Source: an uncultured Clostridia bacterium
GTDB taxonomy: Bacteria; Bacillota; Clostridia; Oscillospirales; Acutalibacteraceae
Direction of reading: 5' to 3'
Assembly (NCBI GenBank): GCA_937898625.1
Contig: CALEJF010000040.1
Span: forward strand, 11,278 to 75,277
Length of the DNA: 64,000 nt
The translations under genes and the position numbers were made by a program. Below the pieces are notes generated by a model. It saw only the letters and a list, made by a program, of their open reading frames with translations. It searched no databases and was not told the origin of the DNA. Of the stretch, positions 1 to 64,000 are shown one piece after another; position 1 is the first letter of the stretch; each line of letters starts with the position of its first letter.

Positions 1-559
1 TACCGAACTCCTCAACACCCTTTGATTTCATAATCTTGAATGCTTCAAAAAGTTGTTCAGTTGTCATACCATACTTTGCATCACCAGGATTATCCATAAT
101 GTTATTTGCAATTGAGAAATATCCGCCCGGATTGTAACGGCAAGAAAGTTTCTTCGGGAGATAACCAAGTGTTTTTTCAAGAATATCAATATGTGTGATA
201 TCATCAAGGTTGATAATCGCACCGATATCATCTGCATATTTAAACTCTGCAGGTGGTGTATCATTTGAGGAGAACATAATGTCATCCCCTACTGCACCGA
301 TTGCCTTTGAAAGCATAAGTTCAGTAATGGAAGAGCAGTCACAACCACAACCATATTCTCTTAAAATGTTGATAAGGAATGGGTTTGGAGTTGCTTTCAC
401 TGCAAAATATTCTTTGAAACCTTTATTCCAAGCAAATGCTTTTTTAAGATTCTCTGCATTTTTGCGAATTCCAGCTTCATCATAAAGATGGAATGGAGTT
501 GGATAAACCTTTGCGATTTCCTCTAACTTTTCTTTTGTTGTAAATGGTACTTTGCTCAT
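1..559 (-). CDS. lysA: Diaminopimelate decarboxylase-like PLP-dependent decarboxylase, N-terminal ~186 codons (3' end beyond window edge)
   Basis: My own translation of the minus strand from ATG at 557-559 gives MSKVPFTTKEKLEEIAKVYPTPFHLYDEAGIRKNAENLKKAFAWNKGFKEYFAVKATPNPFLINILREYGCGCDCSS... The frame stays open to position 1, and it is absent from the ORF track because it is truncated. The FAVKA(PLP-Lys) and CDCSS motifs are typical of Orn/DAP/Arg decarboxylase family 2. Confidence 0.65.
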   Translation of the reverse strand, partial: MSKVPFTTKEKLEEIAKVYPTPFHLYDEAGIRKNAENLKKAFAWNKGFKEYFAVKATPNPFLINILREYGCGCDCSSITELMLSKAIGAVGDDIMFSSNDTPPAEFKYADDIGAIINLDDITHIDILEKTLGYLPKKLSCRYNPGGYFSIANNIMDNPGDAKYGMTTEQLFEAFKIMKSKGVEEFG

Positions 560-560
560 A

Positions 561-1148
561 TTATTCACCTAAATATCCTTCAATATATTTTTTTACCACA
601 TCAAGTCCTGCACCTGTTTCTGATGAAAAAGGAATAATTCTATCCTCAGGTACAAAACTCATTTCTTTTTTAGAATTTTCAATTCTTTCGTTATATTCTT
701 TTTTCTTTTTAAGCTTGTCCGACTTTGTCATAACAACAATGAATTCATAACCACTTGCCTGTAAGAATTCCATCATCATTATATCGTCCTTTGTAGGTGG
801 ATGACGCATATCAACAAGCTGAACAACAAGTTTAATATTACGGTCAGAATTAAAATATCCTTCCATCATTTCTGCCCAACGGTCTTTTTCGGTTTTGGCA
901 ACTTTTGCATATCCGTAGCCCGGCAAGTCCACAAAATTAACCTCATCAACCTGATAAAAGTTGATTGTGATTGTTTTGCCCGGAACAGAACTTACTCTTG
1001 CTAAATTCTTTCGTTGAAACAACTTATTGAGTAATGAACTTTTGCCAACATTTGAACGCCCTGCAAAAGCAATTTCGGGCAAATCGGAGTCTGGCAACTG
1101 ACCAAACGTGCCGTATGCAGCCTTAAACTCTGCTTTATCGTATCTCAT
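561..1148 (-). CDS. engB: Ribosome biogenesis GTP-binding protein EngB/YsxC
   Basis: GRSNVGKSSLLN P-loop, DLPGYG and TKSDK motifs. The start was moved to MRYDKAEF because the longer ORF would overlap the lon stop. The lon-engB order is classical in Firmicutes. Confidence 0.9.
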   Translation of the reverse strand: MRYDKAEFKAAYGTFGQLPDSDLPEIAFAGRSNVGKSSLLNKLFQRKNLARVSSVPGKTITINFYQVDEVNFVDLPGYGYAKVAKTEKDRWAEMMEGYFNSDRNIKLVVQLVDMRHPPTKDDIMMMEFLQASGYEFIVVMTKSDKLKKKKEYNERIENSKKEMSFVPEDRIIPFSSETGAGLDVVKKYIEGYLGE

Positions 1149-1158
1149 AAATACTCCT

Positions 1159-3510
1159 TTACACAAGTGCAACCTTTAATACATCATCACCTGTTTTTGC
1201 AAATACAAAATTGATTTTTTCTTTTACTTTCTCGTCAACCTCTTGAAGGTCACCACGATTTGCTTCAGGTACAACAACTGTTTTTACGCCCTCAACATAG
1301 GCTGCCATTGTCTTTTCACGAAGACCACCTATTGGAAGAACTCTGCCTGTAACAGTAATTTCACCTGTCATAGCGACATCGGATTTAACCTTACAGCCTG
1401 AAAGAGCAGAAACAAGAGCAGTAAAGATTGTTACACCTGCAGATGGACCATCTTTTGGCACAGCACCTTCCGGAAAATGAATGTGTATATCCTTATTTTG
1501 ATAGAAATCTTTGTCAATTCTATACTTTTCTGCATTTGTTCTTATGTAACTGATTGCTGCTTTTGCTGATTCTTTAATAACATCACCAAGTGAACCTGTA
1601 AGTTCAATGTTTCCCTTGCCATCCATAACGGCAACTTCAACGGTAAGCATTGTTCCGCCGACAGATGTATAAGCAAGTCCGTTAACAACACCAATCTGGT
1701 CGAATTTTGAACTTTCGTCAGGTTTGAATTTAACAGGTCCAAGATATGTTTCTAACTCAATATCTTTAACTGTAATCTTTCCATCAAATCCCTTTGCATA
1801 TTCAACTGCAATTTTACGAAGGACCTTTGCAATTGTTCTTTCAAGAACACGGACACCCGCTTCTTTTGTATAACCGCTGATGATTGCTTTGAGAGCTTTA
1901 TCAGTAAATTTTACATAGGATTTTTTAAGCCCATTGGCAACTATTTGTTTTGGTACTAAATGCTTTTTAGCAATATTGAACTTTTCCTCATAAGTATACC
2001 CGGGGATATCAATAATTTCCATTCTGTCAAGTAGCGGTGCAGGAATTCTGCTTTTATCATTTGCAGTTGTAATGAACATAACCTTACTTAAATCATAAGG
2101 AATTTCAAGATAGTGGTCAGTAAATGTGTTGTTCTGCTCAGCATCAAGCACTTCTAAAAGTGCAGATGATGGGTCACCACGATGGTCAGAACCTAATTTA
2201 TCAACCTCATCAAGCAAAATAAGAGGGTTGGAACTCTTTGCGTTTTCAATAGCCTCAATTATTCTACCCGGCATTGAGCCGATATAAGTCTTTCTGTGAC
2301 CACGGATATCTGCTTCATCACGGACACCACCAAGAGAAATACGCGCATAAGTTCTGCCCATAGCATTTGCAAGTGAACGGGCAATTGATGTTTTACCAAC
2401 ACCCGGAGGTCCTGCAAGACAGATAATTTGACCTTTAATATCGGGATTAATTTTACGGACTGCAAGGAATTCGATAATTCTCTCTTTAACATCAGCTAGC
2501 CCATAATGGTCATTGTCAAGAATATCCTGTGCATGTTGTATATCAAGGTTTTCTTCTGTACAGTACTTCCAAGGTAACGAAATAATTTTATCGAGATAGT
2601 TTCTTATAACTGCAGACTCCGGACTTGATGACTGCATTTTCATTAATCTGTCGCACTCACGAAGAAGTTTTCTTTCTACATCTTCAGTAAAACCTATTGC
2701 ACGAATTTGTTCCTTGTATTCTTCAGACTCGGAAATTGCACCATCGCCCTCATTAAGCTCTTCGGAAATTGCTTTTATTTGTTCGCGAAGATAATACTCT
2801 CGTTGGTTTTCTTCCATCTGTTCCTGAACTTTATTATTGATTTCTTCTTCAATAGCTAAAAGTTCAATTTCTCTTTTAAGTATTAAGCAAAGTGACTCTG
2901 CTCTCTTTAACGGATTTAGTTCTTCCAACAAGCCTTGCTTAACTGCATAATCAAGTGGGATATTTGAAAGAATGTAGTCAGTAATTTCTGCTGCCTCCTT
3001 ACGGACAGAAACACCAACAATGATATCATTGGGAAGTTTGGGAATAAAATATGAATACTCCTCAAAAATGCCAACAAGATTACGCACAAGAGCTTCTTCA
3101 TACATAGCATCTTCTACGGAAACTTTTTCTGTTTCTATCTTTCGTACTATTGCTGACAAATACGGGTTAGCAGAATTCATATGTAAAAGTTCTGCACGAT
3201 AAAGTCCATAAACAATAACACGAAGAGTATCCGTGCCCGGCAATTTCATAACCTGCTTGATTTCGCAGACAACTCCCGAACGATAAATATCATCAAATCT
3301 TGGGTCATCACATTCCATATCCATCTGTGCTGCAAGAAATATATTTGTTTTCTTTTCCATTGCTGCACGAATTGCCTTTACCGATTTTGGTCTGCCAACA
3401 TCAAAATGCATTGTCATTTCAGGAAAAACAACAAGTCCACGCAAGGCAACCATTGGAATTGAAAATGATTTTTCATTAAATTCATCAAATATTATATTAG
3501 TTTTTTCCAT
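1159..3510 (-). CDS. lon: ATP-dependent Lon protease
   Basis: LON N-terminal domain, Walker A GPPGVGKTS, and a C-terminal protease domain with PKDGPSAG. ATG (MEKTNII) lies downstream of AGGAG; the tracked ORF begins at an upstream GTG. Confidence 0.95.
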   Translation of the reverse strand: MEKTNIIFDEFNEKSFSIPMVALRGLVVFPEMTMHFDVGRPKSVKAIRAAMEKKTNIFLAAQMDMECDDPRFDDIYRSGVVCEIKQVMKLPGTDTLRVIVYGLYRAELLHMNSANPYLSAIVRKIETEKVSVEDAMYEEALVRNLVGIFEEYSYFIPKLPNDIIVGVSVRKEAAEITDYILSNIPLDYAVKQGLLEELNPLKRAESLCLILKREIELLAIEEEINNKVQEQMEENQREYYLREQIKAISEELNEGDGAISESEEYKEQIRAIGFTEDVERKLLRECDRLMKMQSSSPESAVIRNYLDKIISLPWKYCTEENLDIQHAQDILDNDHYGLADVKERIIEFLAVRKINPDIKGQIICLAGPPGVGKTSIARSLANAMGRTYARISLGGVRDEADIRGHRKTYIGSMPGRIIEAIENAKSSNPLILLDEVDKLGSDHRGDPSSALLEVLDAEQNNTFTDHYLEIPYDLSKVMFITTANDKSRIPAPLLDRMEIIDIPGYTYEEKFNIAKKHLVPKQIVANGLKKSYVKFTDKALKAIISGYTKEAGVRVLERTIAKVLRKIAVEYAKGFDGKITVKDIELETYLGPVKFKPDESSKFDQIGVVNGLAYTSVGGTMLTVEVAVMDGKGNIELTGSLGDVIKESAKAAISYIRTNAEKYRIDKDFYQNKDIHIHFPEGAVPKDGPSAGVTIFTALVSALSGCKVKSDVAMTGEITVTGRVLPIGGLREKTMAAYVEGVKTVVVPEANRGDLQEVDEKVKEKINFVFAKTGDDVLKVALV

Positions 3511-3691
3511 AAATAAAAATATCACTCCTATTATGAACTTATATTATATAATAAAATATAAATATCTGCAAGATATACAATAATAAATTTAAATTTTTTG
3601 CATTTAACTTTGACTTTGTTAAATTTTTGCACAAGTTTTTAGGTTTTGAAAAAGTTTTTATAAAAAACTTTGTTATTTTTTTGTCATTCTA

Positions 3692-3721
3692 TTGACTTTT
3701 TGTTGTGTTTTTTGATATAAT
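3692..3721 (+). promoter_or_regulatory. Candidate sigma-A promoter for serC-serA (TTGACT-18 nt-TGaTATAAT)
   Basis: TTGACT at 3692-3697 and TATAAT at 3716-3721 with an upstream TG, about 65 nt before the serC ATG. Confidence 0.5.
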
Positions 3722-3784
3722 TCCGTCAATGTTTAATTTTTTAACATATAATTTATTGTAAAAACACATTCGGAGGTTATATTT

Positions 3785-4867
3785 ATGGCAAGAGTTTATA
3801 ATTTTTCAGCAGGTCCTTCAATGCTTCCTGAGGAAGTTTTAAAAAAGGCTGCAGCAGAAATGCTTGATTACGAAGGTAGTGGTCAATCTGTTATGGAGAT
3901 GAGCCACCGTTCAAAAGTATATGATAGTATTATCAAGGGTGCTGAACAACTCCTTCGTGAACTTATGAATATTCCTGATAATTATAAGGTATTATTCTTA
4001 CAAGGTGGTGCTTCAACACAGTTTGCTGCTATTCCACTTAACTTTATGAATAAAAATGGTAAGGCTGACTTTGTTATCACTGGTCAGTGGGCAAAAAAAG
4101 CGTATCAGGAAGCACAGAAATACGGTGAATGTAAAGCAGTTGCATCTTCTGCAGACAAGACATTTTCATATATTCCAAAGCTTGATAAAAACGAATTCAC
4201 AAAGGATGCAGATTATTTCTATATCTGCATGAACAATACAATTTATGGTACTGTTTACCACGAACTTCCTGACACAGGCGATGTTCCGCTTATTGCAGAC
4301 ATCTCTTCATGCTTCCTTTCAGAACCAATTGATGTTTCTAAATTTGCTATGGTATATGGTGGTGCACAGAAAAACGTTGCTCCTGCCGGTCTTACAATCT
4401 GTATTATCCGTGAAGATATGCTTGGTAACGCAAGAGATATCACACCAACAATGCTTAACTATCATATTATGGCTGACAACGATTCTCTTTACAATACTCC
4501 CCCATGCTATACAATTTACATTTGCAAACTTGTTCTTGAGTGGCTCAAGGAAATGGGTGGACTTGAAGCAATTAAGGAAAGAAATGTAAAGAAAGCAAAG
4601 ATTCTCTATGATTTCCTTGACAACAGCAAGATGTTCAAAGGTACTGTTGTTCCCGAAGACCGTTCACTTATGAATGTTCCATTTGTAACAGACAGTGAAG
4701 AACTTAATGCTAAATTCATCAAGGAAGCAACTGAAGCAGGTTTCGTTAACCTTAAAGGTCACCGTTCAGTTGGTGGTATGAGAGCATCTATTTACAATGC
4801 TATGCCTGTTGAAGGTGTTGAGAAACTCGTTGAGTTTATGGCAGAATTTGAAAAAGCAAATTCATAA
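3785..4867 (+). CDS. serC: Phosphoserine aminotransferase
   Basis: 360 aa. N-terminus MARVYNFSAGPSMLPEEVL plus the GGAQKN(V/I) PLP-lysine region. RBS GGAGG lies upstream. Confidence 0.93.
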   Translation: MARVYNFSAGPSMLPEEVLKKAAAEMLDYEGSGQSVMEMSHRSKVYDSIIKGAEQLLRELMNIPDNYKVLFLQGGASTQFAAIPLNFMNKNGKADFVITGQWAKKAYQEAQKYGECKAVASSADKTFSYIPKLDKNEFTKDADYFYICMNNTIYGTVYHELPDTGDVPLIADISSCFLSEPIDVSKFAMVYGGAQKNVAPAGLTICIIREDMLGNARDITPTMLNYHIMADNDSLYNTPPCYTIYICKLVLEWLKEMGGLEAIKERNVKKAKILYDFLDNSKMFKGTVVPEDRSLMNVPFVTDSEELNAKFIKEATEAGFVNLKGHRSVGGMRASIYNAMPVEGVEKLVEFMAEFEKANS

Positions 4868-4879
4868 GGAGATTTATTT

Positions 4880-6043
4880 ATGTATAACATTTTAACTTTA
4901 AATAAAATTTCTGAAACAGGTCTTTGCCGTTTCAGTGCTGATTATAATTGTGCTACTGATGTAGCAAATCCTGATGCAATTCTTGTTCGTTCAGCATCAA
5001 TGCACGATATGGAATTCCAAAGCAACACTCTTGCAATTGCTCGTGCAGGTGCAGGTGTTAATAATATTCCAATTGACAAATGCAGTGAAGAAGGTATTGT
5101 TGTTTTCAACACACCCGGTGCAAATGCCAATGCAGTTAAAGAACTTGTTCTTACAGGACTTTTCCTCTCATCAAGAAAGATTGTTCCTGCTATCGACTGG
5201 GCTCTTACATTAAAAGGTAATGGGGACACCGTACCAAAAGATGTTGAAAAAGGTAAAAGTGCTTTTGCAGGTCCTGAAATCAAGGGTAAGACTCTTGGTG
5301 TAATTGGTCTTGGTGCTATTGGTATTCTTGTTGCTAATGCAGCAGCTGCACTTGGAATGAAAGTTATTGGTTACGACCCATTCCTTTCAGTTGCACAGAG
5401 TATTACACTTAATCACCATGTAAAACTCACTGATGACCTTAATGTCATTTATGCTGAAAGCGATTATATTACACTTCACTTACCACTTAACGACAAAACT
5501 CGTGGACTTATCAACGCAGACACAATCGCTATAATGAAAGATGAAGTTAGAGTTCTTAACTTTGCTCGTGGTGAACTTGTTGATACAAATGCAATTCTTT
5601 CTGCACTTGAAAATGGTAAAGTTGCTTCTTATGTTACAGACTTCCCGAATGACGCAGTTATTGGTGCTCCCGGAGTAATTGCTATTCCTCACCTTGGTGC
5701 ATCAACTCCTGAGTCAGAAGATAATTGTGCAATGATGGCAGTTGACCAAGTTGCTGATTTCCTTGAAAACGGAAGTATTGTTAATTCAGTCAACTACCCT
5801 GCTGTATCTCTTAACACTTGTGAAAAACACAGAATTACAATTATGCATAAAAATGTTTCCGGTATTGTAAGCAAGATTACCTCTGCCTTTGCCAATGAAG
5901 ATGTTAACATCGACAATATGGTGAACAAATCAAAGGGCGAATACGCATACACCGTTATTGATTCAGACACAAATGCATCACCTGAATCACTTGAAGCATT
6001 AAAGAAAATCAACGGAATTATCCGTATCAGAGTTATTAAATAA
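4880..6043 (+). CDS. serA: D-3-phosphoglycerate dehydrogenase with C-terminal ACT domain
   Basis: 2-hydroxyacid dehydrogenase NAD fold (GVIGLGAIG) and catalytic HLGAST. It starts 12 nt after serC. Confidence 0.9.
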   Translation: MYNILTLNKISETGLCRFSADYNCATDVANPDAILVRSASMHDMEFQSNTLAIARAGAGVNNIPIDKCSEEGIVVFNTPGANANAVKELVLTGLFLSSRKIVPAIDWALTLKGNGDTVPKDVEKGKSAFAGPEIKGKTLGVIGLGAIGILVANAAAALGMKVIGYDPFLSVAQSITLNHHVKLTDDLNVIYAESDYITLHLPLNDKTRGLINADTIAIMKDEVRVLNFARGELVDTNAILSALENGKVASYVTDFPNDAVIGAPGVIAIPHLGASTPESEDNCAMMAVDQVADFLENGSIVNSVNYPAVSLNTCEKHRITIMHKNVSGIVSKITSAFANEDVNIDNMVNKSKGEYAYTVIDSDTNASPESLEALKKINGIIRIRVIK

Positions 6044-6060
6044 TCAAAATGCATACACAA

Positions 6061-6095
6061 AAAGGACCTGTTCAACGAACAGGTCCTTTCGATTT
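6061..6095. terminator. Bidirectional rho-independent terminator between serA and the Na/Pi transporter gene
   Basis: 13-bp perfect stem AAAGGACCTGTTC/GAACAGGTCCTTT with a 3-nt loop and T-rich flanks on both strands. Confidence 0.8.
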
Positions 6096-6106
6096 TAGCA
6101 AGTAAA

Positions 6107-7765
6107 TCAATACGCATTAACCATTGTTTCATCAGCCACTGCTCTTGTGTCCGGCTTTTTGCTGACTGCAAAAGCGATATTCTTTGCGTGGTCACCAACA
6201 CGCTCAAAGTCGATAAGAGTATTAACAAACATCATACCCGCACGAGTTTCACAATGTTCTTCATTAAGTCGACGAAGATGTGCATCCTGATATTTTTCTT
6301 TAAGATTATCAGAAATTGTTTCAAGTGTTTCTATTTGCTTTGCCTCATCCAGCGACAATTCCTGTTTTTCAAAGGCTGCAATAGAAGCGTTTAACAAGTC
6401 CATAACGCATTTGCGCATTGTTTCCAATTCCTCAACTGCGCTTTGAGAAATTGCGAGTTTTTCGTTGCTACGAACAATTTCAGCATCGCAGAGATTGACT
6501 GCGTGGTCACCGATACGTTCAATATCGTTGACAACATGGAAAAGACGACCGATGTATTTAGCATCATTATAGTCCAAATCAAGTGCATTGATTTTAACAA
6601 GATTTTTAGTAATTCCGTGGTTAAGGAAGTTGATGACTTCTTCAACGGATTCAATCTTTTCTTTCTTGGACGTGTCGTTATTTATCAATGCTACTGCTGC
6701 ACGGTCAAAGTTATCCCTTGCAAGATATGCCATTCTGACAACTTCTTTGCCAATCTGTTCAACGGCAACAGGAGGTGTGCTAAGAAGATGAGCGTCGTAG
6801 AATTTAAATACAAGTTTAGAATCCTCTGGTTCTTTGTCAGGGATAAGCAAACACGCTATTTTAATAAGAATATTTGCAAATGGGAAGAGAATAATTGTAC
6901 TTACTACATTGAATATAATATGAGCCGCTGAAATCTGTGCTGAAACACTATCACTTATACCTTGGAGAAATGAAATATAAGGTGTAAATGCTGTAATAAA
7001 TACGAAAATAATTGTACCTACAACATTAAATAATAAGTGCATAACAGCTGTTCTCTTTGAGTTAGTCTTAGAACCTGCAGCAGAAAGAAGAGCAGTTACA
7101 CAAGTACCGATATTCTGTCCTAAAAGAATGTATACAGCAAATTCAATGGGAACAAGACCCTGTAATGCAAGTGCTTGTAAAATACCGATACTTGCAGAAG
7201 AACTTTGGATAATTGCTGTAAGTACAAGACCAATAAGAACACCAACTATTGGATTGCTGAAGTTAGTCATAAAATATGTGAAAACTTCTGACTCACCCAG
7301 TGGTGCCATACCATATGACATTAACTCCATACCAACAAAGAGCATACCAAAACCTGCTACAGTTTGTCCAATATGCTTTATAATGTCCTTTTTGATAAAA
7401 AGCATTACAAAAACGCCAATGAGCAAGGCAACAGGTGCAATCATGCCCAAATCCATCGCTATAAGAACACTGGTAACAGTTGTACCAATATTAGCACCCA
7501 TAATTACGCCAATGGCCTGAGCAAGGTTCATAAGGCCTGCATTTACAAAACCAACAACCATAACAGTTGTAGCTGATGAACTTTGAATAAGTGCAGTAAC
7601 AAGTGCACCCATAATAACAGCTAAAAATCTATTCTTAGTCAATGCTCCTAAAATCTTTTTCATTTTTGAGCCGGCAGCATATTCAAGACCCTGTCCCATA
7701 GCGTCAATACCATAAAGAAACAGCCCTATACCGGTAAAAAAGGACAACAAGTTCATTATATCCAT
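6107..7765 (-). CDS. Na+/phosphate cotransporter family protein (NptA/YjbB type) with C-terminal PhoU-like repeats
   Basis: 552 aa. Duplicated QSSSATT / QSSSASI Na/Pi-cotransporter signature, polytopic N-terminal half, and a PhoU-like helical C-terminal half (ERIGDHA, ERVGDHA). Confidence 0.88.
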   Translation of the reverse strand: MDIMNLLSFFTGIGLFLYGIDAMGQGLEYAAGSKMKKILGALTKNRFLAVIMGALVTALIQSSSATTVMVVGFVNAGLMNLAQAIGVIMGANIGTTVTSVLIAMDLGMIAPVALLIGVFVMLFIKKDIIKHIGQTVAGFGMLFVGMELMSYGMAPLGESEVFTYFMTNFSNPIVGVLIGLVLTAIIQSSSASIGILQALALQGLVPIEFAVYILLGQNIGTCVTALLSAAGSKTNSKRTAVMHLLFNVVGTIIFVFITAFTPYISFLQGISDSVSAQISAAHIIFNVVSTIILFPFANILIKIACLLIPDKEPEDSKLVFKFYDAHLLSTPPVAVEQIGKEVVRMAYLARDNFDRAAVALINNDTSKKEKIESVEEVINFLNHGITKNLVKINALDLDYNDAKYIGRLFHVVNDIERIGDHAVNLCDAEIVRSNEKLAISQSAVEELETMRKCVMDLLNASIAAFEKQELSLDEAKQIETLETISDNLKEKYQDAHLRRLNEEHCETRAGMMFVNTLIDFERVGDHAKNIAFAVSKKPDTRAVADETMVNAY

Positions 7766-7769
7766 TGCA

Positions 7770-9362
7770 TTATACTCCTTGTTCTTCCGCTTTTATTTTT
7801 TCGTTCTTTTTGTATTCAACGCCCATTTTACCAAGATGATAAACAGAACGATTTCTCAAAAACAGTTTTTTCTTTTCAATTCTTGAATAGTTAATACTCT
7901 TAGTACGCATATATGCTTTAAAGAAATTAAGTCGTTTATAAAAATCTTTGTAATTCTTCTTTTCATCCTCTGTCCAAGCAACCTCAGCAAAGGCGAATAT
8001 TCTTGGATAAACTGTAAATTGCCATGCACTCTCGTCAGTAATCCACTCTGCCCATGTTTCGAATTCAACACCAAGTACATTTTCAGATTTTATGAAACCT
8101 GATTTTGCAATATTATAGTTATAAACATTTTTAAGTGGTGCTGTTGCGTGTGACATATCAAAATAAAGAGTTGGACAAGGAGAAACAATATACTTTCTCT
8201 TTTCGTTTTCCCTCTTTGTCCATGCAGGCGTACGATAAATCCAATACTGACCAACAATATCTTTGTCGGTGTTCTCACCTACTCCATCATTCCATTCTAT
8301 ACTTATCTTGCCAAGTTTTTTGAGAATTTCATTAACACGATTATTGAAATATACCTGTAATTCAGAACCCTTTTTTAATCCTAATTCTTTCATTTTAGCC
8401 TGACATACCGTGCAATTATTTTCCCATATTTTATGTCCCTTTGCAGCTTCGTCACCACCCATATGAAAATACTTATACGGAAACAATTCAGCAACCTCTG
8501 TTAAAAGTTTTTCAACGAAATCATAGGTTTCTTCCTGACCTGCACAAAGCACATCTTTTGTTATACCATTCTTGCAATAAACCTCATAAGTTTCTTTTAA
8601 ACACGACAATTCAGGATATGCAGCAAGAATTGCAACTGTATGCCCCGGCAAATCGATTTCAGGAATTATATCAATGCAAAGATTTTTTGCATATTCAACA
8701 ATCTCTCTGATTTCGCTCTTTTTGTAGTAATGGAAATACTCGTCCCCGCCCATTTTAATTTCAGGAATCGCTGCAAACGGGCCATCGCCACCAAGGTATT
8801 CATATTTACGCTTACTGCTGATTTCATTGAGTAATGGAAAAACTTCACTTTCAATTCTGTAGCCCTGGTCATCGCTTAAATGCCAGTGGAATATGTTAAG
8901 TTTAAGCATAGCCATTTCATCCAATGCTCGTTTCACGGCATCAACGCCAAAGAAATGGCGTACTTCATCCATCATTTCGCCGCGGAAAGAGAATTTTGGG
9001 TAGTCATATATGTAAGAACAATTAATTTCTGCTACTCCATTTGCTTTTTTTGATTGCATTATCATTAATTTAAGAGTAACCGCACCATAAAAAGCACCAT
9101 GCTCATCGGATGAGGAAATAGTTATTCCCTCAGTAGTAATCTTAAGTTTATACCCTTCAGATGGAAGATTATCATCCTTTATAAACTTAATTGTGCCTTT
9201 TTTAGCATCTTTCTTTGTTTTAAGAAAGTTTGAGATATATTTTCCCGCTTTCATAAATTCGGGATAGCACAAAACCTCTGTTTCAGGTGTAACAGTATAT
9301 GTACCGTCAAGAACATCGTATTTCTGTGGTTTTGGTATAATACTATATTTTGCTTTACTCAT
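7770..9362 (-). CDS. Glycoside hydrolase family 20 beta-N-acetylhexosaminidase (no signal peptide)
   Basis: HWHLSDDQGYRIE and HMGGDE catalytic motifs of GH20. 530 aa. Confidence 0.88.
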   Translation of the reverse strand: MSKAKYSIIPKPQKYDVLDGTYTVTPETEVLCYPEFMKAGKYISNFLKTKKDAKKGTIKFIKDDNLPSEGYKLKITTEGITISSSDEHGAFYGAVTLKLMIMQSKKANGVAEINCSYIYDYPKFSFRGEMMDEVRHFFGVDAVKRALDEMAMLKLNIFHWHLSDDQGYRIESEVFPLLNEISSKRKYEYLGGDGPFAAIPEIKMGGDEYFHYYKKSEIREIVEYAKNLCIDIIPEIDLPGHTVAILAAYPELSCLKETYEVYCKNGITKDVLCAGQEETYDFVEKLLTEVAELFPYKYFHMGGDEAAKGHKIWENNCTVCQAKMKELGLKKGSELQVYFNNRVNEILKKLGKISIEWNDGVGENTDKDIVGQYWIYRTPAWTKRENEKRKYIVSPCPTLYFDMSHATAPLKNVYNYNIAKSGFIKSENVLGVEFETWAEWITDESAWQFTVYPRIFAFAEVAWTEDEKKNYKDFYKRLNFFKAYMRTKSINYSRIEKKKLFLRNRSVYHLGKMGVEYKKNEKIKAEEQGV

Positions 9363-10102
9363 TATATTTCCTCCAATACTTTTTTACAAAAGTCAGGTAC
9401 ATCAGTGATTAGAGCATCACAACCCCAATTAGTAAGTTTAATAATATCTTCTCTCTCATTAACTGTCCAAGGATTAACCTTTATACCCAAATTATGAAGT
9501 TCCATTACCTCTTTATGTGAAATTAAAAAATACTCAGGATGTGCTGCATCAACACCTAATTGTTTGCAATACTTTGCAACACCAAAGGACATAATTTCGT
9601 CGCCTAATTCACTTTTTTCGTAAAGAAGTGCAGTTTGAACATTTTTATCTATCTCTTTTACCTGACGGACACATTCCGGGTCAAAGCAAGACACAATTGA
9701 ATTGTTAACAATACCGTACTCGTGAATTTTTTCGACAACTTTTTTTATAAGGTCATTATCCTTTTGTGGTGGCTTGATTTCAATATTGATTAGAGCCATA
9801 TCTTTTACAACATCTAAAAGTTCATTCAAGGTAGGTAAACTGACTCCTGCAAAATCCTTATTAAAGTATGAACCAAAGTCATAACCTTTAAGCTGTGCAA
9901 GTGTCATTTCATCAATACGACCAACACCGTTTGATGTTTCGTCAATAGTGTAATTGTGACAAATAACAATCTCATTATCAAGGCACAAATGGACATCTGT
10001 TTCGATTCCATCTGCCATAAAGTCCACTGCTTTTTGAAATGCAGGAATTGTATTCTGTGGTGCTACTTTGTTGGCACCACGATGGGCTAATACAAGTGGC
10101 AT
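9362..10102 (-). CDS. Glycerophosphodiester phosphodiesterase (GDPD family)
   Basis: LAHRGA...ENT and the E-D-H pattern of GDPD. The start was set at MPLVLAHRG, 6 nt after AGGAGG. The stop overlaps the GH20 ATG (ATAATG). Confidence 0.85.
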   Translation of the reverse strand: MPLVLAHRGANKVAPQNTIPAFQKAVDFMADGIETDVHLCLDNEIVICHNYTIDETSNGVGRIDEMTLAQLKGYDFGSYFNKDFAGVSLPTLNELLDVVKDMALINIEIKPPQKDNDLIKKVVEKIHEYGIVNNSIVSCFDPECVRQVKEIDKNVQTALLYEKSELGDEIMSFGVAKYCKQLGVDAAHPEYFLISHKEVMELHNLGIKVNPWTVNEREDIIKLTNWGCDALITDVPDFCKKVLEEI

Positions 10103-10175
10103 AAAAATCCTCCTTGGTAAAATCAAACTTATACATTTATCATTTTACCAAAGAGGATTATGTTTTGTAAAGATT

Positions 10176-10787
10176 TTATTTAACTTTTTTAATCATTTCT
10201 TTACATATTTCTACTATTTTAAATCTGAATGAATATCTCTTCGAGTTGGTAACTATATGCATTTCTTCCTCGTTTAAAACATCTTCTATTTTTACATCAT
10301 CATTTGCAGCGGGTAAGCACATTGGCGGAAACATTACACACCACCAGTTTTTGCCCTTACCTTCCCCTATTACAACCTTAACTGCTGTATATTCACCTGC
10401 AGGTAAGGCAATTGAGTTGTCATATACTCTTGTTTTAAAATATTCTTTTGCGACATAGATATTAACATCATAGTTAAAACCGTTTTCTCTAATAGTTTTG
10501 AGTGCAGCTTTTTCTAATTTATTTATATTGGGTATAATCTTTTCTTCCGCATCACTTGCTGTAAGACTTCCATCAAAAAGTTCTTTTCCTTCTTTAAGAA
10601 CTGCATTACGAACTTTTAATTTTAATTCTTGGTCAAAATTCTCGTCTGAATTCGCTATAACATGCATTCTTAAAACCTTGTTCCTAATCTCATCACACTG
10701 CTTTGAAAATCCTGCAAAACTAAGCATATTTGCAATAAGTACAGCAATTAAAACTGATATCTCTATTCTAACTATTGTTTTTTTCAT
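10176..10787 (-). CDS. spoIIR: Stage II sporulation protein R
   Basis: N-terminal TM/signal segment, RMHVIANSD, and WWCVMFPPMC, which are typical of SpoIIR. Confidence 0.88.
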   Translation of the reverse strand: MKKTIVRIEISVLIAVLIANMLSFAGFSKQCDEIRNKVLRMHVIANSDENFDQELKLKVRNAVLKEGKELFDGSLTASDAEEKIIPNINKLEKAALKTIRENGFNYDVNIYVAKEYFKTRVYDNSIALPAGEYTAVKVVIGEGKGKNWWCVMFPPMCLPAANDDVKIEDVLNEEEMHIVTNSKRYSFRFKIVEICKEMIKKVK

Positions 10788-10835
10788 AAAATCACTCCTT
10801 GTAAAAGGAGTTTGGACAAGAAAAATTTAGTATAA

Positions 10836-10863
10836 ACAAAAAAGTCCTGACATAATGTCAGGA
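10836..10863 (-). terminator. Rho-independent terminator downstream of the structured RNA
   Basis: On the minus strand: TCCTGAC-ATTAT-GTCAGGA followed by CTTTTTTG. Confidence 0.75.
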
Positions 10864-10918
10864 TTTTCAAATTACAGTGTTATTCCATCTATAATGGAAT
10901 AATCTTCATATCAGTGTC

Positions 10919-11101
10919 CCCCGCAAAGTCGGTTGCGGTGAATACTAACCTGCATGTTAAGCAGGTGGGTGCTCTCCGTTCATATCTGTGCTCCCTTCTT
11001 CCGTCAAATGACGGGAGGTCTGCTCCCAATGAAATCGAGTAAAAGCTCCCTTTAATAGTGTGTTGGGTTAATATCGTCCGCAGTTGTCGGGCTTCGCAGG
11101 G
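10919..11101 (-). ncRNA. ssrS: Rod-shaped structured RNA, probable 6S RNA (ends approximate)
   Basis: This 183-nt GC-enriched island lies in a non-coding gap. Hand folding gives a 10-bp closing stem (CCCUGCGAAG/CUUUGCGGGG), then UGCGG/CCGCA and a 9-bp helix AUAUUAACC/GGUUAGUAU. A large central bubble follows (5' side CAACACACUAUUAAA; 3' side contains the hairpin ACCUGC-UUAACA-GCAGGU, which competes with the flanking helix). An irregular apical stem completes the fold. The 3' half (AUAUGAACGG...ACCUGCUU..GCAGG) resembles my recollection of B. subtilis 6S-1. A terminator follows. Confidence 0.55.
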
Positions 11102-11130
11102 TAATAATATTCTATTATTTAAAAATAAAA

Positions 11131-11427
11131 TTATTCTTCGTCAAATGAAAATAATTCTGATAATCTTTCTTCAAAAATCTTACCAATTTCATTGAACTCG
11201 TTATCATCTTCAATCGGCTCTAAATATGTTTCTCCATCCTCTTCGCAAACCTTGAGAATAATAAGCTCACCATCGTCATCAAGGATTTCTTCTGCCTCAT
11301 CATAAACAGGAAGAAGAGCTACATATTTTGCAGTATCTGTTTCGATTCTGTCAAGTTCTTCAAAAACATGTTCAACGCCATTTTCGTCAATTACTGACAC
11401 AAGGTCAGGATTAAACTCTTCGCTCAT
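11131..11427 (-). CDS. DUF1292 family small acidic protein
   Basis: 98 aa. The block VIDENGVEHVFEELDRIE...KYVALLP is typical of DUF1292 (YrzB-like). Confidence 0.75.
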   Translation of the reverse strand: MSEEFNPDLVSVIDENGVEHVFEELDRIETDTAKYVALLPVYDEAEEILDDDGELIILKVCEEDGETYLEPIEDDNEFNEIGKIFEERLSELFSFDEE

Positions 11428-11450
11428 TTTATAATCTCCTTTTTCTTTAA

Positions 11451-12119
11451 TTACAATACATAAACACCTGATTCAAGAACAACAATTTCTTTACCGCAGG
11501 AGCGTAAATACTTATAAACAGGCTCGTCAAAAATTCTGAAATCATTTACAGAATAATCTTTAAGGCTTATGGTTCTCACCTTTTGTGAGTCTGCATTACA
11601 AACAAATAATTCATCATCATATTTTGAAATTGCAACAGGCTTCTGAAATGATGTTGATTGTGCAGAACCAATTCTCATACTAAATTTTTTATGAGAAATT
11701 GAGTAATTAACTACACAATTCTTTTCAGGCACAACACTCCAAATCTGATTACCATCGGCAACTGCACCTGAAATCTCACTACCCTGATAATTCAAATCAC
11801 TTGACCATACCATTTCGCCATCAGGTGAGAAAATTCCTGTTTCACCGCTGTTATAAACCACAACAACATATTTGTTAGGAAGAATATCTGCATCACAGGA
11901 AACATAATCTCCAAGTTGCTCTGCTATTTTTTTGTATTCGGGACCATATTTATTAAGAAGATAAACACTTTTGGTCACGGGAGTATTTTGCATTCTTTTT
12001 ATATCGTATCCGTAGAAACTTACCTTAACAGACCCATTTTCAAGTACTGTCTTTTTTGTGTAAATGATACCGTTTGAGAATGCGATGATATCGTAAACCG
12101 AATCAACAATTTTCTGCAT
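11451..12119 (-). CDS. Hypothetical protein (beta-rich, possibly propeller-like)
   Basis: Long ORF. The start was set at MQKIVDSV, 4 nt after GGTGA. I recognise no family motif. Confidence 0.55.
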   Translation of the reverse strand: MQKIVDSVYDIIAFSNGIIYTKKTVLENGSVKVSFYGYDIKRMQNTPVTKSVYLLNKYGPEYKKIAEQLGDYVSCDADILPNKYVVVVYNSGETGIFSPDGEMVWSSDLNYQGSEISGAVADGNQIWSVVPEKNCVVNYSISHKKFSMRIGSAQSTSFQKPVAISKYDDELFVCNADSQKVRTISLKDYSVNDFRIFDEPVYKYLRSCGKEIVVLESGVYVL

Positions 12120-12209
12120 AAAATCACCGCTGAATATATAAAAATAAGATTTGTTTAGTATTAGCACACAATATTATACTATTATTTCTTCAAACGGTCA
12201 ATAAATAAA

Positions 12210-12377
12210 TCAATTATTTTGTCTTAATTTGTTCTTACAGTTTTTTTCATTATTTATGCATTTTGTATTTGTACAGACCGTCTTCTTGCTTCCGTCTTCA
12301 AAAAATAATTCTTCAAAAACAACATTTTCCCCAATGTGAGTACAGTATTGTTCATAAGTAAACTTTGTAACCGTCAT
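12210..12377 (-). CDS. Small hypothetical protein with four Cys (55 aa)
   Basis: Strong RBS GGGGGGAAACAAATG. Sequence MTVTKFTYEQYCTHIG...CTNTKCINNEKNC. The tracked ORF extension upstream has no RBS. Confidence 0.5.
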   Translation of the reverse strand: MTVTKFTYEQYCTHIGENVVFEELFFEDGSKKTVCTNTKCINNEKNCKNKLRQNN

Positions 12378-12476
12378 TTGTTTCCCCCCCTTATTCTTTA
12401 TTATATTCGCAGAGGAATATTTTAAGCTTGTTTCTAATAAAAATATTATGTCCAATATTTTAATAGGAGTGAAAAA

Positions 12477-12740
12477 ATGAGTTCGGCAAAAGTTTTTTTA
12501 GGAATGATTTTTACATTATATATAATTGTTATTTTTATTGCTCACATTAAATCAAAAAAGTTTTTTGTTTCTGTTTTTCTTACAGCATTACAAGGGCTTT
12601 GTGCACTGTTTGCTGTTAATCTGTTAGGCAAATACATAGCCATACATATTCCTGTAAATTATTGGACACTTGGTGTATCTTCTGTCGGTGGAATATCGGG
12701 GGTTATAATGATGTTGTTGTGTGATGTTTTTATGTGTTAA
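12477..12740 (+). CDS. bofA: Pro-sigma-K processing inhibitor BofA
   Basis: 87 aa with two TM segments. LLGKYIAIHIPVNYWTLGVSSVGGISGVIMMLL aligns with the conserved BofA core (G..GIH.P.N......G.LG.PG). Confidence 0.8.
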   Translation: MSSAKVFLGMIFTLYIIVIFIAHIKSKKFFVSVFLTALQGLCALFAVNLLGKYIAIHIPVNYWTLGVSSVGGISGVIMMLLCDVFMC

Positions 12741-12884
12741 AAGTTTCATATCAATATTTTAAGTCACAATTAAAATTTGTGGCTTTATTATTTATTAAAC
12801 ACTTTACTATTTTTATGTTCTGTGTTAAAATAATAACAATAATGTGTAAAATTTTGTTTTGTTTTGTAAAACGAGGTTTTTGTT

Positions 12885-13535
12885 ATGGAAATATTTTCAA
12901 ATTTTGTTGAAATACTTGGTGTAATTGCGTTTTCAATTTCCGGTGCTATGGTTGCCATAAGAAGAAAAACCGACCTTTTTGGTGTTATACTTCTTGCGAT
13001 TATTACTGCTCACGGTGGAGGACTTACAAGGGACATTGTTTTCAGTTTCTCCCCTCCTGCAATCTTTGGATTAAAGTACTATATTCTAATTTCAACCGTA
13101 GTTGCGGTTATTGTTTTTCTCTTTGCAAGAAAATTCAGCCACACATATTTGGAAAACGAATTAAGAATAGAACATATTAACGATGTTTTTGACGCATTGG
13201 GACTTGGCGTTTTCGCGGTAATAGGTGTTAAAGTGGGAATTGAACAGGGGCATTACGGACATGCATTGATTTGTATTACTTGCGGACTTTTAACAGGTAT
13301 TTGCGGTGGTATGCTTCGTGATGTTCTTACAAACTATACTCCATTTGTGTTGGTAAAACGAATTTATGCTGTTGCTGCATTAGCAGGCGCATCAGTATAT
13401 TATATACTATACATATACGGCTCAGCAATCCATATAAACGAAACTTTTGCAATCATCATTGGTGTTGCCGTTACATTTATATTGAGAATTCTTGCTATGA
13501 CATTTAAATGGAATATGCCGATAGCGATTAAGTAG
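12885..13535 (+). CDS. TRIC-type (UPF0126/YadS) trimeric cation channel family membrane protein
   Basis: 216 aa. Internal duplication with GGGLTRD and CGGMLRD glycine-rich motifs in TM2/TM5. Confidence 0.8.
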   Translation: MEIFSNFVEILGVIAFSISGAMVAIRRKTDLFGVILLAIITAHGGGLTRDIVFSFSPPAIFGLKYYILISTVVAVIVFLFARKFSHTYLENELRIEHINDVFDALGLGVFAVIGVKVGIEQGHYGHALICITCGLLTGICGGMLRDVLTNYTPFVLVKRIYAVAALAGASVYYILYIYGSAIHINETFAIIIGVAVTFILRILAMTFKWNMPIAIK

Positions 13536-13544
13536 GGTGATAAA

Positions 13545-14309
13545 ATGAAAGGAAATGCAACTATTATTGCAGTTGCAGGTAAAGGTGGTGTTGGCAAAAC
13601 ATCGCTTTCTGCAACAATTGTCAGATGTCTTGTTGAAAAATATCCTGACAAGAAAATTTTAGCAATTGACGCTGACCCTGCTGTTGGACTTTCAACTGCA
13701 TTGGGAATTGATGTAAAGCTTACAATTGATGACATAAGAAAAGAGATTATTGCATCCGTTGACGAGGGTGACACTAGAACTGCTATTGAACTTTTAGGTG
13801 AAGCGAAATACAGAATTTTTGATGCACTTGTTGAAACAGACGGATATTCATTTATTGCAGTTGGTCGTCCTGAAACTGCAGGATGCTATTGCAAAATAAA
13901 TTCATATTTAAAGGAAGTCATTTCAATTCTTTCAAACGAATTTGATTATGTTGTTATTGACGGTGAAGCGGGAATTGAACAGATAAATCGTCGTGTTATG
14001 GAAAAAGTTACTCACCTTCTTCTTATTACTGACCCAAGTAAAAAAGGCGGTCAGGTTATAAACACAATAAAATCTGTTGCAGACGAGCTTGTTATGTATG
14101 AAAAAATCGGTGTAATTATAAACCGTATGGCAGATGAAAGTCTTAAAGATTACATCAACACAAATGGTATTCCTGTATTGAGTTATATCGAGGATGATAA
14201 AAACTTATCGGTATTTGATATTAAAGGAGAAAATATTTTTAATCTTCCTGCGGAATCAAATGTTGTAATTGGGGTTAAAAAAGCACTTAATGAGATTGGG
14301 GTTGTTTAA
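13545..14309 (+). CDS. CooC/AcsF-type P-loop ATPase (MinD/ParA superfamily, Ni-insertion accessory type)
   Basis: Deviant Walker A AGKGGVGKTS, IDADP, and the CooC-specific metal-binding G-C-x-C motif (ETAGCYCKINS). It starts 9 nt after the TRIC gene. Confidence 0.8.
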   Translation: MKGNATIIAVAGKGGVGKTSLSATIVRCLVEKYPDKKILAIDADPAVGLSTALGIDVKLTIDDIRKEIIASVDEGDTRTAIELLGEAKYRIFDALVETDGYSFIAVGRPETAGCYCKINSYLKEVISILSNEFDYVVIDGEAGIEQINRRVMEKVTHLLLITDPSKKGGQVINTIKSVADELVMYEKIGVIINRMADESLKDYINTNGIPVLSYIEDDKNLSVFDIKGENIFNLPAESNVVIGVKKALNEIGVV

Positions 14310-15515
14310 ATGAAAGATTTAAAACATTTAATCTATTTTGAAAACTTGTTGCAAGAGGCAAATAACGACCTCGTAAAGCAAGCAACAGGCGAAGGTAAAC
14401 TTGCTATTGCCTACACTTGCTATCACATTCCGGAAGTTTTGCTTAATCTTGACAACTGTTTTTCAGTAAGACTTAGAGCACCACGAACAGGCTCAATGGA
14501 TATTGCTACATACTATATGAGTTCATTCCTTTGTGGTTATTCAAAAGCAATTCTTGAACGCGGTATTGAGGGTGGATATAATTTCCTTTCTGCTCTTATG
14601 GGGTCAGAGACCTGTTCAGAAATGAATCGTACATACGAGCATTTTGAATTGCTTAACCTTGTTCCAAACGACAAATTCTTTGTAAGCTTTGTTGATTCAC
14701 CATTCAAAATTGAAAAGCACACAGTAAAACACTACGCTAATCAGTTGAGAATTAAAGTTCTTGATAAATTACAAGAAGTTTACGGTGTTGATACAAGTGA
14801 CGAGGCATTAAGAAAAGCCGTAGAAGAGCATAACGAGATTTGTCGACTTATTACTGAAATCGGTGAATACAGAAAAGAAGAAAACCCAAGAATTACAGGT
14901 TATGAATTCCATGTTCTTTGTGTTGCAACATATTGCTGTCCAAAATATTTAATTCTTGATAAACTTCGTGAAACTGCAGAAGAATTAAAGACAAGAGAGC
15001 CTGATGCTAAAAAGAATTACCGAGCAAAAATTGTTGTTGTAGGCTCTGAAATGGACGACCCTGACTTTACAAAACTCATTGAAGACAGTGGTGCATTGGT
15101 TGTTGCTGACCGTTTCTGTTTCGGCTCAATGCCAGGTAGAGAAGAAATTGTTTTGAATGACGAAGACGATGTTCTTACACAGATTGCACTTCACTATATG
15201 AAGACAAGCCAATGCCCAAGATATATGAGTCACGAAAAGGTTCAGGAAAGACGTGACTATGTTAAAGAATTGGTTGATACATACCACGCAGATGGTGTTA
15301 TGTATGAACAGATTAAATTCTGCGAGTATTGGGGTTACGAGCGTGCCCTTGCTTCCTATGTTATGAGTGGTGATTATGGTGTACCAACTGCTGCAGTTGA
15401 CCGTCAGTATACCGCATCTGCATCAGGACAGCTTCGTACCCGTGTTCAGGCTTTTGTTGAAAGCCTCGAAATTAAGAAAATCCAAAAAGCAAAGGAGATG
15501 AGAGAAAATGGATAA
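14310..15515 (+). CDS. 2-hydroxyacyl-CoA dehydratase / benzoyl-CoA reductase family subunit (HgdB/BcrC-like, 401 aa)
   Basis: HGD-D family pattern: AYTCYHIPEV near the N-terminus, SETCSEMNR, GSEMDDPD...ADRFCFG, and KFCEYWGYE. The ATG directly abuts the CooC stop (TAAATG). Confidence 0.8.
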   Translation: MKDLKHLIYFENLLQEANNDLVKQATGEGKLAIAYTCYHIPEVLLNLDNCFSVRLRAPRTGSMDIATYYMSSFLCGYSKAILERGIEGGYNFLSALMGSETCSEMNRTYEHFELLNLVPNDKFFVSFVDSPFKIEKHTVKHYANQLRIKVLDKLQEVYGVDTSDEALRKAVEEHNEICRLITEIGEYRKEENPRITGYEFHVLCVATYCCPKYLILDKLRETAEELKTREPDAKKNYRAKIVVVGSEMDDPDFTKLIEDSGALVVADRFCFGSMPGREEIVLNDEDDVLTQIALHYMKTSQCPRYMSHEKVQERRDYVKELVDTYHADGVMYEQIKFCEYWGYERALASYVMSGDYGVPTAAVDRQYTASASGQLRTRVQAFVESLEIKKIQKAKEMRENG

Positions 15516-17037
15516 TTATGGTAAGCTTTACAAGGAGCATACTGCCATACTAAAACATCGCGAATGGCGTGGTTTTAAAGACACAATGTACGATTACTAC
15601 CGTTGGCTTGTTACATGGAAAGACATTATTAAAATGGCGCTTAAAGCTCCTGTTTCAACAGTAAAAGGTATTTGGAGATATCGTTGGATGGCATCCTATC
15701 TCTCTGCTCCGTCATTTATTGACCGTCATGTTGCAGGGCTTCGTGGTCCACAACTTCGTATGGCTCATTTGCATTATAATATGATTGTTAAGCATACGAC
15801 GGATATGATTAACTTATCATTAAAGGCTGACGAAAAAATCAATCCAAACAACAAACTCTCAAAGAGAATTGTTTTAATGGATGAAATTGTTCCAAATGAA
15901 ATCTTTACAGGTTTTCCAAATCTTATTCCCGTACCATTACAGACATTACCAATTTTCCTTGCTTCAATGGTTGACCAGCAGATTACACCACCTTATCTTG
16001 AGGTTGTTGAAAGTTTTGGTGTTCCTGCTGATGTTTGTCCCCTTCCAAGTGCTGAAGCAGGTGTTGCTATTGAAGACGATTACCCCAAAATGGGTTGTTG
16101 TATGATTGGTACAAACATGCCTTGCGACGGCTCAATTATGAACTCATCATTCCTTGACAGAAGATTGCAGTTGCCCACACATTGTTTTGGTATTCCGCTT
16201 CGTTATAACGGAGAAGATGTTCAGGAATATGGTGTTGACGAAATCAAAGCACTTATTGAATTCATAGAAAAGCAGACCGGTGAAAAGTTTGACTGGGATG
16301 CGTATTTCAGTAGAATGAAACAGTATAACGAACAGCTTGAATATGAATTGCAGAAATGGGACATTAACCGAACTGAATACCCACAGATGACAGGTGCTTG
16401 TTTCTGGCTTTACAGAATTTTCTATTTCAACCTTTCCGGTGGTTCAAATGAGCGTTTCTTAAAGGTCGACAAAAAAGTTAATAAAATTATGATGAAAGCC
16501 TATGAAAAGAAAACTCCTGTTTCAAAGGAAATGCGTCATAGAGCAGTTGTATGGTCCTGCCCTGCTAACTACTACACAAGCTTTGCAAACTGGCTTGAAA
16601 ACTGTTGGGGCGTAAATGTTGTTATGGATATGGAAACAATGATTTCATATCTTCACATTGACACAGAAGATAAAGAACAATCCCTTAAAGACCTTGCAAA
16701 AACATATCAGCGTTCAATTATGAGAAAGCACACCAAGGGTGGTTACAAAAATGTTGTTGACGAACTTTGGAGAATAGTTGACGAATACAATGCTGATACA
16801 GTTATTATGTATGACCAGATTTCTTGTAAAGGTATGGATGGTCTTACAGGTATATTTGATGACCAGGCAAGAGAGAGAAATGTTAACTTTATCTGGGTTA
16901 AACAAGACCTTATGGACCCACGCACAATTTCCCGTCGTGAAATGCGTGACCAGGTTAACAAATATATGCAGACAGTTTTACAAGAAGAGCCACTTGACCC
17001 TTCACTTGTAGATTTTGAAGATGATTTGGCTTGGTAA
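15508..17037 (+). CDS. 2-hydroxyacyl-CoA dehydratase / benzoyl-CoA reductase family subunit (HgdA/BcrB-like, 509 aa)
   Basis: Same family (DVCPLPSAEAG, NMPCDGS, WSCPANYY, QISCKGMDG). It overlaps the preceding gene by 8 nt and AAGGAG lies upstream. It is longer than the characterised alpha subunits I recall. Confidence 0.78.
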   Translation: MDNYGKLYKEHTAILKHREWRGFKDTMYDYYRWLVTWKDIIKMALKAPVSTVKGIWRYRWMASYLSAPSFIDRHVAGLRGPQLRMAHLHYNMIVKHTTDMINLSLKADEKINPNNKLSKRIVLMDEIVPNEIFTGFPNLIPVPLQTLPIFLASMVDQQITPPYLEVVESFGVPADVCPLPSAEAGVAIEDDYPKMGCCMIGTNMPCDGSIMNSSFLDRRLQLPTHCFGIPLRYNGEDVQEYGVDEIKALIEFIEKQTGEKFDWDAYFSRMKQYNEQLEYELQKWDINRTEYPQMTGACFWLYRIFYFNLSGGSNERFLKVDKKVNKIMMKAYEKKTPVSKEMRHRAVVWSCPANYYTSFANWLENCWGVNVVMDMETMISYLHIDTEDKEQSLKDLAKTYQRSIMRKHTKGGYKNVVDELWRIVDEYNADTVIMYDQISCKGMDGLTGIFDDQARERNVNFIWVKQDLMDPRTISRREMRDQVNKYMQTVLQEEPLDPSLVDFEDDLAW

Positions 17038-17051
17038 AGGAGAAGATAAAA

Positions 17052-17852
17052 ATGAAGTATTTTGGTGGATGCGATGTTGGCTCAACATATACAAAATGTG
17101 TTATTCTTGATGAAAACGGTAATATGGTTGCCAATGTGACTAATAGAAGTAAAATAAATCCTGTTCAGAGTGCTGAAATCGCACTCCAAGATGCAGTTGC
17201 ACAAGTAGATGGACTTAACTCTGCAAAGGAACTTACATATCTTATCGGTACAGGTTACGGACGAAACAAAGTTCCTTTTGCTGACGAAAACATTTCTGAA
17301 ATCAGTTGTCACGCTATGGGCGTACATGTTACAAACCCTGAAGTTAAAGCAATTATCGATATCGGCGGTCAGGATGTTAAAGGTATTTCAATTGACACAG
17401 ACGGTACTGTTAAAAACTTTGCTATGAACGACAAATGCGCTGCAGGTACAGGCCGTTTCTATGAGGCTATGGCTAATGCTTTTGAAATGACATTACCCGA
17501 ATTCTCAAAGCTTTCACTTAATGCAAAAAACACTATTCCGATTACTGCACAGTGTACGGTTTTTGCTGAATCAGAAGTTATTTCACTTGTTGGCGAAGGT
17601 AAACCAATGGACGAAATCGCAGCGGGTATTCAGTTAGCAGTTGCAAAGCGTTGTTTTGTTATGGCTAAAAAGGCCGGTGCAGTTGACAGCATCACGCTTA
17701 CAGGTGGTTGTGCAAAGAACGATGGTCTTAAAAAGGCTATTGAAAAAGTGCTTAAAATCAATGTTGTTGAGTTAAAGACTGACCCACAACTTATGGGTGC
17801 TTTAGGTGCTGCTGAATATGCACGCCAGAAAGGTCTTGCAAAGGTGAACTAA
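17052..17852 (+). CDS. HgdC/HadI-type ATP-dependent activase (BcrAD_BadFG ATPase with bridging [4Fe-4S] Cys)
   Basis: GCDVGSTYTKC, IDIGGQD, NDKCAAGTGRF and TGGCAKN motifs. Start at ATG after AGGAG; the tracked ORF begins at an upstream TTG. Confidence 0.88.
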   Translation: MKYFGGCDVGSTYTKCVILDENGNMVANVTNRSKINPVQSAEIALQDAVAQVDGLNSAKELTYLIGTGYGRNKVPFADENISEISCHAMGVHVTNPEVKAIIDIGGQDVKGISIDTDGTVKNFAMNDKCAAGTGRFYEAMANAFEMTLPEFSKLSLNAKNTIPITAQCTVFAESEVISLVGEGKPMDEIAAGIQLAVAKRCFVMAKKAGAVDSITLTGGCAKNDGLKKAIEKVLKINVVELKTDPQLMGALGAAEYARQKGLAKVN

Positions 17853-18008
17853 ATGAATGTTATTTTAATAATTCTTGGTGTTATTCTTGCACTTTTCCTT
17901 ATAACTTTTGCAATTTACTGGTTCAATCTTGATATGAAGCTTGTAAGAGTTGTTTATGACTGGTTGCAGAAACACTACGATAAAATGAAAAGAGATAAGA
18001 AATTATAA
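17853..18008 (+). CDS. 51-aa single-pass membrane micro-protein (not in ORF track)
   Basis: My own translation: MNVILIILGVILALFLITFAIYWFNLDMKLVRVVYDWLQKHYDKMKRDKKL. RBS GGTGA lies 5 nt upstream. The ATG immediately follows the activase stop, and the micro-ORF stop overlaps the next ATG (TAATG). Confidence 0.6.
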   Translation: MNVILIILGVILALFLITFAIYWFNLDMKLVRVVYDWLQKHYDKMKRDKKL

Positions 18009-18700
18009 TGAGATTATATAATAACCTTATCAATGAAATTAAAAGCAGCCTATGTAATTCAAAGTTACTTTCGGATGGGAAAAACCTTGATGTGAGTAAC
18101 AGAAACTCTGTTATTTTCTTGTCGGACTCAGCATTTGAACTTGGTGGTAGTCAAAAACCTTGTGTAAGCAGTCTTGCGGTTTCAAGTGATATGGAATTCT
18201 CAAATTCCGTAAAATTATTAGGTGATGACCTTAACGAAATTAAAAGTGACTCCCCTTTTGGCAAGTTTGTGCTGTTACAAATTGAAGATTTTGAAAATGA
18301 ACAAGACACCTTCAATAAAATCAAAGAACTAGAAGCTTTAAGATACCATCTGAATGTGGATGGATTTATGACAAGAGCATCGGCACTTAATATGCGTGAG
18401 CAGATTAGAATCAGCAAAAAAGCGATTAAATCCGGTGTTACTTTTGCTGATTACGGACAGACTCTTTTAAATGAATATCTTAGATTCGATTATGTTAAAA
18501 GTGCTGAAATATACTTTGTGACGAATTTTGATGACTTTGAAAAGTTAAATACAGTTGCAAAGAAAATAAGTCAGACAACATCGGCACTAAATCATATTTT
18601 TGATAATGTGATGTTTGACTGCTCTACTTGCAATCTTAAAGAAATCTGCGACGAAGTTGACGGACTAAAAGAATTGCATTTGAAGACTATGAAAAAATGA
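18008..18700 (+). CDS. Stand-alone acetyl-CoA synthase (AcsB/CdhC) middle-domain-like protein, 230 aa
   Basis: Several blocks align with the remembered Moorella AcsB region ~320-520: AFELGG; VKLLGDDLNEI vs IEVIGPDIDQI; RISKKAIKSGVTFADYGQTLL vs RVSKDAVAKGFRFKNYGEILV; and C-terminal FDCSTCNLKEIC vs YSCVLCQSFAPNHVC. Confidence 0.5.
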   Translation: MRLYNNLINEIKSSLCNSKLLSDGKNLDVSNRNSVIFLSDSAFELGGSQKPCVSSLAVSSDMEFSNSVKLLGDDLNEIKSDSPFGKFVLLQIEDFENEQDTFNKIKELEALRYHLNVDGFMTRASALNMREQIRISKKAIKSGVTFADYGQTLLNEYLRFDYVKSAEIYFVTNFDDFEKLNTVAKKISQTTSALNHIFDNVMFDCSTCNLKEICDEVDGLKELHLKTMKK

Positions 18701-18730
18701 ATATAAAAGATTTATTAAGGAGTGTTAAAT

Positions 18731-20371
18731 GTGAAAAAAGTAGTTTCCTTATTACTTTCAGTTGTGCTTGTATTCTGTACAATAATTCCTGCTTTTGCAG
18801 GGGTGGATGCAAACGAAAGTAAAAGCCAAATTCCTGTTATCCGTATTTCGGGTGATGGTGAACCACTTTATGACGAAGATGGCAACAAAATATTCCACTA
18901 TAAGGATGTTGTGAAACTCGTTTCAGGTGAAAATGGCGACAATAGTGAAATGTACAAATCAATGGCTAAAACTCTTATTCCTGCTATTGCCAAGGGTCTT
19001 GCAACAGACAATTGGGATGACCTTTATGTTGGTCTTGAAACAGAAATAAGCAAAATTTTTGCTAACTCTTTACTTGACGAAAACGGTAATGTGACTAATG
19101 GTTCCGGTTTATCCCAAAGTCGAAAAGAGCAGATGGAAAACAAGAGAAACAACAGCCAAAAGGGTGACAAGGGCTACTTTGCATGGAACGACTATTGGTT
19201 CCACTATGACTGGCGACTTGACCCTATGGAAACTGCTGATGTATTTAACTCATTTGTTAAAGATATCAAGAGAACAACCGGTTGTGAAAAGGTTGGTATT
19301 GCCGCAACATGCCTCGGCACTAACATTGTTATGGCGTATGTTGCAAAATATGGTGTAGATGATATTCAGGGTATAGCAATGGATGGCAGCGTTGTTGGTG
19401 GTGCAGAAATTTTAAGTGAAGTTATCTGTGCAAAGTTCGATATTGCTCCTCCTGCACTAATGAGAATTCTTCGTGATGTTGATGGACTTGGTATGTTTAA
19501 CATAGAAGATTTTATTCTTGAAACAATAGATATGCTTGTTAAGACAGGAGTTCTTGAAGGTGTAATCAGCACAACAGAAAACCTCTTATATGACAAACTT
19601 GTTGAAGGCGTAACTTCTGCCCTCGCTCTTTCAACATTCTATACCTGGCCAAACTATTGGGCTTGTGTAAGTCCGGAAGACTATGAATCAGCCAAATATT
19701 ATGTGTTTGGTGAAGAAGGCAGCGAAAAGAGAATAAAATACGCCGGTCTTATTCAAAAACTTGATAATTACGATAAGGAAGTTCGCCAAAGAGTTCCTGA
19801 ACTTATCCAGAAGATTAAGGATGGTGGCGCAAACTTTGGTGCAATTTCAAAATACGGATTCCAGATGATACCTATTTGTGCAAGTGCTGATTTAGTTTCA
19901 GACCAATTCGCTTCTGTAAAGCGTTCATCTTTCGGCGCAACAACACCAACTGTTTATGAAACTCTTTCGGACGAATATATTGCTCAGAGAACAGCTGAAG
20001 GTAAGGGTCACTATATCTCCCCAGACAAGCTCATTGATGCTTCTACATGCATATGTCCGGACACTACCTGGTTCATCAAAGGTTCTACCCATTCCAAATG
20101 GACATCTTACGAACTCAAAATACTTTATGAGGTTGCATCTGCAGACAGACAGTTGACTATTAAAGATTTCCCATATACTCAGTTTATGGTTTATGACGCT
20201 GAAACTGATACACTTGAACCGATGACTGAAGAAAACTGTCATACAGAATACTGGGACGCTGACCCGGATATTTATAAACCAGCAACGACTGTTGACCAAA
20301 TCGAAGTTACTATCAACTCAGTTTTACATTGGTTAAAACATTTTGTTGTATTTGTTGGTAATAAAATCTAA
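18731..20371 (+). CDS. Secreted LCAT/lipase-like alpha/beta-hydrolase fold protein
   Basis: GTG start 8 nt after AAGGAG gives MKKVVSLLLSVVLVFCTIIPAFA-G (Sec signal peptide). It has the FHYDWRLDP motif of the LCAT family. The nucleophile elbow reads AATCLGT instead of GHSLG. Confidence 0.6.
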   Translation: MKKVVSLLLSVVLVFCTIIPAFAGVDANESKSQIPVIRISGDGEPLYDEDGNKIFHYKDVVKLVSGENGDNSEMYKSMAKTLIPAIAKGLATDNWDDLYVGLETEISKIFANSLLDENGNVTNGSGLSQSRKEQMENKRNNSQKGDKGYFAWNDYWFHYDWRLDPMETADVFNSFVKDIKRTTGCEKVGIAATCLGTNIVMAYVAKYGVDDIQGIAMDGSVVGGAEILSEVICAKFDIAPPALMRILRDVDGLGMFNIEDFILETIDMLVKTGVLEGVISTTENLLYDKLVEGVTSALALSTFYTWPNYWACVSPEDYESAKYYVFGEEGSEKRIKYAGLIQKLDNYDKEVRQRVPELIQKIKDGGANFGAISKYGFQMIPICASADLVSDQFASVKRSSFGATTPTVYETLSDEYIAQRTAEGKGHYISPDKLIDASTCICPDTTWFIKGSTHSKWTSYELKILYEVASADRQLTIKDFPYTQFMVYDAETDTLEPMTEENCHTEYWDADPDIYKPATTVDQIEVTINSVLHWLKHFVVFVGNKI

Positions 20372-20392
20372 ACATTGTATAAATAACATTAA

Positions 20393-20433
20393 CCCCCTTA
20401 ACAACAATACTGTTGCTGAGGGGGTTCCTTTTT
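20393..20433 (+). terminator. Terminator ending the 12.9-20.4 kb operon
   Basis: CCCCCTTAACAACA-ATAC-TGTTGCTGAGGGGG followed by TTCCTTTTT. It lies between convergent genes. Confidence 0.7.
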
Positions 20434-21529
20434 AACTTAACATTGAAAGTATTTCTTTGAATTCAGGCGTTGATTTGAATTCATCGGATAATGGGTAATG
20501 TTCGGTCATTACAATCTTCATAAATTGAGATAAATTAGTTTCACGGTAAATCGGTCCGAAATTATAATGTCTCATCACTTTTTCTGAAATATCTGGGTTT
20601 TCATCAAGTTCCTTTGCATATTCAGCAGTAATTTTAAGATATTTTAAAGCATTTATATCATCACCGATTTGATGATACAAATGACCTATATGCCCATAAT
20701 TATAAAGTCTGTTAACGCAATTTTTACCATAATTTCCATCACAAAATATCAAATTAATTAATCCTTGTATATGATTAATAATCTCAAGTCTTTTTTCGGG
20801 TTTATAATTATAGCTATACCCAAATAATGTATCTTGCAATATGAACAACAATTCTTCAAGAGCATTCCTATGCGTTGTATTATAGTTTTCTGTGTCAAAA
20901 GCCAAACCCATCAGCATCAATTCCCCGGAATCTTTCATTGATGGTAAAGTGTTAGTAATTTCTTCTGCTTGTTTAAGATATTCATTATTTGTACGATAAT
21001 TACCTTCTTCGTTTGGCACACAACTGTATAATGTCAATAAATGAGAAATCATAATTACTTTTGAGCGTATTCTTATATTGTCATCCGTACAATGACTCTG
21101 TATCTTTTCATAAATAGATGCAATCTCTTTTGAAATCTCTTTATATTCACCCTCTCCAAAACCTTTAACTTCGTACAAAAGCTCCAAATATCGAATTAAA
21201 ATGCGAAAATCATTTGGAAATTCCTTAACTGCTTTTTGAAACTTGTTATATGTTAAGTTTAAGTCTTTCAACTTCATATCATCATAAAGTTTAATATATT
21301 CATTGATTTTTTCTTCTTCCCGTGATTTATTGACGCCAAGTAAATCATCAATAGAGACATCGAAAAATCTTGAAATAATCGGGAGGGTTGTTATATCTGG
21401 ATAGGTTTCTCCCCTTTCCCATTTGCTGATTGTCTGGAACGATACACCTAAAAAGTCTGCAAGATTTTCTTGAGTAAGGTCTTTTTCTTTGCGTAATCGC
21501 TTAAGATTTTCACCAAAAAATATTGTCAT
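20432..21529 (-). CDS. XRE-family HTH regulator with long helical-repeat (TPR-like) C-terminal domain
   Basis: N-terminus LKRLRKEKDLTQENLADFLGVSFQTISKWERGETYPD, followed by ~300 aa of helical repeats. Start at MTIFFGE after GAGGTG. Confidence 0.8.
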   Translation of the reverse strand: MTIFFGENLKRLRKEKDLTQENLADFLGVSFQTISKWERGETYPDITTLPIISRFFDVSIDDLLGVNKSREEEKINEYIKLYDDMKLKDLNLTYNKFQKAVKEFPNDFRILIRYLELLYEVKGFGEGEYKEISKEIASIYEKIQSHCTDDNIRIRSKVIMISHLLTLYSCVPNEEGNYRTNNEYLKQAEEITNTLPSMKDSGELMLMGLAFDTENYNTTHRNALEELLFILQDTLFGYSYNYKPEKRLEIINHIQGLINLIFCDGNYGKNCVNRLYNYGHIGHLYHQIGDDINALKYLKITAEYAKELDENPDISEKVMRHYNFGPIYRETNLSQFMKIVMTEHYPLSDEFKSTPEFKEILSMLS

Positions 21530-21737
21530 TATTATCACCTCAAAATATTTCTTGTAGCTACAAATCAATAGTATCTTGATTGTTGATACTTTTCAATAAC
21601 ATTATAGGTGAACAAAATTCGCTTGTAAAGAGAAATATTCTATTAGATATATTGTACTTCATTTAAATCATAATAAACAAATTGGGAGTTTGTCGGGATG
21701 TTTAATTCTTTTGGGTATAATATAACGAGGTGTATTT

Positions 21738-22088
21738 ATGAGTGGTGTAAAAAAATTTTTTTCGGGAGTTGTAATTGGTATTGTAAATGTGGTTTTAGGT
21801 GCAGGTGGCGGAATGCTGACAGTACCACTATACAAGAAGATAGGTATGGAACAAAAAGAAGCTCAAATCAACGCAGTTGCAACTATTCTTCCAATCACCA
21901 TTATCAGTGCAATTATATATCTTCTAAATGGTAATGTGCAATTTTCTGACACATATATTTACCTTATTCCCGGACTTGTGGGCAGTATTCTTGGCACATT
22001 TGTAATAAGAAAAACATCAAATAAATTTTTGACAATTTTCTTTTCGATTTTTATGATTTGGGCAGGATTGAGGTTGTTTTTTAAGTGA
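21738..22088 (+). CDS. TauE/SafE (DUF81) family membrane protein, N-terminal-repeat half (116 aa)
   Basis: VLGAGGGMLTVPL motif and 4 predicted TM segments. Confidence 0.7.
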   Translation: MSGVKKFFSGVVIGIVNVVLGAGGGMLTVPLYKKIGMEQKEAQINAVATILPITIISAIIYLLNGNVQFSDTYIYLIPGLVGSILGTFVIRKTSNKFLTIFFSIFMIWAGLRLFFK

Positions 22089-22459
22089 ATTATTTAATGC
22101 CTGTTATTGCAGGTTTTTTATCAGGTTTAATCGGGTCAATGGGTTTTGGCGGTGGCGGAGTTTTAATAATTTATCTTGTTATTTTCACAAATACATCACA
22201 ACTCACAGCACAAGGCATAAATCTTATATTTTTCATTCCTTGTGCAACATTAGCAACCATTATTTACTCTGTTAAAAAGCAAGTTGAATTCAAAAAGATT
22301 TATCCCGTAATTATTGGCGGAATAATCGGTGCAATTATTGCAAGTTTTTTCCTTAAAAATATAGAAAGTCAACTTTTAACAAAGGTGTTTGCAACATTTT
22401 TGATTATTATGGGAATTAATACATTATTTAGAGTAAAAAAAGTGAAAAATGAATGTTAA
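22085..22459 (+). CDS. TauE/SafE (DUF81) family membrane protein, C-terminal-repeat half (124 aa)
   Basis: SMGFGGGGVLIIYL motif. Its GTG start overlaps the upstream TGA (GTGA). Confidence 0.65.
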   Translation: MNYLMPVIAGFLSGLIGSMGFGGGGVLIIYLVIFTNTSQLTAQGINLIFFIPCATLATIIYSVKKQVEFKKIYPVIIGGIIGAIIASFFLKNIESQLLTKVFATFLIIMGINTLFRVKKVKNEC

Positions 22460-22468
22460 TTTATTGAC

Positions 22469-22499
22469 AAAAAACGACACCGAAAAGTGTCTTTTTTTG
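22469..22499 (+). terminator. Terminator after the TauE-half genes
   Basis: GACAC-CGAAAA-GTGTC followed by TTTTTTTG, with an A-run upstream. Confidence 0.65.
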
Positions 22500-22536
22500 T
22501 TATTGTGACAAAATTATTTTTATTATTTCTTTTCTA

Positions 22537-22565
22537 TTGATAATAATATATTTATAATGTATAAT
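22537..22565 (+). promoter_or_regulatory. Candidate sigma-A promoter of the decarboxylase operon (TTGATA-17 nt-TATAAT)
   Basis: TTGATA at 22537-22542 and TATAAT at 22560-22565, with TG immediately 5' of the -10. Confidence 0.5.
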
Positions 22566-22636
22566 ATCTACAATACATTAAATTGGGAAATTTTGTATTT
22601 TATGTATTAACTATTTGTGTTTGGAGGCAAAAAACT

Positions 22637-24019
22637 ATGAAAGTACAGTTTACAGAAACCGTATTGAGAGATGCCAACCAGTCACTTATTGCTACAAGAA
22701 TGCCGTTCGCTGATTTCGAACCAGCTCTTGAAAAGCTTAATAAGGCCGGTTACTATTCTCTTGAGTGCTGGGGCGGTGCTACATTTGACTCATGTCTTCG
22801 TTATCTTAATGAAGACCCATGGGAAAGACTTCGCAACATCAAAGCTAAATGTCCTGATACAAAGCTTCAGATGCTTCTTCGTGGTCAAAACCTTTTAGGT
22901 TATAAACACTATCCGGATGATGTTGTAAGAATGTTTGTTAAGAAAAGTATTGAAAACGGTATTGATGTTATCAGAATTTTCGATGCACTCAACGATGTTC
23001 GTAACATTCAGGTGGCAGTTGACGAAACAATAAAAAACGGTGCAATTGCATCAGGTGCTATTTCTTATACAACAAGCCCTGTTCACACACTCCAGAATTA
23101 TGTTGCTCTTTGTAAAGAAATGAAAGAAATGGGTTGTTCTACAATCTGTATCAAAGATATGGCAGGTGTTATGACTCCCGTTGAGGCAAAAGACCTTGTT
23201 GGTGCTATTAAGGACGCAATGCCTGAAATGCCTGTTATTCTTCATACTCACTGCACAACAGGTATGGCTTATATGACAATCCTTAAAGCAGTTGAGGCAG
23301 GTTGCGATATTATTGACACTGCAACATCTTGTTTCTCAGGTGGTACTGCTCAACCTGCAACAGAAACACTTTATGATGCTCTTACAGGTCTTGGCTATGA
23401 AACAGGTCTTGACAGAGACACATTAAAAGCAGTAAATGACCACTTTAAGCCACTTCGTGACCAGTATCTTTCATCAGGTCTTTTAAAACCAAAAGCACTT
23501 GTAACTGATACAGATGCATTGACATATAAAGTTCCCGGCGGTATGCTTTCAAATATGATGGCAAACCTTGAGGATATGAATGCTCTTGACAGAATGGAAG
23601 AAGCTCTTTTAGAAATTCCTCAGGTTCGTAAGGATATGGGCTATCCCCCACTTGTTACTCCCCTCAGCCAGATGGTTGGTAACCAGGCTGTTACAAATGT
23701 ACTTGTTGGTGAAAGATATAAGAATATTTCAAAAGAAATCAAGGCTTATATCAAGGGTGAATATGGTAAGGCACCGGGCGAAATTGACGCAGACCTTCAG
23801 AAGAAAGTTCTTGGTGATGATGAGCCTGTAACATGTCGTTTTGCTGATACTCTTGAACCAATGTTTGAACAGACAAAGGCTGAACTTGGCGATATGGCAA
23901 AATGTGATGAAGATGTTCTTTCATATATCGCATTCCCTGCTCAGGCTGAAAAATTCCTTGAAGCAAGAGCAGAAAAAGAAAAGAACACATTTAAGTATTC
24001 AATCAAGAGAATTGACTAA
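22637..24019 (+). CDS. oadA: Oxaloacetate decarboxylase alpha subunit, carboxyltransferase part (no biotinyl domain)
   Basis: MKVQFTETVLRDANQSL (HMGL-like TIM barrel), HTHCTTGMA, and a PYC_OADA C-terminal region. It ends without an AMKM motif. ATG after GGAGG. Confidence 0.88.
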   Translation: MKVQFTETVLRDANQSLIATRMPFADFEPALEKLNKAGYYSLECWGGATFDSCLRYLNEDPWERLRNIKAKCPDTKLQMLLRGQNLLGYKHYPDDVVRMFVKKSIENGIDVIRIFDALNDVRNIQVAVDETIKNGAIASGAISYTTSPVHTLQNYVALCKEMKEMGCSTICIKDMAGVMTPVEAKDLVGAIKDAMPEMPVILHTHCTTGMAYMTILKAVEAGCDIIDTATSCFSGGTAQPATETLYDALTGLGYETGLDRDTLKAVNDHFKPLRDQYLSSGLLKPKALVTDTDALTYKVPGGMLSNMMANLEDMNALDRMEEALLEIPQVRKDMGYPPLVTPLSQMVGNQAVTNVLVGERYKNISKEIKAYIKGEYGKAPGEIDADLQKKVLGDDEPVTCRFADTLEPMFEQTKAELGDMAKCDEDVLSYIAFPAQAEKFLEARAEKEKNTFKYSIKRID

Positions 24020-24031
24020 GGAGGACATAAA

Positions 24032-24631
24032 ATGGCATTATCAGAAATTTTAAGTATTTCTGCTACCGGTTTTATTGTCGTTTTAATTATTCTTGTTCTT
24101 CTTGCAGTTATTATTGTTGGCATTTCAAAAGTTATCCGTACTTTTGAAGGTGGTGCGAAAAAAACAGATGATGCAGAAAAAGTAGAAGCTCCTGCTCCTA
24201 AAAAGGAAACAAAACCTGCTCCTGCACCTGTTTCTGCTCCTGTTACAACAGTTGCACCTGCACAGCAAGTTGATGGTCTTATGCTTTATAAAACAGACTA
24301 CAAAACTGCAGCATCAATTATGGCTATTGTAAGTCACGAAAGTGGTATTCCACTTAACAAACTTGCTTTCAGCTCAATCAAACTTGATGACTCTCTTGAA
24401 CTTTATAAAACAGACTATAAAACAGCGGCATCAATTATGGCTATTGTAAGCCATCAAACAGAAATTCCTCTCGAAAGACTTGTTTTTAGGTCAATCAGAC
24501 TTTGCGACACACCTGAACTTTATAAAACAGATGAAGAAACTGCTGCTAAAGTAATGGCAATCACAAGCAAAGAATCAGGAATTCCACTTGACAGACTTGT
24601 ATTTAAATCAATTAAACTTATTGAGAAATAA
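24032..24631 (+). CDS. oadG: OadG-like membrane anchor subunit with Ala/Pro linker and three tandem 39-aa modules
   Basis: N-terminal TM segment [18 protein letters not shown] typical of OadG/GcdD, then a PAPAP linker, then 3 repeats of LYKTD(Y/E)(K/E)TAA..MAI.S...(G/E)IPL..L.F.SI.L. Confidence 0.7.
24284..24628 (+). repeat. Three tandem in-frame 117/117/111-nt repeats inside the OadG-like gene
   Basis: Units at 24284-24400, 24401-24517 and 24518-24628. The first ~50 nt of units 1 and 2 differ at only about 3 positions. Confidence 0.9.
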
Positions 24632-24645
24632 AGGAGAATATCAAA

Positions 24646-25077
24646 ATGAAATATGTAGTTACATTAAACGGAAATGATTACGAAGTTGAAGTAAATGAAC
24701 TTAACGAAGCAGTTGTTACTGCTGTTGTTCCATCTGCAGCTCCTGTTGTAGTTGCTGCTCCTGTTGCACCTGTTGTAGCACCTGTTGCTGCTCCTGCCCC
24801 CACTCCTGTTGTTGAGGCAGCTCCAGCTCCTGCAGCTGCACCTGCTCCTGTTGCAATTGGTGATGGTACAAAAGTTACTGCTCCAATGCCAGGTACTGTT
24901 CTTTCAGTTAACATTTCAAACGGTCAGGCAGTAAATGAAGGCGATGTTCTTTTCATTCTTGAAGCTATGAAGATGGAAAATGAAATCGTTGCTCCTTGTG
25001 CAGGTACTGTTAAGCAAGTTATTGCAACAAAGGGTGCATCAGTTGCTACTGACGAAGTTCTTGCAGTTATCGGCTAA
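24646..25077 (+). CDS. Biotin carboxyl carrier protein of the decarboxylase (biotinyl domain with Ala/Pro linker)
   Basis: EAMKMENEI biotinylation motif and a long AP-rich linker. Confidence 0.88.
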
Positions 25078-25090
25078 TTGAGGTGCAATT

Positions 25091-26275
25091 ATGCAGATAG
25101 TAAACGCTCTTGTAGAGCTTTTTAATCAATCTAATTTTGTTAACTTGCCTTGGCAGAACTGGATTATGATTGGTGTTTCATTTGTTCTTCTCTATCTTGC
25201 GATAGTAAAGAAATTTGAGCCATTACTCTTAATCCCTATTGCTTTTGGTATGCTTCTTGTTAACATTTATCCCGAAATTATGGCAGACCCCACTAATATG
25301 TCATTTGTCGGCGATAACAATCCATATTTAGACCCAAATGCACATTGGTATGATACAGGCGTTTTACGACTTATCTACGCAGGTGTTAAGTCTAGTATCT
25401 TCCCCTGCCTTATCTTTATGGGCGTTGGTGCTATGACTGACTTCGGACCACTCCTTGCAAATCCATCAAGCCTTCTTTTAGGTGCTGCTGCACAATTAGG
25501 TATTTATGTAGCATTTACAATTGCAATGCTTTCAGGTGAATTCACACCCGAAGAAGCTGCTTCTATTGCTATTATAGGTGGTGCTGATGGTCCTACAGCA
25601 ATTTTCCTTACAGGAAAACTTGCTCCTCACCTTTTGGGTTCAATCGCAGTTGCCGCATATTCATATATGGCTTTGATTCCACTTATTCAGCCACCAATTA
25701 TGAAATTGCTTACAACTAAAAAGGAAAGAGAAATCAAGATGAATCAGCTTCGTACAGTAAGTAAAGCTGAAAAGATTATCTTCCCAATTGTTGTTACTGT
25801 TATCTGTGTTCTTATTCTTCCTTCAGTTGCTCCTCTTCTTGGTTTCCTTATGCTTGGTAACCTTTTCAAAGAAAGTGGACTTACTGACAGACTTTCAGAC
25901 ACAGCACAGAATTCCCTTTGTAATATTGTTACAATCTTGCTTGGCACAACTGTTGGTGCAACAGCAGAAGGTTCAGCATTCCTTAATAAGAAAACACTTC
26001 TTGTTATTGGTATCGGATTGCTCGCTTTTGCATTCTCCACTGCAGGTGGTGTAATCTTTGCAAAGATTATGAATGTTGTAACAAAGGGCAAGGTTAACCC
26101 ACTTATCGGTTCAGCAGGTGTATCTGCTGTTCCTATGGCTGCTCGTGTTTCACAGGTTGAGGGTAGAAAATACAATCCTTCAAATTTCCTTTTAATGCAC
26201 GCAATGGGTCCAAATGTTGCAGGTGTTATCGGTTCAGCAGTTGCTGCCGGTTTCTTACTTTCACAATTCGGTTAA
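25091..26275 (+). CDS. oadB: Na+-translocating decarboxylase beta subunit
   Basis: 394-aa polytopic protein of the OadB/GcdB/MmdB type (GGADGPT, GSAGVSAVPMAARV). Confidence 0.9.
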   Translation: MQIVNALVELFNQSNFVNLPWQNWIMIGVSFVLLYLAIVKKFEPLLLIPIAFGMLLVNIYPEIMADPTNMSFVGDNNPYLDPNAHWYDTGVLRLIYAGVKSSIFPCLIFMGVGAMTDFGPLLANPSSLLLGAAAQLGIYVAFTIAMLSGEFTPEEAASIAIIGGADGPTAIFLTGKLAPHLLGSIAVAAYSYMALIPLIQPPIMKLLTTKKEREIKMNQLRTVSKAEKIIFPIVVTVICVLILPSVAPLLGFLMLGNLFKESGLTDRLSDTAQNSLCNIVTILLGTTVGATAEGSAFLNKKTLLVIGIGLLAFAFSTAGGVIFAKIMNVVTKGKVNPLIGSAGVSAVPMAARVSQVEGRKYNPSNFLLMHAMGPNVAGVIGSAVAAGFLLSQFG

Positions 26276-26296
26276 TTCCAAACACACAAATATATA

Positions 26297-26330
26297 ATGC
26301 CGTAGTCAAAATGACTACGGCATATTTTTA
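26297..26330. terminator. Bidirectional terminator between oadB and sfsA
   Basis: ATGCCGTAGTCA / TGACTACGGCAT 12-bp stem followed by ATTTTTAT. Confidence 0.8.
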
Positions 26331-27002
26331 TATCTTTATGAGAACCGGTTTTCTGATTTTAATTGTATCGGGAGTTACTGCACAATCAAATGCTAATGGA
26401 ACAACTTCGCCTTTTCTTGCCTCTTTTAGTGTATCCGCGAATTGAGGATGAGTTATTCTGTTGGGTTCAAAATATTTCACATCGGACATCTGAATAACGA
26501 ACAGCACATAGGCTTTATATCCCTCTGTAACGGCTTTTTGTAGTTCTTTAAGGTGTTTAACTCCCCTTTCAGTTGGTGCATCAGGAAAACTCACTACACC
26601 ATCATTTTCGAGAGTTACGCCTTTGACCTCAACGAATATCTTTTCACATTCCGTTTCAATATAGAAATCAAGTCGTGAATTACCATATTTATATTCGGGT
26701 TTTATGAATTTAACACCTTCAAAAAGTGTTGGAAGAAACTCAAAAGCAACCTTGTTAACCACTTGACTATCAATATTTATTAATCTATCGTTCTTTTGGA
26801 CAGCAATAAGGTCATATTTAGTTTTTCTGTTTGGGTTGGAACTTTTCTCAAGATAAACAGTAACGCCTTTTACAAGCAATTCTCGGCATCTTCCGGTATT
26901 TTTTACATGACAGATTTCTTTATTCCCATTAATTTCGCAAATTGCAATAAATCGGTTAGGTCTGTCTATAAATGTTCCTTTTATTATATTTTCGTATTTC
27001 AT
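26328..27002 (-). CDS. sfsA: Sugar fermentation stimulation protein SfsA
   Basis: GTFIDRPNRFIA...HVKNTGRCRELL...DFYIE are typical SfsA motifs. Confidence 0.88.
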   Translation of the reverse strand: MKYENIIKGTFIDRPNRFIAICEINGNKEICHVKNTGRCRELLVKGVTVYLEKSSNPNRKTKYDLIAVQKNDRLINIDSQVVNKVAFEFLPTLFEGVKFIKPEYKYGNSRLDFYIETECEKIFVEVKGVTLENDGVVSFPDAPTERGVKHLKELQKAVTEGYKAYVLFVIQMSDVKYFEPNRITHPQFADTLKEARKGEVVPLAFDCAVTPDTIKIRKPVLIKI

Positions 27003-27010
27003 ATAACACC

Positions 27011-27044
27011 AAAAAAGAACGGTGATAGTTTCCTACCACCGTCC
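27011..27044 (-). terminator. Terminator downstream of the GPH transporter gene
   Basis: On the minus strand: GGACGGTG-N12-CACCGTTC followed by TTTTTTGG. Confidence 0.7.
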
Positions 27045-27065
27045 TTAATTATTTAATAAATAGAA

Positions 27066-28625
27066 TTACTTAGTAACTTTTCTTGCTTCGATTTCTTTAA
27101 CCATCTGTGCTTGTTTCTTCTCTGTAATTGTGTAGAAGAACATTGGAACAGCACAAGCAAACATACTGATAACACCTGAAAGAACAAGCATCTTCCAAAG
27201 TGTTTGTGCACCTTCTGCAGAAATATAACCTGTTTCAGCATTGATACCAGCTGCTGCGAAAGAAATAACACCGATAAAAGCACCAACTGCCATACCAATC
27301 TTGTTAATAAGAGTCTGCATTGCAAAGCAGATACCCTCACCACGTTCACCTGTTTTCCATTCAAGATAATCAACAGTATCACCAATCATAGCATAAGTGA
27401 TAATATTGTTAACACCCTGTGGAATACCAAGGAGAACAAGAGCAATAGCTGCAATAACAAGTTTCCATGTTGCATCATATCCAACAAAATACATAACAGC
27501 CATTACAACACCACCAAAGAGGTGAACCATAATGTATGCCCATTTCTTTGTGAATTTCTTTGACATCCACGGAACAAGGAGTGATGCTACAAGACCGCCC
27601 GGAACAACAAGAAGAGTAATCAAGCTGTACATACCTTCATTTTGAAGAACATACTTTGCAAAGTAAAGACCGCCTGTGTATGTATAAACCATTCTTGCGC
27701 CGCCAAGAATACCTGAAAGAACAATAAGAAGAAGTTCTTTATTCTTGAAGAGAAGTTTCATATTGTGGCCAAAGCTTGGTGGGTTATCATCAGCTGTAAA
27801 GCGTTCTTTAGTATGTTTAAAGCCATAGAAGAACATTGGAATTGCAGCAACAACAAGAACTACTGCTGCAATAAAATATGTCCATTTAAGAGTGTCAGCA
27901 TTTGCAACTTCCTGACCTGCAATAACAGTACCGACAAAGTTCTCTGCTGTTTCAGCATCTACTCCCTTATCAGCCATAATTTGTGCTATACCTGCTTCTG
28001 TGTCAGGATATTTGTACTTAGCTGTAACAGCACCTGTGATAATAGGAACAAATACAGTAACGATACCTGCACCCAATGTGCAAAGAAGACGAGTAACTGT
28101 AAGAAGATTACCACGAACAACCGTATCGTTTGTCATACAAGTTGAAAGTCCCCAATAAGGAACATCAGCAACTGTGTATACAACTGACCAAATAACATAA
28201 ATGATAGCAATAATAATGAATGTTGATGTTGCTTTAGCCTGGAATACAGGTAAGAAACAAGCAATTGTCATAATTGCAATTGGAATAGCCATCCATTTAA
28301 GATAAGGACGACATTTACCCCACTTTGTTCTTGTCTTATCAACAATTGAACCCATAATTGGGTCATTGAAAGCGTCAAAAATACGAGTACCAAGCATCAA
28401 ATAAGCAACTGCCATTGAACCTGTAAGAGTACCGATTGTAACACCTTCTGCACCAAAGAGAAGTGCATCTGTCAAGAAGATTGTAAGGTATGAACCGATG
28501 ATTGTGCAAATAAAGTTCTGGCCAAAACCTGCGATACCATAAGCAAGTGCTTCTTTTGGCTGAAGACTGCCCGGCTCATTAGGATTTGTGCCATAAACCT
28601 TATGCAAAAGGTCATTGATTTTCAT
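27066..28625 (-). CDS. Glycoside-pentoside-hexuronide (GPH)/MFS family cation symporter
   Basis: 12-TM profile. The DAFNDPIMGSIVDKTRTKWGKCRPY motif (D..DP..G...D) is diagnostic of GPH. Start at MKINDLL after AGAGGG. Confidence 0.82.
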   Translation of the reverse strand: MKINDLLHKVYGTNPNEPGSLQPKEALAYGIAGFGQNFICTIIGSYLTIFLTDALLFGAEGVTIGTLTGSMAVAYLMLGTRIFDAFNDPIMGSIVDKTRTKWGKCRPYLKWMAIPIAIMTIACFLPVFQAKATSTFIIIAIIYVIWSVVYTVADVPYWGLSTCMTNDTVVRGNLLTVTRLLCTLGAGIVTVFVPIITGAVTAKYKYPDTEAGIAQIMADKGVDAETAENFVGTVIAGQEVANADTLKWTYFIAAVVLVVAAIPMFFYGFKHTKERFTADDNPPSFGHNMKLLFKNKELLLIVLSGILGGARMVYTYTGGLYFAKYVLQNEGMYSLITLLVVPGGLVASLLVPWMSKKFTKKWAYIMVHLFGGVVMAVMYFVGYDATWKLVIAAIALVLLGIPQGVNNIITYAMIGDTVDYLEWKTGERGEGICFAMQTLINKIGMAVGAFIGVISFAAAGINAETGYISAEGAQTLWKMLVLSGVISMFACAVPMFFYTITEKKQAQMVKEIEARKVTK

Positions 28626-28705
28626 AAAATCCCTCTTTCTAAATATAATACTGAGATTATAACACAATACATTGTTTATTTCAATGATATTTTAACAAAA
28701 AATGA

Positions 28706-28739
28706 ACATAAAATACTCCCTTGAAAAAACAAGGGAGTA
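28706..28739 (-). terminator. Terminator downstream of the M28 peptidase gene
   Basis: On the minus strand: TACTCCCTTG-TTTTTT-CAAGGGAGTA followed by TTTTATG. Confidence 0.7.
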
Positions 28740-28749
28740 AAAAAACAAA

Positions 28750-29964
28750 TTACTGTTTTGCGCCGTTATCAAACATTTCAAGCACCTTAACACTTGCTGC
28801 GAAACAATCTGCAAGACAGTCTTTATTAAGTTTTGCAGGAGTATCAAGTCTTGTATGATAGAAATCAGGGAGCGCGTGATTAAGAGCAGTGATACCTGTT
28901 GAACGCATACCTGCCTGAGCAAATGCTGCTGAGTCAGTTGCACCGCCAAGTGGAGGTACAACGCCCTTACCACATTTAATACCAAGTTCTTCACAAGCTT
29001 CAACATACAAGTCTGAAACATCTTTATCGGCTTTTACTGTGGCATTAAGGTCACGGTAGTTTGCCTGCATATATTCAGGCTGTGTGATTGTGTCGTAAGA
29101 ATAAACAAATGTTGGAACATCATTAAACTCATGAGCATGAGCCTCACACCATGCTTTTGCACCACGAAGACCTGCTTCTTCAGAACCTGTAAGAACAACA
29201 CCGATTTCTGTGTTTTCAAACTCAATGCCTTCTTCTTTAAGTGCTTTAAGAATTGCGATACCGATATAGCAACCTGAAAGGTTATCGTTAGCACCGTCAA
29301 CTACTCTCTTTTTGTTCCACATAAAATAAAGTCCAAACCAGAAAGGAACAAATACAAGACCAATAAGACCAAGTCTGTTTGCAAGAGCAGGGTCAACACC
29401 TGCAAGTTTTGCAATAGAAATACCAACCATATAAAGAGCACCGACAATGCAAACTGCCATGTGAATATCAAATCCAAGATATGTAAACTTGTATTTGAAT
29501 GGCCATTCCCAAGCAGCATCAGGGTGACCGTTGAAGATGATTCTTCTCTTTACTTCACCTGTTGGCTTTTTAAATCCTGCAGCATTGTGTCCTGTTAATT
29601 CCTTAAAGCACTTATCGAGAGTTTTCTTATAAAGTCCAAACTGCAAAACGCAGAGTGTAAGTCCGATTACAATAAATGCAATAGCAAGTGCAGGTAAAAA
29701 GAAATATGATACAAGTGCCAAGAAACAACAAGTGATTGTGAAATAAATCCAGCCATAGAATGAATCAGGGTTTTCTTTAAATTCGTCAACATAAACAGTG
29801 TCACAACCTAATTCTTTCAACTGCTCTGCCATATAATCGCATGCCTGATGTTCACCTTTTGAACCAGGTGCTCTTTTTTCAAACTTGTTGCAAATATGAG
29901 TGATTTCATCAACCATAAATTGAGCAGCTTCATTCTTTTTCTCAATAATCTTCTTTAAATCCAT
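28750..29964 (-). CDS. M28 family metallopeptidase with embedded transmembrane segments
   Basis: GANDNLSGC and TGSEEAGLRGA zinc-ligand motifs, with 4-5 hydrophobic helices between the N-terminus and the catalytic domain. Confidence 0.8.
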   Translation of the reverse strand: MDLKKIIEKKNEAAQFMVDEITHICNKFEKRAPGSKGEHQACDYMAEQLKELGCDTVYVDEFKENPDSFYGWIYFTITCCFLALVSYFFLPALAIAFIVIGLTLCVLQFGLYKKTLDKCFKELTGHNAAGFKKPTGEVKRRIIFNGHPDAAWEWPFKYKFTYLGFDIHMAVCIVGALYMVGISIAKLAGVDPALANRLGLIGLVFVPFWFGLYFMWNKKRVVDGANDNLSGCYIGIAILKALKEEGIEFENTEIGVVLTGSEEAGLRGAKAWCEAHAHEFNDVPTFVYSYDTITQPEYMQANYRDLNATVKADKDVSDLYVEACEELGIKCGKGVVPPLGGATDSAAFAQAGMRSTGITALNHALPDFYHTRLDTPAKLNKDCLADCFAASVKVLEMFDNGAKQ

Positions 29965-30084
29965 AAAGATTCCCCTTCCAAAATTTATAAAAACATTTTA
30001 TCACAGTATATCTTAAAATGCAATATTAAAAGGTTGTACACTTGCAAGAAATTTTTTATTACATAATGGAAACTTTTTCAATGG

Positions 30085-30245
30085 TGCATCGCCGTTGGCG
30101 ATATGATGTTATAAATTTATAATGATGTTGCTCCTGTTAGTCGCAATTGTGCGATATTTGCCTAAAACTTTAGCAAAGCGACATCATTCACGAAGTGAAC
30201 AACATTAGTGAAACTACATCATTTACCAAAGGCAAACATCATTGA
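30085..30245. repeat. Composite intergenic element: five copies of the octamer AACATCAT(T)/ATGATGTT in inverted arrangement, interleaved with mini-hairpins
   Basis: ATGATGTT at 30103 and 30121. ACATCATT at 30180, 30215 and 30235. Mini-hairpins are CGCC-GTT-GGCG, TCGCA-ATTG-TGCGA, CAC-GAA-GTG and CC-AAA-GG. Confidence 0.7.
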
Positions 30246-30277
30246 AAAACCCACTTGCGAAAGCAAGTGGGTTTTTC
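30244..30277. terminator. Terminator immediately 3' of tRNA-Leu
   Basis: ACCCACTTGC-GAAA-GCAAGTGGGT with T-runs on both strands. Confidence 0.8.
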
Positions 30278-30364
30278 TGGTGCCGGTGACCGGGGTCGAA
30301 CCGGTACGGTATCGCTACCACTGGATTTTGAGTCCAGCACGTCTGCCAATTCCATCACACCGGC
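30278..30364 (-). tRNA. tRNA-Leu (anticodon CAA), type II with long variable arm, CCA encoded
   Basis: Minus-strand sequence: GCCGGTG...CTGGA-CTCAAAA-TCCAG...GGTTCGA...CACCGGCACCA. It has a 7-bp acceptor stem, a T-loop GGTTCGA and anticodon loop CU-CAA-AA. Confidence 0.93.
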
Positions 30365-30381
30365 AATTATATGACCTTGAT

Positions 30382-30410
30382 ATTATATGAAATTCGCTGA
30401 TAAAAGTCAA
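30382..30410 (-). promoter_or_regulatory. Near-consensus sigma-A promoter for tRNA-Leu (TTGACT-17 nt-TATAAT)
   Basis: On the minus strand, TTGACT at 30410-30405 and TATAAT at 30387-30382, about 17 nt upstream of the tRNA 5' end. Confidence 0.7.
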
Positions 30411-30428
30411 GAGAAAAAGTAACTTTTT

Positions 30429-31160
30429 TTAAAACAAACCTCTCCATTTTTCGCTTCTGCGAAATGAAAAAAAGTCATCACCGTTACCAATGATAATATG
30501 GTCACCAAGTTTCATTCCCAACGACTTTAACAACTCTATGGTATTCATTGTTGCATTTACATCGGACCTTGACGGTGCTACAACACCTGAAGGATGATTA
30601 TGTACCAATATGAGATTTGCTGCATTTAACTTGTACGCCAGTTCAACAATCTTTCTGTTATTGATTGGTGTAGCATTAATCGTTCCTGAACTGATTTGTT
30701 CAAACCCTAAAATCTTGCAATTTGAATCAAGGCAGAGAAGATATAACTGTTCCTCAGAAACACCTTTAAAGTATTTAGATGAATATCTTGCAACGGCTTC
30801 GCAGTTATCTAAAATGTCACCCTCAAGATTTATTTTATCAACCTCATATTTTTTGAATAACTCGGGAACAAGTTTAATAAGCGTTGCACTTTTCTCGCCT
30901 ATACCTTTTACACTTACAAGTTCTTCAAAACTTGCATCAAAAACTGCTGAAAGTGACCCAAATCTATCAATAAGTTCGTGAGCTTCCTCGTTTGTATCTT
31001 TCATTGGAATACTAAAAAACAAAAGCAATTCAAGAACATTGTGTGGTTGAAAATTATCAAGACCTTCTTTTAAAAATCGTTGTCTTAATCTTTCTCTGTG
31101 ACCTTCGTGAATATTCTTTTTTTCATCTTTATCCTTTAAATCGCGATTTTTTATCGCCAT
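30429..31160 (-). CDS. radC: RadC-like JAB/MPN domain protein
   Basis: N-terminal HhH region (GIGEKSA) and the C-terminal HNHPSG...PSRSD JAMM motif. Confidence 0.88.
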   Translation of the reverse strand: MAIKNRDLKDKDEKKNIHEGHRERLRQRFLKEGLDNFQPHNVLELLLFFSIPMKDTNEEAHELIDRFGSLSAVFDASFEELVSVKGIGEKSATLIKLVPELFKKYEVDKINLEGDILDNCEAVARYSSKYFKGVSEEQLYLLCLDSNCKILGFEQISSGTINATPINNRKIVELAYKLNAANLILVHNHPSGVVAPSRSDVNATMNTIELLKSLGMKLGDHIIIGNGDDFFSFRRSEKWRGLF

Positions 31161-31161
31161 C

Positions 31162-31707
31162 CTATTTGAACACCCTTTTTATATATTTTTGCCATCTATA
31201 AAGGTAAATTGTTACCAATCTTGTCAGCATAATATCGTACAGCACAAACAGTACATTACCTGCACATAGTAACAATGGCATAGCAAATTCACCAAAACCC
31301 TCTAAATCATCAAAAGTTATCATAAAAATTTTGGAAACCACAAAATATGCAACCACCATTGAGATATTGAATATAATATATTTTATTACCCAACTGATAA
31401 TTTTACTTTTGCTTTTTTCGATAAAACTCTTAATAATAGGATAATACCCAAAAAATACAATATACATTATTGCCGCTTCTTTATTACCCAATAAAAGCAT
31501 TGAAATTATTGAAATTGCAAGATATTCAAGCCCTGCAAAGCCCGGTCCGAATTCTATAACAAGCACCATAAGGAATGCACCTGTTATCATTGGAATTGCA
31601 TATACAAGACTTGTTGTAACACCTGCAACAAGCATCAGCAATAAGGATAATGCCGCGATTACACCGCCAAGGGCTACCTTGAACGAAAGTTTTTTTCTAT
31701 TATTCAT
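31162..31707 (-). CDS. Hypothetical integral membrane protein (about 5 TM)
   Basis: 181-aa hydrophobic ORF, 1 nt from radC and 1 nt from the upstream gene. I cannot confidently recognise a family. Confidence 0.6.
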   Translation of the reverse strand: MNNRKKLSFKVALGGVIAALSLLLMLVAGVTTSLVYAIPMITGAFLMVLVIEFGPGFAGLEYLAISIISMLLLGNKEAAIMYIVFFGYYPIIKSFIEKSKSKIISWVIKYIIFNISMVVAYFVVSKIFMITFDDLEGFGEFAMPLLLCAGNVLFVLYDIMLTRLVTIYLYRWQKYIKRVFK

Positions 31708-31708
31708 A

Positions 31709-32311
31709 TTAACAACACGGAATCAAATCCCCACCACAACACTCACAACAACAATCTGCGCAAATTAAAGTTGAACAGATATCGCATACACCTGTATCGG
31801 AGCCTTTACTTGATGTTCTGTATCCGCCGTTTGCATTATTCTTCATAGCATTATACGCATTTGCATATTCAAAATTATTTGGTTCCATTGAAGACGCAGT
31901 TTTAAAGTGAGCTAATGCCTCATTAAGCCATCCCCTGCGTTGAAAAATAATACCTTTAAGATAATGCCACTCAGCAGTTTGCATTTGAGGAGGAACACCA
32001 TTTAAAATAGTTTCTGCATCATCTATTCTACCTGTATTTATACAATTACGGACATCTGCATACTGTGTGTTACCATAATAATTCTGATTATTGGCATTAT
32101 TATTCGGTGCATAAGCAGATGTTCCGCGGATTTCGTTTAGAATATAGTCATAAGCAGAATCAAGTTCTCTCATTTTTTCTGTTCTTTCAAAATCAGGAAG
32201 GTTTGCCTGATTAATTTCTCCTGCTATTCTTCTATATGCATCCATAATCTCTTTTTCTGTTGCATTTCTGCTGACACCAAGAAAATCGTAAGGATTATTC
32301 ACACTTTTCAC
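31709..32311 (-). CDS. J-domain-like / TPR-like protein with polycysteine C-terminal tail
   Basis: NPYDFLGVSRNATEKEIMDAYRR resembles J-domain helix I-II, but no HPD tripeptide follows. A TPR-like segment is present (WHYLKGIIFQRRGWLNEALAHF). The tail reads CDICSTLICADCCCECCGGDLIPCC. Confidence 0.65.
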   Translation of the reverse strand: MKSVNNPYDFLGVSRNATEKEIMDAYRRIAGEINQANLPDFERTEKMRELDSAYDYILNEIRGTSAYAPNNNANNQNYYGNTQYADVRNCINTGRIDDAETILNGVPPQMQTAEWHYLKGIIFQRRGWLNEALAHFKTASSMEPNNFEYANAYNAMKNNANGGYRTSSKGSDTGVCDICSTLICADCCCECCGGDLIPCC

Positions 32312-33134
32312 CTCCGTGTTTAGTCTTTATCTTTTCTAATTGATAATTCAAACCATCATATATAACATTTTCGATTATCGGTTTAAAATCATATAATTCT
32401 TGTTGTTTTAATATATGAGTCAATTCACCTATTGACAGATTTATGGTCTGTGTTGCATCTTCAACAATGTTTTTACAATTCACGAATGGATTGAACGAAT
32501 TGCTTTTAACATCATCCTCGTAATCATCAAATGCATCTAAAAAGTAAACTACCCTTCCCAACTGGTATCCGAATTTATATGTTTTTTCTTCGTCACACTC
32601 GTTATATGCAAAAAGCTTTCCTAAAATATGAGCAGTATTGTGAGCAGATAAATCAATGGACGAATTATTTGATTTTTCAATTTCAAATTGCGAGGTCATT
32701 CCATCTTCAACGATTTTAAACAATTCGGGATTTTTCTTCTTTGCCTTATTTTTAAGAATTAAGAAATAGGGATAAATGAGATATAAAAGTATCTTTTTAA
32801 AGATTTTGCTGTCATGGAGATTGTCTACTAATTTAAAATATGCAAGAATGACTGTAATGGTACTTGCTACCTTATAAACATCACTTTCACAAGTGATTTT
32901 CATACATTTTTTGCAAGGATTAAAACTGCAACGGGATTGTTTTGCAGATATTTTATTATTTGAAAGTGCCATTTTATACATCACATAAAATGCTCCATCA
33001 TAACTTAATAAAAATCGGGATAAAAGACCATATTCTTTACCCATTTCCTTGCAAAGAGTACAGTAAATGCCTTTGTAAGCTTCAAATTCTTTAATTTTAA
33101 GTTCAGGTTTATAAGTTGTTACATATCCGAACAT
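32295..33134 (-). CDS. DUF5685 family protein
   Basis: MFGYVTTYKPELKIKEFEAYKGIYCTLCKEMGKEYG...LSYD matches the conserved DUF5685 N-terminus as I recall it. It overlaps the downstream J-like gene by 17 nt. Confidence 0.65.
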   Translation of the reverse strand: MFGYVTTYKPELKIKEFEAYKGIYCTLCKEMGKEYGLLSRFLLSYDGAFYVMYKMALSNNKISAKQSRCSFNPCKKCMKITCESDVYKVASTITVILAYFKLVDNLHDSKIFKKILLYLIYPYFLILKNKAKKKNPELFKIVEDGMTSQFEIEKSNNSSIDLSAHNTAHILGKLFAYNECDEEKTYKFGYQLGRVVYFLDAFDDYEDDVKSNSFNPFVNCKNIVEDATQTINLSIGELTHILKQQELYDFKPIIENVIYDGLNYQLEKIKTKHGGEKCE

Positions 33135-33137
33135 AAA

Positions 33138-33995
33138 TTATCTGTTAATCCCTTTCAATACTGTTCTTGCAACATAAGGTTTATTCATTGTATAAATATG
33201 AATTCCGTTAACACCGTTTAAGAGCAAGTCATTAATCTGATTTATGGCAAAATCAAGACCTGCTTTTTCTAAATCTTGCGGGCTATCCTTATATTTTTCA
33301 AGGAAATCAGTTACTTTGGTTGGAAGTTTTGTCCCCGAAAGACAAGTTATTCTGTCAATTTGTTTTATATTTGTAATTGGCATAATTCCCGCAAACACAG
33401 GGGCATAAATGCCTTTTTTACGGACTTTCTCTAAAAAAGAATAAAAGATGTCGTTGTCATAGAAAAGCTGTGTTATGAGAAAATCGACACCACTATCAAC
33501 TTTTATTTTCAGATGGTCAATGTCCTTTTCAAGGCTGTCACATTCAGGATGACACTCGGGATAACAAGCACCGCCAATGTCAAAATATCCATATTCTTTG
33601 ATATGCTTTACAAGTTCGTAAGCGTAAGTATAGTATTCTCCTTGCGGTTTCTGGAATCCTTGTGGAATATCGCCACGCATAGCAAGGATGTTATCAATAT
33701 GATTTCCTTTAAGAGTATCAAGGATATAATCTATCTGTTCTTTTGGTGTTGATGCACAAGTTAAATGTGCCAACGCAGTAGTATCAAGACGGTTTTTTAT
33801 AAGTGATGCAATCTTTGTTGTGTACTGACTTGTGCCACCGCCTGCACCATATGTAACACTCATAAAATCGGGGTTATGGGCAGATAATTCGCGTACCGAC
33901 CACTCAATGCTTTCAAATGCAGAATCCGTTTTTGGCGGAAAAACCTCAAAGGAAATGAGTTGGTCTTTTACCATTAATTTTTCTGTTATCCTCAT
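33138..33995 (-). CDS. metF: 5,10-methylenetetrahydrofolate reductase
   Basis: SFEVFPPKT, SVTYGAGG and LTC motifs. ATG lies 6 nt after GGTGA; the tracked ORF begins at an adjacent TTG. Confidence 0.88.
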   Translation of the reverse strand: MRITEKLMVKDQLISFEVFPPKTDSAFESIEWSVRELSAHNPDFMSVTYGAGGGTSQYTTKIASLIKNRLDTTALAHLTCASTPKEQIDYILDTLKGNHIDNILAMRGDIPQGFQKPQGEYYTYAYELVKHIKEYGYFDIGGACYPECHPECDSLEKDIDHLKIKVDSGVDFLITQLFYDNDIFYSFLEKVRKKGIYAPVFAGIMPITNIKQIDRITCLSGTKLPTKVTDFLEKYKDSPQDLEKAGLDFAINQINDLLLNGVNGIHIYTMNKPYVARTVLKGINR

Positions 33996-34069
33996 ACTCA
34001 ATCACCGAGAATATAATATCACAATCATATTTTTTTAGCAATAGAATGGTTATTTATTTACATATTATT

Positions 34070-34103
34070 TACAAAAGGAAAAGGGACGATGCGAGTCGTC
34101 CCC
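34070..34103 (-). terminator. Terminator after the NuoE/NuoF/GltD-fusion operon
   Basis: On the minus strand: GGGGACGA-CTCGCA-TCGTCCC followed by TTTTCCTTTTG. Confidence 0.75.
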
Positions 34104-34136
34104 TACTTTTTGTACTTTTTATTTTGAGTTTTTCAT

Positions 34137-36764
34137 TTAAAAAAGTTTACTTGCGCTGATAATTTCCTCGTTTGTGACTTTGCCAGTTGGAATTGCGTTT
34201 ACTGATTTGATTGCTTCAGCAGTTAAATCACTATATGGTGAATTGAGTTTGCTGTTTACATACTCTGCAAGACTTTCACTCTTAAAGATTGCTTTTTGCT
34301 TTCTTTCATTACCATACTTGTCGAAGAATATTCCATTTTCGTAATATGCTGGAGTTTCTATTACTTTTTCAAAACTACCATTGTACTGTGGAATGTTGAG
34401 TTTTGAAATTGCATAATAGTTTGCATCTGTTTCCTTTGCAGTTGTATATATCTCTTTATTATTTTCTTCCGCATATTTTTTTAGTACAAATGCAGTTTCA
34501 GTTGAAACTTTACCGTTAATTACGATTGTATCAAGGTTGAGTATTTCATCGAAATCAGTTGTTTGCGATTGCTCGTTAAGAACACCGAAACGACCACCTT
34601 TACAGAGGATTCCGTTATTTACAGGTAATGCTCGGGTTACAGTTGAGCCGATATAACGATAATCAATATCACAAAGGTTAGAACAGTTTGTGCAAATGCT
34701 CTTAACTGAGTTTTCTTTAACGGGAACGCTCTTTGTAAATGATGTTTTTTCTCGGAGTGCACCAGTCGGGCAAAGTGCAACGCATTGACCACAAGCAATA
34801 CATTCGGTTTCTTTGAGATGTTTTGAGAGTTCAGGCTCAACAAGAGTATTGAAACCACGGTTAATAAGTCCGATTGCAGACTTGCCCATAACTTCTTCAC
34901 AAACTCTTACACAAAGACCGCAGAGAATACATTTATCCGTATTTCTCGCAATTAAATCGTTTGCGTTTTCTTGGTTTCTGTTGTGTTTCTCCCCTGCAAA
35001 TCTTGATGGTTTAACATCATAATCATTTGCATAAGAAATAAGTTTACATTCAAAGTAATCGTGACAACCACATTCAAGACAACGGTTTGCTTCTTTTTTT
35101 GCAATTTCTTCGCTGAAACCGAAATTAACTTCCTTAAAGTTTGTTTTTCTGTCAGCAGGACTCATATGTGGCATTTTGGCTCTTGGTGATTTTTCAAATT
35201 TTGAATAGTCAATTGCCTTGCTATCCTGTTCAACAAAATATGGCTTTTTGTAGCCTACTGTTTCACCATTCAAGTATCTATCAATTACAACAGATGCTTT
35301 TTGTGCCTCACCAATTGCAGCAATTGCAATATCAGCACCCTTATTTGTAGCATCACCAACTGCAAATACACCATCAACTGATGTTGTAAATCTGCTTTCA
35401 TCTGCTGAAATAGTGTTTTTGCGTGTTGCTTCAAGAGTTTCAAATCCATTAAGATTTGGATACTGGCCGATTGCCATAATTACACTGTCAAGGGCGATTT
35501 CTTCGGTTTCACCCTCAATGGCAACAGGTCTTCTTCTGCCACTTTCATCAGGCTCACCAAGTTCCATTTTTTGCAAGATAACTCCGTTGAGTTTTCCATT
35601 TTCCCCTGTAAATTCAATAGGATTTGTAAGGTATTTATAAATAACGCCCTCTTCTTCTGACTCAAGAATTTCCTGTGGGTCAGCAGGCATTTCGTCCTTT
35701 GTACGACGATAAATAACATACACATTTTCTGCACCAAGGCGAACTGCAACACGGCAAGCATCCATAGCGGTATTACCACCACCGCAAACTGCAACATTTT
35801 TGCCGATTTCGGGTTTGTTTCCAAGGGCAACCTCGCGAAGAAAGTCGATACCACCCCATACACCGTCCAAATCTTCACCTTGAACTCGCATTTTACTGCT
35901 ATTCCAAGCACCGATAGCAACAAGTGTAGCATCGTGGTCTTCTTTGATTTCTTCAAATAAAATATCCTTGCCAATTTTTACATTATTCTTGAGTATTACG
36001 CCCATATCTTCAATGAGTTTAATCTCTTTATCTAAAACTGCTTTTGGAAGACGGTATTCAGGGATACCGTAACGAAGCATACCGCCCATTTTTGGCATCT
36101 GCTCAAAAATTGTTACACTATGGCCTTGTTTACGAAGGAAATACGCCGCTGTAAGACCAGCAGGACCACCACCGATAATTGCAACCTTTTTATTTGTATC
36201 AGGTTCAATTGCAGGGACATAAGTATCACCCAACAAGTCCATATCCCCTACGAAGCCTTTAAGGAATGCAATTGAAATTGGTTCGTCAACATACTGTCTG
36301 CGACACTGCTTTTCACAAGGATGAGGACAAATTCTACCGATTGATGCAGGTAAAGGCAACTTTTCTTTAATAAGTTTAACTGCTTCTCTATATTCACCAT
36401 TTGCAATAAGACCAACATAACCCTGACAATCTGTTCCTGCAGGGCAAGCCTTGCTACAAGGTGCAACGCAATCACCGGTATGGTCGGAGAGCAAAAGTTC
36501 AAGTGCAACTTTACGAGAAGCCTTGATTCTTTCTGTCTGTGTATGAACTACCATACCATCAGCCACTTTTGTTGAACAAGCTCGAAGAAGTTTTGGGTTA
36601 CCCTCTACCTCAACTGTACAAAGTCCGCAAGCACCGTAAAGTTCTACCCTGCCATCATAACAGAGATTCGGAATCTTAATTCCATTCTGTGTAGCAACAT
36701 TGAGTATTGTTGAGCCTTCTTCTGCAATTATCTTTTTACCATCAATAGTTAATGTAATACTCAA
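34137..36764 (-). CDS. Multidomain iron-sulfur flavoprotein: N-terminal [2Fe-2S]/NuoG-like Fe-S, GltD/NfnB-like NAD(P)H-FAD module, 2x[4Fe-4S], and a degenerate molybdopterin-oxidoreductase-type remnant
   Basis: 875 aa. Motifs: CYDGRVELYGACGLC; HTGDCVAPC; VAIIGGGPAGL and VCGGGNTAMD (GltD dinucleotide folds); CILCGLCVRVC and CIACGQCVALCP; then CTNCSNLCD...LCKGGRFG. No H-cluster motifs. TTG start after GGAGGTG. Confidence 0.75.
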   Translation of the reverse strand: MSITLTIDGKKIIAEEGSTILNVATQNGIKIPNLCYDGRVELYGACGLCTVEVEGNPKLLRACSTKVADGMVVHTQTERIKASRKVALELLLSDHTGDCVAPCSKACPAGTDCQGYVGLIANGEYREAVKLIKEKLPLPASIGRICPHPCEKQCRRQYVDEPISIAFLKGFVGDMDLLGDTYVPAIEPDTNKKVAIIGGGPAGLTAAYFLRKQGHSVTIFEQMPKMGGMLRYGIPEYRLPKAVLDKEIKLIEDMGVILKNNVKIGKDILFEEIKEDHDATLVAIGAWNSSKMRVQGEDLDGVWGGIDFLREVALGNKPEIGKNVAVCGGGNTAMDACRVAVRLGAENVYVIYRRTKDEMPADPQEILESEEEGVIYKYLTNPIEFTGENGKLNGVILQKMELGEPDESGRRRPVAIEGETEEIALDSVIMAIGQYPNLNGFETLEATRKNTISADESRFTTSVDGVFAVGDATNKGADIAIAAIGEAQKASVVIDRYLNGETVGYKKPYFVEQDSKAIDYSKFEKSPRAKMPHMSPADRKTNFKEVNFGFSEEIAKKEANRCLECGCHDYFECKLISYANDYDVKPSRFAGEKHNRNQENANDLIARNTDKCILCGLCVRVCEEVMGKSAIGLINRGFNTLVEPELSKHLKETECIACGQCVALCPTGALREKTSFTKSVPVKENSVKSICTNCSNLCDIDYRYIGSTVTRALPVNNGILCKGGRFGVLNEQSQTTDFDEILNLDTIVINGKVSTETAFVLKKYAEENNKEIYTTAKETDANYYAISKLNIPQYNGSFEKVIETPAYYENGIFFDKYGNERKQKAIFKSESLAEYVNSKLNSPYSDLTAEAIKSVNAIPTGKVTNEEIISASKLF

Positions 36765-38510
36765 TTATTTCACCTCCACAGCATTGAAACGGCAAACTGA
36801 TACGCAGTTTCCACATTTAATACATTTTTCCACATCAATAATATGGGGATTTTTAACTGTTCCGCTGATAGCACCAACAGGACATTTTTTAGCACACAAT
36901 GTACAACCTTTACAAGCCTCTGCGTTGATTTGGTAACGAAGAAGATTTGTACACTCGTGAGCAGTACATTTTTTCTCAACAATATGCTCAAGATATTCGT
37001 TTTTAAAGTATTTAAGTGTTGTAAGGACAGGGTTTGGTGCAGTCTGGCCAAGTCCACAAAGTGCACCATCTTTAATTGCAAGACAAAGTTCTTCCAAAAG
37101 TTCAATGTCTTCTTCCTTGCCGTTACCCTCTGTAATTCTTGTGAGAATTTCAAGCATTCTCTTTGTGCCAAGACGACAATGAACACATTTACCACATGAT
37201 TCTTTTGCAGTAAAATCAAGGAAGAAACGAGCCATTTCTACCATGCAAGTGCTATCGTCCATAACAACCATACCACCTGAGCCCATAATAGCCCCCGTAG
37301 CTGAAAGTGCTTTATAATCAATTACAGTGTCAAGCAATTCGGCAGGAATACAACCACCCGATGGTCCACCCATTTGAACGGCTTTGAAGTTTTTATCGTT
37401 TTTAATACCGCCACCAATGTCAAAAATAACATCACGGAGAGTTTTACCCATTGGGATTTCAACAAGTCCACCACGCTTGATTTTACCTGTAAGTGCAAAA
37501 ACCTTTGTACCCTTGCTGTTTTCAGTGCCCATTGATGAGAAAGCATTTCCACCATTGAGAATAATCCAACTGACATTTGCAAATGTTTCAACATTATTGA
37601 TATTTGATGGTTTATGCCAATATCCTGACTGTGCAGGGAACGGCGGTTTAAGTCTTGGCATACCGCGAGAGCCTTCAAGTGACTCAATAAGTGCAGTTTC
37701 TTCACCGCAAACAAATGCACCTGCACCTGCTTTTATACGAAAATCGCAAGAAAAGTCTGTACCCATTATGTTTTGACCTATATACCCTTTGGCTTTTGCT
37801 TGGTCAATAGCATTTTGAAGTCTTTTAATTGCAAGTGGGTACTCGGCACGAACATAAACGATTGCTTCACTTGCACCGATGGCATAAGCACCTATGAGCA
37901 TACCCTCGATAAGATTGTGGGGGTCGCCCTCAATAACGGCTCTGTCCATAAATGCTCCCGGGTCACCCTCGTCCGCATTACAGATAAGATATTTCTTTTC
38001 ACCTTGTGACTGACGGGCAGCATTCCACTTAAACCAAGTGGGGAAACCTGCACCGCCACGACCAGCAAGACCTGAAATCTTGATTTCTTCAATTACATCT
38101 TCAGGTGACATTGTAGTTAATACTTTGTTGAGCGCCTTATAGCCGTCATCCTTGGTATAATCTTCAATAAGTTCAGGGTTGATAACACCACAATGGCGAA
38201 GTGCAATTCTTGTTTGCTTATCTAAAAATTGTTTATCATCGTCGGAGATTTCATATTCTTTAGCCGATGCTAAATCGTTGTTATTAACTGCAACTGCAAT
38301 TTTTTCTGCAATTTCACCAGTTACTTTTACAAATCTGTGGAGTCCATCGTGTGCGTAAACATCAACAATAGGCTCAAGGTAACACATACCGATACAACCT
38401 GTAACTGTAAGTTGATTTTCACTTAAATCAAGGGTTGAATTTAATACATCATAGGCTTTTTGTGCACCTGCAGCGATACCGCAACTGCCCTGACCAACTG
38501 CAATTTTCAT
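36765..38510 (-). CDS. NuoF/HydB-like NADH-binding FMN Fe-S flavoprotein subunit
   Basis: GLAGRGGAGFPT (FMN/NADH site), SCGKCVHCR (N3-type cluster), and C-terminal 2x[4Fe-4S] CKGCTLCAKKCP / CIKCGNCVSVC. Confidence 0.88.
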   Translation of the reverse strand: MKIAVGQGSCGIAAGAQKAYDVLNSTLDLSENQLTVTGCIGMCYLEPIVDVYAHDGLHRFVKVTGEIAEKIAVAVNNNDLASAKEYEISDDDKQFLDKQTRIALRHCGVINPELIEDYTKDDGYKALNKVLTTMSPEDVIEEIKISGLAGRGGAGFPTWFKWNAARQSQGEKKYLICNADEGDPGAFMDRAVIEGDPHNLIEGMLIGAYAIGASEAIVYVRAEYPLAIKRLQNAIDQAKAKGYIGQNIMGTDFSCDFRIKAGAGAFVCGEETALIESLEGSRGMPRLKPPFPAQSGYWHKPSNINNVETFANVSWIILNGGNAFSSMGTENSKGTKVFALTGKIKRGGLVEIPMGKTLRDVIFDIGGGIKNDKNFKAVQMGGPSGGCIPAELLDTVIDYKALSATGAIMGSGGMVVMDDSTCMVEMARFFLDFTAKESCGKCVHCRLGTKRMLEILTRITEGNGKEEDIELLEELCLAIKDGALCGLGQTAPNPVLTTLKYFKNEYLEHIVEKKCTAHECTNLLRYQINAEACKGCTLCAKKCPVGAISGTVKNPHIIDVEKCIKCGNCVSVCRFNAVEVK

Positions 38511-39007
38511 TATTCTTCCTCCCCTGCTTTTTCTTGTAATTCTTTAAAGATTGACACAGCTTTTTCAGGTGTTAATGAACCATATGTATCATCATTTATC
38601 ATCATTACAGGTGACAAACTGCAACAACCAAGGCAAGCAACATTTTTAAGGGTAAAAAGACCGTCTTCTGTTGTTTCTCCGTCTTTAATACCTAAATAAT
38701 CGTTAATTACCTTTTCAATCTGTAATGAGCCGTTAACATGGCAAGCAGTACCTTGACAAAGCATAATAAGATACTTACCAACCGGCTGTAATCTGAACTG
38801 TGAATAGAATGTTGCAACACCCATTATTTTTGTGACCTTAACTCCAGTTCTTTGGGAAATATGTAAAATTACATCAACGGGCAAATAGCCATAAATCTCC
38901 TGCGCATTCTGTAATATTGTAATAAGACTTCCCGGAACAGTTGCATATTTTTGCAAACAAGGTTCAAGAAGTGAGAAATCATTTGTGTTCTGACAGTTAC
39001 AACTCAT
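38510..39007 (-). CDS. NuoE/HydC-like thioredoxin-fold [2Fe-2S] subunit
   Basis: CQGTACH...CLGCC motif. Start at MSCNCQ, 6 nt after GGAGG. Its stop overlaps the next ATG. Confidence 0.85.
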   Translation of the reverse strand: MSCNCQNTNDFSLLEPCLQKYATVPGSLITILQNAQEIYGYLPVDVILHISQRTGVKVTKIMGVATFYSQFRLQPVGKYLIMLCQGTACHVNGSLQIEKVINDYLGIKDGETTEDGLFTLKNVACLGCCSLSPVMMINDDTYGSLTPEKAVSIFKELQEKAGEEE

Positions 39008-39158
39008 ATGTAAACCTCCGTATAAAAACCTATCATATATCATAATACAAAATGCGTTATTTTTCAAATATAAAATACTGTAAAATTGTAAAAAAATATC
39101 GACTTTACACCTAAAAGAGTATATAATATTAACAATAAAAATGAATTGAGGAATTATA

Positions 39159-39839
39159 TTGAGAAAATATTTATATGAAATGCATTTTCATACAAAAAAT
39201 ACAAGCAACTGTGCCAATGTACCTGCGGAAATTGCAGTTGAGGAATACATCAAGGCTGGTTATGACGGAATCGTTGTAACTGACCATTTAAGCCCGTCAA
39301 CATATATGAAATACGGTCGTGAATTATTGCCTTGGAAGAAGAAAGTGGAATTCTTTTTACGCGGATATAAAGAAGCAAAGAAAACTGCAAACGGCAGAAT
39401 CCCTGTACTTTTGGGTATGGAACTTCGCTTTAGAACAAGCGAAGGTGAAAATGATTATCTTGTTTATGGTATAAACGAAGATTTTCTCTATAACACACCT
39501 GATTTGCTTAATTTGAACAGCAGAACTTTTTATGAGTTGGCTCAGGCTAATAATTTGCTTGTTTTTCAGGCACATCCTTTTAGGGTTGGAATGAAGGTTA
39601 CAAACCCGAAATATCTTGACGGAGTTGAAGTTTTTAATGGAAACCCGCGACACAATTCGAGCAACGATATTGCTGAAATGTGGGCAAAAAAATATGACCT
39701 AATGGTCACATCAGGGTCCGACTATCACGAAATTGAAGATTTAGGCACAGGTGGAATTTGGTTTAACAAGGAAATTAAAGATAATAAAACTTTAATTGAA
39801 GAATTGTTGAAAAAAGAATATGAATTAAAGAAACCATAA
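39159..39839 (+). CDS. PHP (polymerase/histidinol phosphatase) domain metal-dependent phosphoesterase
   Basis: EMHFHTKNTSNC and VTDH motifs. TTG start 7 nt after GAGGA. Confidence 0.7.
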   Translation: MRKYLYEMHFHTKNTSNCANVPAEIAVEEYIKAGYDGIVVTDHLSPSTYMKYGRELLPWKKKVEFFLRGYKEAKKTANGRIPVLLGMELRFRTSEGENDYLVYGINEDFLYNTPDLLNLNSRTFYELAQANNLLVFQAHPFRVGMKVTNPKYLDGVEVFNGNPRHNSSNDIAEMWAKKYDLMVTSGSDYHEIEDLGTGGIWFNKEIKDNKTLIEELLKKEYELKKP

Positions 39840-39844
39840 AGAAA

Positions 39845-39876
39845 AAGGTCTGCATTGATTTGCAGACCTTATTTTT
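39845..39876. terminator. Bidirectional terminator between the PHP and metallophosphoesterase genes
   Basis: AAGGTCTGCA-TTGATT-TGCAGACCTT followed by ATTTTTA. Confidence 0.8.
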
Positions 39877-40915
39877 ACGCCTCAACCTTTGAAAATTCGT
39901 ACATTTTTTGTGGGTTTGTTTCTGTTACATCAATTACAGTTAAAGTACATGATGGAATCATATCGTCAGGATGTGATGCATTGTAGCCACTCACACTACT
40001 CAACTGATAATATCTGCCATTATAAAAATGACACATATTATTACTGTGAACATGACCAATAGAAATGAGGGAAATATACTCATTATCGGCAGTCATATCA
40101 TCAAAAAGTTTATTCTCCTTGATATTGTCCAGCTCATAAACATAAGCTGACGGGAAACCGTCGTATCCCTCGCCATTTTCATAAGCTGTTTTAAATGCAG
40201 GTGTATTCATATGGAAGAATACACTTGTTTTTACTTTTCTTTCATTAATTCCTTTGAGTAGCCAATTGATTTGATTTTCTTTTATGTAATCGTACTCACC
40301 TATTGCCTTGACTGTTCTTGCGTTAGAGTCCATAAATGCAAGAGAATGTGCTAATTCTCCATTATATTCAAGGTCAATAAAGAATTGCATATCACCATCA
40401 ATGTTTTCTTCATTACCATAAACAAAGTTTTTATACTGCATTAAATATGCAATTAAATCTTCATTTTCACCATCAATCTCTCCGTCATTATTACCAGGCA
40501 AGAAAGTCCAAGGTATATTATAGTTGTCAACAAGGTCAGCAAAAATTTTTGCTGCACCATATTTATCATAATTAGAAACAAGGTTGAAGCCGTCAATCAT
40601 ATCGCCATTGACAACAATAAAATCACAAGGAGTAACATCAAGAATAATTTCTAAAGCCGACATAGTTTTAGCATCGTTTTCACAAGTACCGTTAAAAAAA
40701 TGTGTATCGTTAATTTTGAGAACAACAAATTCACCGTCATCGCCTACATCATAAGTGATTTGCTCTTGGTTATAAATTTCTTCGTAGCTGTGAGCAAGGT
40801 CTTTAGGTGCATTGAAGTTAAAACGATATAATATGTAGCCACCAAATGAGCCACCACAGACCAAAACAACAGCAAGAATAATTGCTATTATTTTAAATAT
40901 TTTCTTTTTTATCAT
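39875..40915 (-). CDS. Membrane-anchored calcineurin-like metallophosphoesterase
   Basis: N-terminal TM segment IIAIILAVVLVCGG. GDMIDG, PGNNDGE and IGHVH motifs. Start at MIKKKIF after AGGAG. Confidence 0.78.
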   Translation of the reverse strand: MIKKKIFKIIAIILAVVLVCGGSFGGYILYRFNFNAPKDLAHSYEEIYNQEQITYDVGDDGEFVVLKINDTHFFNGTCENDAKTMSALEIILDVTPCDFIVVNGDMIDGFNLVSNYDKYGAAKIFADLVDNYNIPWTFLPGNNDGEIDGENEDLIAYLMQYKNFVYGNEENIDGDMQFFIDLEYNGELAHSLAFMDSNARTVKAIGEYDYIKENQINWLLKGINERKVKTSVFFHMNTPAFKTAYENGEGYDGFPSAYVYELDNIKENKLFDDMTADNEYISLISIGHVHSNNMCHFYNGRYYQLSSVSGYNASHPDDMIPSCTLTVIDVTETNPQKMYEFSKVEA

Positions 40916-40984
40916 ATTCATTCTCCTTTCGGGTATCATAATGAAAATATATCACAAATTGAGATTATTGTCAATATCTCGTAC

Positions 40985-41007
40985 TGTGATAATGTAAAAT
41001 TATCACA
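40985..41007. promoter_or_regulatory. Perfect 9-5-9 palindrome TGTGATAAT-GTAAA-ATTATCACA, a candidate operator for the adjacent small XRE repressor
   Basis: It lies 10 nt upstream of the 41018 ATG, next to the RBS AAGGTG. An extra half-site TATCACA is present at about 40949-40955. Confidence 0.55.
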
Positions 41008-41017
41008 AGGTGATTTT

Positions 41018-41221
41018 ATGAGATTAAAAGACTTGAGAGAAGATAATGATTTGAAGCAAAAGCAACTTGCAGAATATCTTAATATAAAGCAAAATACCTA
41101 TTCACAATATGAAAATGGTAAGCGTGAAATTCCAATTGAAATGCTTTGGAAATTAGCTGATTTTTATAATACAAGTGTTGATTATATCATTGGTAGAACT
41201 GATAACCCTACAGGATTTTAG
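41018..41221 (+). CDS. Small XRE-family HTH DNA-binding protein (67 aa)
   Basis: LKQKQLAEYLNIKQNTYSQYENGKREIP is a typical HTH_3 sequence. Confidence 0.85.
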   Translation: MRLKDLREDNDLKQKQLAEYLNIKQNTYSQYENGKREIPIEMLWKLADFYNTSVDYIIGRTDNPTGF

Positions 41222-41229
41222 ATTTTTGT

Positions 41230-41258
41230 AACCACTCGCAACTGCGAGTGGTTTTTTC
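41230..41258 (+). terminator. Terminator of the small XRE gene
   Basis: AACCACTCGCA-ACT-GCGAGTGGTT followed by TTTTCTC. Confidence 0.8.
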
Positions 41259-41280
41259 TCTCCCTCAATCTTTTTCTGCG

Positions 41281-41309
41281 AAAAAGACAGCTCCCTCGTC
41301 AGAGGGAGC
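41281..41309 (-). terminator. Terminator of the transketolase operon
   Basis: On the minus strand: GCTCCCTC-TGAC-GAGGGAGC followed by TGTCTTTTT. Confidence 0.65.
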
Positions 41310-41323
41310 CGAGAATAGTTGGA

Positions 41324-42271
41324 TTATTTTTTAAGTGCAACTGCTTGTTTGCATTTTGCAACGATGTTTGCTGCGTCAAGTCCGAACTCGTGGAGAAGCT
41401 GTACTGCCGGACCTGATTTACCGAATGTATCTTCAACACCTACACGAAGTACGGGAACAGGAACTGTTTCACAAACTACTTCTGCAACTGCTGAACCGAG
41501 GCCACCGATTACATTATGTTCTTCTGCAGTTACGATAACTCCTGTTTTCTTTGCAGATTCAATTACAAGTTCACGGTCAATAGGCTTAATTGTTGCCATA
41601 TTAACAACTCTTGCATTGATGCCTTCTTCTTTAAGTGTTTCGTAAGCCATAAGTGCTTCGTTAACCATAAGACCTGTTGCGATGATTGTTACATCGTCAC
41701 CCTCTTTAAGAACAGAGCCTTTACCGATTTCAAACTTATAGTTTTCGTCAAATACTCTTGGCACTGCAAGACGACCAAATCGCATATAAACCGGTCCTTC
41801 GTGCTCTGCTGCAGCAAGGACACAAAGTCTTGCTTCAACATCATCGGCAGGGTTGAGAATTACCATATTTGGAATTGTTCTCATAAGACCGATATCTTCG
41901 CAACATTGATGGCTTGCACCATCTTCACCAACAGAGATACCTGCGTGAGTTGCACCGATTTTAACATTAAGATTTGTATAGCTGATTGAATTTCTAACCT
42001 GCTCAAAAGCACGACCTGCTGCGAACATTGCGAATGATGATGCAAAAACTGTATATCCTGCACTTGCAAGACCAGCAGCAACGCCCATCATATTGCCTTC
42101 TGCAATACCACAGTCAATGAATTTTTCAGGGTGCTCTTTTTTGAACATACCTGTTTTTGTTGCAGCAGCCAAGTCTGCATCAAGAACAAGGATTTTAGCG
42201 TCTGTATTACCTAATTCAACAAGTGCTTTACCATAAGCATCACGAGTTGCTGTTTTAATTACTTCGCTCAT
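41324..42271 (-). CDS. Transketolase, C-terminal (pyrimidine-binding) subunit
   Basis: MSEVIKTATRDAYG... and GEDGASHQ motif. ATG after GGAGGG. Confidence 0.92.
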   Translation of the reverse strand: MSEVIKTATRDAYGKALVELGNTDAKILVLDADLAAATKTGMFKKEHPEKFIDCGIAEGNMMGVAAGLASAGYTVFASSFAMFAAGRAFEQVRNSISYTNLNVKIGATHAGISVGEDGASHQCCEDIGLMRTIPNMVILNPADDVEARLCVLAAAEHEGPVYMRFGRLAVPRVFDENYKFEIGKGSVLKEGDDVTIIATGLMVNEALMAYETLKEEGINARVVNMATIKPIDRELVIESAKKTGVIVTAEEHNVIGGLGSAVAEVVCETVPVPVLRVGVEDTFGKSGPAVQLLHEFGLDAANIVAKCKQAVALKK

Positions 42272-42272
42272 T

Positions 42273-43118
42273 TTATACACCCTCCAATTCATTAAGTTTT
42301 GCAGTAAGCTCTGCTACTGCCTGATTATAAAGTTCTTCATTTGGAGCTGCACCGTGCCAGTTAACCTGATTTTCCATATAGGAAACTCCTTTGCCTTTAA
42401 CTGTTTTTGCTACGATTGCAGTGGGCTTGCCCTTACAAGCCTTTGCTGCTTCAAATGCACTTTCAATTTCATCAAGATTATTACCATCAATTTCAATTGT
42501 ATTGAAACCAAATGCAGTAAACTTTTCAGGGATTGGGTATGGTGAGTTAACTTCTTCAACAGTACCGTCAATCTGAAGATTGTTGTTATCAACAACTACT
42601 ACAAGGTTATCAAGTTTCTTTGCATTAGCAAACATTGCTGCTTCCCAAACCTGACCTTCTTCGATTTCACCGTCACCAAGGATTGTATAAACTCTGTAAT
42701 CCTTATTGTCAAGTTTTGCGGCAAGTGCCATACCAACTGCTGCAGAAACGCCCTGACCGAGTGAGCCTGTACTCATATCAACACCGGGAACACATTTCAT
42801 ACTTGGATGTCCCTGAAGATAAGAATCTGCTTTACGAAGTGTTTTCATATCCTCTGTTGGGAAAAATCCTTTAAGTGCAAGAGTTGCATAAAGAGCAGGT
42901 GCAGCGTGTCCTTTTGAAAGAACAAATCTGTCACGGTCTTCCCATTTTGGGTTAGACGCATCAATCTTCATCTCTACATTATAAAGATAAGCCATAAGTT
43001 CAGCAATTGAAAGTGATCCACCCGGATGACCCGCTTTTGCATTGAAAATTCCCTCTAACAAGAGAAGTCTTTCTTTTGTTGCAAAAATCTCAAGTTCCTT
43101 TTTCAAAGAAGCATTCAT
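42273..43118 (-). CDS. Transketolase, N-terminal (TPP-binding) subunit
   Basis: GHPGGSLS, LSKGHAAPALY and GDGEIEEGQVWEA motifs. Confidence 0.92.
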   Translation of the reverse strand: MNASLKKELEIFATKERLLLLEGIFNAKAGHPGGSLSIAELMAYLYNVEMKIDASNPKWEDRDRFVLSKGHAAPALYATLALKGFFPTEDMKTLRKADSYLQGHPSMKCVPGVDMSTGSLGQGVSAAVGMALAAKLDNKDYRVYTILGDGEIEEGQVWEAAMFANAKKLDNLVVVVDNNNLQIDGTVEEVNSPYPIPEKFTAFGFNTIEIDGNNLDEIESAFEAAKACKGKPTAIVAKTVKGKGVSYMENQVNWHGAAPNEELYNQAVAELTAKLNELEGV

Positions 43119-43136
43119 TTTTACTCCCCCTATTTT

Positions 43137-43958
43137 TTAATCATTCATTATGTATTCAAGCAAGTCCGCAACAGCACCTTTATTACAATGGCACGCATGG
43201 AATTTTGCAATTTCGTGCATTGCTTTTGGTGCTTGTCCGCAACATGCAGGAAGTCCAACTGTTTTTAGCATATCGTAATCGTTGAAATAATCACCGATTG
43301 CGGCAGTGTGTTTATGTTCAATGTTATACATATCTGCAATTCTCATAAGTGCAGTACCCTTATGCACGCCTTCATTAAGCATTTCAAAGGATGAAATTGA
43401 ACTTGACATAAAATTTGCCTTTGTATCAGTCAAGGTATCAACATACTTTCTGATTCTCTTAATTAAATCAGGCATACCAAGGAAAATAACCTTACCCCAA
43501 TTTTCTCTTGGGATTTCATCGGGATGTTTACAATTTTTATAATGTAATTTATCTGCTCTTACCATTACACGAGCAAAAATCTTTGAGTTAAGAGTATAAA
43601 TCATTTTATCCGTTAGGATTTCTATCTCAACAGCAGGAAAGCGCTCATAAATTTCAAAAACCAAATTAATAGCGTGTTCATTAATGGCATCAAAATGAAT
43701 CATTTTTTCCTGTGAATAATCGTATACCCCCGCACCATTAAGAATAACAGCAGGTGTTCCTGCAATTGGTAGTCTTTCATAGTGCTTTCTCATTGACTGA
43801 ACATTTCTGCCCGATGCCAATGTAAAATGACCGTTACACTCATTGACGAAACGACATATTGCCTCGTAGTTTCGTTTTGGTAATTGTCTAAACTTGTTGT
43901 TAAGTGTTCCGTCAATATCTGAAACAACAAGCCAATGTGACAAATCTTTATTAACCAT
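43137..43958 (-). CDS. Cof-type HAD-IIB family hydrolase
   Basis: VSDIDGTL at the N-terminus and a GDYFNDYDM C-terminal motif. Confidence 0.8.
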   Translation of the reverse strand: MVNKDLSHWLVVSDIDGTLNNKFRQLPKRNYEAICRFVNECNGHFTLASGRNVQSMRKHYERLPIAGTPAVILNGAGVYDYSQEKMIHFDAINEHAINLVFEIYERFPAVEIEILTDKMIYTLNSKIFARVMVRADKLHYKNCKHPDEIPRENWGKVIFLGMPDLIKRIRKYVDTLTDTKANFMSSSISSFEMLNEGVHKGTALMRIADMYNIEHKHTAAIGDYFNDYDMLKTVGLPACCGQAPKAMHEIAKFHACHCNKGAVADLLEYIMND

Positions 43959-43972
43959 CGCTCAACACCTCC

Positions 43973-44890
43973 TCAGGTGCTTTTAAGTCTTTTTATAAAA
44001 TCCTTGAAATAATCTGGCAAATCCGATGTAAATTCCAGGTATTCGTTTGTAATCGGATGAACAAAACCTATTTTTATTGCATGTAAACACTGTCCATTAA
44101 GAAAAGCGCTTTTTTTATCGTTACCATAGACCATATCCCCTGCCACAGGATGACCTAAATGTGCCATATGAACGCGAATCTGGTGCGTTCTGCCTGTTTC
44201 AAGTTTAAGAGAAATGTGGGAATAGCCGTCAAAATCCTCAATAACCGAATAATGAGTAACTGCATTTTTTGAATTCTGCATTGTTACGCACATTTTCTTT
44301 CTGTCCTTGGGGTTTCTGCCGATTGGTGCATTGACTGTACCCTCGTTTTCCTTTAAATGACCGACAATAACTGCATTGTACTCACGGGTAAAACTGTGTT
44401 CCTTAATTTGCTGGGCAAGTCCGATATGTGCTTTATCATTCTTTGCAACAATAAGCAAACCACTTGTATCCTTATCAATTCTATGAACAATACCGGGACG
44501 CAAGATTCCGTTTATACCCGAAAGCGAGTCCTTACAGTGATAAAGCAAAGCATTGACAAGAGTGCCACTATAATTTCCCGGTGCAGGATGAACCACCATT
44601 CCCCTTGGCTTATTAACAACAAGCAAATCGTCGTCCTCGAAAACTATATCAAGCGGAATATTTTCAGGCTCTGCATCCAATGGTTTTAGTTCACCCGGAA
44701 GCACGGTGATTTCGTCGTCAGTTTTTACTTTATACTTTTTATTGACTTCATTTCCATTTGCAAGAACTTTGCCGTCTTCGATAAGCTTTTGTATGGAATT
44801 TCGCGAGGAATCCTTTAAAAGAGTGGATAAAAATTTATCAATTCTCTCACCCTCATACTCTTGAGGAACATCAATTAAAATCTCATTCAT
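43973..44890 (-). CDS. rluD: RluA-family 23S rRNA pseudouridine synthase (RluD-like) with S4 domain
   Basis: HRIDKDTSGLLIVAK and GRTHQIRVH motifs. Confidence 0.9.
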   Translation of the reverse strand: MNEILIDVPQEYEGERIDKFLSTLLKDSSRNSIQKLIEDGKVLANGNEVNKKYKVKTDDEITVLPGELKPLDAEPENIPLDIVFEDDDLLVVNKPRGMVVHPAPGNYSGTLVNALLYHCKDSLSGINGILRPGIVHRIDKDTSGLLIVAKNDKAHIGLAQQIKEHSFTREYNAVIVGHLKENEGTVNAPIGRNPKDRKKMCVTMQNSKNAVTHYSVIEDFDGYSHISLKLETGRTHQIRVHMAHLGHPVAGDMVYGNDKKSAFLNGQCLHAIKIGFVHPITNEYLEFTSDLPDYFKDFIKRLKST

Positions 44891-45369
44891 TATTTTTGTT
44901 CCTTTTCTGCTTTTCCATCACGATATATTTCATAAATCAACCAGATAACAAGAACAACCGAACTGCAGGTTACCAGAATATCTGCAAAATTGAATATTGC
45001 AAAATCTATAAACAATGGTTCGATGTAATCCACAACAAAACCGCGGAATACTCTATCAATTAAATTACCTAATCCACCTGCAATAATCAGTGCAATACAA
45101 ACATATTCAACATCGATTTTACGCTTCTTAAAAAACAAGTAACAAAACGCAATTATAATCACTACTGCTGTGAAAACTGACAATAATTCAGTATGTGCAC
45201 TAAATGAACCAAAAGCAGCCCCTGTATTTTCGGCATATTTCAAACGAATAAAACCGTCAATTAATGGAAGGCTGCCAATAGGCTTGAGATGTTCTGTTAC
45301 AAGTAATTTTATAATCTGGTCCACTGCAACTAATACAGCAACGGAAATTAATGTAATTACCTGAAGCAT
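44890..45369 (-). CDS. lspA: Lipoprotein signal peptidase II
   Basis: 159 aa, 4 TM, with NTGAAFG and FNFADI motifs. Confidence 0.9.
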   Translation of the reverse strand: MLQVITLISVAVLVAVDQIIKLLVTEHLKPIGSLPLIDGFIRLKYAENTGAAFGSFSAHTELLSVFTAVVIIIAFCYLFFKKRKIDVEYVCIALIIAGGLGNLIDRVFRGFVVDYIEPLFIDFAIFNFADILVTCSSVVLVIWLIYEIYRDGKAEKEQK

Positions 45370-45387
45370 TAAAATACCTCGTCTATA

Positions 45388-46455
45388 TTATTTCTTTTTA
45401 AAAAATCCTTTAAAGGACATATGCTGTGAACCATCGTCATCATCTGACTCGTCAAGCTCACCGATTTTTTCAAACATTGAGTTTGACGGTGCAGGAACAT
45501 AATCATCATCGTCAGCAAAATCAATTTTACTTAAATCAAGCTTAAATGACTTCTTTTCAGCAACAGGAGCTTCTTCTGCATTCTCAAAGTTTTTGAAAAC
45601 TTCATCGCTGATTGGCTCATATTCCTCGTCAGCAACTGGTTCTTCTTCAACAGTTTCTTCAGCTACCTGAAAATCTTCTGTTTCTTCGTCAACAATAACA
45701 AATGAATCTGTATCCTCTGTAAAAGCAATATCATCTTCTGCTGCTTCTTCAACAGTTTCTGTTGTTTCTTCAGCAACCTCTTCCTCTGCCTCAACAACAA
45801 CTTCTTCATAAACAGGCTCAACAGTTTCTTGTACCTCTTCAGCAGCAGCCTCTTCAGCATCAAGTTGCTCGTCAACTATTTCGGGAAGGTCGTTAATGAG
45901 AGTAATATGCTCTCTGTACATAGCAATAAGCTTTGACTTAAATTCAGATGCTTCTTTCTGAATCATTTCGTAAACAAGACTTTCATGAGTAACCTTACGA
46001 TTGATATTACCAAGAATATCGCTTGCTTCACGATTTGCATCTGCGAGAATTCTTTCTGCTTCTTCCTTAGCCTTTGCAATCATTGCTTCAGACTCATTCT
46101 TTGCATTTGTTTCAAGAGCCTGTGCATCTGCAGCAGCATCAGCACGAAGCTTATCAGTTTCACCTTTAACAGATGCTACTTCATTCTCAGCAGTTTCCTT
46201 TGCCTCTGCAACGATTTTATCAGCAAGTTTCTGTGCATTGAGAAGTGCCATTTTAAGGCTTTCTTCATCTGCTCTGTATTCTTCTACTTTCTTTGCTAAA
46301 ATGCTGATTTTTCTGACTAAATCGCCATTTTCCTTGAACATTTGCTCATAGGATGCAACGACCTCGCTCATAAACATATCAACATCTTCAGAACGATATG
46401 AACCTCGTCCGGTAGTCTGAAAAACTTTTTCTTTAATTCTTTCAGGTGTAAGCAT
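45388..46455 (-). CDS. divIVA: DivIVA domain protein with long acidic C-terminal extension
   Basis: MLTPERIKEKVFQTTGRGSYRSEDVDMFM is the DivIVA N-terminus. It is followed by a coiled coil and an E/A/V-rich low-complexity tail. Confidence 0.85.
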   Translation of the reverse strand: MLTPERIKEKVFQTTGRGSYRSEDVDMFMSEVVASYEQMFKENGDLVRKISILAKKVEEYRADEESLKMALLNAQKLADKIVAEAKETAENEVASVKGETDKLRADAAADAQALETNAKNESEAMIAKAKEEAERILADANREASDILGNINRKVTHESLVYEMIQKEASEFKSKLIAMYREHITLINDLPEIVDEQLDAEEAAAEEVQETVEPVYEEVVVEAEEEVAEETTETVEEAAEDDIAFTEDTDSFVIVDEETEDFQVAEETVEEEPVADEEYEPISDEVFKNFENAEEAPVAEKKSFKLDLSKIDFADDDDYVPAPSNSMFEKIGELDESDDDDGSQHMSFKGFFKKK

Positions 46456-46513
46456 TTATATCCTTCCCATTCTGCCCAAAGGCCATTCTATTTTTTATAA
46501 AATATGAAAATTA

Positions 46514-46984
46514 TTAAAAGAACATTCCGTTGTTCTCAAGTTCATCCAACAAATCTCCCATAACATCAACATTATATGGAGTTATGATAAATGTGCTGTT
46601 TGCAACACGCTTAATCTGTCCGTTGTTAGCATAAGCAACACCAGTAAGGAAGTCGATAAGACGACGAGCAACCTCTTTACTTACAGACTCAAGGTTTAAA
46701 ACAACAGTTCTTTTCTCGTTAAGGTTATCTGCGATACCGCGAACCTCTTCAAACTTTTCAGGTTTTGAAAGAACAACCTGAAGTTGTGCTGTTGTATGGA
46801 TATTAACAACTTTACTGTCATCACCATTACGAACTGCGCGACGCTGTGGCTTAACAACTTTTTCCTCCGGCTCATCAAAGCTACTATCTGAACTTATAAA
46901 AGCACCTGTATCAATATCGTCATCAGGATAATAACCATCCTCATCTACATTAACAATGTTTTTAATTTTGTCTAAGAAACTCAT
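46514..46984 (-). CDS. sepF: Cell division protein SepF
   Basis: DUF552 core (VVLSKPEKFEEVRGIADNLNEKRTVVLNLE). It sits between yggS and divIVA, as in other Firmicutes. Confidence 0.88.
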   Translation of the reverse strand: MSFLDKIKNIVNVDEDGYYPDDDIDTGAFISSDSSFDEPEEKVVKPQRRAVRNGDDSKVVNIHTTAQLQVVLSKPEKFEEVRGIADNLNEKRTVVLNLESVSKEVARRLIDFLTGVAYANNGQIKRVANSTFIITPYNVDVMGDLLDELENNGMFF

Positions 46985-46999
46985 AGTATAATCCTCCCA

Positions 47000-47725
47000 T
47001 TAATATATTCTTGGCCCAAAAATTGAAGAACCTATTCTTACAAGATTTGAACCATTTAAAATTGCTTGTTCATAATCTCCCGACATACCCATCGACAGAA
47101 TATTCATATTTATATTATCTAACTTTTTTGCACTTATGTCAACATAGATATTGTATATATTTTCAAAAAATTTACAAAGAATTGTGTTTTCCTCGCAAAT
47201 TGGAGGTATTGTCATAAGCCCTTTTACGCGTATACCGTCAATTTCTGAAACAGCATACAGATTTTCAGTAAATTCCGAAATTGAAAAACCCGTTTTACTT
47301 TCTTCTTCTCCAATGTTGATTTCAAGTAAAACATCGGTTGTTATTCCCTTTTTAATTGACTGTTTGCCAATTTCCTTTGCAATTTTCAATGAGTCAACTG
47401 ACTGAATCATATCAACCTCACCCACAATTTGTCCTGCCTTGTTGGTTTGAAGATGACCGATAAGATGCTTTTCAACTCCGTCAAGGTGCAAATCCGGTTT
47501 TTTACGAAGCATTTCCTGAACACGGTTTTCGCCTATAAGTTTTACGCCATAATCAAGAGCATAATTTATAAAAATAGGGTCAACAGTTTTTGTTACTGCC
47601 ATTAAACGGACATCACCAGGATTTCTTCCACTTTTTATTGCACATTCAGCAATTCTCTCATTTATAACATCAAGGTTATACTCAATATCTGATTTTCGTT
47701 TTTCAAGATATGACTTTTCCATCAT
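47000..47725 (-). CDS. YggS-family pyridoxal-phosphate homeostasis protein
   Basis: LMAVTKT (PLP lysine), HLIGHLQTNK and SMGMSGDY motifs. Confidence 0.88.
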   Translation of the reverse strand: MMEKSYLEKRKSDIEYNLDVINERIAECAIKSGRNPGDVRLMAVTKTVDPIFINYALDYGVKLIGENRVQEMLRKKPDLHLDGVEKHLIGHLQTNKAGQIVGEVDMIQSVDSLKIAKEIGKQSIKKGITTDVLLEINIGEEESKTGFSISEFTENLYAVSEIDGIRVKGLMTIPPICEENTILCKFFENIYNIYVDISAKKLDNINMNILSMGMSGDYEQAILNGSNLVRIGSSIFGPRIY

Positions 47726-48932
47726 ACAAATCAACCCCCTCAGTTATTATTGTGTCATATTGTTTTACATAAGAAGAATCATTCACAATTTCAATTACAG
47801 AAAAATCTTCAGTTGAATAAACAATACTTATATTCTTAAATTGAATAATATTACCACTCTTAACATAAACACCCTTTTGTCCGTCAACTTCACGAATTGC
47901 GGTGTTCTGAATTCTTATGCCTGTGTAATCCTCTGTTATGAGTTCAACATTATGAATTCTCAAATTTGCAACATCGCGATTCATTGTGTTACATTTCAAC
48001 ACAACGGCAACCTGGTCACCTTCCCTATCACCTTTTTCGACAACTGTACACTTAAGAGTGCCTACTGTAGTGTTAGGGACATTCACCTTTATTGTTGCTC
48101 CCACATTGATTTTTCCCGAATCATTATAAGGGATATTACAAAGAATGAACCAATCGAAATTATCAACAAGTTTTCCCATAACCTCTGAAGGAGATGAGCC
48201 CGGTTGTGACGAAATCAGTGAAGATATTTTTTCACAATTCACATTTTTTACATCAGCATAACTGATTGAATTTTCATAACCGTCAACTGAGCCAATATAA
48301 TACCCTGAACTTGGGGAAGTTACTGTAGAATAATTAACAGTTTTTTGATTTAAAGAAACAAGTTCTGCTTCCAGCTCTGCCAATTTTGCCTCTGCAGAAA
48401 CCTTTTCGCCTACAGCAAGTTGACGGGTTGTAATTGCATCTCTTAAATCAATTAACGCATCGTCAAAATCGCTTCCGATTTTCTCACGAGTTGCAGAAAT
48501 AAATGAAATACAAGCATCATCAATAAGTTTGTTATATGAAGAAGGCGCATTTACACCAAGTCCAACACGATTATCAAGTTGCTTATAGTAATCTATTTCT
48601 TTTTCCAATTCTTTAATTCGAACATATGTAGCAGCACTGTTTTCGTCCTGAAAAACAATTGCAACTCCATCTCCGCTACTTACTCTCTTGCCGTCCTCTG
48701 CAATAGAAACAACAGTACCGCCACCGTTTGAGGCACTGATATATGTTTCGTCACGGACAATAAATGCTTTTGTTGAAATTGTGCTTTGAATCTGTCTTTC
48801 AAGTGCAATTTCAGTCTTATATGGGTTTGTATTCATTTGGACAATCTGATAAACAAAATATGCAATTATAAGTACACCAACAATTGAAAAGAAAAGTTGC
48901 TTGGTCTGATTTTTGTTAAGATTAGTTTTCAT
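47703..48932 (-). CDS. HlyD-like membrane-anchored protein (N-terminal TM, coiled coil, beta-barrel-like C-terminus)
   Basis: TM segment LFFSIVGVLIIAYFVY, then a barrel-sandwich-like region and a coiled coil (AEAKLAELEAELVSL). Confidence 0.6.
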   Translation of the reverse strand: MKTNLNKNQTKQLFFSIVGVLIIAYFVYQIVQMNTNPYKTEIALERQIQSTISTKAFIVRDETYISASNGGGTVVSIAEDGKRVSSGDGVAIVFQDENSAATYVRIKELEKEIDYYKQLDNRVGLGVNAPSSYNKLIDDACISFISATREKIGSDFDDALIDLRDAITTRQLAVGEKVSAEAKLAELEAELVSLNQKTVNYSTVTSPSSGYYIGSVDGYENSISYADVKNVNCEKISSLISSQPGSSPSEVMGKLVDNFDWFILCNIPYNDSGKINVGATIKVNVPNTTVGTLKCTVVEKGDREGDQVAVVLKCNTMNRDVANLRIHNVELITEDYTGIRIQNTAIREVDGQKGVYVKSGNIIQFKNISIVYSTEDFSVIEIVNDSSYVKQYDTIITEGVDLYDGKVIS

Positions 48933-49882
48933 TATTTGTGTACCTCCTTCAAAAATTCACTTATCATTGCAAACACAAATGCGTACATATCCTCTGTGTT
49001 TTCATAATCATCAGGATATATCCAATTTATGTTTTCATTTTTTCTAAACCATGTAAGTTGACGCTTCGCATAGTGTCTGGTTTCCTGCTTTAGTTTTTCA
49101 ACACATTCTTCTAATGTGCTTTCACCTTTGAAATATGGTGCTAATTCTTTATACCCTATTGCCTGACAAGCAGTTGTGTCAGAAGATGTGTCATAGAAGT
49201 CCTTTGCTTCTTCTAAAAGCCCGTTCTCAAGCATTAAATCCACACGAAGATTAATTCTGTCATAAAGGACATTTCTGTCACGGTAGTTTATACCGATATA
49301 AAGAACATCAAAAGGAGTTTCCTCTTCACGAGAAATTATTTTTTGCTCCGTCATTGTTTTACCTGTTGCCTTGTAGATTTCAAGTGCACGGATAATTCTG
49401 CTTTTATCGTTAAGGTGAAGTTTTTCGGCTGTTTGTGGGTCGATTTCTCGCAAAGCTTCGAGCATAAACTCTGCGCCTTTTTCTTCAAACATTTCTGTTA
49501 TTTCTTCACGAATTTCAGTATTGCTTTCTTCTTTTGAAAACTGAATGTTTTGAAGAAGTGAGTCAATATAAAGACCTGTACCACCTGCAACAACAGGTAA
49601 ATCACCTTGATTATGAATTCTTTCAATACACTCTTTCGCAAGTGTTACATACTCTGCGACGCTAAACTTTTTATCTATTGGCTGAAAACCGATTAAATGA
49701 TGCGGTATTCCCTGCATTTCATCGTCAGTGGGTTTTGCCGTTGCAATATTCATTTTTTCATAAATCTGCATTGAGTCGGCTGACACAACTTGTCCCGAAA
49801 AATGCTTTGCAATATTAATTGATAAAGAGGTTTTTCCGGATGCTGTTGGTCCAACAACTGCGATTACGGGAATTTTTTTCAT
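48932..49882 (-). CDS. miaA: tRNA dimethylallyltransferase
   Basis: VVGPTASGKTSLS P-loop, SADSMQIY and AKRQLTWFR motifs. The ATG lies 1 nt after the mutL stop. Confidence 0.92.
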   Translation of the reverse strand: MKKIPVIAVVGPTASGKTSLSINIAKHFSGQVVSADSMQIYEKMNIATAKPTDDEMQGIPHHLIGFQPIDKKFSVAEYVTLAKECIERIHNQGDLPVVAGGTGLYIDSLLQNIQFSKEESNTEIREEITEMFEEKGAEFMLEALREIDPQTAEKLHLNDKSRIIRALEIYKATGKTMTEQKIISREEETPFDVLYIGINYRDRNVLYDRINLRVDLMLENGLLEEAKDFYDTSSDTTACQAIGYKELAPYFKGESTLEECVEKLKQETRHYAKRQLTWFRKNENINWIYPDDYENTEDMYAFVFAMISEFLKEVHK

Positions 49883-49883
49883 A

Positions 49884-51728
49884 CTATACTCTACCAAACT
49901 GTTTTTCTAATTCGTATTTTGAAAGTTCAATCATTACAGGTCTGCCGTGAGGACAGAAACGGACTTGCACGTCATTTACAACTTGTTTTGCAAGTGCTAA
50001 AAGCTCAATTTCTGAACTTTCATCCCCTGCTTTTATGGCACTTCTGCAAGCAACATTGTGATATATCCAATCAAGGTGTTCGTTGGTAATATCACGACGA
50101 TTTTTAATAAGATACTGTGCGATTTCGTCTATAAGTGGTGCTATTTCCTGGTTATCAAGGTCAATAGGACAACTACGTACAATTACTGTACCATTTCCAA
50201 AATCTTCTATATCAAACCCTGCTTTTACTATTGTTTCAATGTTTTCTGTTACGGCAATATATTCTTCTTTGCCGAGTGTTACTGTAACAGGCATTAACAA
50301 CATCTGACTACCGCTATTCTGACCTTCTGCTTTAAGTTTATTAAAGAGAATTCTCTCATGGGCAGCGTGTTTGTCAATAACACAGAGTTTTCCGTTTAAT
50401 TCAATAAATATGTAGGTTTTATATGCTTCGCCAATAAGACGGATTTCGTTTTCAGATTTGATTTCTTCTGCTTTTGGTGTTTGAATCGGCTCTTCTACTA
50501 CCTTTTGTGCAGGTTTTGACACAGGGAATTCAATGTTGAATGGGTCGTCATCAACATCTGCAACATATTCCGTTTTAACATCATTTACGAAAAGCGGAGT
50601 TGAAGAAAGCGGTTTTAAAACCTTTTCTGTAAAGGCTATGTTTTCTTGTACTGTTGTCTGTTTGAATTCTTGTTGTGGTTTTGCAAAAATATCGTTAAAA
50701 ACTGTTTTCTTGTCGGGTAATACTGCTTGTTTTACTGCTGTGTTTTCATTTAATGCAGATTTAACTGCGTGATAAACTGCGTCAAAAATTGCTCTTTCGT
50801 CGGAGAAACGAACTTCGATTTTTGACGGGTGCACATTCACATCAACGAGTGTTGGAGGTAATGTGATAAAGAGTACACCACCCGGGAATTTGCCAACCAT
50901 AACACTATTTTTATAGGCATTTTCAAAAGCTGCCATAATTGTTGTGTTTTTAACACTTCGTCCATTTACGAAGAAATACTGCATACCGCGTGAACCACGA
51001 CAATGAAATGGTGGTGTTACAAGACCTGAAACTGACACAGTACCAACGGATGCATCAACATTCAAAAGACCGTTTGAGAAGTCCTTACCGAATGCAGAAA
51101 AACAAACATTTTGAAGATTTCCGTCACCATTAGTTGTGAATACCTGTTTGCCGTCACGGATAAAACGGATGCTGATTTCAGGGTGTGAAAGTGCAAGTTT
51201 TTCAACTGCAGATGCAACATTGTTGCCCTCGCTGACATCTTTTTTGAGGAATTTCATTCGTGCAGGAGTGTTATAGAAAAGCTCACGGACAATCATAGTT
51301 GTGCCCACTGCACAACCTGCATCGGAGAAATCGGTTATAATTCCACCCTCGATAGTGAGTGATGTACCCATTTCCTCGCTTGCAGTTTTGGTAATCATAT
51401 TAACCTTTGAAACTGCGGCGATTGATGGTAAGGCTTCACCACGGAAACCGAGAGTTAAGATTGTGTTCAAATCCTCGGCAGTTTTAATTTTGCTTGTTGC
51501 GTGACTTACAAATGCAGTTTTAACATCTTCACGGTCGATACCGCAACCGTCATCGGTTACACGGATATATGAAATGCCCCCGTGCTGAATTTCAACTGTT
51601 ATGGAGGTAGCACCGGCATCAACGGCATTTTCCATAAGCTCTTTCACAACGGATGCAGGGCGTTCAACCACCTCACCCGCTGCGATTAAATCAGCCATGT
51701 GTTTTGGGAGTTTATTTATTTTTGCCAT
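49884..51728 (-). CDS. mutL: DNA mismatch repair protein MutL
   Basis: LIAAGEVVERPASVVKELMENAVDAG GHKL N-terminus, and a C-terminal endonuclease-type region (DKHAAHERI, CPHGRP). Confidence 0.95.
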   Translation of the reverse strand: MAKINKLPKHMADLIAAGEVVERPASVVKELMENAVDAGATSITVEIQHGGISYIRVTDDGCGIDREDVKTAFVSHATSKIKTAEDLNTILTLGFRGEALPSIAAVSKVNMITKTASEEMGTSLTIEGGIITDFSDAGCAVGTTMIVRELFYNTPARMKFLKKDVSEGNNVASAVEKLALSHPEISIRFIRDGKQVFTTNGDGNLQNVCFSAFGKDFSNGLLNVDASVGTVSVSGLVTPPFHCRGSRGMQYFFVNGRSVKNTTIMAAFENAYKNSVMVGKFPGGVLFITLPPTLVDVNVHPSKIEVRFSDERAIFDAVYHAVKSALNENTAVKQAVLPDKKTVFNDIFAKPQQEFKQTTVQENIAFTEKVLKPLSSTPLFVNDVKTEYVADVDDDPFNIEFPVSKPAQKVVEEPIQTPKAEEIKSENEIRLIGEAYKTYIFIELNGKLCVIDKHAAHERILFNKLKAEGQNSGSQMLLMPVTVTLGKEEYIAVTENIETIVKAGFDIEDFGNGTVIVRSCPIDLDNQEIAPLIDEIAQYLIKNRRDITNEHLDWIYHNVACRSAIKAGDESSEIELLALAKQVVNDVQVRFCPHGRPVMIELSKYELEKQFGRV

Positions 51729-51786
51729 TGGTCAGCACCACCTTTTAAGGTATTTTATAGGGGCGATTCAAGAATCGACCGTGGAA

Positions 51787-52686
51787 TCATATACCGTCAT
51801 AATCGGTAAAGGTATCCATATCAATTTCCTTAATTTCAAATACTTTTTTTACAGTTACACCAAAATTATGTTCAATCATTAAATTACACAATCTTTTTCC
51901 ATCAACAAGAATTATATGGTGTTGCTCCGCATATTCAATCGCAGTCTTTGCATATTTTGCAGTAGTAACAAAAAGTCCGTTACCACCTTTGCCTGAAATT
52001 GCACCAACAAAATTTTGAATTTCTGGACGACCAACAGTTCTATCCTTGTCCCAATGTTTTGCTTGAATATAAATTAAGTTAAAACCTAGTTTATCTTCCA
52101 TGATAATTCCGTCTATGCCTTCATCAGCTGAAATAGGTGTTGTTCTTCCTGCATTTTCAAATGCACCATAACCCATTTTTTGTAACAAATCAATAATCAT
52201 TTTCTCAAAGGCAATCGGTGATAATTTCATTACCTCAGTTAAAATTTCATCTGCTAAATTCGCTTTTATTTGTTCAAAAGACTCTTCAAAAGCAAAATCT
52301 GGTGTTTCAAAGTTATCTGTTTTTTGTGTAGGTTCTTTTGCTTTACTACCCTGAAATTCTCTAAACGACTCATACTGGGTTAAATACTCTACATCTATAA
52401 TTTTTGGATTTTCTGCTAAAACATCTTTGCCTTCATTTGTAATTACAACTACACCTCTGGATGGTTTTGAAACAAGTCCTGCCTTTGCTAAATATGTACC
52501 TGCCCATTGCACACGATTGGTAAAAACAGTTTGTGTTCCGCTTGGAAGCATTTGAGATAAATCATCGTCTGTAAGGTTAAACTCCTTAGACAACATGCCA
52601 CGTATTTCTTTTAATGTATAACTCTTTCCATCTTTAATTGCTGTTAAAAATGGTTTCATAAATTCATAAAACTTTGGCACTGACAT
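51787..52686 (-). CDS. mrr: Mrr-family (type IV-like) restriction endonuclease
   Basis: Mrr_N winged-helix N-terminus (FYEFMKPFL...). PD-(D/E)xK core DGIIMEDKLGFNLIYIQAKHW. Confidence 0.82.
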   Translation of the reverse strand: MSVPKFYEFMKPFLTAIKDGKSYTLKEIRGMLSKEFNLTDDDLSQMLPSGTQTVFTNRVQWAGTYLAKAGLVSKPSRGVVVITNEGKDVLAENPKIIDVEYLTQYESFREFQGSKAKEPTQKTDNFETPDFAFEESFEQIKANLADEILTEVMKLSPIAFEKMIIDLLQKMGYGAFENAGRTTPISADEGIDGIIMEDKLGFNLIYIQAKHWDKDRTVGRPEIQNFVGAISGKGGNGLFVTTAKYAKTAIEYAEQHHIILVDGKRLCNLMIEHNFGVTVKKVFEIKEIDMDTFTDYDGI

Positions 52687-52702
52687 ATAATCACCTTTTC
52701 TC

Positions 52703-52847
52703 GGGACGATGTGGTCACCGTACCCTACATTTTTGTTGATTTAATACTTGTTCAAGACGCCGAGTCGTCGTCTCCTACATTTTTTGCGGTAGCTAACATC
52801 CGCCCTACCCCTACAATTTCGCATTCCGAATTACGAATTACGAATTA
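52703..52847. repeat. Three tandem hairpin+CCTAC(A)TTTTT modules followed by (CGAATTA)x3
   Basis: GGGACGATGTGGTCACCGTACCCTACATTTTT (52703-52734); AGACGCCGAGTCGTCGTCTCCTACATTTTTT (52755-52785); GCGGTAGCTAACATCCGCCCTACCCCTACAATTT (52786-52819); and CGAATTA x3 (52827-52847), the last copy overlapping the mutS stop. Confidence 0.75.
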
Positions 52848-55454
52848 GTTCTTCGCTTTATCTATAAGTTCGTAGAGAAGTCCCATTGCTTCGATTGGGG
52901 TTAGGGTATTGATGTCAACTGTACGGAGTCTGTCCATAATGTATTCTCTTGAAGTTGATTCAAATGACATCTGGAACTGTGGCTCTTCTTTTTCTTCTGG
53001 GATGTCTGTAACCATTTTAGGTTTCATTAAGTCATTATCTTCAAGGGTTTTGAGGATTGCTTTTGCTCGTTTGATAACATTTTCGGGCACACCTGCAAGT
53101 TTGGCAACTTCGATACCATAGGAGCCGTCTGCACCGCCACGAACAATTCTTCGTAAAAATGTAATATCGTCACCACGTTTTTTTACTGCGATATTATAAT
53201 TCATAACACCGTCAACTGTACCCTCTAATTCTGACAATTCGTGATAATGAGTTGCAAAAAGTGTTTTTGCACCGATTTTCTTTTTATCGGCAATATACTC
53301 GACAACCGAACGAGCAATACTCATACCGTCAAAGGTTGAAGTACCGCGACCGATTTCGTCAAGGATAATAAGACTGTTTCTTGTTGCATATTTAAGAATT
53401 TCTGCAACCTCATTCATTTCAACCATAAAGGTTGACTGACCTGACGCCAAATCGTCGGACGCACCAACGCGGGTAAAAATACTGTCAACAATGCCGATAT
53501 CCGCTGATTTTGCAGGAACAAAGCAACCCATTTGTGCCATAATTGTTATAATTGCAATTTGTCGCATATATGTGGACTTACCTGCCATATTAGGACCTGT
53601 GATTACTGCCATTCGGTTTTCTTCACAGTCAAGCAAGGTGTCATTAGGCACGAACATTGTCTTTTTCTGTAAACTTTCTATTACAGGGTGACGACCTTCG
53701 CTAATACGGATAACGCCTTTATCGTTGATGTCAGGTCTTGTATAGTTATTCTTAACTGAAACTGTTGCAAATGAACAGAGAACATCTAAAAGTGCTATTG
53801 CGTGGGCAGTTCTTTGAGTTCTTAAATACTCCCCTGCAATCTTTTTACGAATTGAATTGAAAATCTCATATTCAAGACCTACAATTCTCTCCTGTGCACC
53901 TAAAACTTTAGTTTCAAGAGTTTTGAGTTCTTCTGTAATATATCGTTCACAGTTTGAAAGTGTTTGTTTTCTTATGTAAGTATCGGGAACAAGTTCTTTA
54001 TATGAATTAAGGACTTCAAAGTAATAACCGAAAACTTTGTTATAACCGATTTTAAGTTTTTTAATGCCTGTTTTTTCCTGCTCGTCCGCCTCAAGTTTTG
54101 CAAGGACGGATTTACCGCCATTTACAATGTCACGGAGTTCATCAAGTTCTTTATTGAAACCATCTTTAATCATTCCACCCTCACGGACTGAGAATGGTGC
54201 ATCATCCTTAATTGCAACCTCAATAAGTGAGCAGACATCGTCTAAAACATCAATTTCGTTGAAAATATATTTAAGTAAATTACAATTTGCTTCTTTAAGG
54301 TTTTCTTTGATTTCAGGTAATTTCTCGAGAGTTGTTTTAAGAGAAAGAAGTTCCTTTGCATTTGCTGTGTTATAGACGATACGGGTCATAAGTCTTTCCA
54401 TATCGTAAACACTGATTAAAAGCTCTGTTTCACTCTCACGAAGCTCTGTATTTTTATAAAGTTCATCAACTGCATTAAGTCGTTTTGAAATTTCTACGCA
54501 GTCGTAAAGTGGGCGTTCAATAAATGAACGGAGCATTCGCTTACCCATAGCAGTTTTTGTTTTGTCAAGCACCCAGAGAAGCGAGCCTTTTTTATCCCTA
54601 TCACGCATTGTTTCCAAAAGTTCAAGATTACGGATTGCAGAAATACCAAGATTCATAAGTTTTGCATCAGTATAGAAATTAATGTCCTTGATATTCTCTA
54701 AATCGCGCTTTTGTGTTGAACGAAGATAGGAAAGTGCAGCACCCAATGCACAGACAGCAGTATTTCTTTGATTAAGTGAAATTGTGCCTAAATCATTTGT
54801 ATTAAAATGCTCTTTGCACACATTTTCTGCGTTAGTAAAATCAAATTCCTCAATCAATAACTCAACAGACGCTTCAAGTTTTTTAGATATAAAATCAGCA
54901 AGAGAATTAAATGAAACTACCTCTTTATTAAGGATAATTTCAGTTGGATTATATCTGCCCATTTCATTTATAACTCTTTGCTCAATATTTTCAGAAAACT
55001 CTGTTAAATTGACCTCGCCTGTTGAAATATCGATAAAGCACATACCAACATTTCCGTTGGTTGCACAAACTGATGCGAGATAATTATTCTTTGATTCGTC
55101 AAGCATTGAACTTTCGATTACAGTACCCGGAGTAATGACACGGATAACATCGCGTTTTACAATACCTTTTGCTGTTGCAGGGTCTTCCATCTGCTCACAA
55201 ATTGCAACCTTATAGCCTTTAGACACAAGTTTTGCAATATAACCATCTGCACTATGGAATGGTACGCCACACATTGGTGCGCGCTCTTCTTCACCACAAT
55301 CACGACCTGTAAGTACAAGTTCAAGCTCTTTTGATGCAGTTTTTGCATCGTCAAAGAACATCTCGTAAAAGTCACCAAGACGGAACATCAATATGGTGTC
55401 TTCATAATTCTGTTTTATTTGAAAGTATTGTTGCATCATTGGAGAGAGTGCCAT
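52845..55454 (-). CDS. mutS: DNA mismatch repair protein MutS
   Basis: TPMMQQY, GDFYE, Walker A GPNMAGKST and the DEIGRGTST motif. 869 aa. Confidence 0.96.
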   Translation of the reverse strand: MALSPMMQQYFQIKQNYEDTILMFRLGDFYEMFFDDAKTASKELELVLTGRDCGEEERAPMCGVPFHSADGYIAKLVSKGYKVAICEQMEDPATAKGIVKRDVIRVITPGTVIESSMLDESKNNYLASVCATNGNVGMCFIDISTGEVNLTEFSENIEQRVINEMGRYNPTEIILNKEVVSFNSLADFISKKLEASVELLIEEFDFTNAENVCKEHFNTNDLGTISLNQRNTAVCALGAALSYLRSTQKRDLENIKDINFYTDAKLMNLGISAIRNLELLETMRDRDKKGSLLWVLDKTKTAMGKRMLRSFIERPLYDCVEISKRLNAVDELYKNTELRESETELLISVYDMERLMTRIVYNTANAKELLSLKTTLEKLPEIKENLKEANCNLLKYIFNEIDVLDDVCSLIEVAIKDDAPFSVREGGMIKDGFNKELDELRDIVNGGKSVLAKLEADEQEKTGIKKLKIGYNKVFGYYFEVLNSYKELVPDTYIRKQTLSNCERYITEELKTLETKVLGAQERIVGLEYEIFNSIRKKIAGEYLRTQRTAHAIALLDVLCSFATVSVKNNYTRPDINDKGVIRISEGRHPVIESLQKKTMFVPNDTLLDCEENRMAVITGPNMAGKSTYMRQIAIITIMAQMGCFVPAKSADIGIVDSIFTRVGASDDLASGQSTFMVEMNEVAEILKYATRNSLIILDEIGRGTSTFDGMSIARSVVEYIADKKKIGAKTLFATHYHELSELEGTVDGVMNYNIAVKKRGDDITFLRRIVRGGADGSYGIEVAKLAGVPENVIKRAKAILKTLEDNDLMKPKMVTDIPEEKEEPQFQMSFESTSREYIMDRLRTVDINTLTPIEAMGLLYELIDKAKN

Positions 55455-55486
55455 ATTTTTGATTCCTTCTTAGTTAATAATTTTTT

Positions 55487-55545
55487 GAGGGATGAATCCC
55501 TCCACCGCCTATGGCGATCCCCCTCCCTTTGACAAGGGAGGCAGG
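55487..55545. repeat. GC-rich triple-hairpin intergenic element
   Basis: GAGGGAT-GA-ATCCCTC; CGCC-TAT-GGCG(AT); CCTCCCTT-TGAC-AAGGGAGG. It is not followed by a T-run on the transcribed (minus) strand. Confidence 0.7.
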
Positions 55546-55563
55546 ACACATTATGTTAGTGAA

Positions 55564-55992
55564 TTAGTGTGAGCAACCTTCGTCGCCACAGTCACAATGA
55601 CAGCCTGAGCAGTCGCCACCACACTGATGTGCTTTAGGGTCACAAGTGTCAGGGTCATCACCGTTAACACACATAGCAAGGATACCTGTAAGGTAATTCA
55701 TAAGTTCGTCGATATCCTGTCTTGCTTTTTCATAAGCCTGCATATTTGGGTTCATCATAATTTCTGTGTAAACACCACGGAATTCTTCGTCATAAGCCTT
55801 CATCTTGCCTTCATCCGGTTCTTCCTTTGATGCTTCGTGCTGGTATGAAACCTGAATAAGCTGAATTTTGCTCATAAGCTCGTTGAGTGCTGTATCTTTT
55901 TCGTTAGCCTCAATTGCTTTCTGCATTGCAAGATATCTTTCGTCCTGCTGAATTGCTTTACCAAGTTCTCTTGTAAGTTTTTCAAGTGACAT
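55564..55992 (-). CDS. ricA: YmcA/RicA (YlbF/YmcA family) protein with Cys/His-rich C-terminal tail
   Basis: The helical YlbF/YmcA-like body and the position between miaB and mutS match B. subtilis ymcB-ymcA. The tail reads CVNGDDPDTCDPKAHQCGGDCSGCHCDCGDEGCSH. Confidence 0.7.
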   Translation of the reverse strand: MSLEKLTRELGKAIQQDERYLAMQKAIEANEKDTALNELMSKIQLIQVSYQHEASKEEPDEGKMKAYDEEFRGVYTEIMMNPNMQAYEKARQDIDELMNYLTGILAMCVNGDDPDTCDPKAHQCGGDCSGCHCDCGDEGCSH

Positions 55993-56028
55993 TTTGTTTT
56001 ACTCCTTTATTTTAACTTTTATTTTTTA

Positions 56029-57441
56029 TTATTTAATGAGTTCTCCACGAACAAGCCAATTTAACGGTTCTGTAACTTTTACGCGACAGAATTTGCCAAC
56101 TAAACTTTGGTCATCGCTTGGGAATTCAATAATAACATTTCCATCGGTACGACCTGCCAAATAGCCTTTAAGGGTTTTGCTCTCACCCTCACAAAGTACA
56201 CGGTAGGTTTTACCTTTCATTTCTGCGCTGTGATTTGCAGCAATACTCTCCTGCAAATCGCAGAGTTCTTTAAACCATTTATTCTTTTCTTCATAAGGTA
56301 CCGGATCATCCATTAAAGACGCTTTTGTGCCTTTTCTTGATGAGAAGATAAATGTGAAAAGTGAAGTGTATCCAACCTCTTTCACAAGTGACAATGTGTC
56401 GCAGAATTCCTCATAAGTTTCCCCAGGGAAACCAACGATTATATCACTTGTAAGGGAAAGTCCTTCGATTTTTTTCTTTGCATAATTTATGAGTTCAAGA
56501 TACTTTTCACGGGTATAACGACGATTCATTTCTTTAAGAATTCGGTTATTACCTGATTGCACGGGAAGATGAATATGCTTTGATGCTTTTTCACATTCTG
56601 CGATTGTGTCAATGAGTTCTTTTGTACAATCCTTTGGATGTGAGGTCATAAAACGGATTGTAAAGTCCCCTGGAATGTCATTTAACTGACGGATAAGCTT
56701 TGAGAAATTTATATCTTCATCCAAACCTTTTCCGTATGAATTGACATTCTGGCCAAGTAATGTAATGTCTTTATAACCCTCGGCAACTATCTGCTTAAAC
56801 TCGGAGATTATATCCGCTGATTTACGGCTTCTTTCCCTACCCCTTACATAAGGCACAACACAATAAGTGCAGAAATTATCGCAACCGTACATAATTGGCA
56901 ACCAAGCCTTTGCAGAGTTATCGCGAAGTGCAGGAATACCCTCTGCAACCTCATTAGTTTCCGTCATATCGGCAAAAAATCTTTTTCCACGAGTTAAATA
57001 TGCCTTAAATATTTCAGGTACTTTGTATTGATTATGAGTACCAAAAACAATATCAACGAAGGGATAACTTTTGAAAAGTTTTTCACGGATATGCTCCTGT
57101 TGCATCATACAACCACAAAGTGCGATTATGAGATTTGGATTTGACTGCTTTAATTTCTTAATAGCACCCACATTACCAAAAACTCTGTCCTCGGCGTGTT
57201 CACGGATTGCACAAGTGTTATATAGAATTAAATCAGCTTCTTCCTTTTCCTCGGTCATAGTATAACCCATTAATGAAAGAAGACCTTTTATTCTTTCACT
57301 ATCCGCTACATTTCCCTGACATCCGTATGTATGAACAAATGCCTTGGGACTTGTCCCGTGACGGTGAAGCAATAATTCACTTACCTCACCTGCAATATTC
57401 TTTTGTAACTTAATTTGTTCTTCGCTTACAAAATTAGCCAA
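56029..57441 (-). CDS. miaB: tRNA-2-methylthio-N6-dimethylallyladenosine synthase
   Basis: UPF0004 domain (HTYGCQGN), radical-SAM CDNFCTYC, and a TRAM C-terminus. Confidence 0.93.
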   Translation of the reverse strand: MANFVSEEQIKLQKNIAGEVSELLLHRHGTSPKAFVHTYGCQGNVADSERIKGLLSLMGYTMTEEKEEADLILYNTCAIREHAEDRVFGNVGAIKKLKQSNPNLIIALCGCMMQQEHIREKLFKSYPFVDIVFGTHNQYKVPEIFKAYLTRGKRFFADMTETNEVAEGIPALRDNSAKAWLPIMYGCDNFCTYCVVPYVRGRERSRKSADIISEFKQIVAEGYKDITLLGQNVNSYGKGLDEDINFSKLIRQLNDIPGDFTIRFMTSHPKDCTKELIDTIAECEKASKHIHLPVQSGNNRILKEMNRRYTREKYLELINYAKKKIEGLSLTSDIIVGFPGETYEEFCDTLSLVKEVGYTSLFTFIFSSRKGTKASLMDDPVPYEEKNKWFKELCDLQESIAANHSAEMKGKTYRVLCEGESKTLKGYLAGRTDGNVIIEFPSDDQSLVGKFCRVKVTEPLNWLVRGELIK

Positions 57442-57443
57442 TT

Positions 57444-58385
57444 TTAAACTTCCTTTGTGTAAAGAGATAATAAGAAATTAAGTACATCGTTATATACTAC
57501 ATCTCTGTCTGTTTCGTTAAGAATTTCGTGTCTCATTCCGGGATAGAGAATAGTTGTAGGTTCAATTCCTGCACCTGCAAGACTGTCGGCAACTGCTAAA
57601 ACACCTTTACCGTTCATACCAACAGGGTCGTTAGCGCCTGAAATAATCATAACAGGTAATTCCTTTGGCATTCTGAATGCCCAGTCAGAATCTGTAGCTT
57701 CGCGCATAATATTATAAATATCACGATATCCTGCGAGAGTATATGTAAATCCGCAGAATTCATCATTTGAGTATCTGAGTCTGTTATCTGCATTTTCAGA
57801 AAGCCATGCAAGAGTGTTTTCTTTATCAGTACCCATCATTGAGAAGCCTTTATTCATAATCTCGGCGATTTTGTCAACTCTTCTCATAAGACCATATTTG
57901 CTTACAAGCATATCAATAAGGTCAACACCTGCATTGATAAGGTCGGGCATATCGCCTGTACCACAAAGAATTACGCCGTCAAGCTCGTAACCAAAATGAA
58001 CAGAGTAAATTCTTGCGCAGAATGAACCCATTGAATGTCCGAAAAGGAAATATGGAATATCAGGATTTCTCTTTTTCATAATTTTTGTGAGAATGTGCAT
58101 ATCGTCAACAAGGCGCTTGTCACCGTTATAATCTCCCATATAACCAATCTGATAACGGTCGTCAATGCTCTTACCGTGACCCAAATGGTCATTACCACAG
58201 ACAACAAATCCGTTAGATGCTAAAAAGCGTGCAAACTCATCATATCTCTCAATATGTTCAGCCATTCCGTGGGCTAACTGAACAATACCGATAGGTGTCA
58301 ATTCATCGTCTTCCCAGATAAGAGTTCTGATTTTATTTGAGCCGTTTGATGAATTAAAATATGCCTCTTTTTTTACCAATGCCAT
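57444..58385 (-). CDS. Alpha/beta hydrolase (lysophospholipase/monoacylglycerol lipase-like)
   Basis: HGMAEH, the GHSMGS nucleophile elbow, and a C-terminal H. Start at MALVKKEAYF after GGAGGG. Confidence 0.8.
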   Translation of the reverse strand: MALVKKEAYFNSSNGSNKIRTLIWEDDELTPIGIVQLAHGMAEHIERYDEFARFLASNGFVVCGNDHLGHGKSIDDRYQIGYMGDYNGDKRLVDDMHILTKIMKKRNPDIPYFLFGHSMGSFCARIYSVHFGYELDGVILCGTGDMPDLINAGVDLIDMLVSKYGLMRRVDKIAEIMNKGFSMMGTDKENTLAWLSENADNRLRYSNDEFCGFTYTLAGYRDIYNIMREATDSDWAFRMPKELPVMIISGANDPVGMNGKGVLAVADSLAGAGIEPTTILYPGMRHEILNETDRDVVYNDVLNFLLSLYTKEV

Positions 58386-58680
58386 AAAATTCCCTCCAAA
58401 TTGCAGACTACTGCATACTAATGGTTTTATTGTACCATAAAAGAGGTTTTTTGTCATTAAAAAAATATAAAAAATTTGATTTTTTTAATTTTGTAAGCTT
58501 TACTATTTCTTCTTGCGATTTTAGTTTATTTTTATCTAATATAGTTAAACTTTTTCCCTAATTCTACCTGTTTTTACCTTATTTGATATGCATTTTTCAT
58601 AAATTATGGTATCAACTTAATTTGCAAATAATTTTCATTTGTGATAATATTATGAAAACAAAAAATAAGGAGTGAAAACC

Positions 58681-59004
58681 ATGACATACGAACAGGTTGT
58701 AGCAAAAGTTAAGGCAAAATTTCAAGATGCAGACGCAAGTGCTATTGACGGTGTTATTGCATTACAGATTAACCTTGAAGGCAAAAATGTAAACGGCATT
58801 TTTTACATTGAAGTTAAAGACCACAATGTAAATGTTGAGCCTTATGAATACTATGACAGACACGCTATTGTTACAGTAAACCCAACTAACCTTATGAAAC
58901 TTCTTGAGGGCAAACTTGACCCAATTGAAGCATACAACAAGGGTAAGGTTGTAGTCCAAGGTGACGCAGGCACTGTGCTTACAGTAATTAATCTTGTGAA
59001 ATAA
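58681..59004 (+). CDS. SCP2 sterol-binding-domain protein
   Basis: 107 aa. The pattern ...LEGKLDPIEAYNKGKVVVQGD is typical of the SCP2 C-terminus. ATG lies 8 nt after AAGGAG. Confidence 0.7.
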   Translation: MTYEQVVAKVKAKFQDADASAIDGVIALQINLEGKNVNGIFYIEVKDHNVNVEPYEYYDRHAIVTVNPTNLMKLLEGKLDPIEAYNKGKVVVQGDAGTVLTVINLVK

Positions 59005-59023
59005 GGCTTAAAGGCATTACAAA

Positions 59024-59067
59024 AAAAAGAGAGAAGGCTCGGACAATAAACGAGTCTTCTCTTTTCT
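59024..59067. terminator. Bidirectional terminator between the SCP2 gene and the kinase-paralog gene
   Basis: AAAAGAGAGAAGGCTCG-N9-CGAGTCTTCTCTTTT. Confidence 0.75.
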
Positions 59068-59084
59068 ATTTAGATTTAATTATG

Positions 59085-59948
59085 TTATTTACTGCATCTC
59101 TCGTTACTATACTCTGCGAGTCTTTCACTCATTTTGTTAATATATTCTTCAATTTGCGGGTCGGAGTTTAGATTCCTTATTGCTTCAAGGTGATATTGTG
59201 TATTGTCGGCATAAGACCTTAAATTATCATTCTGTTTTTCTATGATGCTGTAATATGTTTTTTCTGTTTCTGCTTTTTCCATTTCGCTTTTAAGCTTCAA
59301 AAGTTCATTTTCTTTTTTTACATTTGTCTGGTAATTTAAAAACAATAAAATCATTGGAACAAGAAGCATTAAATTTGAAACACTCAAAGCAATTTTACCT
59401 ATTTCACTTATTCCGCTTATTAAGCAAACATACCAGCATACAAGAGTTGATATAAGAATGGATATAGGATAAATGTAGAGAGTTGCAGGAATTTTAACCT
59501 TTCTATCTTTTACTACAAGTTTTGATAACATAATCGCACTTAAAAAATACATAGGTTTGCTTATTCCTGCAATTATAAATAATGCGGAATTATTTGCAAG
59601 ATAACTCTGTACTGGAGTATGCATAAGAGCTGTCACAACAAATTCAACGCCAAATTCCCAGAGCATTGAAATTCCGGCCAAAATTATAGAATACATAATA
59701 GCTTTTCCAAAACTGATACGAAAGCATATATAAGCAAGAGCAACATTCATAAGAGTAAAATATACTGCATTAAACCAAACAGTATTTCCACCCAACAAAT
59801 TCATAAAAAAAGCAGAAGCAAAAAGTGCAAGGCTTATCAATACGCAATATATTGTCTTAAATCTCTTTTCCCCAGCACGAGAAAAGAAAATATATGCTGC
59901 AATCATTTCAACAATATAAACAATAATTAAAACGATAATAAATGTCAT
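59085..59948 (-). CDS. Truncated paralog of the adjacent AgrC-type sensor kinase (membrane sensor + coiled-coil/DHp only; no ATPase domain)
   Basis: 287 aa, collinear with residues 1-285 of the upstream kinase (shared blocks WEF.VE, ETEKTYY, DPQIEEY.NK). The H-box IYAHDAKNHL is replaced by SYADNTQYHL. The ORF stops where the GHKL domain would begin. Confidence 0.75.
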   Translation of the reverse strand: MTFIIVLIIVYIVEMIAAYIFFSRAGEKRFKTIYCVLISLALFASAFFMNLLGGNTVWFNAVYFTLMNVALAYICFRISFGKAIMYSIILAGISMLWEFGVEFVVTALMHTPVQSYLANNSALFIIAGISKPMYFLSAIMLSKLVVKDRKVKIPATLYIYPISILISTLVCWYVCLISGISEIGKIALSVSNLMLLVPMILLFLNYQTNVKKENELLKLKSEMEKAETEKTYYSIIEKQNDNLRSYADNTQYHLEAIRNLNSDPQIEEYINKMSERLAEYSNERCSK

Positions 59949-59950
59949 AT

Positions 59951-61234
59951 TTATTTCCTTTCACTCATCATAACAGTTGCTGTGAAAACTTTATTTTCGC
60001 TATCGTATTCCCATTCATAATCACCATTATATTTTGCAAGTGTTTTTGCAACGCTTTTAAGCCCGATACCGTGAAGTTTCTTGTCAGATTTTGTTGTAAT
60101 CAACTTATTATTTGTTGATTTGGGTGCTGTATCACAACTGTTTGTGACAATCAAAACATCATAAGTATTTCTGTAATCTGTTGATAATGTGATTTCTCTT
60201 TTTTCTGACTTTTCAGCAGATTCAAGAGCATTGTCAAGAAGATTGCCGAGAATAGTTACAAGGTCGTAGTCCTCGACATATTCAAGATTTTTAAGTCTTG
60301 TATCAAAGATGAATTTAACATTTTTAATTGAACATTCTGTAACATATCTATTGATAATGACATCCAAAGAGTGGTTGCCACTACGACTGACCTTACTATA
60401 AGTTGCAAGGCTTTCTGTAATCTTATTAAGGTATTCCTCAATTTGTGGGTCAGTGTTTAAACTCCTGATGGCTGCAAGGTGATTTTTCGCATCATGAGCA
60501 TAAATTCTTAAATCCTGATTCTGTTTATCAAGAATATCATAATAAGTCTTTTCTGTTTCTACCTTGTCCATTTCATTTTTTAAACGGAAAAGTTCATTTT
60601 CTTTTTCAATATTTCGTTGATAAATAAGGAACAAAAGAGTTGTTGGCACAATAAGAATAAGGCTGGCTATTGCCAAAGCCATCTGCCCTGTTGCGTTAAC
60701 ACCGCAGTAGGCACAAACATAGCCGAAAATAACGAGAGAAAGCGTAAGTGCCAACGGATAGATCAAAAAGGAAATGGGTGTTTTAAAGCTACCACCCTTT
60801 ACAACAAACCTCGAAAGAATAAGCACGGTGATAAACAAAAGACTCTTACAAAGGGTTGCTATAAAAATACTTGTTGCACCGCCATAGACATAATCAACAA
60901 AGTTTTCCTTAAGTACAGACACTGAAAACAGTTCAACAACGAATTCCCACAATGTACCTATAGTTGTAAGTATTAAACCGTAAAACAAGGATTTTTTTAA
61001 ATTCATGGTAAAACAAAAATACGCAAAAAGGACATTTGCGAGAATATAGAAAATCAAATTGAGCCAAAGATTCTGGTTTCCGAGCATATTTAATATACAG
61101 GCAACTCCGAACAAGCCAATTCCTATTAAATAACAGGTTGACTGTTTAACCTTCTTTTCTGCAGTTGCTGAAAAGAAAATGTATGCTGAAATAAATTCAA
61201 TAACATATGCAATAATTATTCCTACTCTAAACAT
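59951..61234 (-). CDS. AgrC/HPK10-type sensor histidine kinase (6-7 TM sensor, HD..NHL H-box, GHKL ATPase)
   Basis: 427 aa. AHDAKNHL, N-box LGNLLDNALES, and G-box HGIGLKSV. Confidence 0.85.
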   Translation of the reverse strand: MFRVGIIIAYVIEFISAYIFFSATAEKKVKQSTCYLIGIGLFGVACILNMLGNQNLWLNLIFYILANVLFAYFCFTMNLKKSLFYGLILTTIGTLWEFVVELFSVSVLKENFVDYVYGGATSIFIATLCKSLLFITVLILSRFVVKGGSFKTPISFLIYPLALTLSLVIFGYVCAYCGVNATGQMALAIASLILIVPTTLLFLIYQRNIEKENELFRLKNEMDKVETEKTYYDILDKQNQDLRIYAHDAKNHLAAIRSLNTDPQIEEYLNKITESLATYSKVSRSGNHSLDVIINRYVTECSIKNVKFIFDTRLKNLEYVEDYDLVTILGNLLDNALESAEKSEKREITLSTDYRNTYDVLIVTNSCDTAPKSTNNKLITTKSDKKLHGIGLKSVAKTLAKYNGDYEWEYDSENKVFTATVMMSERK

Positions 61235-61240
61235 TACACA

Positions 61241-61939
61241 CTATCTCCTTTTCAAATATCTAAACCAGAATTTGTGAAAATCTGCTTGTTTTCTTGTTGC
61301 AACAGGTATCCTTACAGTTTCATTAAGATAAACTTCTCCATAACTGTATTTTGTAATGTAATGAAGATTTACCATAAATGATTTATGCACCTGATAAAAA
61401 AAGGTTGTGGGCAGTTTTTCGTTCCATTCTTCAATAGTTTCACGGACAATATATTCACCATCTTTAGTGTAAAGATGAGTTTTTCTATTTTCATTTTCTA
61501 TGTAAATAATATCGTCAATCAAGACTCTTTTGTGTTCTTTGTTGCTGTAAATAAACACATCAACATAAGCACCATCAATATATTCCATCGCCTTATCAAG
61601 GCTTGAATAAAGTCGTTTTGCATCAAAGGGCTTTTCAAAAAAACGGAAAACTCGCAAATCCATAGCTGTATCCTGATATTCATTAAATGCTGTAATGAAA
61701 AAGATTACAACCTTACTGTTGCGTTCCTTCAACTCATAAGCTATATCAATTCCATCATATTCAGGCATTTTTATATCAAGGAATACCAAATCATAAACAG
61801 TATCGCTATCTGTTATTTCATTTGGGTTGGTAGTAGCATCTATCTGGTATGCTATGCCTCGATTTGTCAAATATTCCTCAATGTATCTTTGCAATTCATT
61901 GACATATATGATTTCGTCATCGCAGATAAGAATTCGCAT
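61241..61939 (-). CDS. LytTR-family response regulator
   Basis: The receiver domain has DDE...FLDIKMP. The C-terminal LytTR domain has HKSFMVNL. Confidence 0.88.
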   Translation of the reverse strand: MRILICDDEIIYVNELQRYIEEYLTNRGIAYQIDATTNPNEITDSDTVYDLVFLDIKMPEYDGIDIAYELKERNSKVVIFFITAFNEYQDTAMDLRVFRFFEKPFDAKRLYSSLDKAMEYIDGAYVDVFIYSNKEHKRVLIDDIIYIENENRKTHLYTKDGEYIVRETIEEWNEKLPTTFFYQVHKSFMVNLHYITKYSYGEVYLNETVRIPVATRKQADFHKFWFRYLKRR

Positions 61940-61975
61940 AATAATCCCCCTTTTTACACCTTATTTCTCAATATA

Positions 61976-62004
61976 ATTCTATCAAATTACACTTTCAATA
62001 GCAA
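61976..62004 (-). promoter_or_regulatory. Candidate promoter of the LytTR operon (TTGCTA-17 nt-TGaTAGAAT)
   Basis: On the minus strand, TTGCTA at 62004-61999 and TAGAAT at 61981-61976. Confidence 0.45.
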
Positions 62005-62017
62005 GGAAATTACAAAA

Positions 62018-62046
62018 TTGCAGAATTTTCCTGCATTTTTGCAGGA
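62018..62046. promoter_or_regulatory. Direct repeat TTGCAG(A/G)A x2 with 21-bp periodicity, a candidate LytTR binding site
   Basis: TTGCAGAA at 62018-62025 and TTGCAGGA at 62039-62046. They lie just upstream of the putative -35. Confidence 0.45.
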
Positions 62047-62074
62047 GATTGTTAAAAAGCTTTATAATATTATA

Positions 62075-62106
62075 AAAACTCCCGTACAAAAAGTACGAGA
62101 GTTTTT
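62075..62106. terminator. Terminator after the ROK-family gene
   Basis: ACTCCCGTAC-AAAAA-GTACGAGAGT flanked by A/T runs. Confidence 0.7.
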
Positions 62107-62129
62107 CGATAATTTGCGAGTTTATATGT

Positions 62130-63506
62130 TTAGTTTATTTTTGGTAAGCTTGCAGCTGCAACGGACTGTCCTACACGGCGAGATTTTTCATCAGGAATGT
62201 GAAGTTCAATTTTACTTGCAAGTTCAGGGAATTCCTTATCAAGAACTTCTTGTGCACGGGACAGAAGAATTTGTCCGCCCTGTCCTGATGTAACTCTACC
62301 CATAATAAGAACGTGCTTAATATCATAAAATTCGCAATAATAGGCAATAGCATAACCGAAATATACACCAATTGTATCGTAAATATCAGCAGCGTTCTGG
62401 TCGCCTTTTTCCATAAGACCTTGAACTACTTTAAGTTTTTCAGCAGGAGAAAGGTTTTCGTCGAGTTCAATTCCCGCATAAGGTGCAAGTTTTATAACAC
62501 CATCCTGTGAAAAATACTTGACACCACAACCATAGTCACCTGACCACTCGTCAACCATTGCATCTGTATTAAAGTCAACAGGAACAAATGCAAGTTCATT
62601 GAGCCATCCTGTAATGTTACCCTGTTGGTCTATATAGCCACCTGCTTCACTTGTACCCATTGCAATACCGAGAACAGAGTCATCGTTAAGGTCCATAGCA
62701 CCTGCAAGAGCAGTAACATCACCATCATTTGCAACAATAACAGGAATATCTTCGCCAATTTCTTTGGCAACATCAAGATAGATGTTTTTAATTCTCTTGT
62801 CATGGTCTTCTTTACTTACTTTGAGGAATAGAGAAGCAATTCTTGTCTTATTTTCAATATAAACACCTGCTGAAGAAACACCAATCGCATCAACTCTTGG
62901 CATTTTTGATGCAGCTGTTTTCATAGCTTCAAGAATTCCTTGGTAATGGTATTCAGGGTCAGAATTGAGTTTTGGGAACCAAACAACTTCTTCCGAATAA
63001 ACACTTTCACCATCAATAACAGCACTTACTTTTCTGTCACTGCCACCTGCATCAAAGCCGATACGACATCCGTCAAGGTGTCTGCCGACAGATTCAGCAA
63101 TATAATAATCTTCCGGTGCATCTTCCAATGAGCAAACTACAACTTCAAATGGCTTTTCAAAAACATCTGCCATATAATCCTCGTCAAATGCACGGATACC
63201 ATTTGGAGTATATGCTTCTTTAATTTTATTGCCTACAACATCACTACCTGCAATAAAAACCTTATAACCACCCGCAATCCACAAGAGTGATTTTACGATT
63301 CTTTCAATGAAACGGAAGTTTTCTTCATCGTGACCTGTACCATCGGGATAAATTCTTGTTTTATATGTACTGATTTGTCCTTTATTTCTTTCGATTGCTA
63401 CAATAATGTCCTGACCATTTTCTTTGGTTGCTTCACGCATTTCACGAACAACAACTGATAATGGCTCAAATTTTGGGTCGAGTTTTGCTTTTACCTTAAG
63501 ATTCAT
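62130..63506 (-). CDS. ROK-family sugar kinase-like protein with ~130-aa N-terminal extension
   Basis: GFDAGGSDRK and IGVSSAGV are ATPase-fold motifs of ROK/BadF type. It overlaps the nagA stop region by 11 nt. Confidence 0.7.
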   Translation of the reverse strand: MNLKVKAKLDPKFEPLSVVVREMREATKENGQDIIVAIERNKGQISTYKTRIYPDGTGHDEENFRFIERIVKSLLWIAGGYKVFIAGSDVVGNKIKEAYTPNGIRAFDEDYMADVFEKPFEVVVCSLEDAPEDYYIAESVGRHLDGCRIGFDAGGSDRKVSAVIDGESVYSEEVVWFPKLNSDPEYHYQGILEAMKTAASKMPRVDAIGVSSAGVYIENKTRIASLFLKVSKEDHDKRIKNIYLDVAKEIGEDIPVIVANDGDVTALAGAMDLNDDSVLGIAMGTSEAGGYIDQQGNITGWLNELAFVPVDFNTDAMVDEWSGDYGCGVKYFSQDGVIKLAPYAGIELDENLSPAEKLKVVQGLMEKGDQNAADIYDTIGVYFGYAIAYYCEFYDIKHVLIMGRVTSGQGGQILLSRAQEVLDKEFPELASKIELHIPDEKSRRVGQSVAAASLPKIN

Positions 63507-64000
63507 ATTTTATTTCTCCTGCGATGATTGTTTTCTTTACATTAAATTCATTATCTGTAATTATAATATCTGCGTCTTTACCCTTTTCAAGGGAACCTTT
63601 TGTTTTCTCTAAACCTAATACGGTTGCAGGGTTTAAAGATGCACAGTTTACACATTCATAAAGTGGAATATCCGAATTGTTATAAACATTCCATACGCCT
63701 TTATTAAGTTGCAAAACACTTCCTGCAATTGTACCATCTTCGAGTTTACAGATTGTGCCGTCATAAAAAATCTTCTGTCCACCTAATGTATATTCACCCA
63801 CAGGCAAACCGCCTGCAGGCAAGCAGTCAGTAATAAAGCAGAGTTTTCTGCCTTTTAACTTCCACAACATATTATAAAGTGATTTATCAACATGGACAGT
63901 ATCAACAATAAGTTCAACGCTTACATCTCCATTGAGTGCTGCCCCAACAACACCCGGTGCACGATGCGTAAGCGGTGTCATTGCATTGAAAAGATGTGTA
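63496..64000 (-). CDS. nagA: N-acetylglucosamine-6-phosphate deacetylase, C-terminal part (5' end beyond window)
   Basis: THLFNAMTPLTHRAPG (read through to the window edge), then ...ELIVDTVHV...ITDC...GSLEKGKDADI. Confidence 0.85.
   Translation of the reverse strand, partial: THLFNAMTPLTHRAPGVVGAALNGDVSVELIVDTVHVDKSLYNMLWKLKGRKLCFITDCLPAGGLPVGEYTLGGQKIFYDGTICKLEDGTIAGSVLQLNKGVWNVYNNSDIPLYECVNCASLNPATVLGLEKTKGSLEKGKDADIIITDNEFNVKKTIIAGEIKYES

Follow-up and report, generated by a model that had tools for sequence, protein, structure and literature searches.

An uncultured Clostridia bacterium carries, within the 64,000 nucleotides of DNA analysed here (the window), a conserved unit of six genes encoding a CooC-like ATPase, a 401-aa subunit, a 509-aa subunit, an activase, a 51-aa peptide and a 230-aa protein resembling acetyl-CoA synthase (ACS). 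What we observed directly is which genes are present and in what order, how conserved they are, the fold and how the ligands align one by one; on balance, with confidence somewhat above even, we favour the reading that the six genes form a module for an ATP-driven, very-low-potential Fe-S enzyme of the superfamily comprising benzoyl-CoA reductases (BCR), 2-hydroxyacyl-CoA dehydratases (HAD) and DCCP.

The gene string and its conserved core

An ORF check of the window recovered eight ORFs on the + strand, each where a sequence-only reading of this DNA had placed it. The gaps between these packed genes (9, 0, -8, 14, 0, -1 and 30 nt) likewise matched exactly, on the presupposition that ATG 17052 is the start codon of the activase and GTG 18731, with an AAGGAG ribosome-binding site 5' of it, that of the last gene. 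The features are as follows.

12741..12884, + strand: intergenic region 5' of the gene string, with sigma-70-like hexamer matches
12885..13535, + strand: 216-aa TRIC-like/UPF0126 membrane protein (PF03458, 131 bits, two repeats)
13545..14309, + strand: core gene 1, 254-aa CooC/AcsF-type MinD-family ATPase (CooC1 3kje match)
14310..15515, + strand: core gene 2, 401-aa BzdN/DCCP-like subunit, predicted [8Fe-9S] double-cubane (PF06050, 316 bits)
15508..17037, + strand: core gene 3, 509-aa BzdO/MbdO/HadB-like putative catalytic subunit, predicted three-Cys [4Fe-4S] (PF06050, 159 bits)
17052..17852, + strand: core gene 4, 266-aa ASKHA-type ATP-dependent electron-transfer activase (TIGR00241)
17853..18008, + strand: core gene 5, 51-aa single-pass membrane peptide (in 72 loci)
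18008..18700, + strand: core gene 6, 230-aa truncated ACS-like putative Fe-S protein (ACS A2 domain plus C205-x2-C208-x5-C214(-x9-H224))
18731..20371, + strand: 546-aa secreted protein with signal peptide and weak alpha/beta-hydrolase signature
20393..20433, + strand: intrinsic terminator, hairpin followed by a T-run

The region 12741..12884 is the sole sizeable non-coding gap ahead of the string; its sigma-70-like matches, for example one with a TG extension at 12803-12831, are matches to consensus only, at a density not above that of shuffled sequence. At the 3' end, the single strong terminator that had been proposed was confirmed as a 10+5 bp hairpin (AACCCCCTTA...GAGGGGGTT, dG -21.7 kcal/mol) followed by CCTTTTT. 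It is probably bidirectional; a convergent - strand HTH gene (20432-21568) lies tail-to-tail with the string, its stop at 20432 abutting the terminator. A simple scan found no internal terminators above chance (6 seen, 6.5 expected).

The eight genes had been taken for one operon; the conserved unit is the six-gene core, the two outer genes being lineage-specific. The TRIC-like gene, probably co-transcribed with the string in the window, was confined to L001-L019 and L063, the closest loci, which are of Fimenecus type, with 0 non-Fimenecus loci having it; its family call is upheld by two PF03458 stretches, and its membership of the cassette is not. The 546-aa protein, with the signal peptide VKKVVSLLLSVVLVFCTIIPAFA, was encoded only in the window and in L002, being absent from L001 and the other loci. 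Its sole match was Abhydrolase_1 at a sub-threshold 19.7 bits (cut-off 25.8), with no LCAT match found, and the earlier LCAT-like label is therefore unsupported.

The core itself is widespread. A relative of the 230-aa protein is encoded in at least 578 GTDB species, and the cassette hosts include hundreds of gut and rumen Clostridia. Among the 58 best loci, defined as independent genome loci with at least 5.2 kb of upstream flank, 49 have the genes CooC-401-509-activase-(TM) in the order of the window, down to ~35% identity, and 8 have at least the CooC gene adjacent. An arrangement repeated in 49 of 58 independent loci is far beyond chance. Co-occurrence in related genomes had been named beforehand as a point on which the proposal could fail, and the proposal withstood it: HAD/BCR pair, activase, CooC-type ATPase and ACS-middle-domain protein are a conserved set, occurring together in these 49 loci. 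Linkage to the activase and/or CooC gene was still seen for relatives at 25-28% identity. Against a fixed six-gene module, 8 loci have the CooC/ACS-like pair alone in a 10-kb surrounding, and L084, a deep relative, is solitary and adjoins a TetR gene.

Two loci (L074 and L075) have a second, paralogous 401/509 pair with its own TM peptide directly after the 509-like gene, and without a second activase, CooC or ACS-like gene. Since only the peptide accompanies this second pair, it would seem to belong with the catalytic subunits, and the activase, CooC-like and ACS-like proteins have the look of accessories that are shared.

With regard to the wider neighbourhood, the sequence-only reading had noted that the expected partners are missing, and a Pfam scan of ORFs of at least 120 aa in the 64 kb agreed, with no CoA-transferase, ETF, acyl-CoA dehydrogenase, cooS or full-length acsB found; four ORFs (21738-22459 and 26328-28667) took their labels solely from the Pfam results for L001, a homologous locus. 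The sole 2-Hacid_dh in the window is a SerA-like ACT-domain protein beside a SerC-like gene, and there was no linked CoA-transferase, 2-hydroxyacid dehydrogenase or acyl-CoA dehydrogenase-ETF. In 80 related loci, the flanking 10 kb yielded neither the usual metabolic partners nor any further conserved neighbours, nor did the cassette loci have a conserved transporter, regulator or riboswitch hinting at a substrate.

The lack of conserved metabolic neighbours would suit a machine for ATP-driven reductive activation or repair, in which the module re-reduces or matures another metalloprotein (cf. RACo with its target CoFeSP, or the activation complex of MCR) instead of turning over a metabolite, as would the wide, housekeeping-like distribution, the presence of two different ATPases and an ACS-like adaptor domain. 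We consider this very unlikely, as no candidate client gene is linked, the doubled catalytic pairs of L074 and L075 resemble substrate diversification, and the superfamily has no known protein-acting member.

The catalytic pair, its activase and the membrane peptide

The proposed HAD/BCR-family pair was borne out by two adjacent PF06050 subunits, of 316 and 159 bits. For the 401-aa subunit the best PDB match was BzdN (8s02_B, 5.6e-26), and its residues C37/75/102/270/302/338, invariant in 63/63 orthologues, align one-to-one with C36/73/100/263/293/327 of BzdN, the ligands of the [8Fe-9S] cluster in that protein (PMC11971306). The HgdB-like label given to this subunit was right as to superfamily (PF06050) and wrong as to subtype, the six-Cys pattern being that of a BzdN/DCCP-type double-cubane subunit.

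The 509-aa subunit has an N-terminal extension of ~125 aa and an acidic C-terminal tail (...DDxxW) ending in an invariant Trp. Its profile matched DCCP (3.7e-11), MbdO (8.9e-7), BzdO (6.5e-5) and HadB (2e-3) in the PDB. All orthologues compared (66/66) have C177, C206 and C440, which line up with Cys of the MbdO/BzdO-type site and with the proximal-cubane Cys of the 401-aa paralogue; C366 and H344 are also invariant, C366 having no match to a cluster-ligand column of that paralogue. Because of the six-Cys double-cubane set in one subunit and the three-Cys site in the other, the core enzyme is predicted to be BzdNO-like, not an amino-acid-fermentation dehydratase.

The HgdC-like activase that had been proposed is well supported by TIGR00241 (214 bits, cut-off 125), with MbdQ as its best PDB match (5.4e-62), followed by HadI (5.5e-57) and HgdC (8.6e-55). 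Conservation extends to its cluster-bridging Cys motifs, NDKC129 and QC168TVFAESE. One activase gene is present in the window and in every cassette locus, which implies a homodimer of the kind known from HAD and DCCP.

Judged by these alignments, the architecture appears closest to that of the Bzd/Mbd-type class I benzoyl-CoA reductase (BzdNO + BzdPQ; PDB 8S02, 9G87/9GAI), the single activase gene apart. Common to both are paired PF06050 paralogues, six-Cys [8Fe-9S] and three-Cys [4Fe-4S] sites (predicted in the cassette) and an ASKHA ATPase module. The cassette differs in having one activase gene in place of a P/Q heterodimer, in the extension and acidic, W-terminated tail of its larger subunit, and in lacking nearby aromatic-degradation genes; its 401-aa subunit scored 102.4 bits with TIGR03190 bzdN, far below the equivalog cut-off of 453.8. 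A CooC-like protein, an ACS-like protein and a TM peptide are found in the cassette only, no BCR having these. The TM peptide consists of an N-terminal TM helix, an N-L-D motif and a basic cytoplasmic helix, with N25, L26, D27, K29 and D43 at least 97% conserved across 72 loci.

DCCP reduces acetylene, azide and hydrazine. A DCCP-like small-molecule reductase or detoxifier, with the 401-aa double-cubane as active site and the 509-aa paralogue and the rest as structural or electron-supply accessories, would agree with the absence of linked CoA-metabolism genes, with host taxa that are mostly saccharolytic and not degraders of aromatics or amino acids, and with NF040772, the double-cubane reductase model, being the best NCBIfam match of both subunits. 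DCCP with its reductase DCCP-R (PDB 6ENO, 7YYL) further shares with the cassette the double-cubane Cys pattern of the 401-aa subunit, a dedicated ASKHA reductase and, in the 509-aa subunit, CPL and CDG motifs that align best to DCCP, the N-terminal half of this subunit being most like that protein. We nevertheless judge this reading unlikely, for both subunits stay far under the NF040772 cut-off of 350 bits (135.7 for the 401-aa subunit with its six Cys, 53.4 for the 509-aa subunit with three motif Cys). Moreover, DCCP is built from a single polypeptide, homodimeric and bearing a seven-Cys motif, whereas the cassette encodes a heterodimer, one paralogue of which is devoid of the distal cubane ligands, and DCCP loci are without CooC-like or ACS-like genes. 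The heterodimer is predicted to keep an open three-Cys cluster in the larger subunit, the cluster that is the active site in BzdO and HadB (PMC11971306). DCCP classes I and II have a seventh, channel-side Cys (PMC7317905), and this residue is missing from the 401-aa subunit.

The cassette also resembles HAD systems (HadBC/HadI, HgdAB/HgdC), members of the same superfamily in which an alpha/beta pair and a homodimeric activase are encoded together and the larger subunit has a three-Cys open-site [4Fe-4S] cluster, as predicted here. One could therefore ask for an ordinary 2-hydroxyacyl-CoA dehydratase with its CoA-transferase encoded elsewhere, the CooC- and ACS-like genes being unrelated neighbours or decayed acs remnants; the Pfam name of both subunits, HGD-D, and the classical type of the activase would fit. 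We give this hardly any credence. The beta-type subunit has six cluster Cys and not the three of HAD with their single [4Fe-4S], and the HadC model NF052456 gave 86.6 bits, far below its cut-off of 700, other HAD equivalogs likewise falling short. There is no CoA-transferase, 2-hydroxyacid dehydrogenase or ETF context, and the hosts are mostly saccharolytic Clostridia. Linkage is kept down to ~25-35% identity, and the 230-aa family is under selection, not a pseudogene, because its Cys are invariant and its length is constant over a family of at least 251 clusters (50% identity, E < 1e-10).

The CooC-like ATPase and the 230-aa protein

The best PDB match of the CooC-like ATPase was CooC1 (3kje, 7e-14), and it carries the deviant Walker A motif GKGGVGKT (GKGGVGKTS). 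The GCYC motif pointed out before is present, G-C114-Y-C116 aligning to C112/C114 of CooC1, a metal-binding site for Zn/Ni at the dimer interface (PMC6006190); of 69 orthologues, 68-69 have these two Cys. No linkage to cooS or a full acsB was found in the window, the gene being linked instead to the 230-aa truncated ACS homologue. By analogy, it is plausible that the ATPase inserts metal into the enzyme or a partner. BzdNO needs no dedicated maturase to assemble its double-cubane in E. coli (PMC11971306), and therefore, by this precedent, the CooC-like protein would be unneeded for the double-cubane.

The 230-aa protein matched PF03598 CdhC at 29.7 bits (cut-off 24). Its AF2 model had a pLDDT of 91.7, with low confidence in the Cys loop (57-72), and in a Foldseek search of the PDB all 22 matches with E <= 0.001 were ACS chains (2e-11 to 3e-6). 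As modelled, the protein thus has the fold of ACS A2, the main acetyl-CoA-binding domain of ACS (bioRxiv 10.1101/2024.08.05.606187), with which enzyme it also has an RVSK motif in common. In the family profile, its CxxC (C205/C208) aligns onto C506/C509 of M. thermoacetica ACS; C214 is spaced x5 versus x8 in the A-cluster cubane set C506, C509, C518, C528, and H224, the candidate fourth ligand, stands at C528 spacing in this subfamily only, not being kept in the deepest family members. The triad C205, C208 and C214 does not vary in any of 39 sequences, the most distant at 24% identity, and H196, D204, D215, E216 and H224 around it are invariant in the orthologue alignment. The description of this protein as AcsB/CdhC middle-domain-like was correct for the A2 fold and too narrow in stopping there, the first A-cluster cubane cysteines also being kept. 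On two independent contigs, the family is fused to a 2x[4Fe-4S] ferredoxin domain, each time with a CooC-like gene following it, and this natural fusion points to a redox role.

A CooC-type ATPase with P-loop and CXC beside an ACS homologue with an A2 fold and with counterparts of the cysteines C506/C509 recalls AcsF/CooC acting with ACS, where Ni is brought into the A-cluster. The CooC-like ATPase could accordingly be imagined to insert Ni into the 230-aa or 509-aa protein, creating a new Ni-Fe-S site, a minimal analogue of the A-cluster, which would take a direct part in catalysis on a CoA-linked substrate. We regard this as possible but doubtful. The P-loop and CXC are fully conserved and aligned with the Ni/Zn site of CooC1, and, as far as the accounts in PMC6006190 and, for AcsF, in PMC10134865 (ref. 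87) go, Ni-Fe-S enzymes are the sole characterised partners of this ATPase family. C208 is the equivalent of C509, which bridges the cubane to the proximal Ni in ACS, and there are the invariant residues around the 230-aa triad as well as the invariant C366/H344 of the 509-aa subunit. The 230-aa protein, however, stops 16 residues past C214 and was found to lack the ACS Ni ligands (C595/G596/C597), the A1 domain and the remainder of A3; the cassette is without CODH, CoFeSP and methyltransferase genes and is linked instead to a BCR/HAD-type enzyme. Tight Ni binding is not common to all CooC proteins (PMC6006190), C366 lies off the cluster-ligand columns of the paralogue, and the ferredoxin fusion better suits simple electron transfer.

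A candidate mechanism for the cassette

For the module that we favour, an ATP-driven Fe-S enzyme, we infer all cofactor assignments, the electron path, the anchoring at the membrane and what the CooC-like and ACS-like proteins do as follows. By homology, ATP hydrolysis in the homodimeric ASKHA activase, with a bridging [4Fe-4S] at C129/C168, would push an electron into the 401-aa subunit, where the [8Fe-9S] double-cubane may serve as a BzdN-like electron store. The electron would then move onward to the open-iron-site three-Cys [4Fe-4S] of the 509-aa subunit, at which radical chemistry would reduce or dehydrate the substrate, probably a carbonyl or thioester compound and possibly a CoA ester. 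The 51-aa peptide may anchor the catalytic heterodimer at the inner membrane face.

The CooC-like ATPase and the 230-aa protein would act as a shared accessory pair. The latter could bind an Fe-S cluster on the three Cys that correspond by homology to cubane ligands in the A-cluster of ACS, and its A2-type surface may bind a nucleotide or CoA moiety or dock a partner, making it a putative dedicated redox or adaptor subunit. In analogy with AcsF for ACS, the CooC-like dimer might load or remodel a metal centre of the 230-aa or 509-aa protein with the help of ATP and of its CXC site.

Neither curated families nor retrievable papers held a description of the cassette. With its combination of a BCR-like enzyme, a CooC-type ATPase and an ACS-like protein, which we did not find described, the cassette is real, conserved and uncharacterised.

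The gene string and the conserved unit within it

The eight plus-strand open reading frames that the sequence-only reading had described as an operon at 12885-20433 were all present, followed by the terminator, with the following coordinates.

Genes of the string and its terminator
12885-13535, +, 216-aa PF03458 (UPF0126/TRIC-like) membrane protein (Pfam, NCBIfam)
13545-14309, +, 254-aa MinD-family CooC-like ATPase (PDB match 3kje)
14310-15515, +, 401-aa PF06050 subunit (Pfam)
15508-17037, +, 509-aa PF06050 subunit (Pfam)
17052-17852, +, 266-aa ASKHA activase of the classical type (TIGR00241, PDB matches)
17853-18008, +, 51-aa single-pass membrane peptide without a family
18008-18700, +, 230-aa ACS-like product (PF03598, CdhC, just passed)
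18731-20371, +, 546-aa product with a signal peptide and a sub-threshold alpha/beta-hydrolase match
20393-20433, hairpin terminator AACCCCCTTA...GAGGGGGTT (dG -21.7 kcal/mol), then a T-run

Reading of the junctions gave gaps of 9, 0, -8, 14, 0, -1 and 30 nt, as had been claimed, and the hairpin and T-run likewise bore out the terminator, which abuts the stop codon of a convergent HTH-regulator gene. The earlier label 'LCAT-like' for the 546-aa product was not reproduced, its sub-threshold match being the only one obtained. Most of the eight genes have a purine-rich ribosome-binding site upstream. In a consensus scan, internal terminator- or promoter-like sites in the string did not rise above those of shuffled sequence, and the scan thus speaks neither for nor against a single transcript. 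A search for riboswitches and other RNA elements in the window and seven related loci gave none upstream of the cassette.

A scan of GTDB with one genome per species, using an alignment of a 14-sequence subset of the 230-aa family as query, revealed relatives of the 230-aa protein in at least 578 species, with the closest to the window among the matches listed being 'Candidatus Fimenecus' MAGs at 88% identity. Open reading frames were called in the best 80 of these at least 578 loci and searched with the window's proteins. Among the 58 of these loci having at least 5.2 kb of upstream sequence, 49 carried CooC-401-509-activase-(TM peptide)-230 on one strand and in the order of the window, while the CooC-like gene alone stood beside the 230-aa gene in eight and lay farther upstream in one. 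The full cassette was also found in an Erysipelotrichaceae MAG, and cultured hosts, with 35-40% identity in the 230-aa protein, included Pseudobutyrivibrio ruminis, P. xylanivorans, Butyrivibrio fibrisolvens 16/4, Clostridium algidicarnis and C. amylolyticum. Even relatives of the 230-aa protein at 25-28% identity still have an activase gene, a CooC-like gene and/or genes for small TM peptides next to them.

The TRIC-like gene was found in none of the non-Fimenecus loci among the best 80, and the hydrolase gene occurred only in the window and one other locus (L002), being absent also from L001, a relative at 83% identity. Conserved co-occurrence of the string's genes, the lack of which the sequence-only reading had named as grounds for refuting it, was thus borne out for the six cassette genes when the 80 loci were compared, but not for the two outer ones, so that the conserved unit comprises six genes. 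When all flanking open reading frames in the 80 loci were clustered, no further family turned out to be conserved beyond the Fimenecus clade, and no conserved metabolic neighbour, transporter or regulator was seen across them.

At the downstream edge, the hydrolase gene is an insertion that separates the ACS-like gene from the terminator (window 18731-20371; compare L001:10696-10765); in close relatives without it, the 230-aa gene is followed directly by the convergent HTH regulator. At the upstream edge, L001 has a histidine-phosphatase (His_Phos_1) gene at 4148-4864, between bofA and the TRIC-like gene, where the window has a 144-nt spacer (12741-12884), which makes this edge of the string variable.

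Other features of the window were also recorded. At 33138-39067 (-), a gene for methylenetetrahydrofolate reductase (MetF) lies directly downstream of three genes, whose products are a NuoE-like [2Fe-2S] protein, a NuoF-like flavoprotein and an 875-aa Fer2/GltD-like/Fer4 protein; the set has the look of an electron-bifurcating, flavin-based module tied to MetF, here in a non-acetogen. The genes at 22583-26275 (+) encode an HMGL-like/PYC_OADA alpha subunit, a 199-aa product without a Pfam match, a biotinyl carrier (so labelled from its homology to L001) and a membrane subunit of OAD_beta type, a set reminiscent of a membrane decarboxylase of the oxaloacetate (or a related) type, with a split TauE pair upstream at 21738-22459. 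A 6S RNA (Rfam RF00013, 60.4 bits) at 10914-11105 (-) sits under several spurious open reading frames between SpoIIR-like and DUF1292-like genes, and a single tRNA gene (RF00005, 49.6 bits) is found at 30281-30364 (-), upstream of a RadC-like gene. Two further open reading frames, of 238 aa at 11451-12167 (-) and 458 aa at 62130-63506 (-), have no Pfam match; at the corresponding position L001 has a 222-aa gene, also without a Pfam match.

The catalytic core

Among proteins of solved structure, BzdN (5.6e-26) matched the 401-aa subunit best; its [8Fe-9S] ligands are Cys36, 73, 100, 263, 293 and 327 (Boll and colleagues; PMC11971306). C37, C75, C102, C270, C302 and C338 of the 401-aa subunit align exactly with these ligands, and all six were invariant in 63 of 63 orthologues. 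The reading of the pair as an ordinary dehydratase with chance neighbours is effectively excluded, because both the conservation of the cassette in the loci compared and this six-Cys subunit argue against it.

The 509-aa subunit gave no match in a single-sequence search of the PDB; a profile of 21 orthologues matched DCCP (3.7e-11), MbdO (8.9e-7), BzdO (6.5e-5) and HadB (2e-3). Its C177, C206 and C440 are invariant; they match the proximal-cubane cysteines of the 401-aa paralogue in the alignment, as well as the three-Cys site of MbdO. H344 and C366, outside the cluster-ligand columns, are also invariant; C366 was considered as a substitute distal-cubane ligand and rejected, as it lies about nine residues before the paralogue's C270 column. 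The acidic C-terminal tail (residues 493-509, EEPLDP..DF.DD..W) ends with a Trp that every orthologue and paralogue retains. The activase scored 214 bits with TIGR00241 and matched MbdQ (5.4e-62), HadI (5.5e-57) and HgdC (8.6e-55) in the PDB.

From these cysteine alignments we predict a layout as in BzdNO, where a double-cubane subunit is paired with an open-site [4Fe-4S] subunit: the 401-aa protein would be the electron-storing double-cubane subunit and the 509-aa protein the open-site one, so that the core is closer to BzdNO than to a dehydratase. It differs, however, from BzdNO in having one activase gene instead of two, and in the 509-aa subunit, which begins with an extension of about 125 aa (residues 1-125) rich in invariant Arg, Trp and Tyr and also has the invariant H344 and C366 and the acidic tail. 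All curated equivalog scores, too, were far under their cut-offs: bzdN (102, cut-off 454), HadC (87, cut-off 700) and double_cubane (136, cut-off 350). A less likely rival reading takes the cassette as a DCCP-like small-molecule reductase; the DCCP match of the 509-aa profile speaks for it and the low double_cubane score against it.

The CooC-like and ACS-like proteins

For the 254-aa product, the best solved relative was CooC1 of Carboxydothermus hydrogenoformans (3kje, 7e-14), whose C112 and C114 form a Zn/Ni site at the dimer interface (PMC6006190). The motif G-C114-Y-C116 of the 254-aa product falls exactly on these two residues, and it also has the deviant Walker A of CooC1. The sole precedent known to us for CooC-type metal loading is that of AcsF/CooC acting on ACS/CODH.

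The 230-aa protein has no exact database record. In an exhaustive HMMER search, 1.84 billion representative proteins yielded 433 clusters of its family at 50% identity, of which 251 lay below 1e-10; almost all are stand-alone proteins of 230-250 aa. In databases the family goes by the names 'hypothetical protein', 'carbon monoxide dehydrogenase' or 'CO dehydrogenase/acetyl-CoA synthase beta subunit'. Across 39 members, with identities down to 24%, only G72, C205, C208 and C214 were invariant, giving a D-C-x2-C-x5-C motif, with H196, D204, D215, E216 and H224 conserved too in the cassette-linked subfamily. An AlphaFold2 model (pLDDT 91.7 overall, 57-72 in the Cys loop) significantly matched only acetyl-CoA synthase chains when compared with the PDB using Foldseek (n=22, E 2e-11 to 3e-6; next 0.15), and profile searches aligned residues ~36-208 to ACS 329-499, that is, domain A2. 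With a profile of the C-terminal half, 'ldCksC' aligned onto 'ysCvlC', ending at residue 509 of M. thermoacetica ACS, which sets C205 and C208 on ACS C506 and C509. In ACS, C506 and C509 are cubane ligands of the A-cluster, with C509 also bridging to the proximal Ni. The C214-x9-H224 spacing mirrors that of ACS C518-x9-C528, and the residues may correspond; H224 is not conserved in the deepest family members. As the 230-aa protein ends 16 residues after C214, it lacks the remainder of A3 together with the Ni ligands C595-G-C597.

In the structure of C. autoethanogenum ACS, acetyl-CoA binds mainly to the A2 domain, with Trp405 stacking on the adenine (bioRxiv 10.1101/2024.08.05.606187). This residue probably corresponds to W427 of M. 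thermoacetica, judging from the spacing of R-x-x-H and W. The column holds Gln in the window's 230-aa protein and Trp in many distant members ('REW'), and the adjacent RVSK motif is common to the 230-aa protein and ACS. Given the A2 precedent, this Trp column and the RVSK motif, binding of CoA or a nucleotide by the 230-aa protein is possible.

The CooC-like and 230-aa genes form a tight sub-module: in the Christensenella/CAG:238 clade they are adjacent even without other cassette genes within 10 kb. Where only this pair is found, the neighbours are unrelated genes, such as TldD/PmbA and GlmS. Within the general picture proposed below, this accessory pair may be mainly a redox/adaptor module or a true heterometal-insertion system, with neither favoured; as a reading on its own, we consider the latter unlikely. 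Quite improbable in our view is the more specific proposal that the CooC-like ATPase builds an unseen heterometal (Ni-)Fe-S centre on the minimal ACS-like protein or at the 509-aa subunit, for A-cluster-related chemistry on a CoA-bound substrate. If this is true, non-acetogenic gut Clostridia would have an organometallic or thioester chemistry, energised by ATP, for such a substrate; the enzyme would form a new class of Ni-Fe-S enzymes and tie ACS to the BCR/HAD/DCCP superfamily in evolution.

Division of roles, proposed mechanism and significance

Two kinds of variant locus bear on the roles of the parts.

Variant loci
L087:235-1161 and L088:216-1142 (two independent metagenome contigs from different samples), P0183, a 308-aa fusion of a 230-aa family member to a C-terminal 2x[4Fe-4S] ferredoxin domain
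L074:1587-4717, -, second 401/509-like pair beside the main cassette
L075:1675-4868, +, second 401/509-like pair beside the main cassette

A CooC-like gene comes next after the fusion gene on both contigs, and the fusion to ferredoxin points to a place for the 230-aa family in an electron-transfer chain. The second 401/509 pairs keep all cluster cysteines and are followed by a TM peptide of their own, with the same F-[ND]-L-D ... YDKMKR signature, which indicates that the TM peptide belongs with the catalytic pair. They have no second activase, CooC-like or 230-aa gene; these three behave as shared accessories, suggesting that one accessory set serves several catalytic pairs. A second rival reading, also less likely, takes the cassette as a protein-activation machine.

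The picture to which we give slightly better than even chances is that of an ATP-driven Fe-S enzyme with a membrane peptide and a CooC/ACS-like accessory pair, with all cofactor assignments made by alignment to solved homologues. In such an enzyme, either ferredoxin or the 230-aa Fe-S protein would hand an electron to the activase dimer. Driven by ATP hydrolysis, the electron would reach first the [8Fe-9S] cluster in the 401-aa subunit and then the open-site [4Fe-4S] cluster in the 509-aa subunit, where the substrate would be reduced or dehydrated via a radical intermediate. The 51-aa peptide may keep the catalytic pair at the membrane, and the CooC-like dimer, by analogy using its CXC site and ATP, might load or remodel the metal centre of the 230-aa protein or possibly that of the 509-aa subunit.

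The superfamily of the catalytic core is already known. The three extra conserved partners (the CooC-like, ACS-like and TM-peptide products) appear to be without described precedent, a prior description being possible: a full-text literature search outside subscription journals found no paper combining a CooC-type gene with HAD/BCR/activase genes, and the clusters described in two of the nearest works, Haft's SAO/double-cubane preprint and the isoprene-reductase paper, differ. No NCBIfam model (release 20, June 2026) was passed by the 230-aa, 51-aa, 401-aa or 509-aa products, nor do these have a specific Pfam family.

Among the reactions of the BCR/HAD/DCCP superfamily are some of the most reducing known in biology. 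To our knowledge, most of its members in gut anaerobes are without known function, and the physiological role of the double-cubane proteins is open. With at least 578 GTDB species encoding the 230-aa marker, culturable Butyrivibrio, Pseudobutyrivibrio and Clostridium species among them, the cassette is common; being self-contained, it is directly testable. With an ATP-driven Fe-S enzyme of the kind proposed here, a CooC/AcsF-type ATPase and an ACS-derived domain would for the first time be seen to work outside CO/acetyl-CoA metabolism, and the [8Fe-9S] cluster would gain a second defined context. Identifying the substrate could bring to light a reductive reaction so far overlooked in fermenters of the gut and rumen.

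Follow-up and report, generated by a model that had tools for sequence, protein, structure and literature searches.

The last gene of a translationally coupled six-gene module in the 64,000-nucleotide stretch of clostridial DNA analysed here (the window) encodes a 230-residue protein (18008–18700, forward strand) which Pfam, phmmer, profile, hhalign and structure searches support as a stand-alone homologue of the middle (A2) domain of acetyl-CoA synthase (ACS; AcsB/CdhC). The protein is devoid of the A-cluster domain, is encoded outside a Wood–Ljungdahl context and is tied to a neighbouring CooC-like ATPase. To our knowledge, CooC/AcsF ATPases and ACS domains have been known only from CO dehydrogenase/acetyl-CoA synthase biology, and the enzymes of the benzoyl-CoA reductase/2-hydroxyacyl-CoA dehydratase (BCR/HAD)/double-cubane group are thought to require an HgdC-type activase only. 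A widespread, strongly conserved operon that unites both suggests either that the ATP-driven radical-enzyme family has a new metal centre or a new way of maturing one, or that an ancient carbon-fixation domain has been reused as an adaptor. The operon with its ACS-derived domain points to a module, not described so far, for assembling a metal centre or for an accessory function, and it offers six defined genes and three cysteines for direct biochemical testing.

The initial annotation had described the product as a 230-residue protein resembling the ACS middle domain, and both statements were borne out: the open reading frame is exactly 230 residues long and matches PF03598 (CdhC) with a score of 29.7 bits (E 7e-7), which exceeds the gathering cut-off of 24. 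Residues 38–181 pair with residues 335–474 of Moorella ACS in phmmer (E ~1e-3), a profile of the A2-like family aligns with Moorella ACS 329–498 (E 1.7e-13 to 2.7e-13) and hhalign against real ACS sequences gives a probability of 98.7% (E 2.9e-16). The range aligned by hhalign delimits the A2-like domain proper (residues 31–200; 18098–18607, forward strand). The identity to ACS is 16–19%, and the NCBIfam ACS models score 27–33 bits, far under their cut-offs of ~800. The AlphaFold model has a pLDDT of 93.4, and a search of the PDB with this model (Foldseek, E 2e-10) returned 21 matches with E ≤ 0.001, all of which are ACS/CdhC chains; the first non-ACS structure appears at E > 0.1.

The A2-like protein has the same fold as domain A2 of ACS (PDB entries 1OAO, 1MJG, 3GIT, 7ZKJ and 9C0S), and the two have in common the motifs VE(L/M/F)GG, IGPD(I/L), EG(F/Y)M and R(V/I)SKxAxxKGxxFxxxG, which are represented here by E44-L-G-G, G72-x-D74, G119-x-M121-x-R123 and R134-x-S-K-x-A-x3-G143-x6-G150. 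Two of the sequence blocks quoted in the initial annotation, VKLLGDDLNEI/IEVIGPDIDQI and RISKKAIKSGVTFADYGQTLL/RVSKDAVAKGFRFKNYGEILV, are paired in the same way in the phmmer alignment. The block AFELGG/AFEL had been mispaired: AFELGG of the query aligns with YVEMGG of the Moorella protein, and the Moorella segment PAFELV aligns with KPCVSSLAV. As in ACS, the domain is followed by a long linker helix and then by a C-x2-C segment collinear with the first A-cluster cysteines. Unlike ACS (470–730 residues), the protein has no A3 domain, so that the Ni ligands Cys595-Gly-Cys597 are missing, and A1 is also absent. The predicted lack of the rest of the A-cluster domain was confirmed by phmmer with an ACS A3 sequence, which found no A3 domain in the window or in 121 related loci. 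The non-Wood–Ljungdahl setting likewise held, as neither a Pfam sweep of the window's larger open reading frames nor the gene tables of loci L037–L040 and L121 revealed any gene of that pathway; in contrast to ACS loci, no CODH, CoFeSP or methyltransferase gene lies near the A2-like gene.

The three cysteines of the protein (residues 205, 208 and 214) lie at its C-terminal end, with 16 conserved residues between Cys214 and the terminus. Together they form a candidate metal site, D204-C205-x2-C208-x5-C214-D-E-V-(E/D)-G-x-(R/K)-E-L-H224 (18617–18679, forward strand). The cysteines are invariant among 69 sequences and 98% conserved among 120, in which Asp204 and His224 are 88% and 75% conserved, respectively. 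A sister subfamily adds a fourth cysteine (C-x3-C-x2-C-x5-C). In ACS the collinear cysteines ligate the [4Fe–4S] part of the A-cluster, with a spacing of x2/x8/x9 compared with x2/x5 here. The claim that CxxCx5C represents the first A-cluster cysteines stands in part. Relaxed hhalign places Cys205, Cys208 and Cys214 on the equivalents of ACS Cys506, Cys509 and Cys518 with low column confidence, whereas the global mode moves the third cysteine to the fourth A-cluster cysteine. For the quoted block FDCSTCNLKEIC/YSCVLCQSFAPNHVC, the ACS string is real (P0400), but the default HMMER and HH alignments end at query residue ~200, ahead of the cysteines. A profile of the C-terminal 68 residues did not recover ACS from the PDB sequences; its matches, coiled-coil designs and a chance ferritin match only, were discarded. 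The cysteine motif by itself can therefore not be called homologous to the A-cluster, and at the sequence level the two appear collinear, with homology not statistically established.

The module starts with a CooC/AcsF-type SIMIBI ATPase of 254 residues (13545–14309, forward strand; Pfam CbiA/AAA_31), which displays the deviant Walker A motif GKGGVGKT and an invariant C114-Y-C116 of the metal-binding type. Its best PDB match is CooC1 of C. hydrogenoformans (3kje; E 7e-14), with the CYC motif on C112-Y-C114 of CooC1, and the CxC is 100% conserved in 11 non-redundant homologues. It is followed by a BzdN-like HGD-D subunit of 401 residues (14310–15515, forward strand; PF06050, E 5e-94) that is predicted to carry a double-cubane [8Fe–9S] cluster. 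The best PDB match of this subunit is BzdN (8s02_B; E 6e-26), and its cysteines 37, 75, 102, 270, 302 and 338 coincide in the alignment with Cys36, Cys73, Cys100, Cys263, Cys293 and Cys327, which ligate the cluster in BzdN (PMC11971306), and are all 100% conserved among 18 non-redundant homologues; the double_cubane model NF040772 scores 135.7 bits, under its cut-off of 350. The gene of the second, presumably catalytic HGD-D subunit (509 residues; 15508–17037, forward strand; PF06050, E 2.7e-46, residues 128–487) overlaps the preceding gene by 8 nt. This subunit has a conserved Trp/Arg-rich N-terminal extension, invariant Cys177 and Cys206 and a 90% conserved Cys440, three candidate ligands for a catalytic [4Fe–4S] cluster; it has no sequence match in the PDB, and it could not be aligned pairwise with BzdO or HadB. 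A single gene (17031–17852, forward strand) encodes the HgdC-type activase, an ATP-dependent electron-transfer ATPase (PF01869, E 2.4e-57) that scores 213.8 bits with the acyl-CoA dehydratase activase model TIGR00241, above its cut-off of 125. The operon core of two HGD-D subunits (PF06050 twice) and an activase (PF01869, TIGR00241) is thus a BCR/HAD-family set, an operon context that the initial annotation had not mentioned.

Between the activase and the A2-like gene lies an open reading frame for a single-pass membrane micropeptide of 51 residues (17853–18008, forward strand), recognized by its reading frame and junction; the ATG of the translationally coupled A2-like gene begins within its stop codon (TAATG). 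The micropeptide has a conserved juxtamembrane motif, (W/F)NLD(M/Q)KL, which recurs in 99 small open reading frames of the loci, and homologues of 52–64 residues occupy the same position in diverse loci; no Pfam family matches it. In scans for promoters and terminators the counts equalled the shuffle expectation, and the PADLOC anti-phage defence models gave no match beyond weak P-loop noise.

The six-gene module recurs in relatives with other flanks, down to ~32% identity of the A2-like protein, with activase identities of 81–99% over all loci. A CooC-like gene with a CxC occurs together with the A2-like gene in 58 of the 59 loci that have enough flank, a count over phylogenetically non-independent loci, many of them from Ca. 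Fimenecus. In L041–L051 and L064 the adjacent cooC-like/A2-like pair is the sole conserved arrangement, and in one abundant gut lineage the two genes form such a bare pair. The gene order is altered in the distant locus L121, where the same five protein types are still together and the ATPase is likewise closest to CooC1, with its CxC kept. These data support the link to the neighbouring CooC-like ATPase that had been proposed at the outset. Identity correlations between the genes are all similar (rho 0.73–0.95), with no cooC-like/A2-like co-evolution beyond that of the other operon genes.

The 230-residue protein shows the hallmarks of its family, namely invariant Gly72, Cys205, Cys208 and Cys214 and a C-terminal DCxxCx5C(D/E), in a family whose per-column identity is otherwise only 37%. 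Among the 50%-identity clusters listed, the best 150 contain short proteins throughout, mostly of 225–265 residues. Compared with close relatives the A2-like gene has a median dN/dS of 0.087, against 0.024–0.038 for its operon partners; it is thus under purifying selection, yet evolves 2–4 times faster than these partners, a pattern more in keeping with an accessory or adaptor protein than with the core of a catalyst. That the gene is a decaying, non-functional remnant of an ACS gene, as truncation and the loss of A1 and A3 might suggest, has a vanishingly small probability in our estimate: such a reading was rejected on the conservation and dN/dS data, and the uniformly short proteins among these best 150 clusters, the invariant motifs, the translational coupling and the synteny kept to ~32% identity also speak against it.

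The reading that we tentatively favour, while giving it somewhat below an even chance, is that the protein, a candidate metal binder through its Cys3 site, partners the CooC-like ATPase or is its client, in the service of the reductase; the roles of scaffold, adaptor or metallochaperone target raised in the initial annotation are likewise conjectural. The A2-like protein would derive from the A2 domain of ACS, have no catalytic function and have retained a C-x2-C-x5-C segment where the A-cluster domain of ACS starts, and its dedicated task may be to dock with, or accept metal from, the CooC/AcsF-type ATPase of the same operon. On the model of AcsF and ACS, metal (Ni, or an Fe–S unit) would be bound by the ATPase dimer at its interfacial CxC and, with the use of ATP, loaded at or handed over to the Cys3 site. 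The two proteins together might then mature, repair or complete a metal centre for the BzdN/BzdO-like double-cubane enzyme, which would be membrane-tethered and reduced by the HgdC-type activase. That the three cysteines bind metal, which metal this would be, that the proteins interact physically and which of them is the final recipient are all put here as predictions. In a more far-reaching version, to which we assign only a slim chance, the ATPase and the Cys3 protein would build or carry a Ni-containing or other heterometallic centre for the BCR/HAD radical enzyme, that is, a new Ni–Fe–S cofactor or a 'mini-ACS' linking metal-based acyl/CoA chemistry to an ATP-driven double-cubane reductase, in gut Clostridia that are not acetogens, with the complex held at the membrane by the conserved micropeptide.

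The client reading is suggested by the specificity of the A2 homology in Pfam, profile, hhalign and (ACS-only) PDB structure comparisons, by three cysteines that are invariant in an otherwise divergent family and collinear with ACS Cys506, Cys509 and Cys518, and by the fourth cysteine of the sister subfamily, as expected of a four-ligand metal site. It also draws on an adjoining ATPase that is closest to CooC1 and keeps a CxC of the Ni/Zn-binding type, on the 58 of 59 loci and the bare pairs, on the cohesion of the five protein types in the reordered locus L121, and on a gene that evolves fast but under purifying selection, which suits an accessory protein. Furthermore, the CooC homologue AcsF is known to insert Ni into ACS in an ATP-dependent manner (Gregg et al., 2016, as cited in PMC10134865). 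Against it stand a C-terminal motif that, taken alone, has no significant similarity to ACS and that default alignments do not reach, invariant ligands that number only three (neither Asp204 nor His224 is invariant) and identity correlations with no signal specific to the pair. In addition, BzdNO was reportedly produced in E. coli in the absence of such a factor and analysed with its [8Fe–9S] cluster (PMC11971306), so that the double cubane as such needs no CooC-type helper.

It is unlikely, in our view, that the protein is instead a CoA- or acyl-CoA-binding subunit which has kept the ancestral task of A2, holding the nucleotide part of (acetyl-)CoA, and which presents or gates a CoA-thioester substrate for the HGD-D enzyme, with the Cys3 site as a cofactor of the protein itself, for whose maturation the CooC-like ATPase would be responsible. 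Acetyl-CoA in ACS is held mainly by A2, where a Trp stacks on the adenine and a Lys/Arg patch contributes (bioRxiv 10.1101/2024.08.05.606187), the basic R-x-S-K (Arg134, Lys137), Arg123 and Arg/Lys130 are kept in the family, and CoA thioesters are the substrates of BCR/HAD enzymes (PMC11971306). However, by offset mapping the stacking Trp would fall at position 132, where this protein has Gln and just 24% of the family have Trp, and the His contact of ACS would fall at Leu111. Moreover, BzdO and HadB bind CoA themselves (PMC11971306), no conserved CoA-transferase, ligase or acyl-CoA dehydrogenase gene adjoins the module in the gene tables of L037–L040 and L121, and the bare pair with the ATPase is left unexplained.

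Rather less credence is given to a structural subunit, with either a Cys3His/Asp zinc knuckle (Cys205, Cys208 and Cys214 with His224 or Asp204) or no metal, in which zinc would merely stabilize the C-terminal helical hairpin of a subunit that shapes the reductase complex or recruits it to the membrane, and the ATPase would have another client. The spacing C-x2-C-x5-C-x9-H with a 75% conserved His224 fits a small Zn site, the model has short helices of lower pLDDT (70–85) around the motif, and the gene is coupled to that of the membrane micropeptide; the fourth ligand is not conserved, though, and a purely structural subunit would not be expected to pair almost obligatorily with a CooC-type ATPase, as seen also in the bare pair. 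Very doubtful is an electron-transfer protein whose Cys3 site binds a [4Fe–4S] cluster with a fourth ligand from a partner or dimer, relaying electrons for instance from a physiological donor to the activase or the double cubane, with the CooC-like dimer possibly a NifH-like second ATP-driven reductase. Such a role would suit the [4Fe–4S] ligation by the collinear ACS cysteines, the lack of a conserved ferredoxin gene in the Firmicute module (gene tables of L037–L040) and the SIMIBI fold with interfacial cysteines that CooC and NifH have in common. An HgdC-type activase is already present, however, the CooC family is known for metal insertases and not reductases, three cysteines within ten residues are unusual for a [4Fe–4S] cluster, and neither Pfam nor the C-terminal profile detects similarity to ferredoxins.

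The arrangement resembles that of AcsF/CooC with ACS/CODH, in that a gene for a CxC-bearing CooC-family ATPase adjoins one for an ACS-derived protein; in contrast to those systems, the part of the A-cluster that binds Ni is missing from the putative client, and the pair sits in a BCR/HAD-type operon. With BCR/HAD/DCCP systems the module shares a heterodimer of HGD-D subunits, one with all six [8Fe–9S] cysteines, and an HgdC-type ATPase. It differs in its single activase gene (relative to the system compared) and in a ~125-residue N-terminal extension of the presumed catalytic subunit, which has no PDB sequence match; the membrane micropeptide, the CooC-like ATPase and the A2-like protein are additions, and no aromatic-degradation genes lie nearby. 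A SIMIBI ATPase beside a protein derived from an enzyme family whose cofactor such an ATPase handles might also be likened to NifH/NifEN maturation, as might the adjoining enzyme with its P-cluster-like double cubane; there is no homology to NifEN, and the analogy would be purely mechanistic.

With the Moorella A2 fragment as the query, the homologue search returned no full-length ACS and gave short proteins or fragments only, including real ACS cysteine-motif sequences and the four-cysteine stand-alone subfamily. The sole match of a tblastn search of plasmids is a genuine ACS region in Acetoanaerobium. No account of the system came up in literature searches that covered its gene combination, COG numbers and ACS-like/CdhC-like names; papers on isoprene reductase, SAO/double-cubane, Geobacter, Calderihabitans and Methanosphaera LGT were judged to be unrelated. 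There is neither a dedicated NCBIfam model nor a curated name for the large stand-alone A2-like Cys3 family, although it is common in gut metagenomes of humans and animals: a single 90%-identity cluster comprises 477 sequences, and two of these are each found on more than 100 contigs. At present its members are annotated as 'hypothetical' or as 'CO dehydrogenase/acetyl-CoA synthase beta subunit', and the latter label is misleading and can yield false calls of Wood–Ljungdahl or CO metabolism in gut genomes. Across the loci, the identity of the A2-like protein drops to ~32%, whereas that of the activase stays above 80%.

The open reading frame at 18008–18700 (+) encodes a product of exactly 230 residues, which is a homologue of the middle (A2) domain of acetyl-CoA synthase (ACS; AcsB/CdhC), as established by profile, hhalign and Foldseek matches to ACS. 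Residues 40–173 match the Pfam family CdhC (PF03598) with 29.7 bits (E = 7e-7; gathering score 24), and phmmer against PDB sequences pairs residues 38–181 with residues 335–474 of Moorella thermoacetica ACS (E of about 1e-3). A profile of the A2-like family matches residues 329–498 of the Moorella enzyme with E values of 1.7e-13 to 2.7e-13 and also detects the enzymes of Clostridium autoethanogenum, Carboxydothermus and Methanosarcina. Alignment by hhalign with real ACS fragments covers residues 31–200 (98.7% probability, E = 2.9e-16). The identity to ACS A2 is only 16–19%. An AlphaFold2 model, calculated with a 69-sequence alignment as input, has a mean pLDDT of 93.4 and a pTM of 0.89. A Foldseek search of the PDB with this model returned 21 matches at E ≤ 0.001, every one an ACS/CdhC chain (E = 2e-10 to 6e-7, TM of about 0.6 normalized to the query), and the best remaining match has E > 0.1. 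The likeness to a stand-alone ACS middle domain proposed in the initial annotation is borne out by these matches. Two of the four aligned blocks that it gave, VKLLGDDLNEI/IEVIGPDIDQI and RISKKAIKSGVTFADYGQTLL/RVSKDAVAKGFRFKNYGEILV, are exactly as aligned by HMMER. AFELGG had been mispaired with AFEL and pairs instead with YVEMGG of ACS. In the block FDCSTCNLKEIC/YSCVLCQSFAPNHVC, the ACS string YSCVLCQSFAPNHVC is genuine (it occurs in sequence P0400), but the pairing lies outside any significant alignment.

The C-terminal CxxCx5C motif had been equated with the first cysteines of the A-cluster domain (A3) of ACS. Default alignments stop about five residues short of Cys205 and, on the ACS side, 8–12 residues short of Cys506, and when only the last 68 residues are used as a profile, ACS is not found. 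With relaxed thresholds, hhalign places Cys205, Cys208 and Cys214 on the equivalents of Cys506, Cys509 and Cys518 with low column confidence, whereas in global mode Cys214 falls on the fourth A-cluster cysteine instead. The motif is thus collinear with the point at which the A-cluster domain begins, a position compatible with descent from that domain, although homology is not demonstrated. The rest of A3, including the Cys-Gly-Cys nickel site, is missing from the protein, as had been noted, and phmmer with an ACS A3 sequence gave no match in the window or in any of the related loci analysed. Genes for CODH, CoFeSP and methyltransferase are likewise absent from the window, in agreement with the proposed location outside a Wood–Ljungdahl context. 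The protein thus shares the A2 domain with ACS but is not an acetyl-CoA synthase, since the defining A-cluster domain and the Wood–Ljungdahl partners were tested for and are absent.

HMMER was run exhaustively against 1.84 billion representatives at 50% identity and yielded 433 clusters at E ≤ 1e-3, 251 of them at E ≤ 1e-10. The best 150 of the 433 are all short proteins, mostly of 225–265 residues, and none is of ACS length. Among 69 diverse members (24–55% identical to the query), Gly72, Cys205, Cys208 and Cys214 are the four invariant residues, and conservation reaches 90% or more at Glu44, Leu45, Gly46, Gly119, Met121, Glu131, Arg134, Gly150, Thr172 and Asp204. Across 120 sequences, conservation is 98% for the three cysteines, 88% for Asp204 and 75% for His224. 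At the C terminus the consensus reads D-C-x2-C-x-L-K-x-I-C-D-E-V-E-G-M-R-E-L-H-F. More ACS-like (CdhC E = 1e-20) is a sister subfamily, also of stand-alone A2-like proteins (sequences P0408–P0414; 256–279 residues), which carries a fourth cysteine in the pattern C-x3-C-x2-C-x5-C. No NCBIfam model covers the family, and 50 of the 69 members match ACS models only far below the cut-offs. Their source names include `hypothetical protein', `carbon monoxide dehydrogenase' and `CO dehydrogenase/acetyl-CoA synthase beta subunit'.

The A2-like gene ends a run of six closely spaced genes on the same strand, with intergenic gaps of 0 to −8 nt and a final junction TAATG. It is preceded by genes for a CooC-like ATPase (13545–14309), two HGD-D (PF06050) subunits of 401 (14310–15515) and 509 residues (15508–17037), a BcrAD_BadFG activase (17031–17852) and a 51-residue single-pass membrane micropeptide (17853–18008), all on the + strand. 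The CooC-like neighbour had been recognized correctly in the initial annotation, but the module that the A2-like gene closes had been missed. It is flanked 9 nt upstream by a PF03458 (`glycine transporter'/UPF0126) membrane protein (12885–13535, +) and 21 nt downstream by a 549-residue protein (18722–20371, +) whose N-terminal segment is hydrophobic and which gives a weak α/β-hydrolase match; in the gene tables of the distant loci L037, L039, L040 and L121, no comparable gene stands at either position.

The ATPase is closest to Carboxydothermus CooC1 (PDB entry 3kje; E = 7e-14), and its Cys114-Tyr-Cys116, invariant in homologues, pairs with Cys112-Tyr-Cys114 of CooC1, the interfacial metal site. 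The 401-residue subunit is closest to BzdN (8s02, chain B; E = 6e-26). Cys37, Cys75, Cys102, Cys270, Cys302 and Cys338, all 100% conserved, pair one-to-one with the six cysteine ligands listed for the BzdN [8Fe-9S] cluster (PMC11971306). The 509-residue subunit matches HGD-D with E = 2.7e-46 and has no sequence match in the PDB; Cys177 and Cys206 are invariant and Cys440 is nearly so. Its N-terminal region of ∼125 residues (15508–15880) is a strongly conserved Trp/Arg-rich extension (REWRGF...YYRWL..W...WRYRW...) with no PDB or Pfam match. In L121, a locus that also lacks the micropeptide, the counterpart of this subunit is without the first ∼42 residues of the extension. The activase scores above the TIGR00241 cut-off. 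The micropeptide matches no Pfam family and has a single transmembrane helix, after which comes a conserved (W/F)NLD(M/Q)KL motif; its retention between the activase and A2-like genes across distant loci, or after the larger HGD-D gene where a second HGD-D pair is present, suggests membrane tethering of an otherwise soluble enzyme family.

The same module occurs with unrelated flanks in Ruminococcaceae UBA3323 and another MAG (A2-like protein 59% identical), in a Eubacterium sp. MAG (33% identical), in two further MAGs and in dozens of gut metagenome contigs, and persists where the A2-like protein is no more than about 32% identical. Of the 59 loci that extend at least 4.6 kb upstream and 1 kb downstream, which are not independent samples because many come from Fimenecus, 58 have the CooC-like gene, 53 have both HGD-D genes together with the activase, and 46 have a detectable micropeptide. 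Only the adjacent cooC-like/A2-like pair of the module, 5 nt apart, is found in L041–L051 and L064 (e.g. L043, 7231–8696), a lineage of cluster P0139 that is very abundant in the human gut (477 member sequences). This bare pair sits among housekeeping genes (PEPCK, TsaD, MetE-like and PolA), with no HGD-D or activase gene within 8 kb. In L121, which encodes P0410 of the four-cysteine subfamily, the order is HGD-D, HGD-D, activase, A2-like, CooC-like, with sigma-54 activator genes upstream and a shorter presumed catalytic subunit (429 residues). Several loci (L097, L103, L106, L113 and others) carry a second, divergent HGD-D/HGD-D/micropeptide set (36–54% identical to that of the window) just downstream of the A2-like gene, converging on the opposite strand, so that two enzymes may share a single activase, CooC-like ATPase and A2-like protein. 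Conservation relative to the window is mosaic in L039, L054 and L065: the larger HGD-D subunit and activase are 86–95% identical, the CooC-like protein only 75–78% and the A2-like protein only 39–45%, which suggests that the genes at the two ends have either evolved rapidly or been replaced.

A gene for an ACS-A2 fold with three invariant cysteines is almost always accompanied by one for a CooC/AcsF-type ATPase in which the metal-binding CxC is retained, and the pair usually belongs to the operon of an ATP-driven double-cubane enzyme from the benzoyl-CoA reductase/2-hydroxyacyl-CoA dehydratase (BCR/HAD) family. AcsF inserts nickel into ACS. By analogy, the A2-like protein may dock with the ATPase as its partner or accept metal from it, and the two would mature, repair or complete a metal centre that the HGD-D enzyme uses; we favour this reading tentatively, at somewhat less than an even chance. 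A non-catalytic accessory role fits both the bare pair and the faster evolution of the A2-like gene, the median dN/dS of which against close relatives in Candidatus Fimenecus is 0.087, compared with 0.024–0.038 for the five partner genes (2–4 times more relaxed). The main weakness of the maturation reading is its recipient site, which is purely hypothetical; the double cubane by itself needs no CooC/A2-like helper, since BzdNO was made in E. coli (PMC11971306).

A CoA- or acyl-CoA-binding subunit is rather unlikely: acetyl-CoA binds at A2 in ACS (bioRxiv 10.1101/2024.08.05.606187) and the basic R-x-S-K motif is retained, but the adenine-stacking Trp corresponds by offset mapping to Gln132, with Trp there in only 24% of the family, and no CoA-activating enzyme is conserved nearby. 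Less probable again is a structural subunit whose zinc site is of the Cys3-His/Asp type. A [4Fe-4S] electron-transfer protein is more doubtful still. Some of these readings could hold together, as the protein might both carry a metal and bind CoA. The A2-like gene is under clear purifying selection, and its interpretation as a gene remnant, to which we give almost no credence, is refuted by the conservation data.

The operon core belongs to the BCR/HAD/double-cubane (DCCP) family, but no described member combines these subunits with an ATPase of the CooC type, a protein derived from ACS and a membrane micropeptide, as the present module does. Full-text searches and targeted reading of the literature, with subscription papers outside their coverage, found no description of the A2-like family or of this gene combination. 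The module is real, widespread and unannotated, and in gut anaerobes it connects components of nickel-chaperone and ACS type with radical Fe-S enzymology.

Elsewhere the window is unremarkable Clostridia chromosome, with genes for Lon, SerC/SerA-like proteins, SpoIIR, an oxaloacetate-decarboxylase-type sodium pump, MutS/MutL and MiaB. The sodium pump cluster (22583–26275, +) includes a likely carboxyltransferase, assigned by inspecting the translation, a biotin carrier whose linker is rich in Ala and Pro, and OAD_beta (Pfam). In the 199-residue protein at 24032–24631, a motif of about 45 residues occurs three times in tandem. Two adjoining genes at 34137–38510 (−) encode large flavin/Fe-S oxidoreductases: a NuoF-like 51K subunit with extra ferredoxin domains and an 875-residue fusion of 2Fe-2S, GltD-like pyridine-nucleotide oxidoreductase and Nqo3-like ferredoxin domains. 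The pair resembles an electron-bifurcating hydrogenase or NADH–ferredoxin module.
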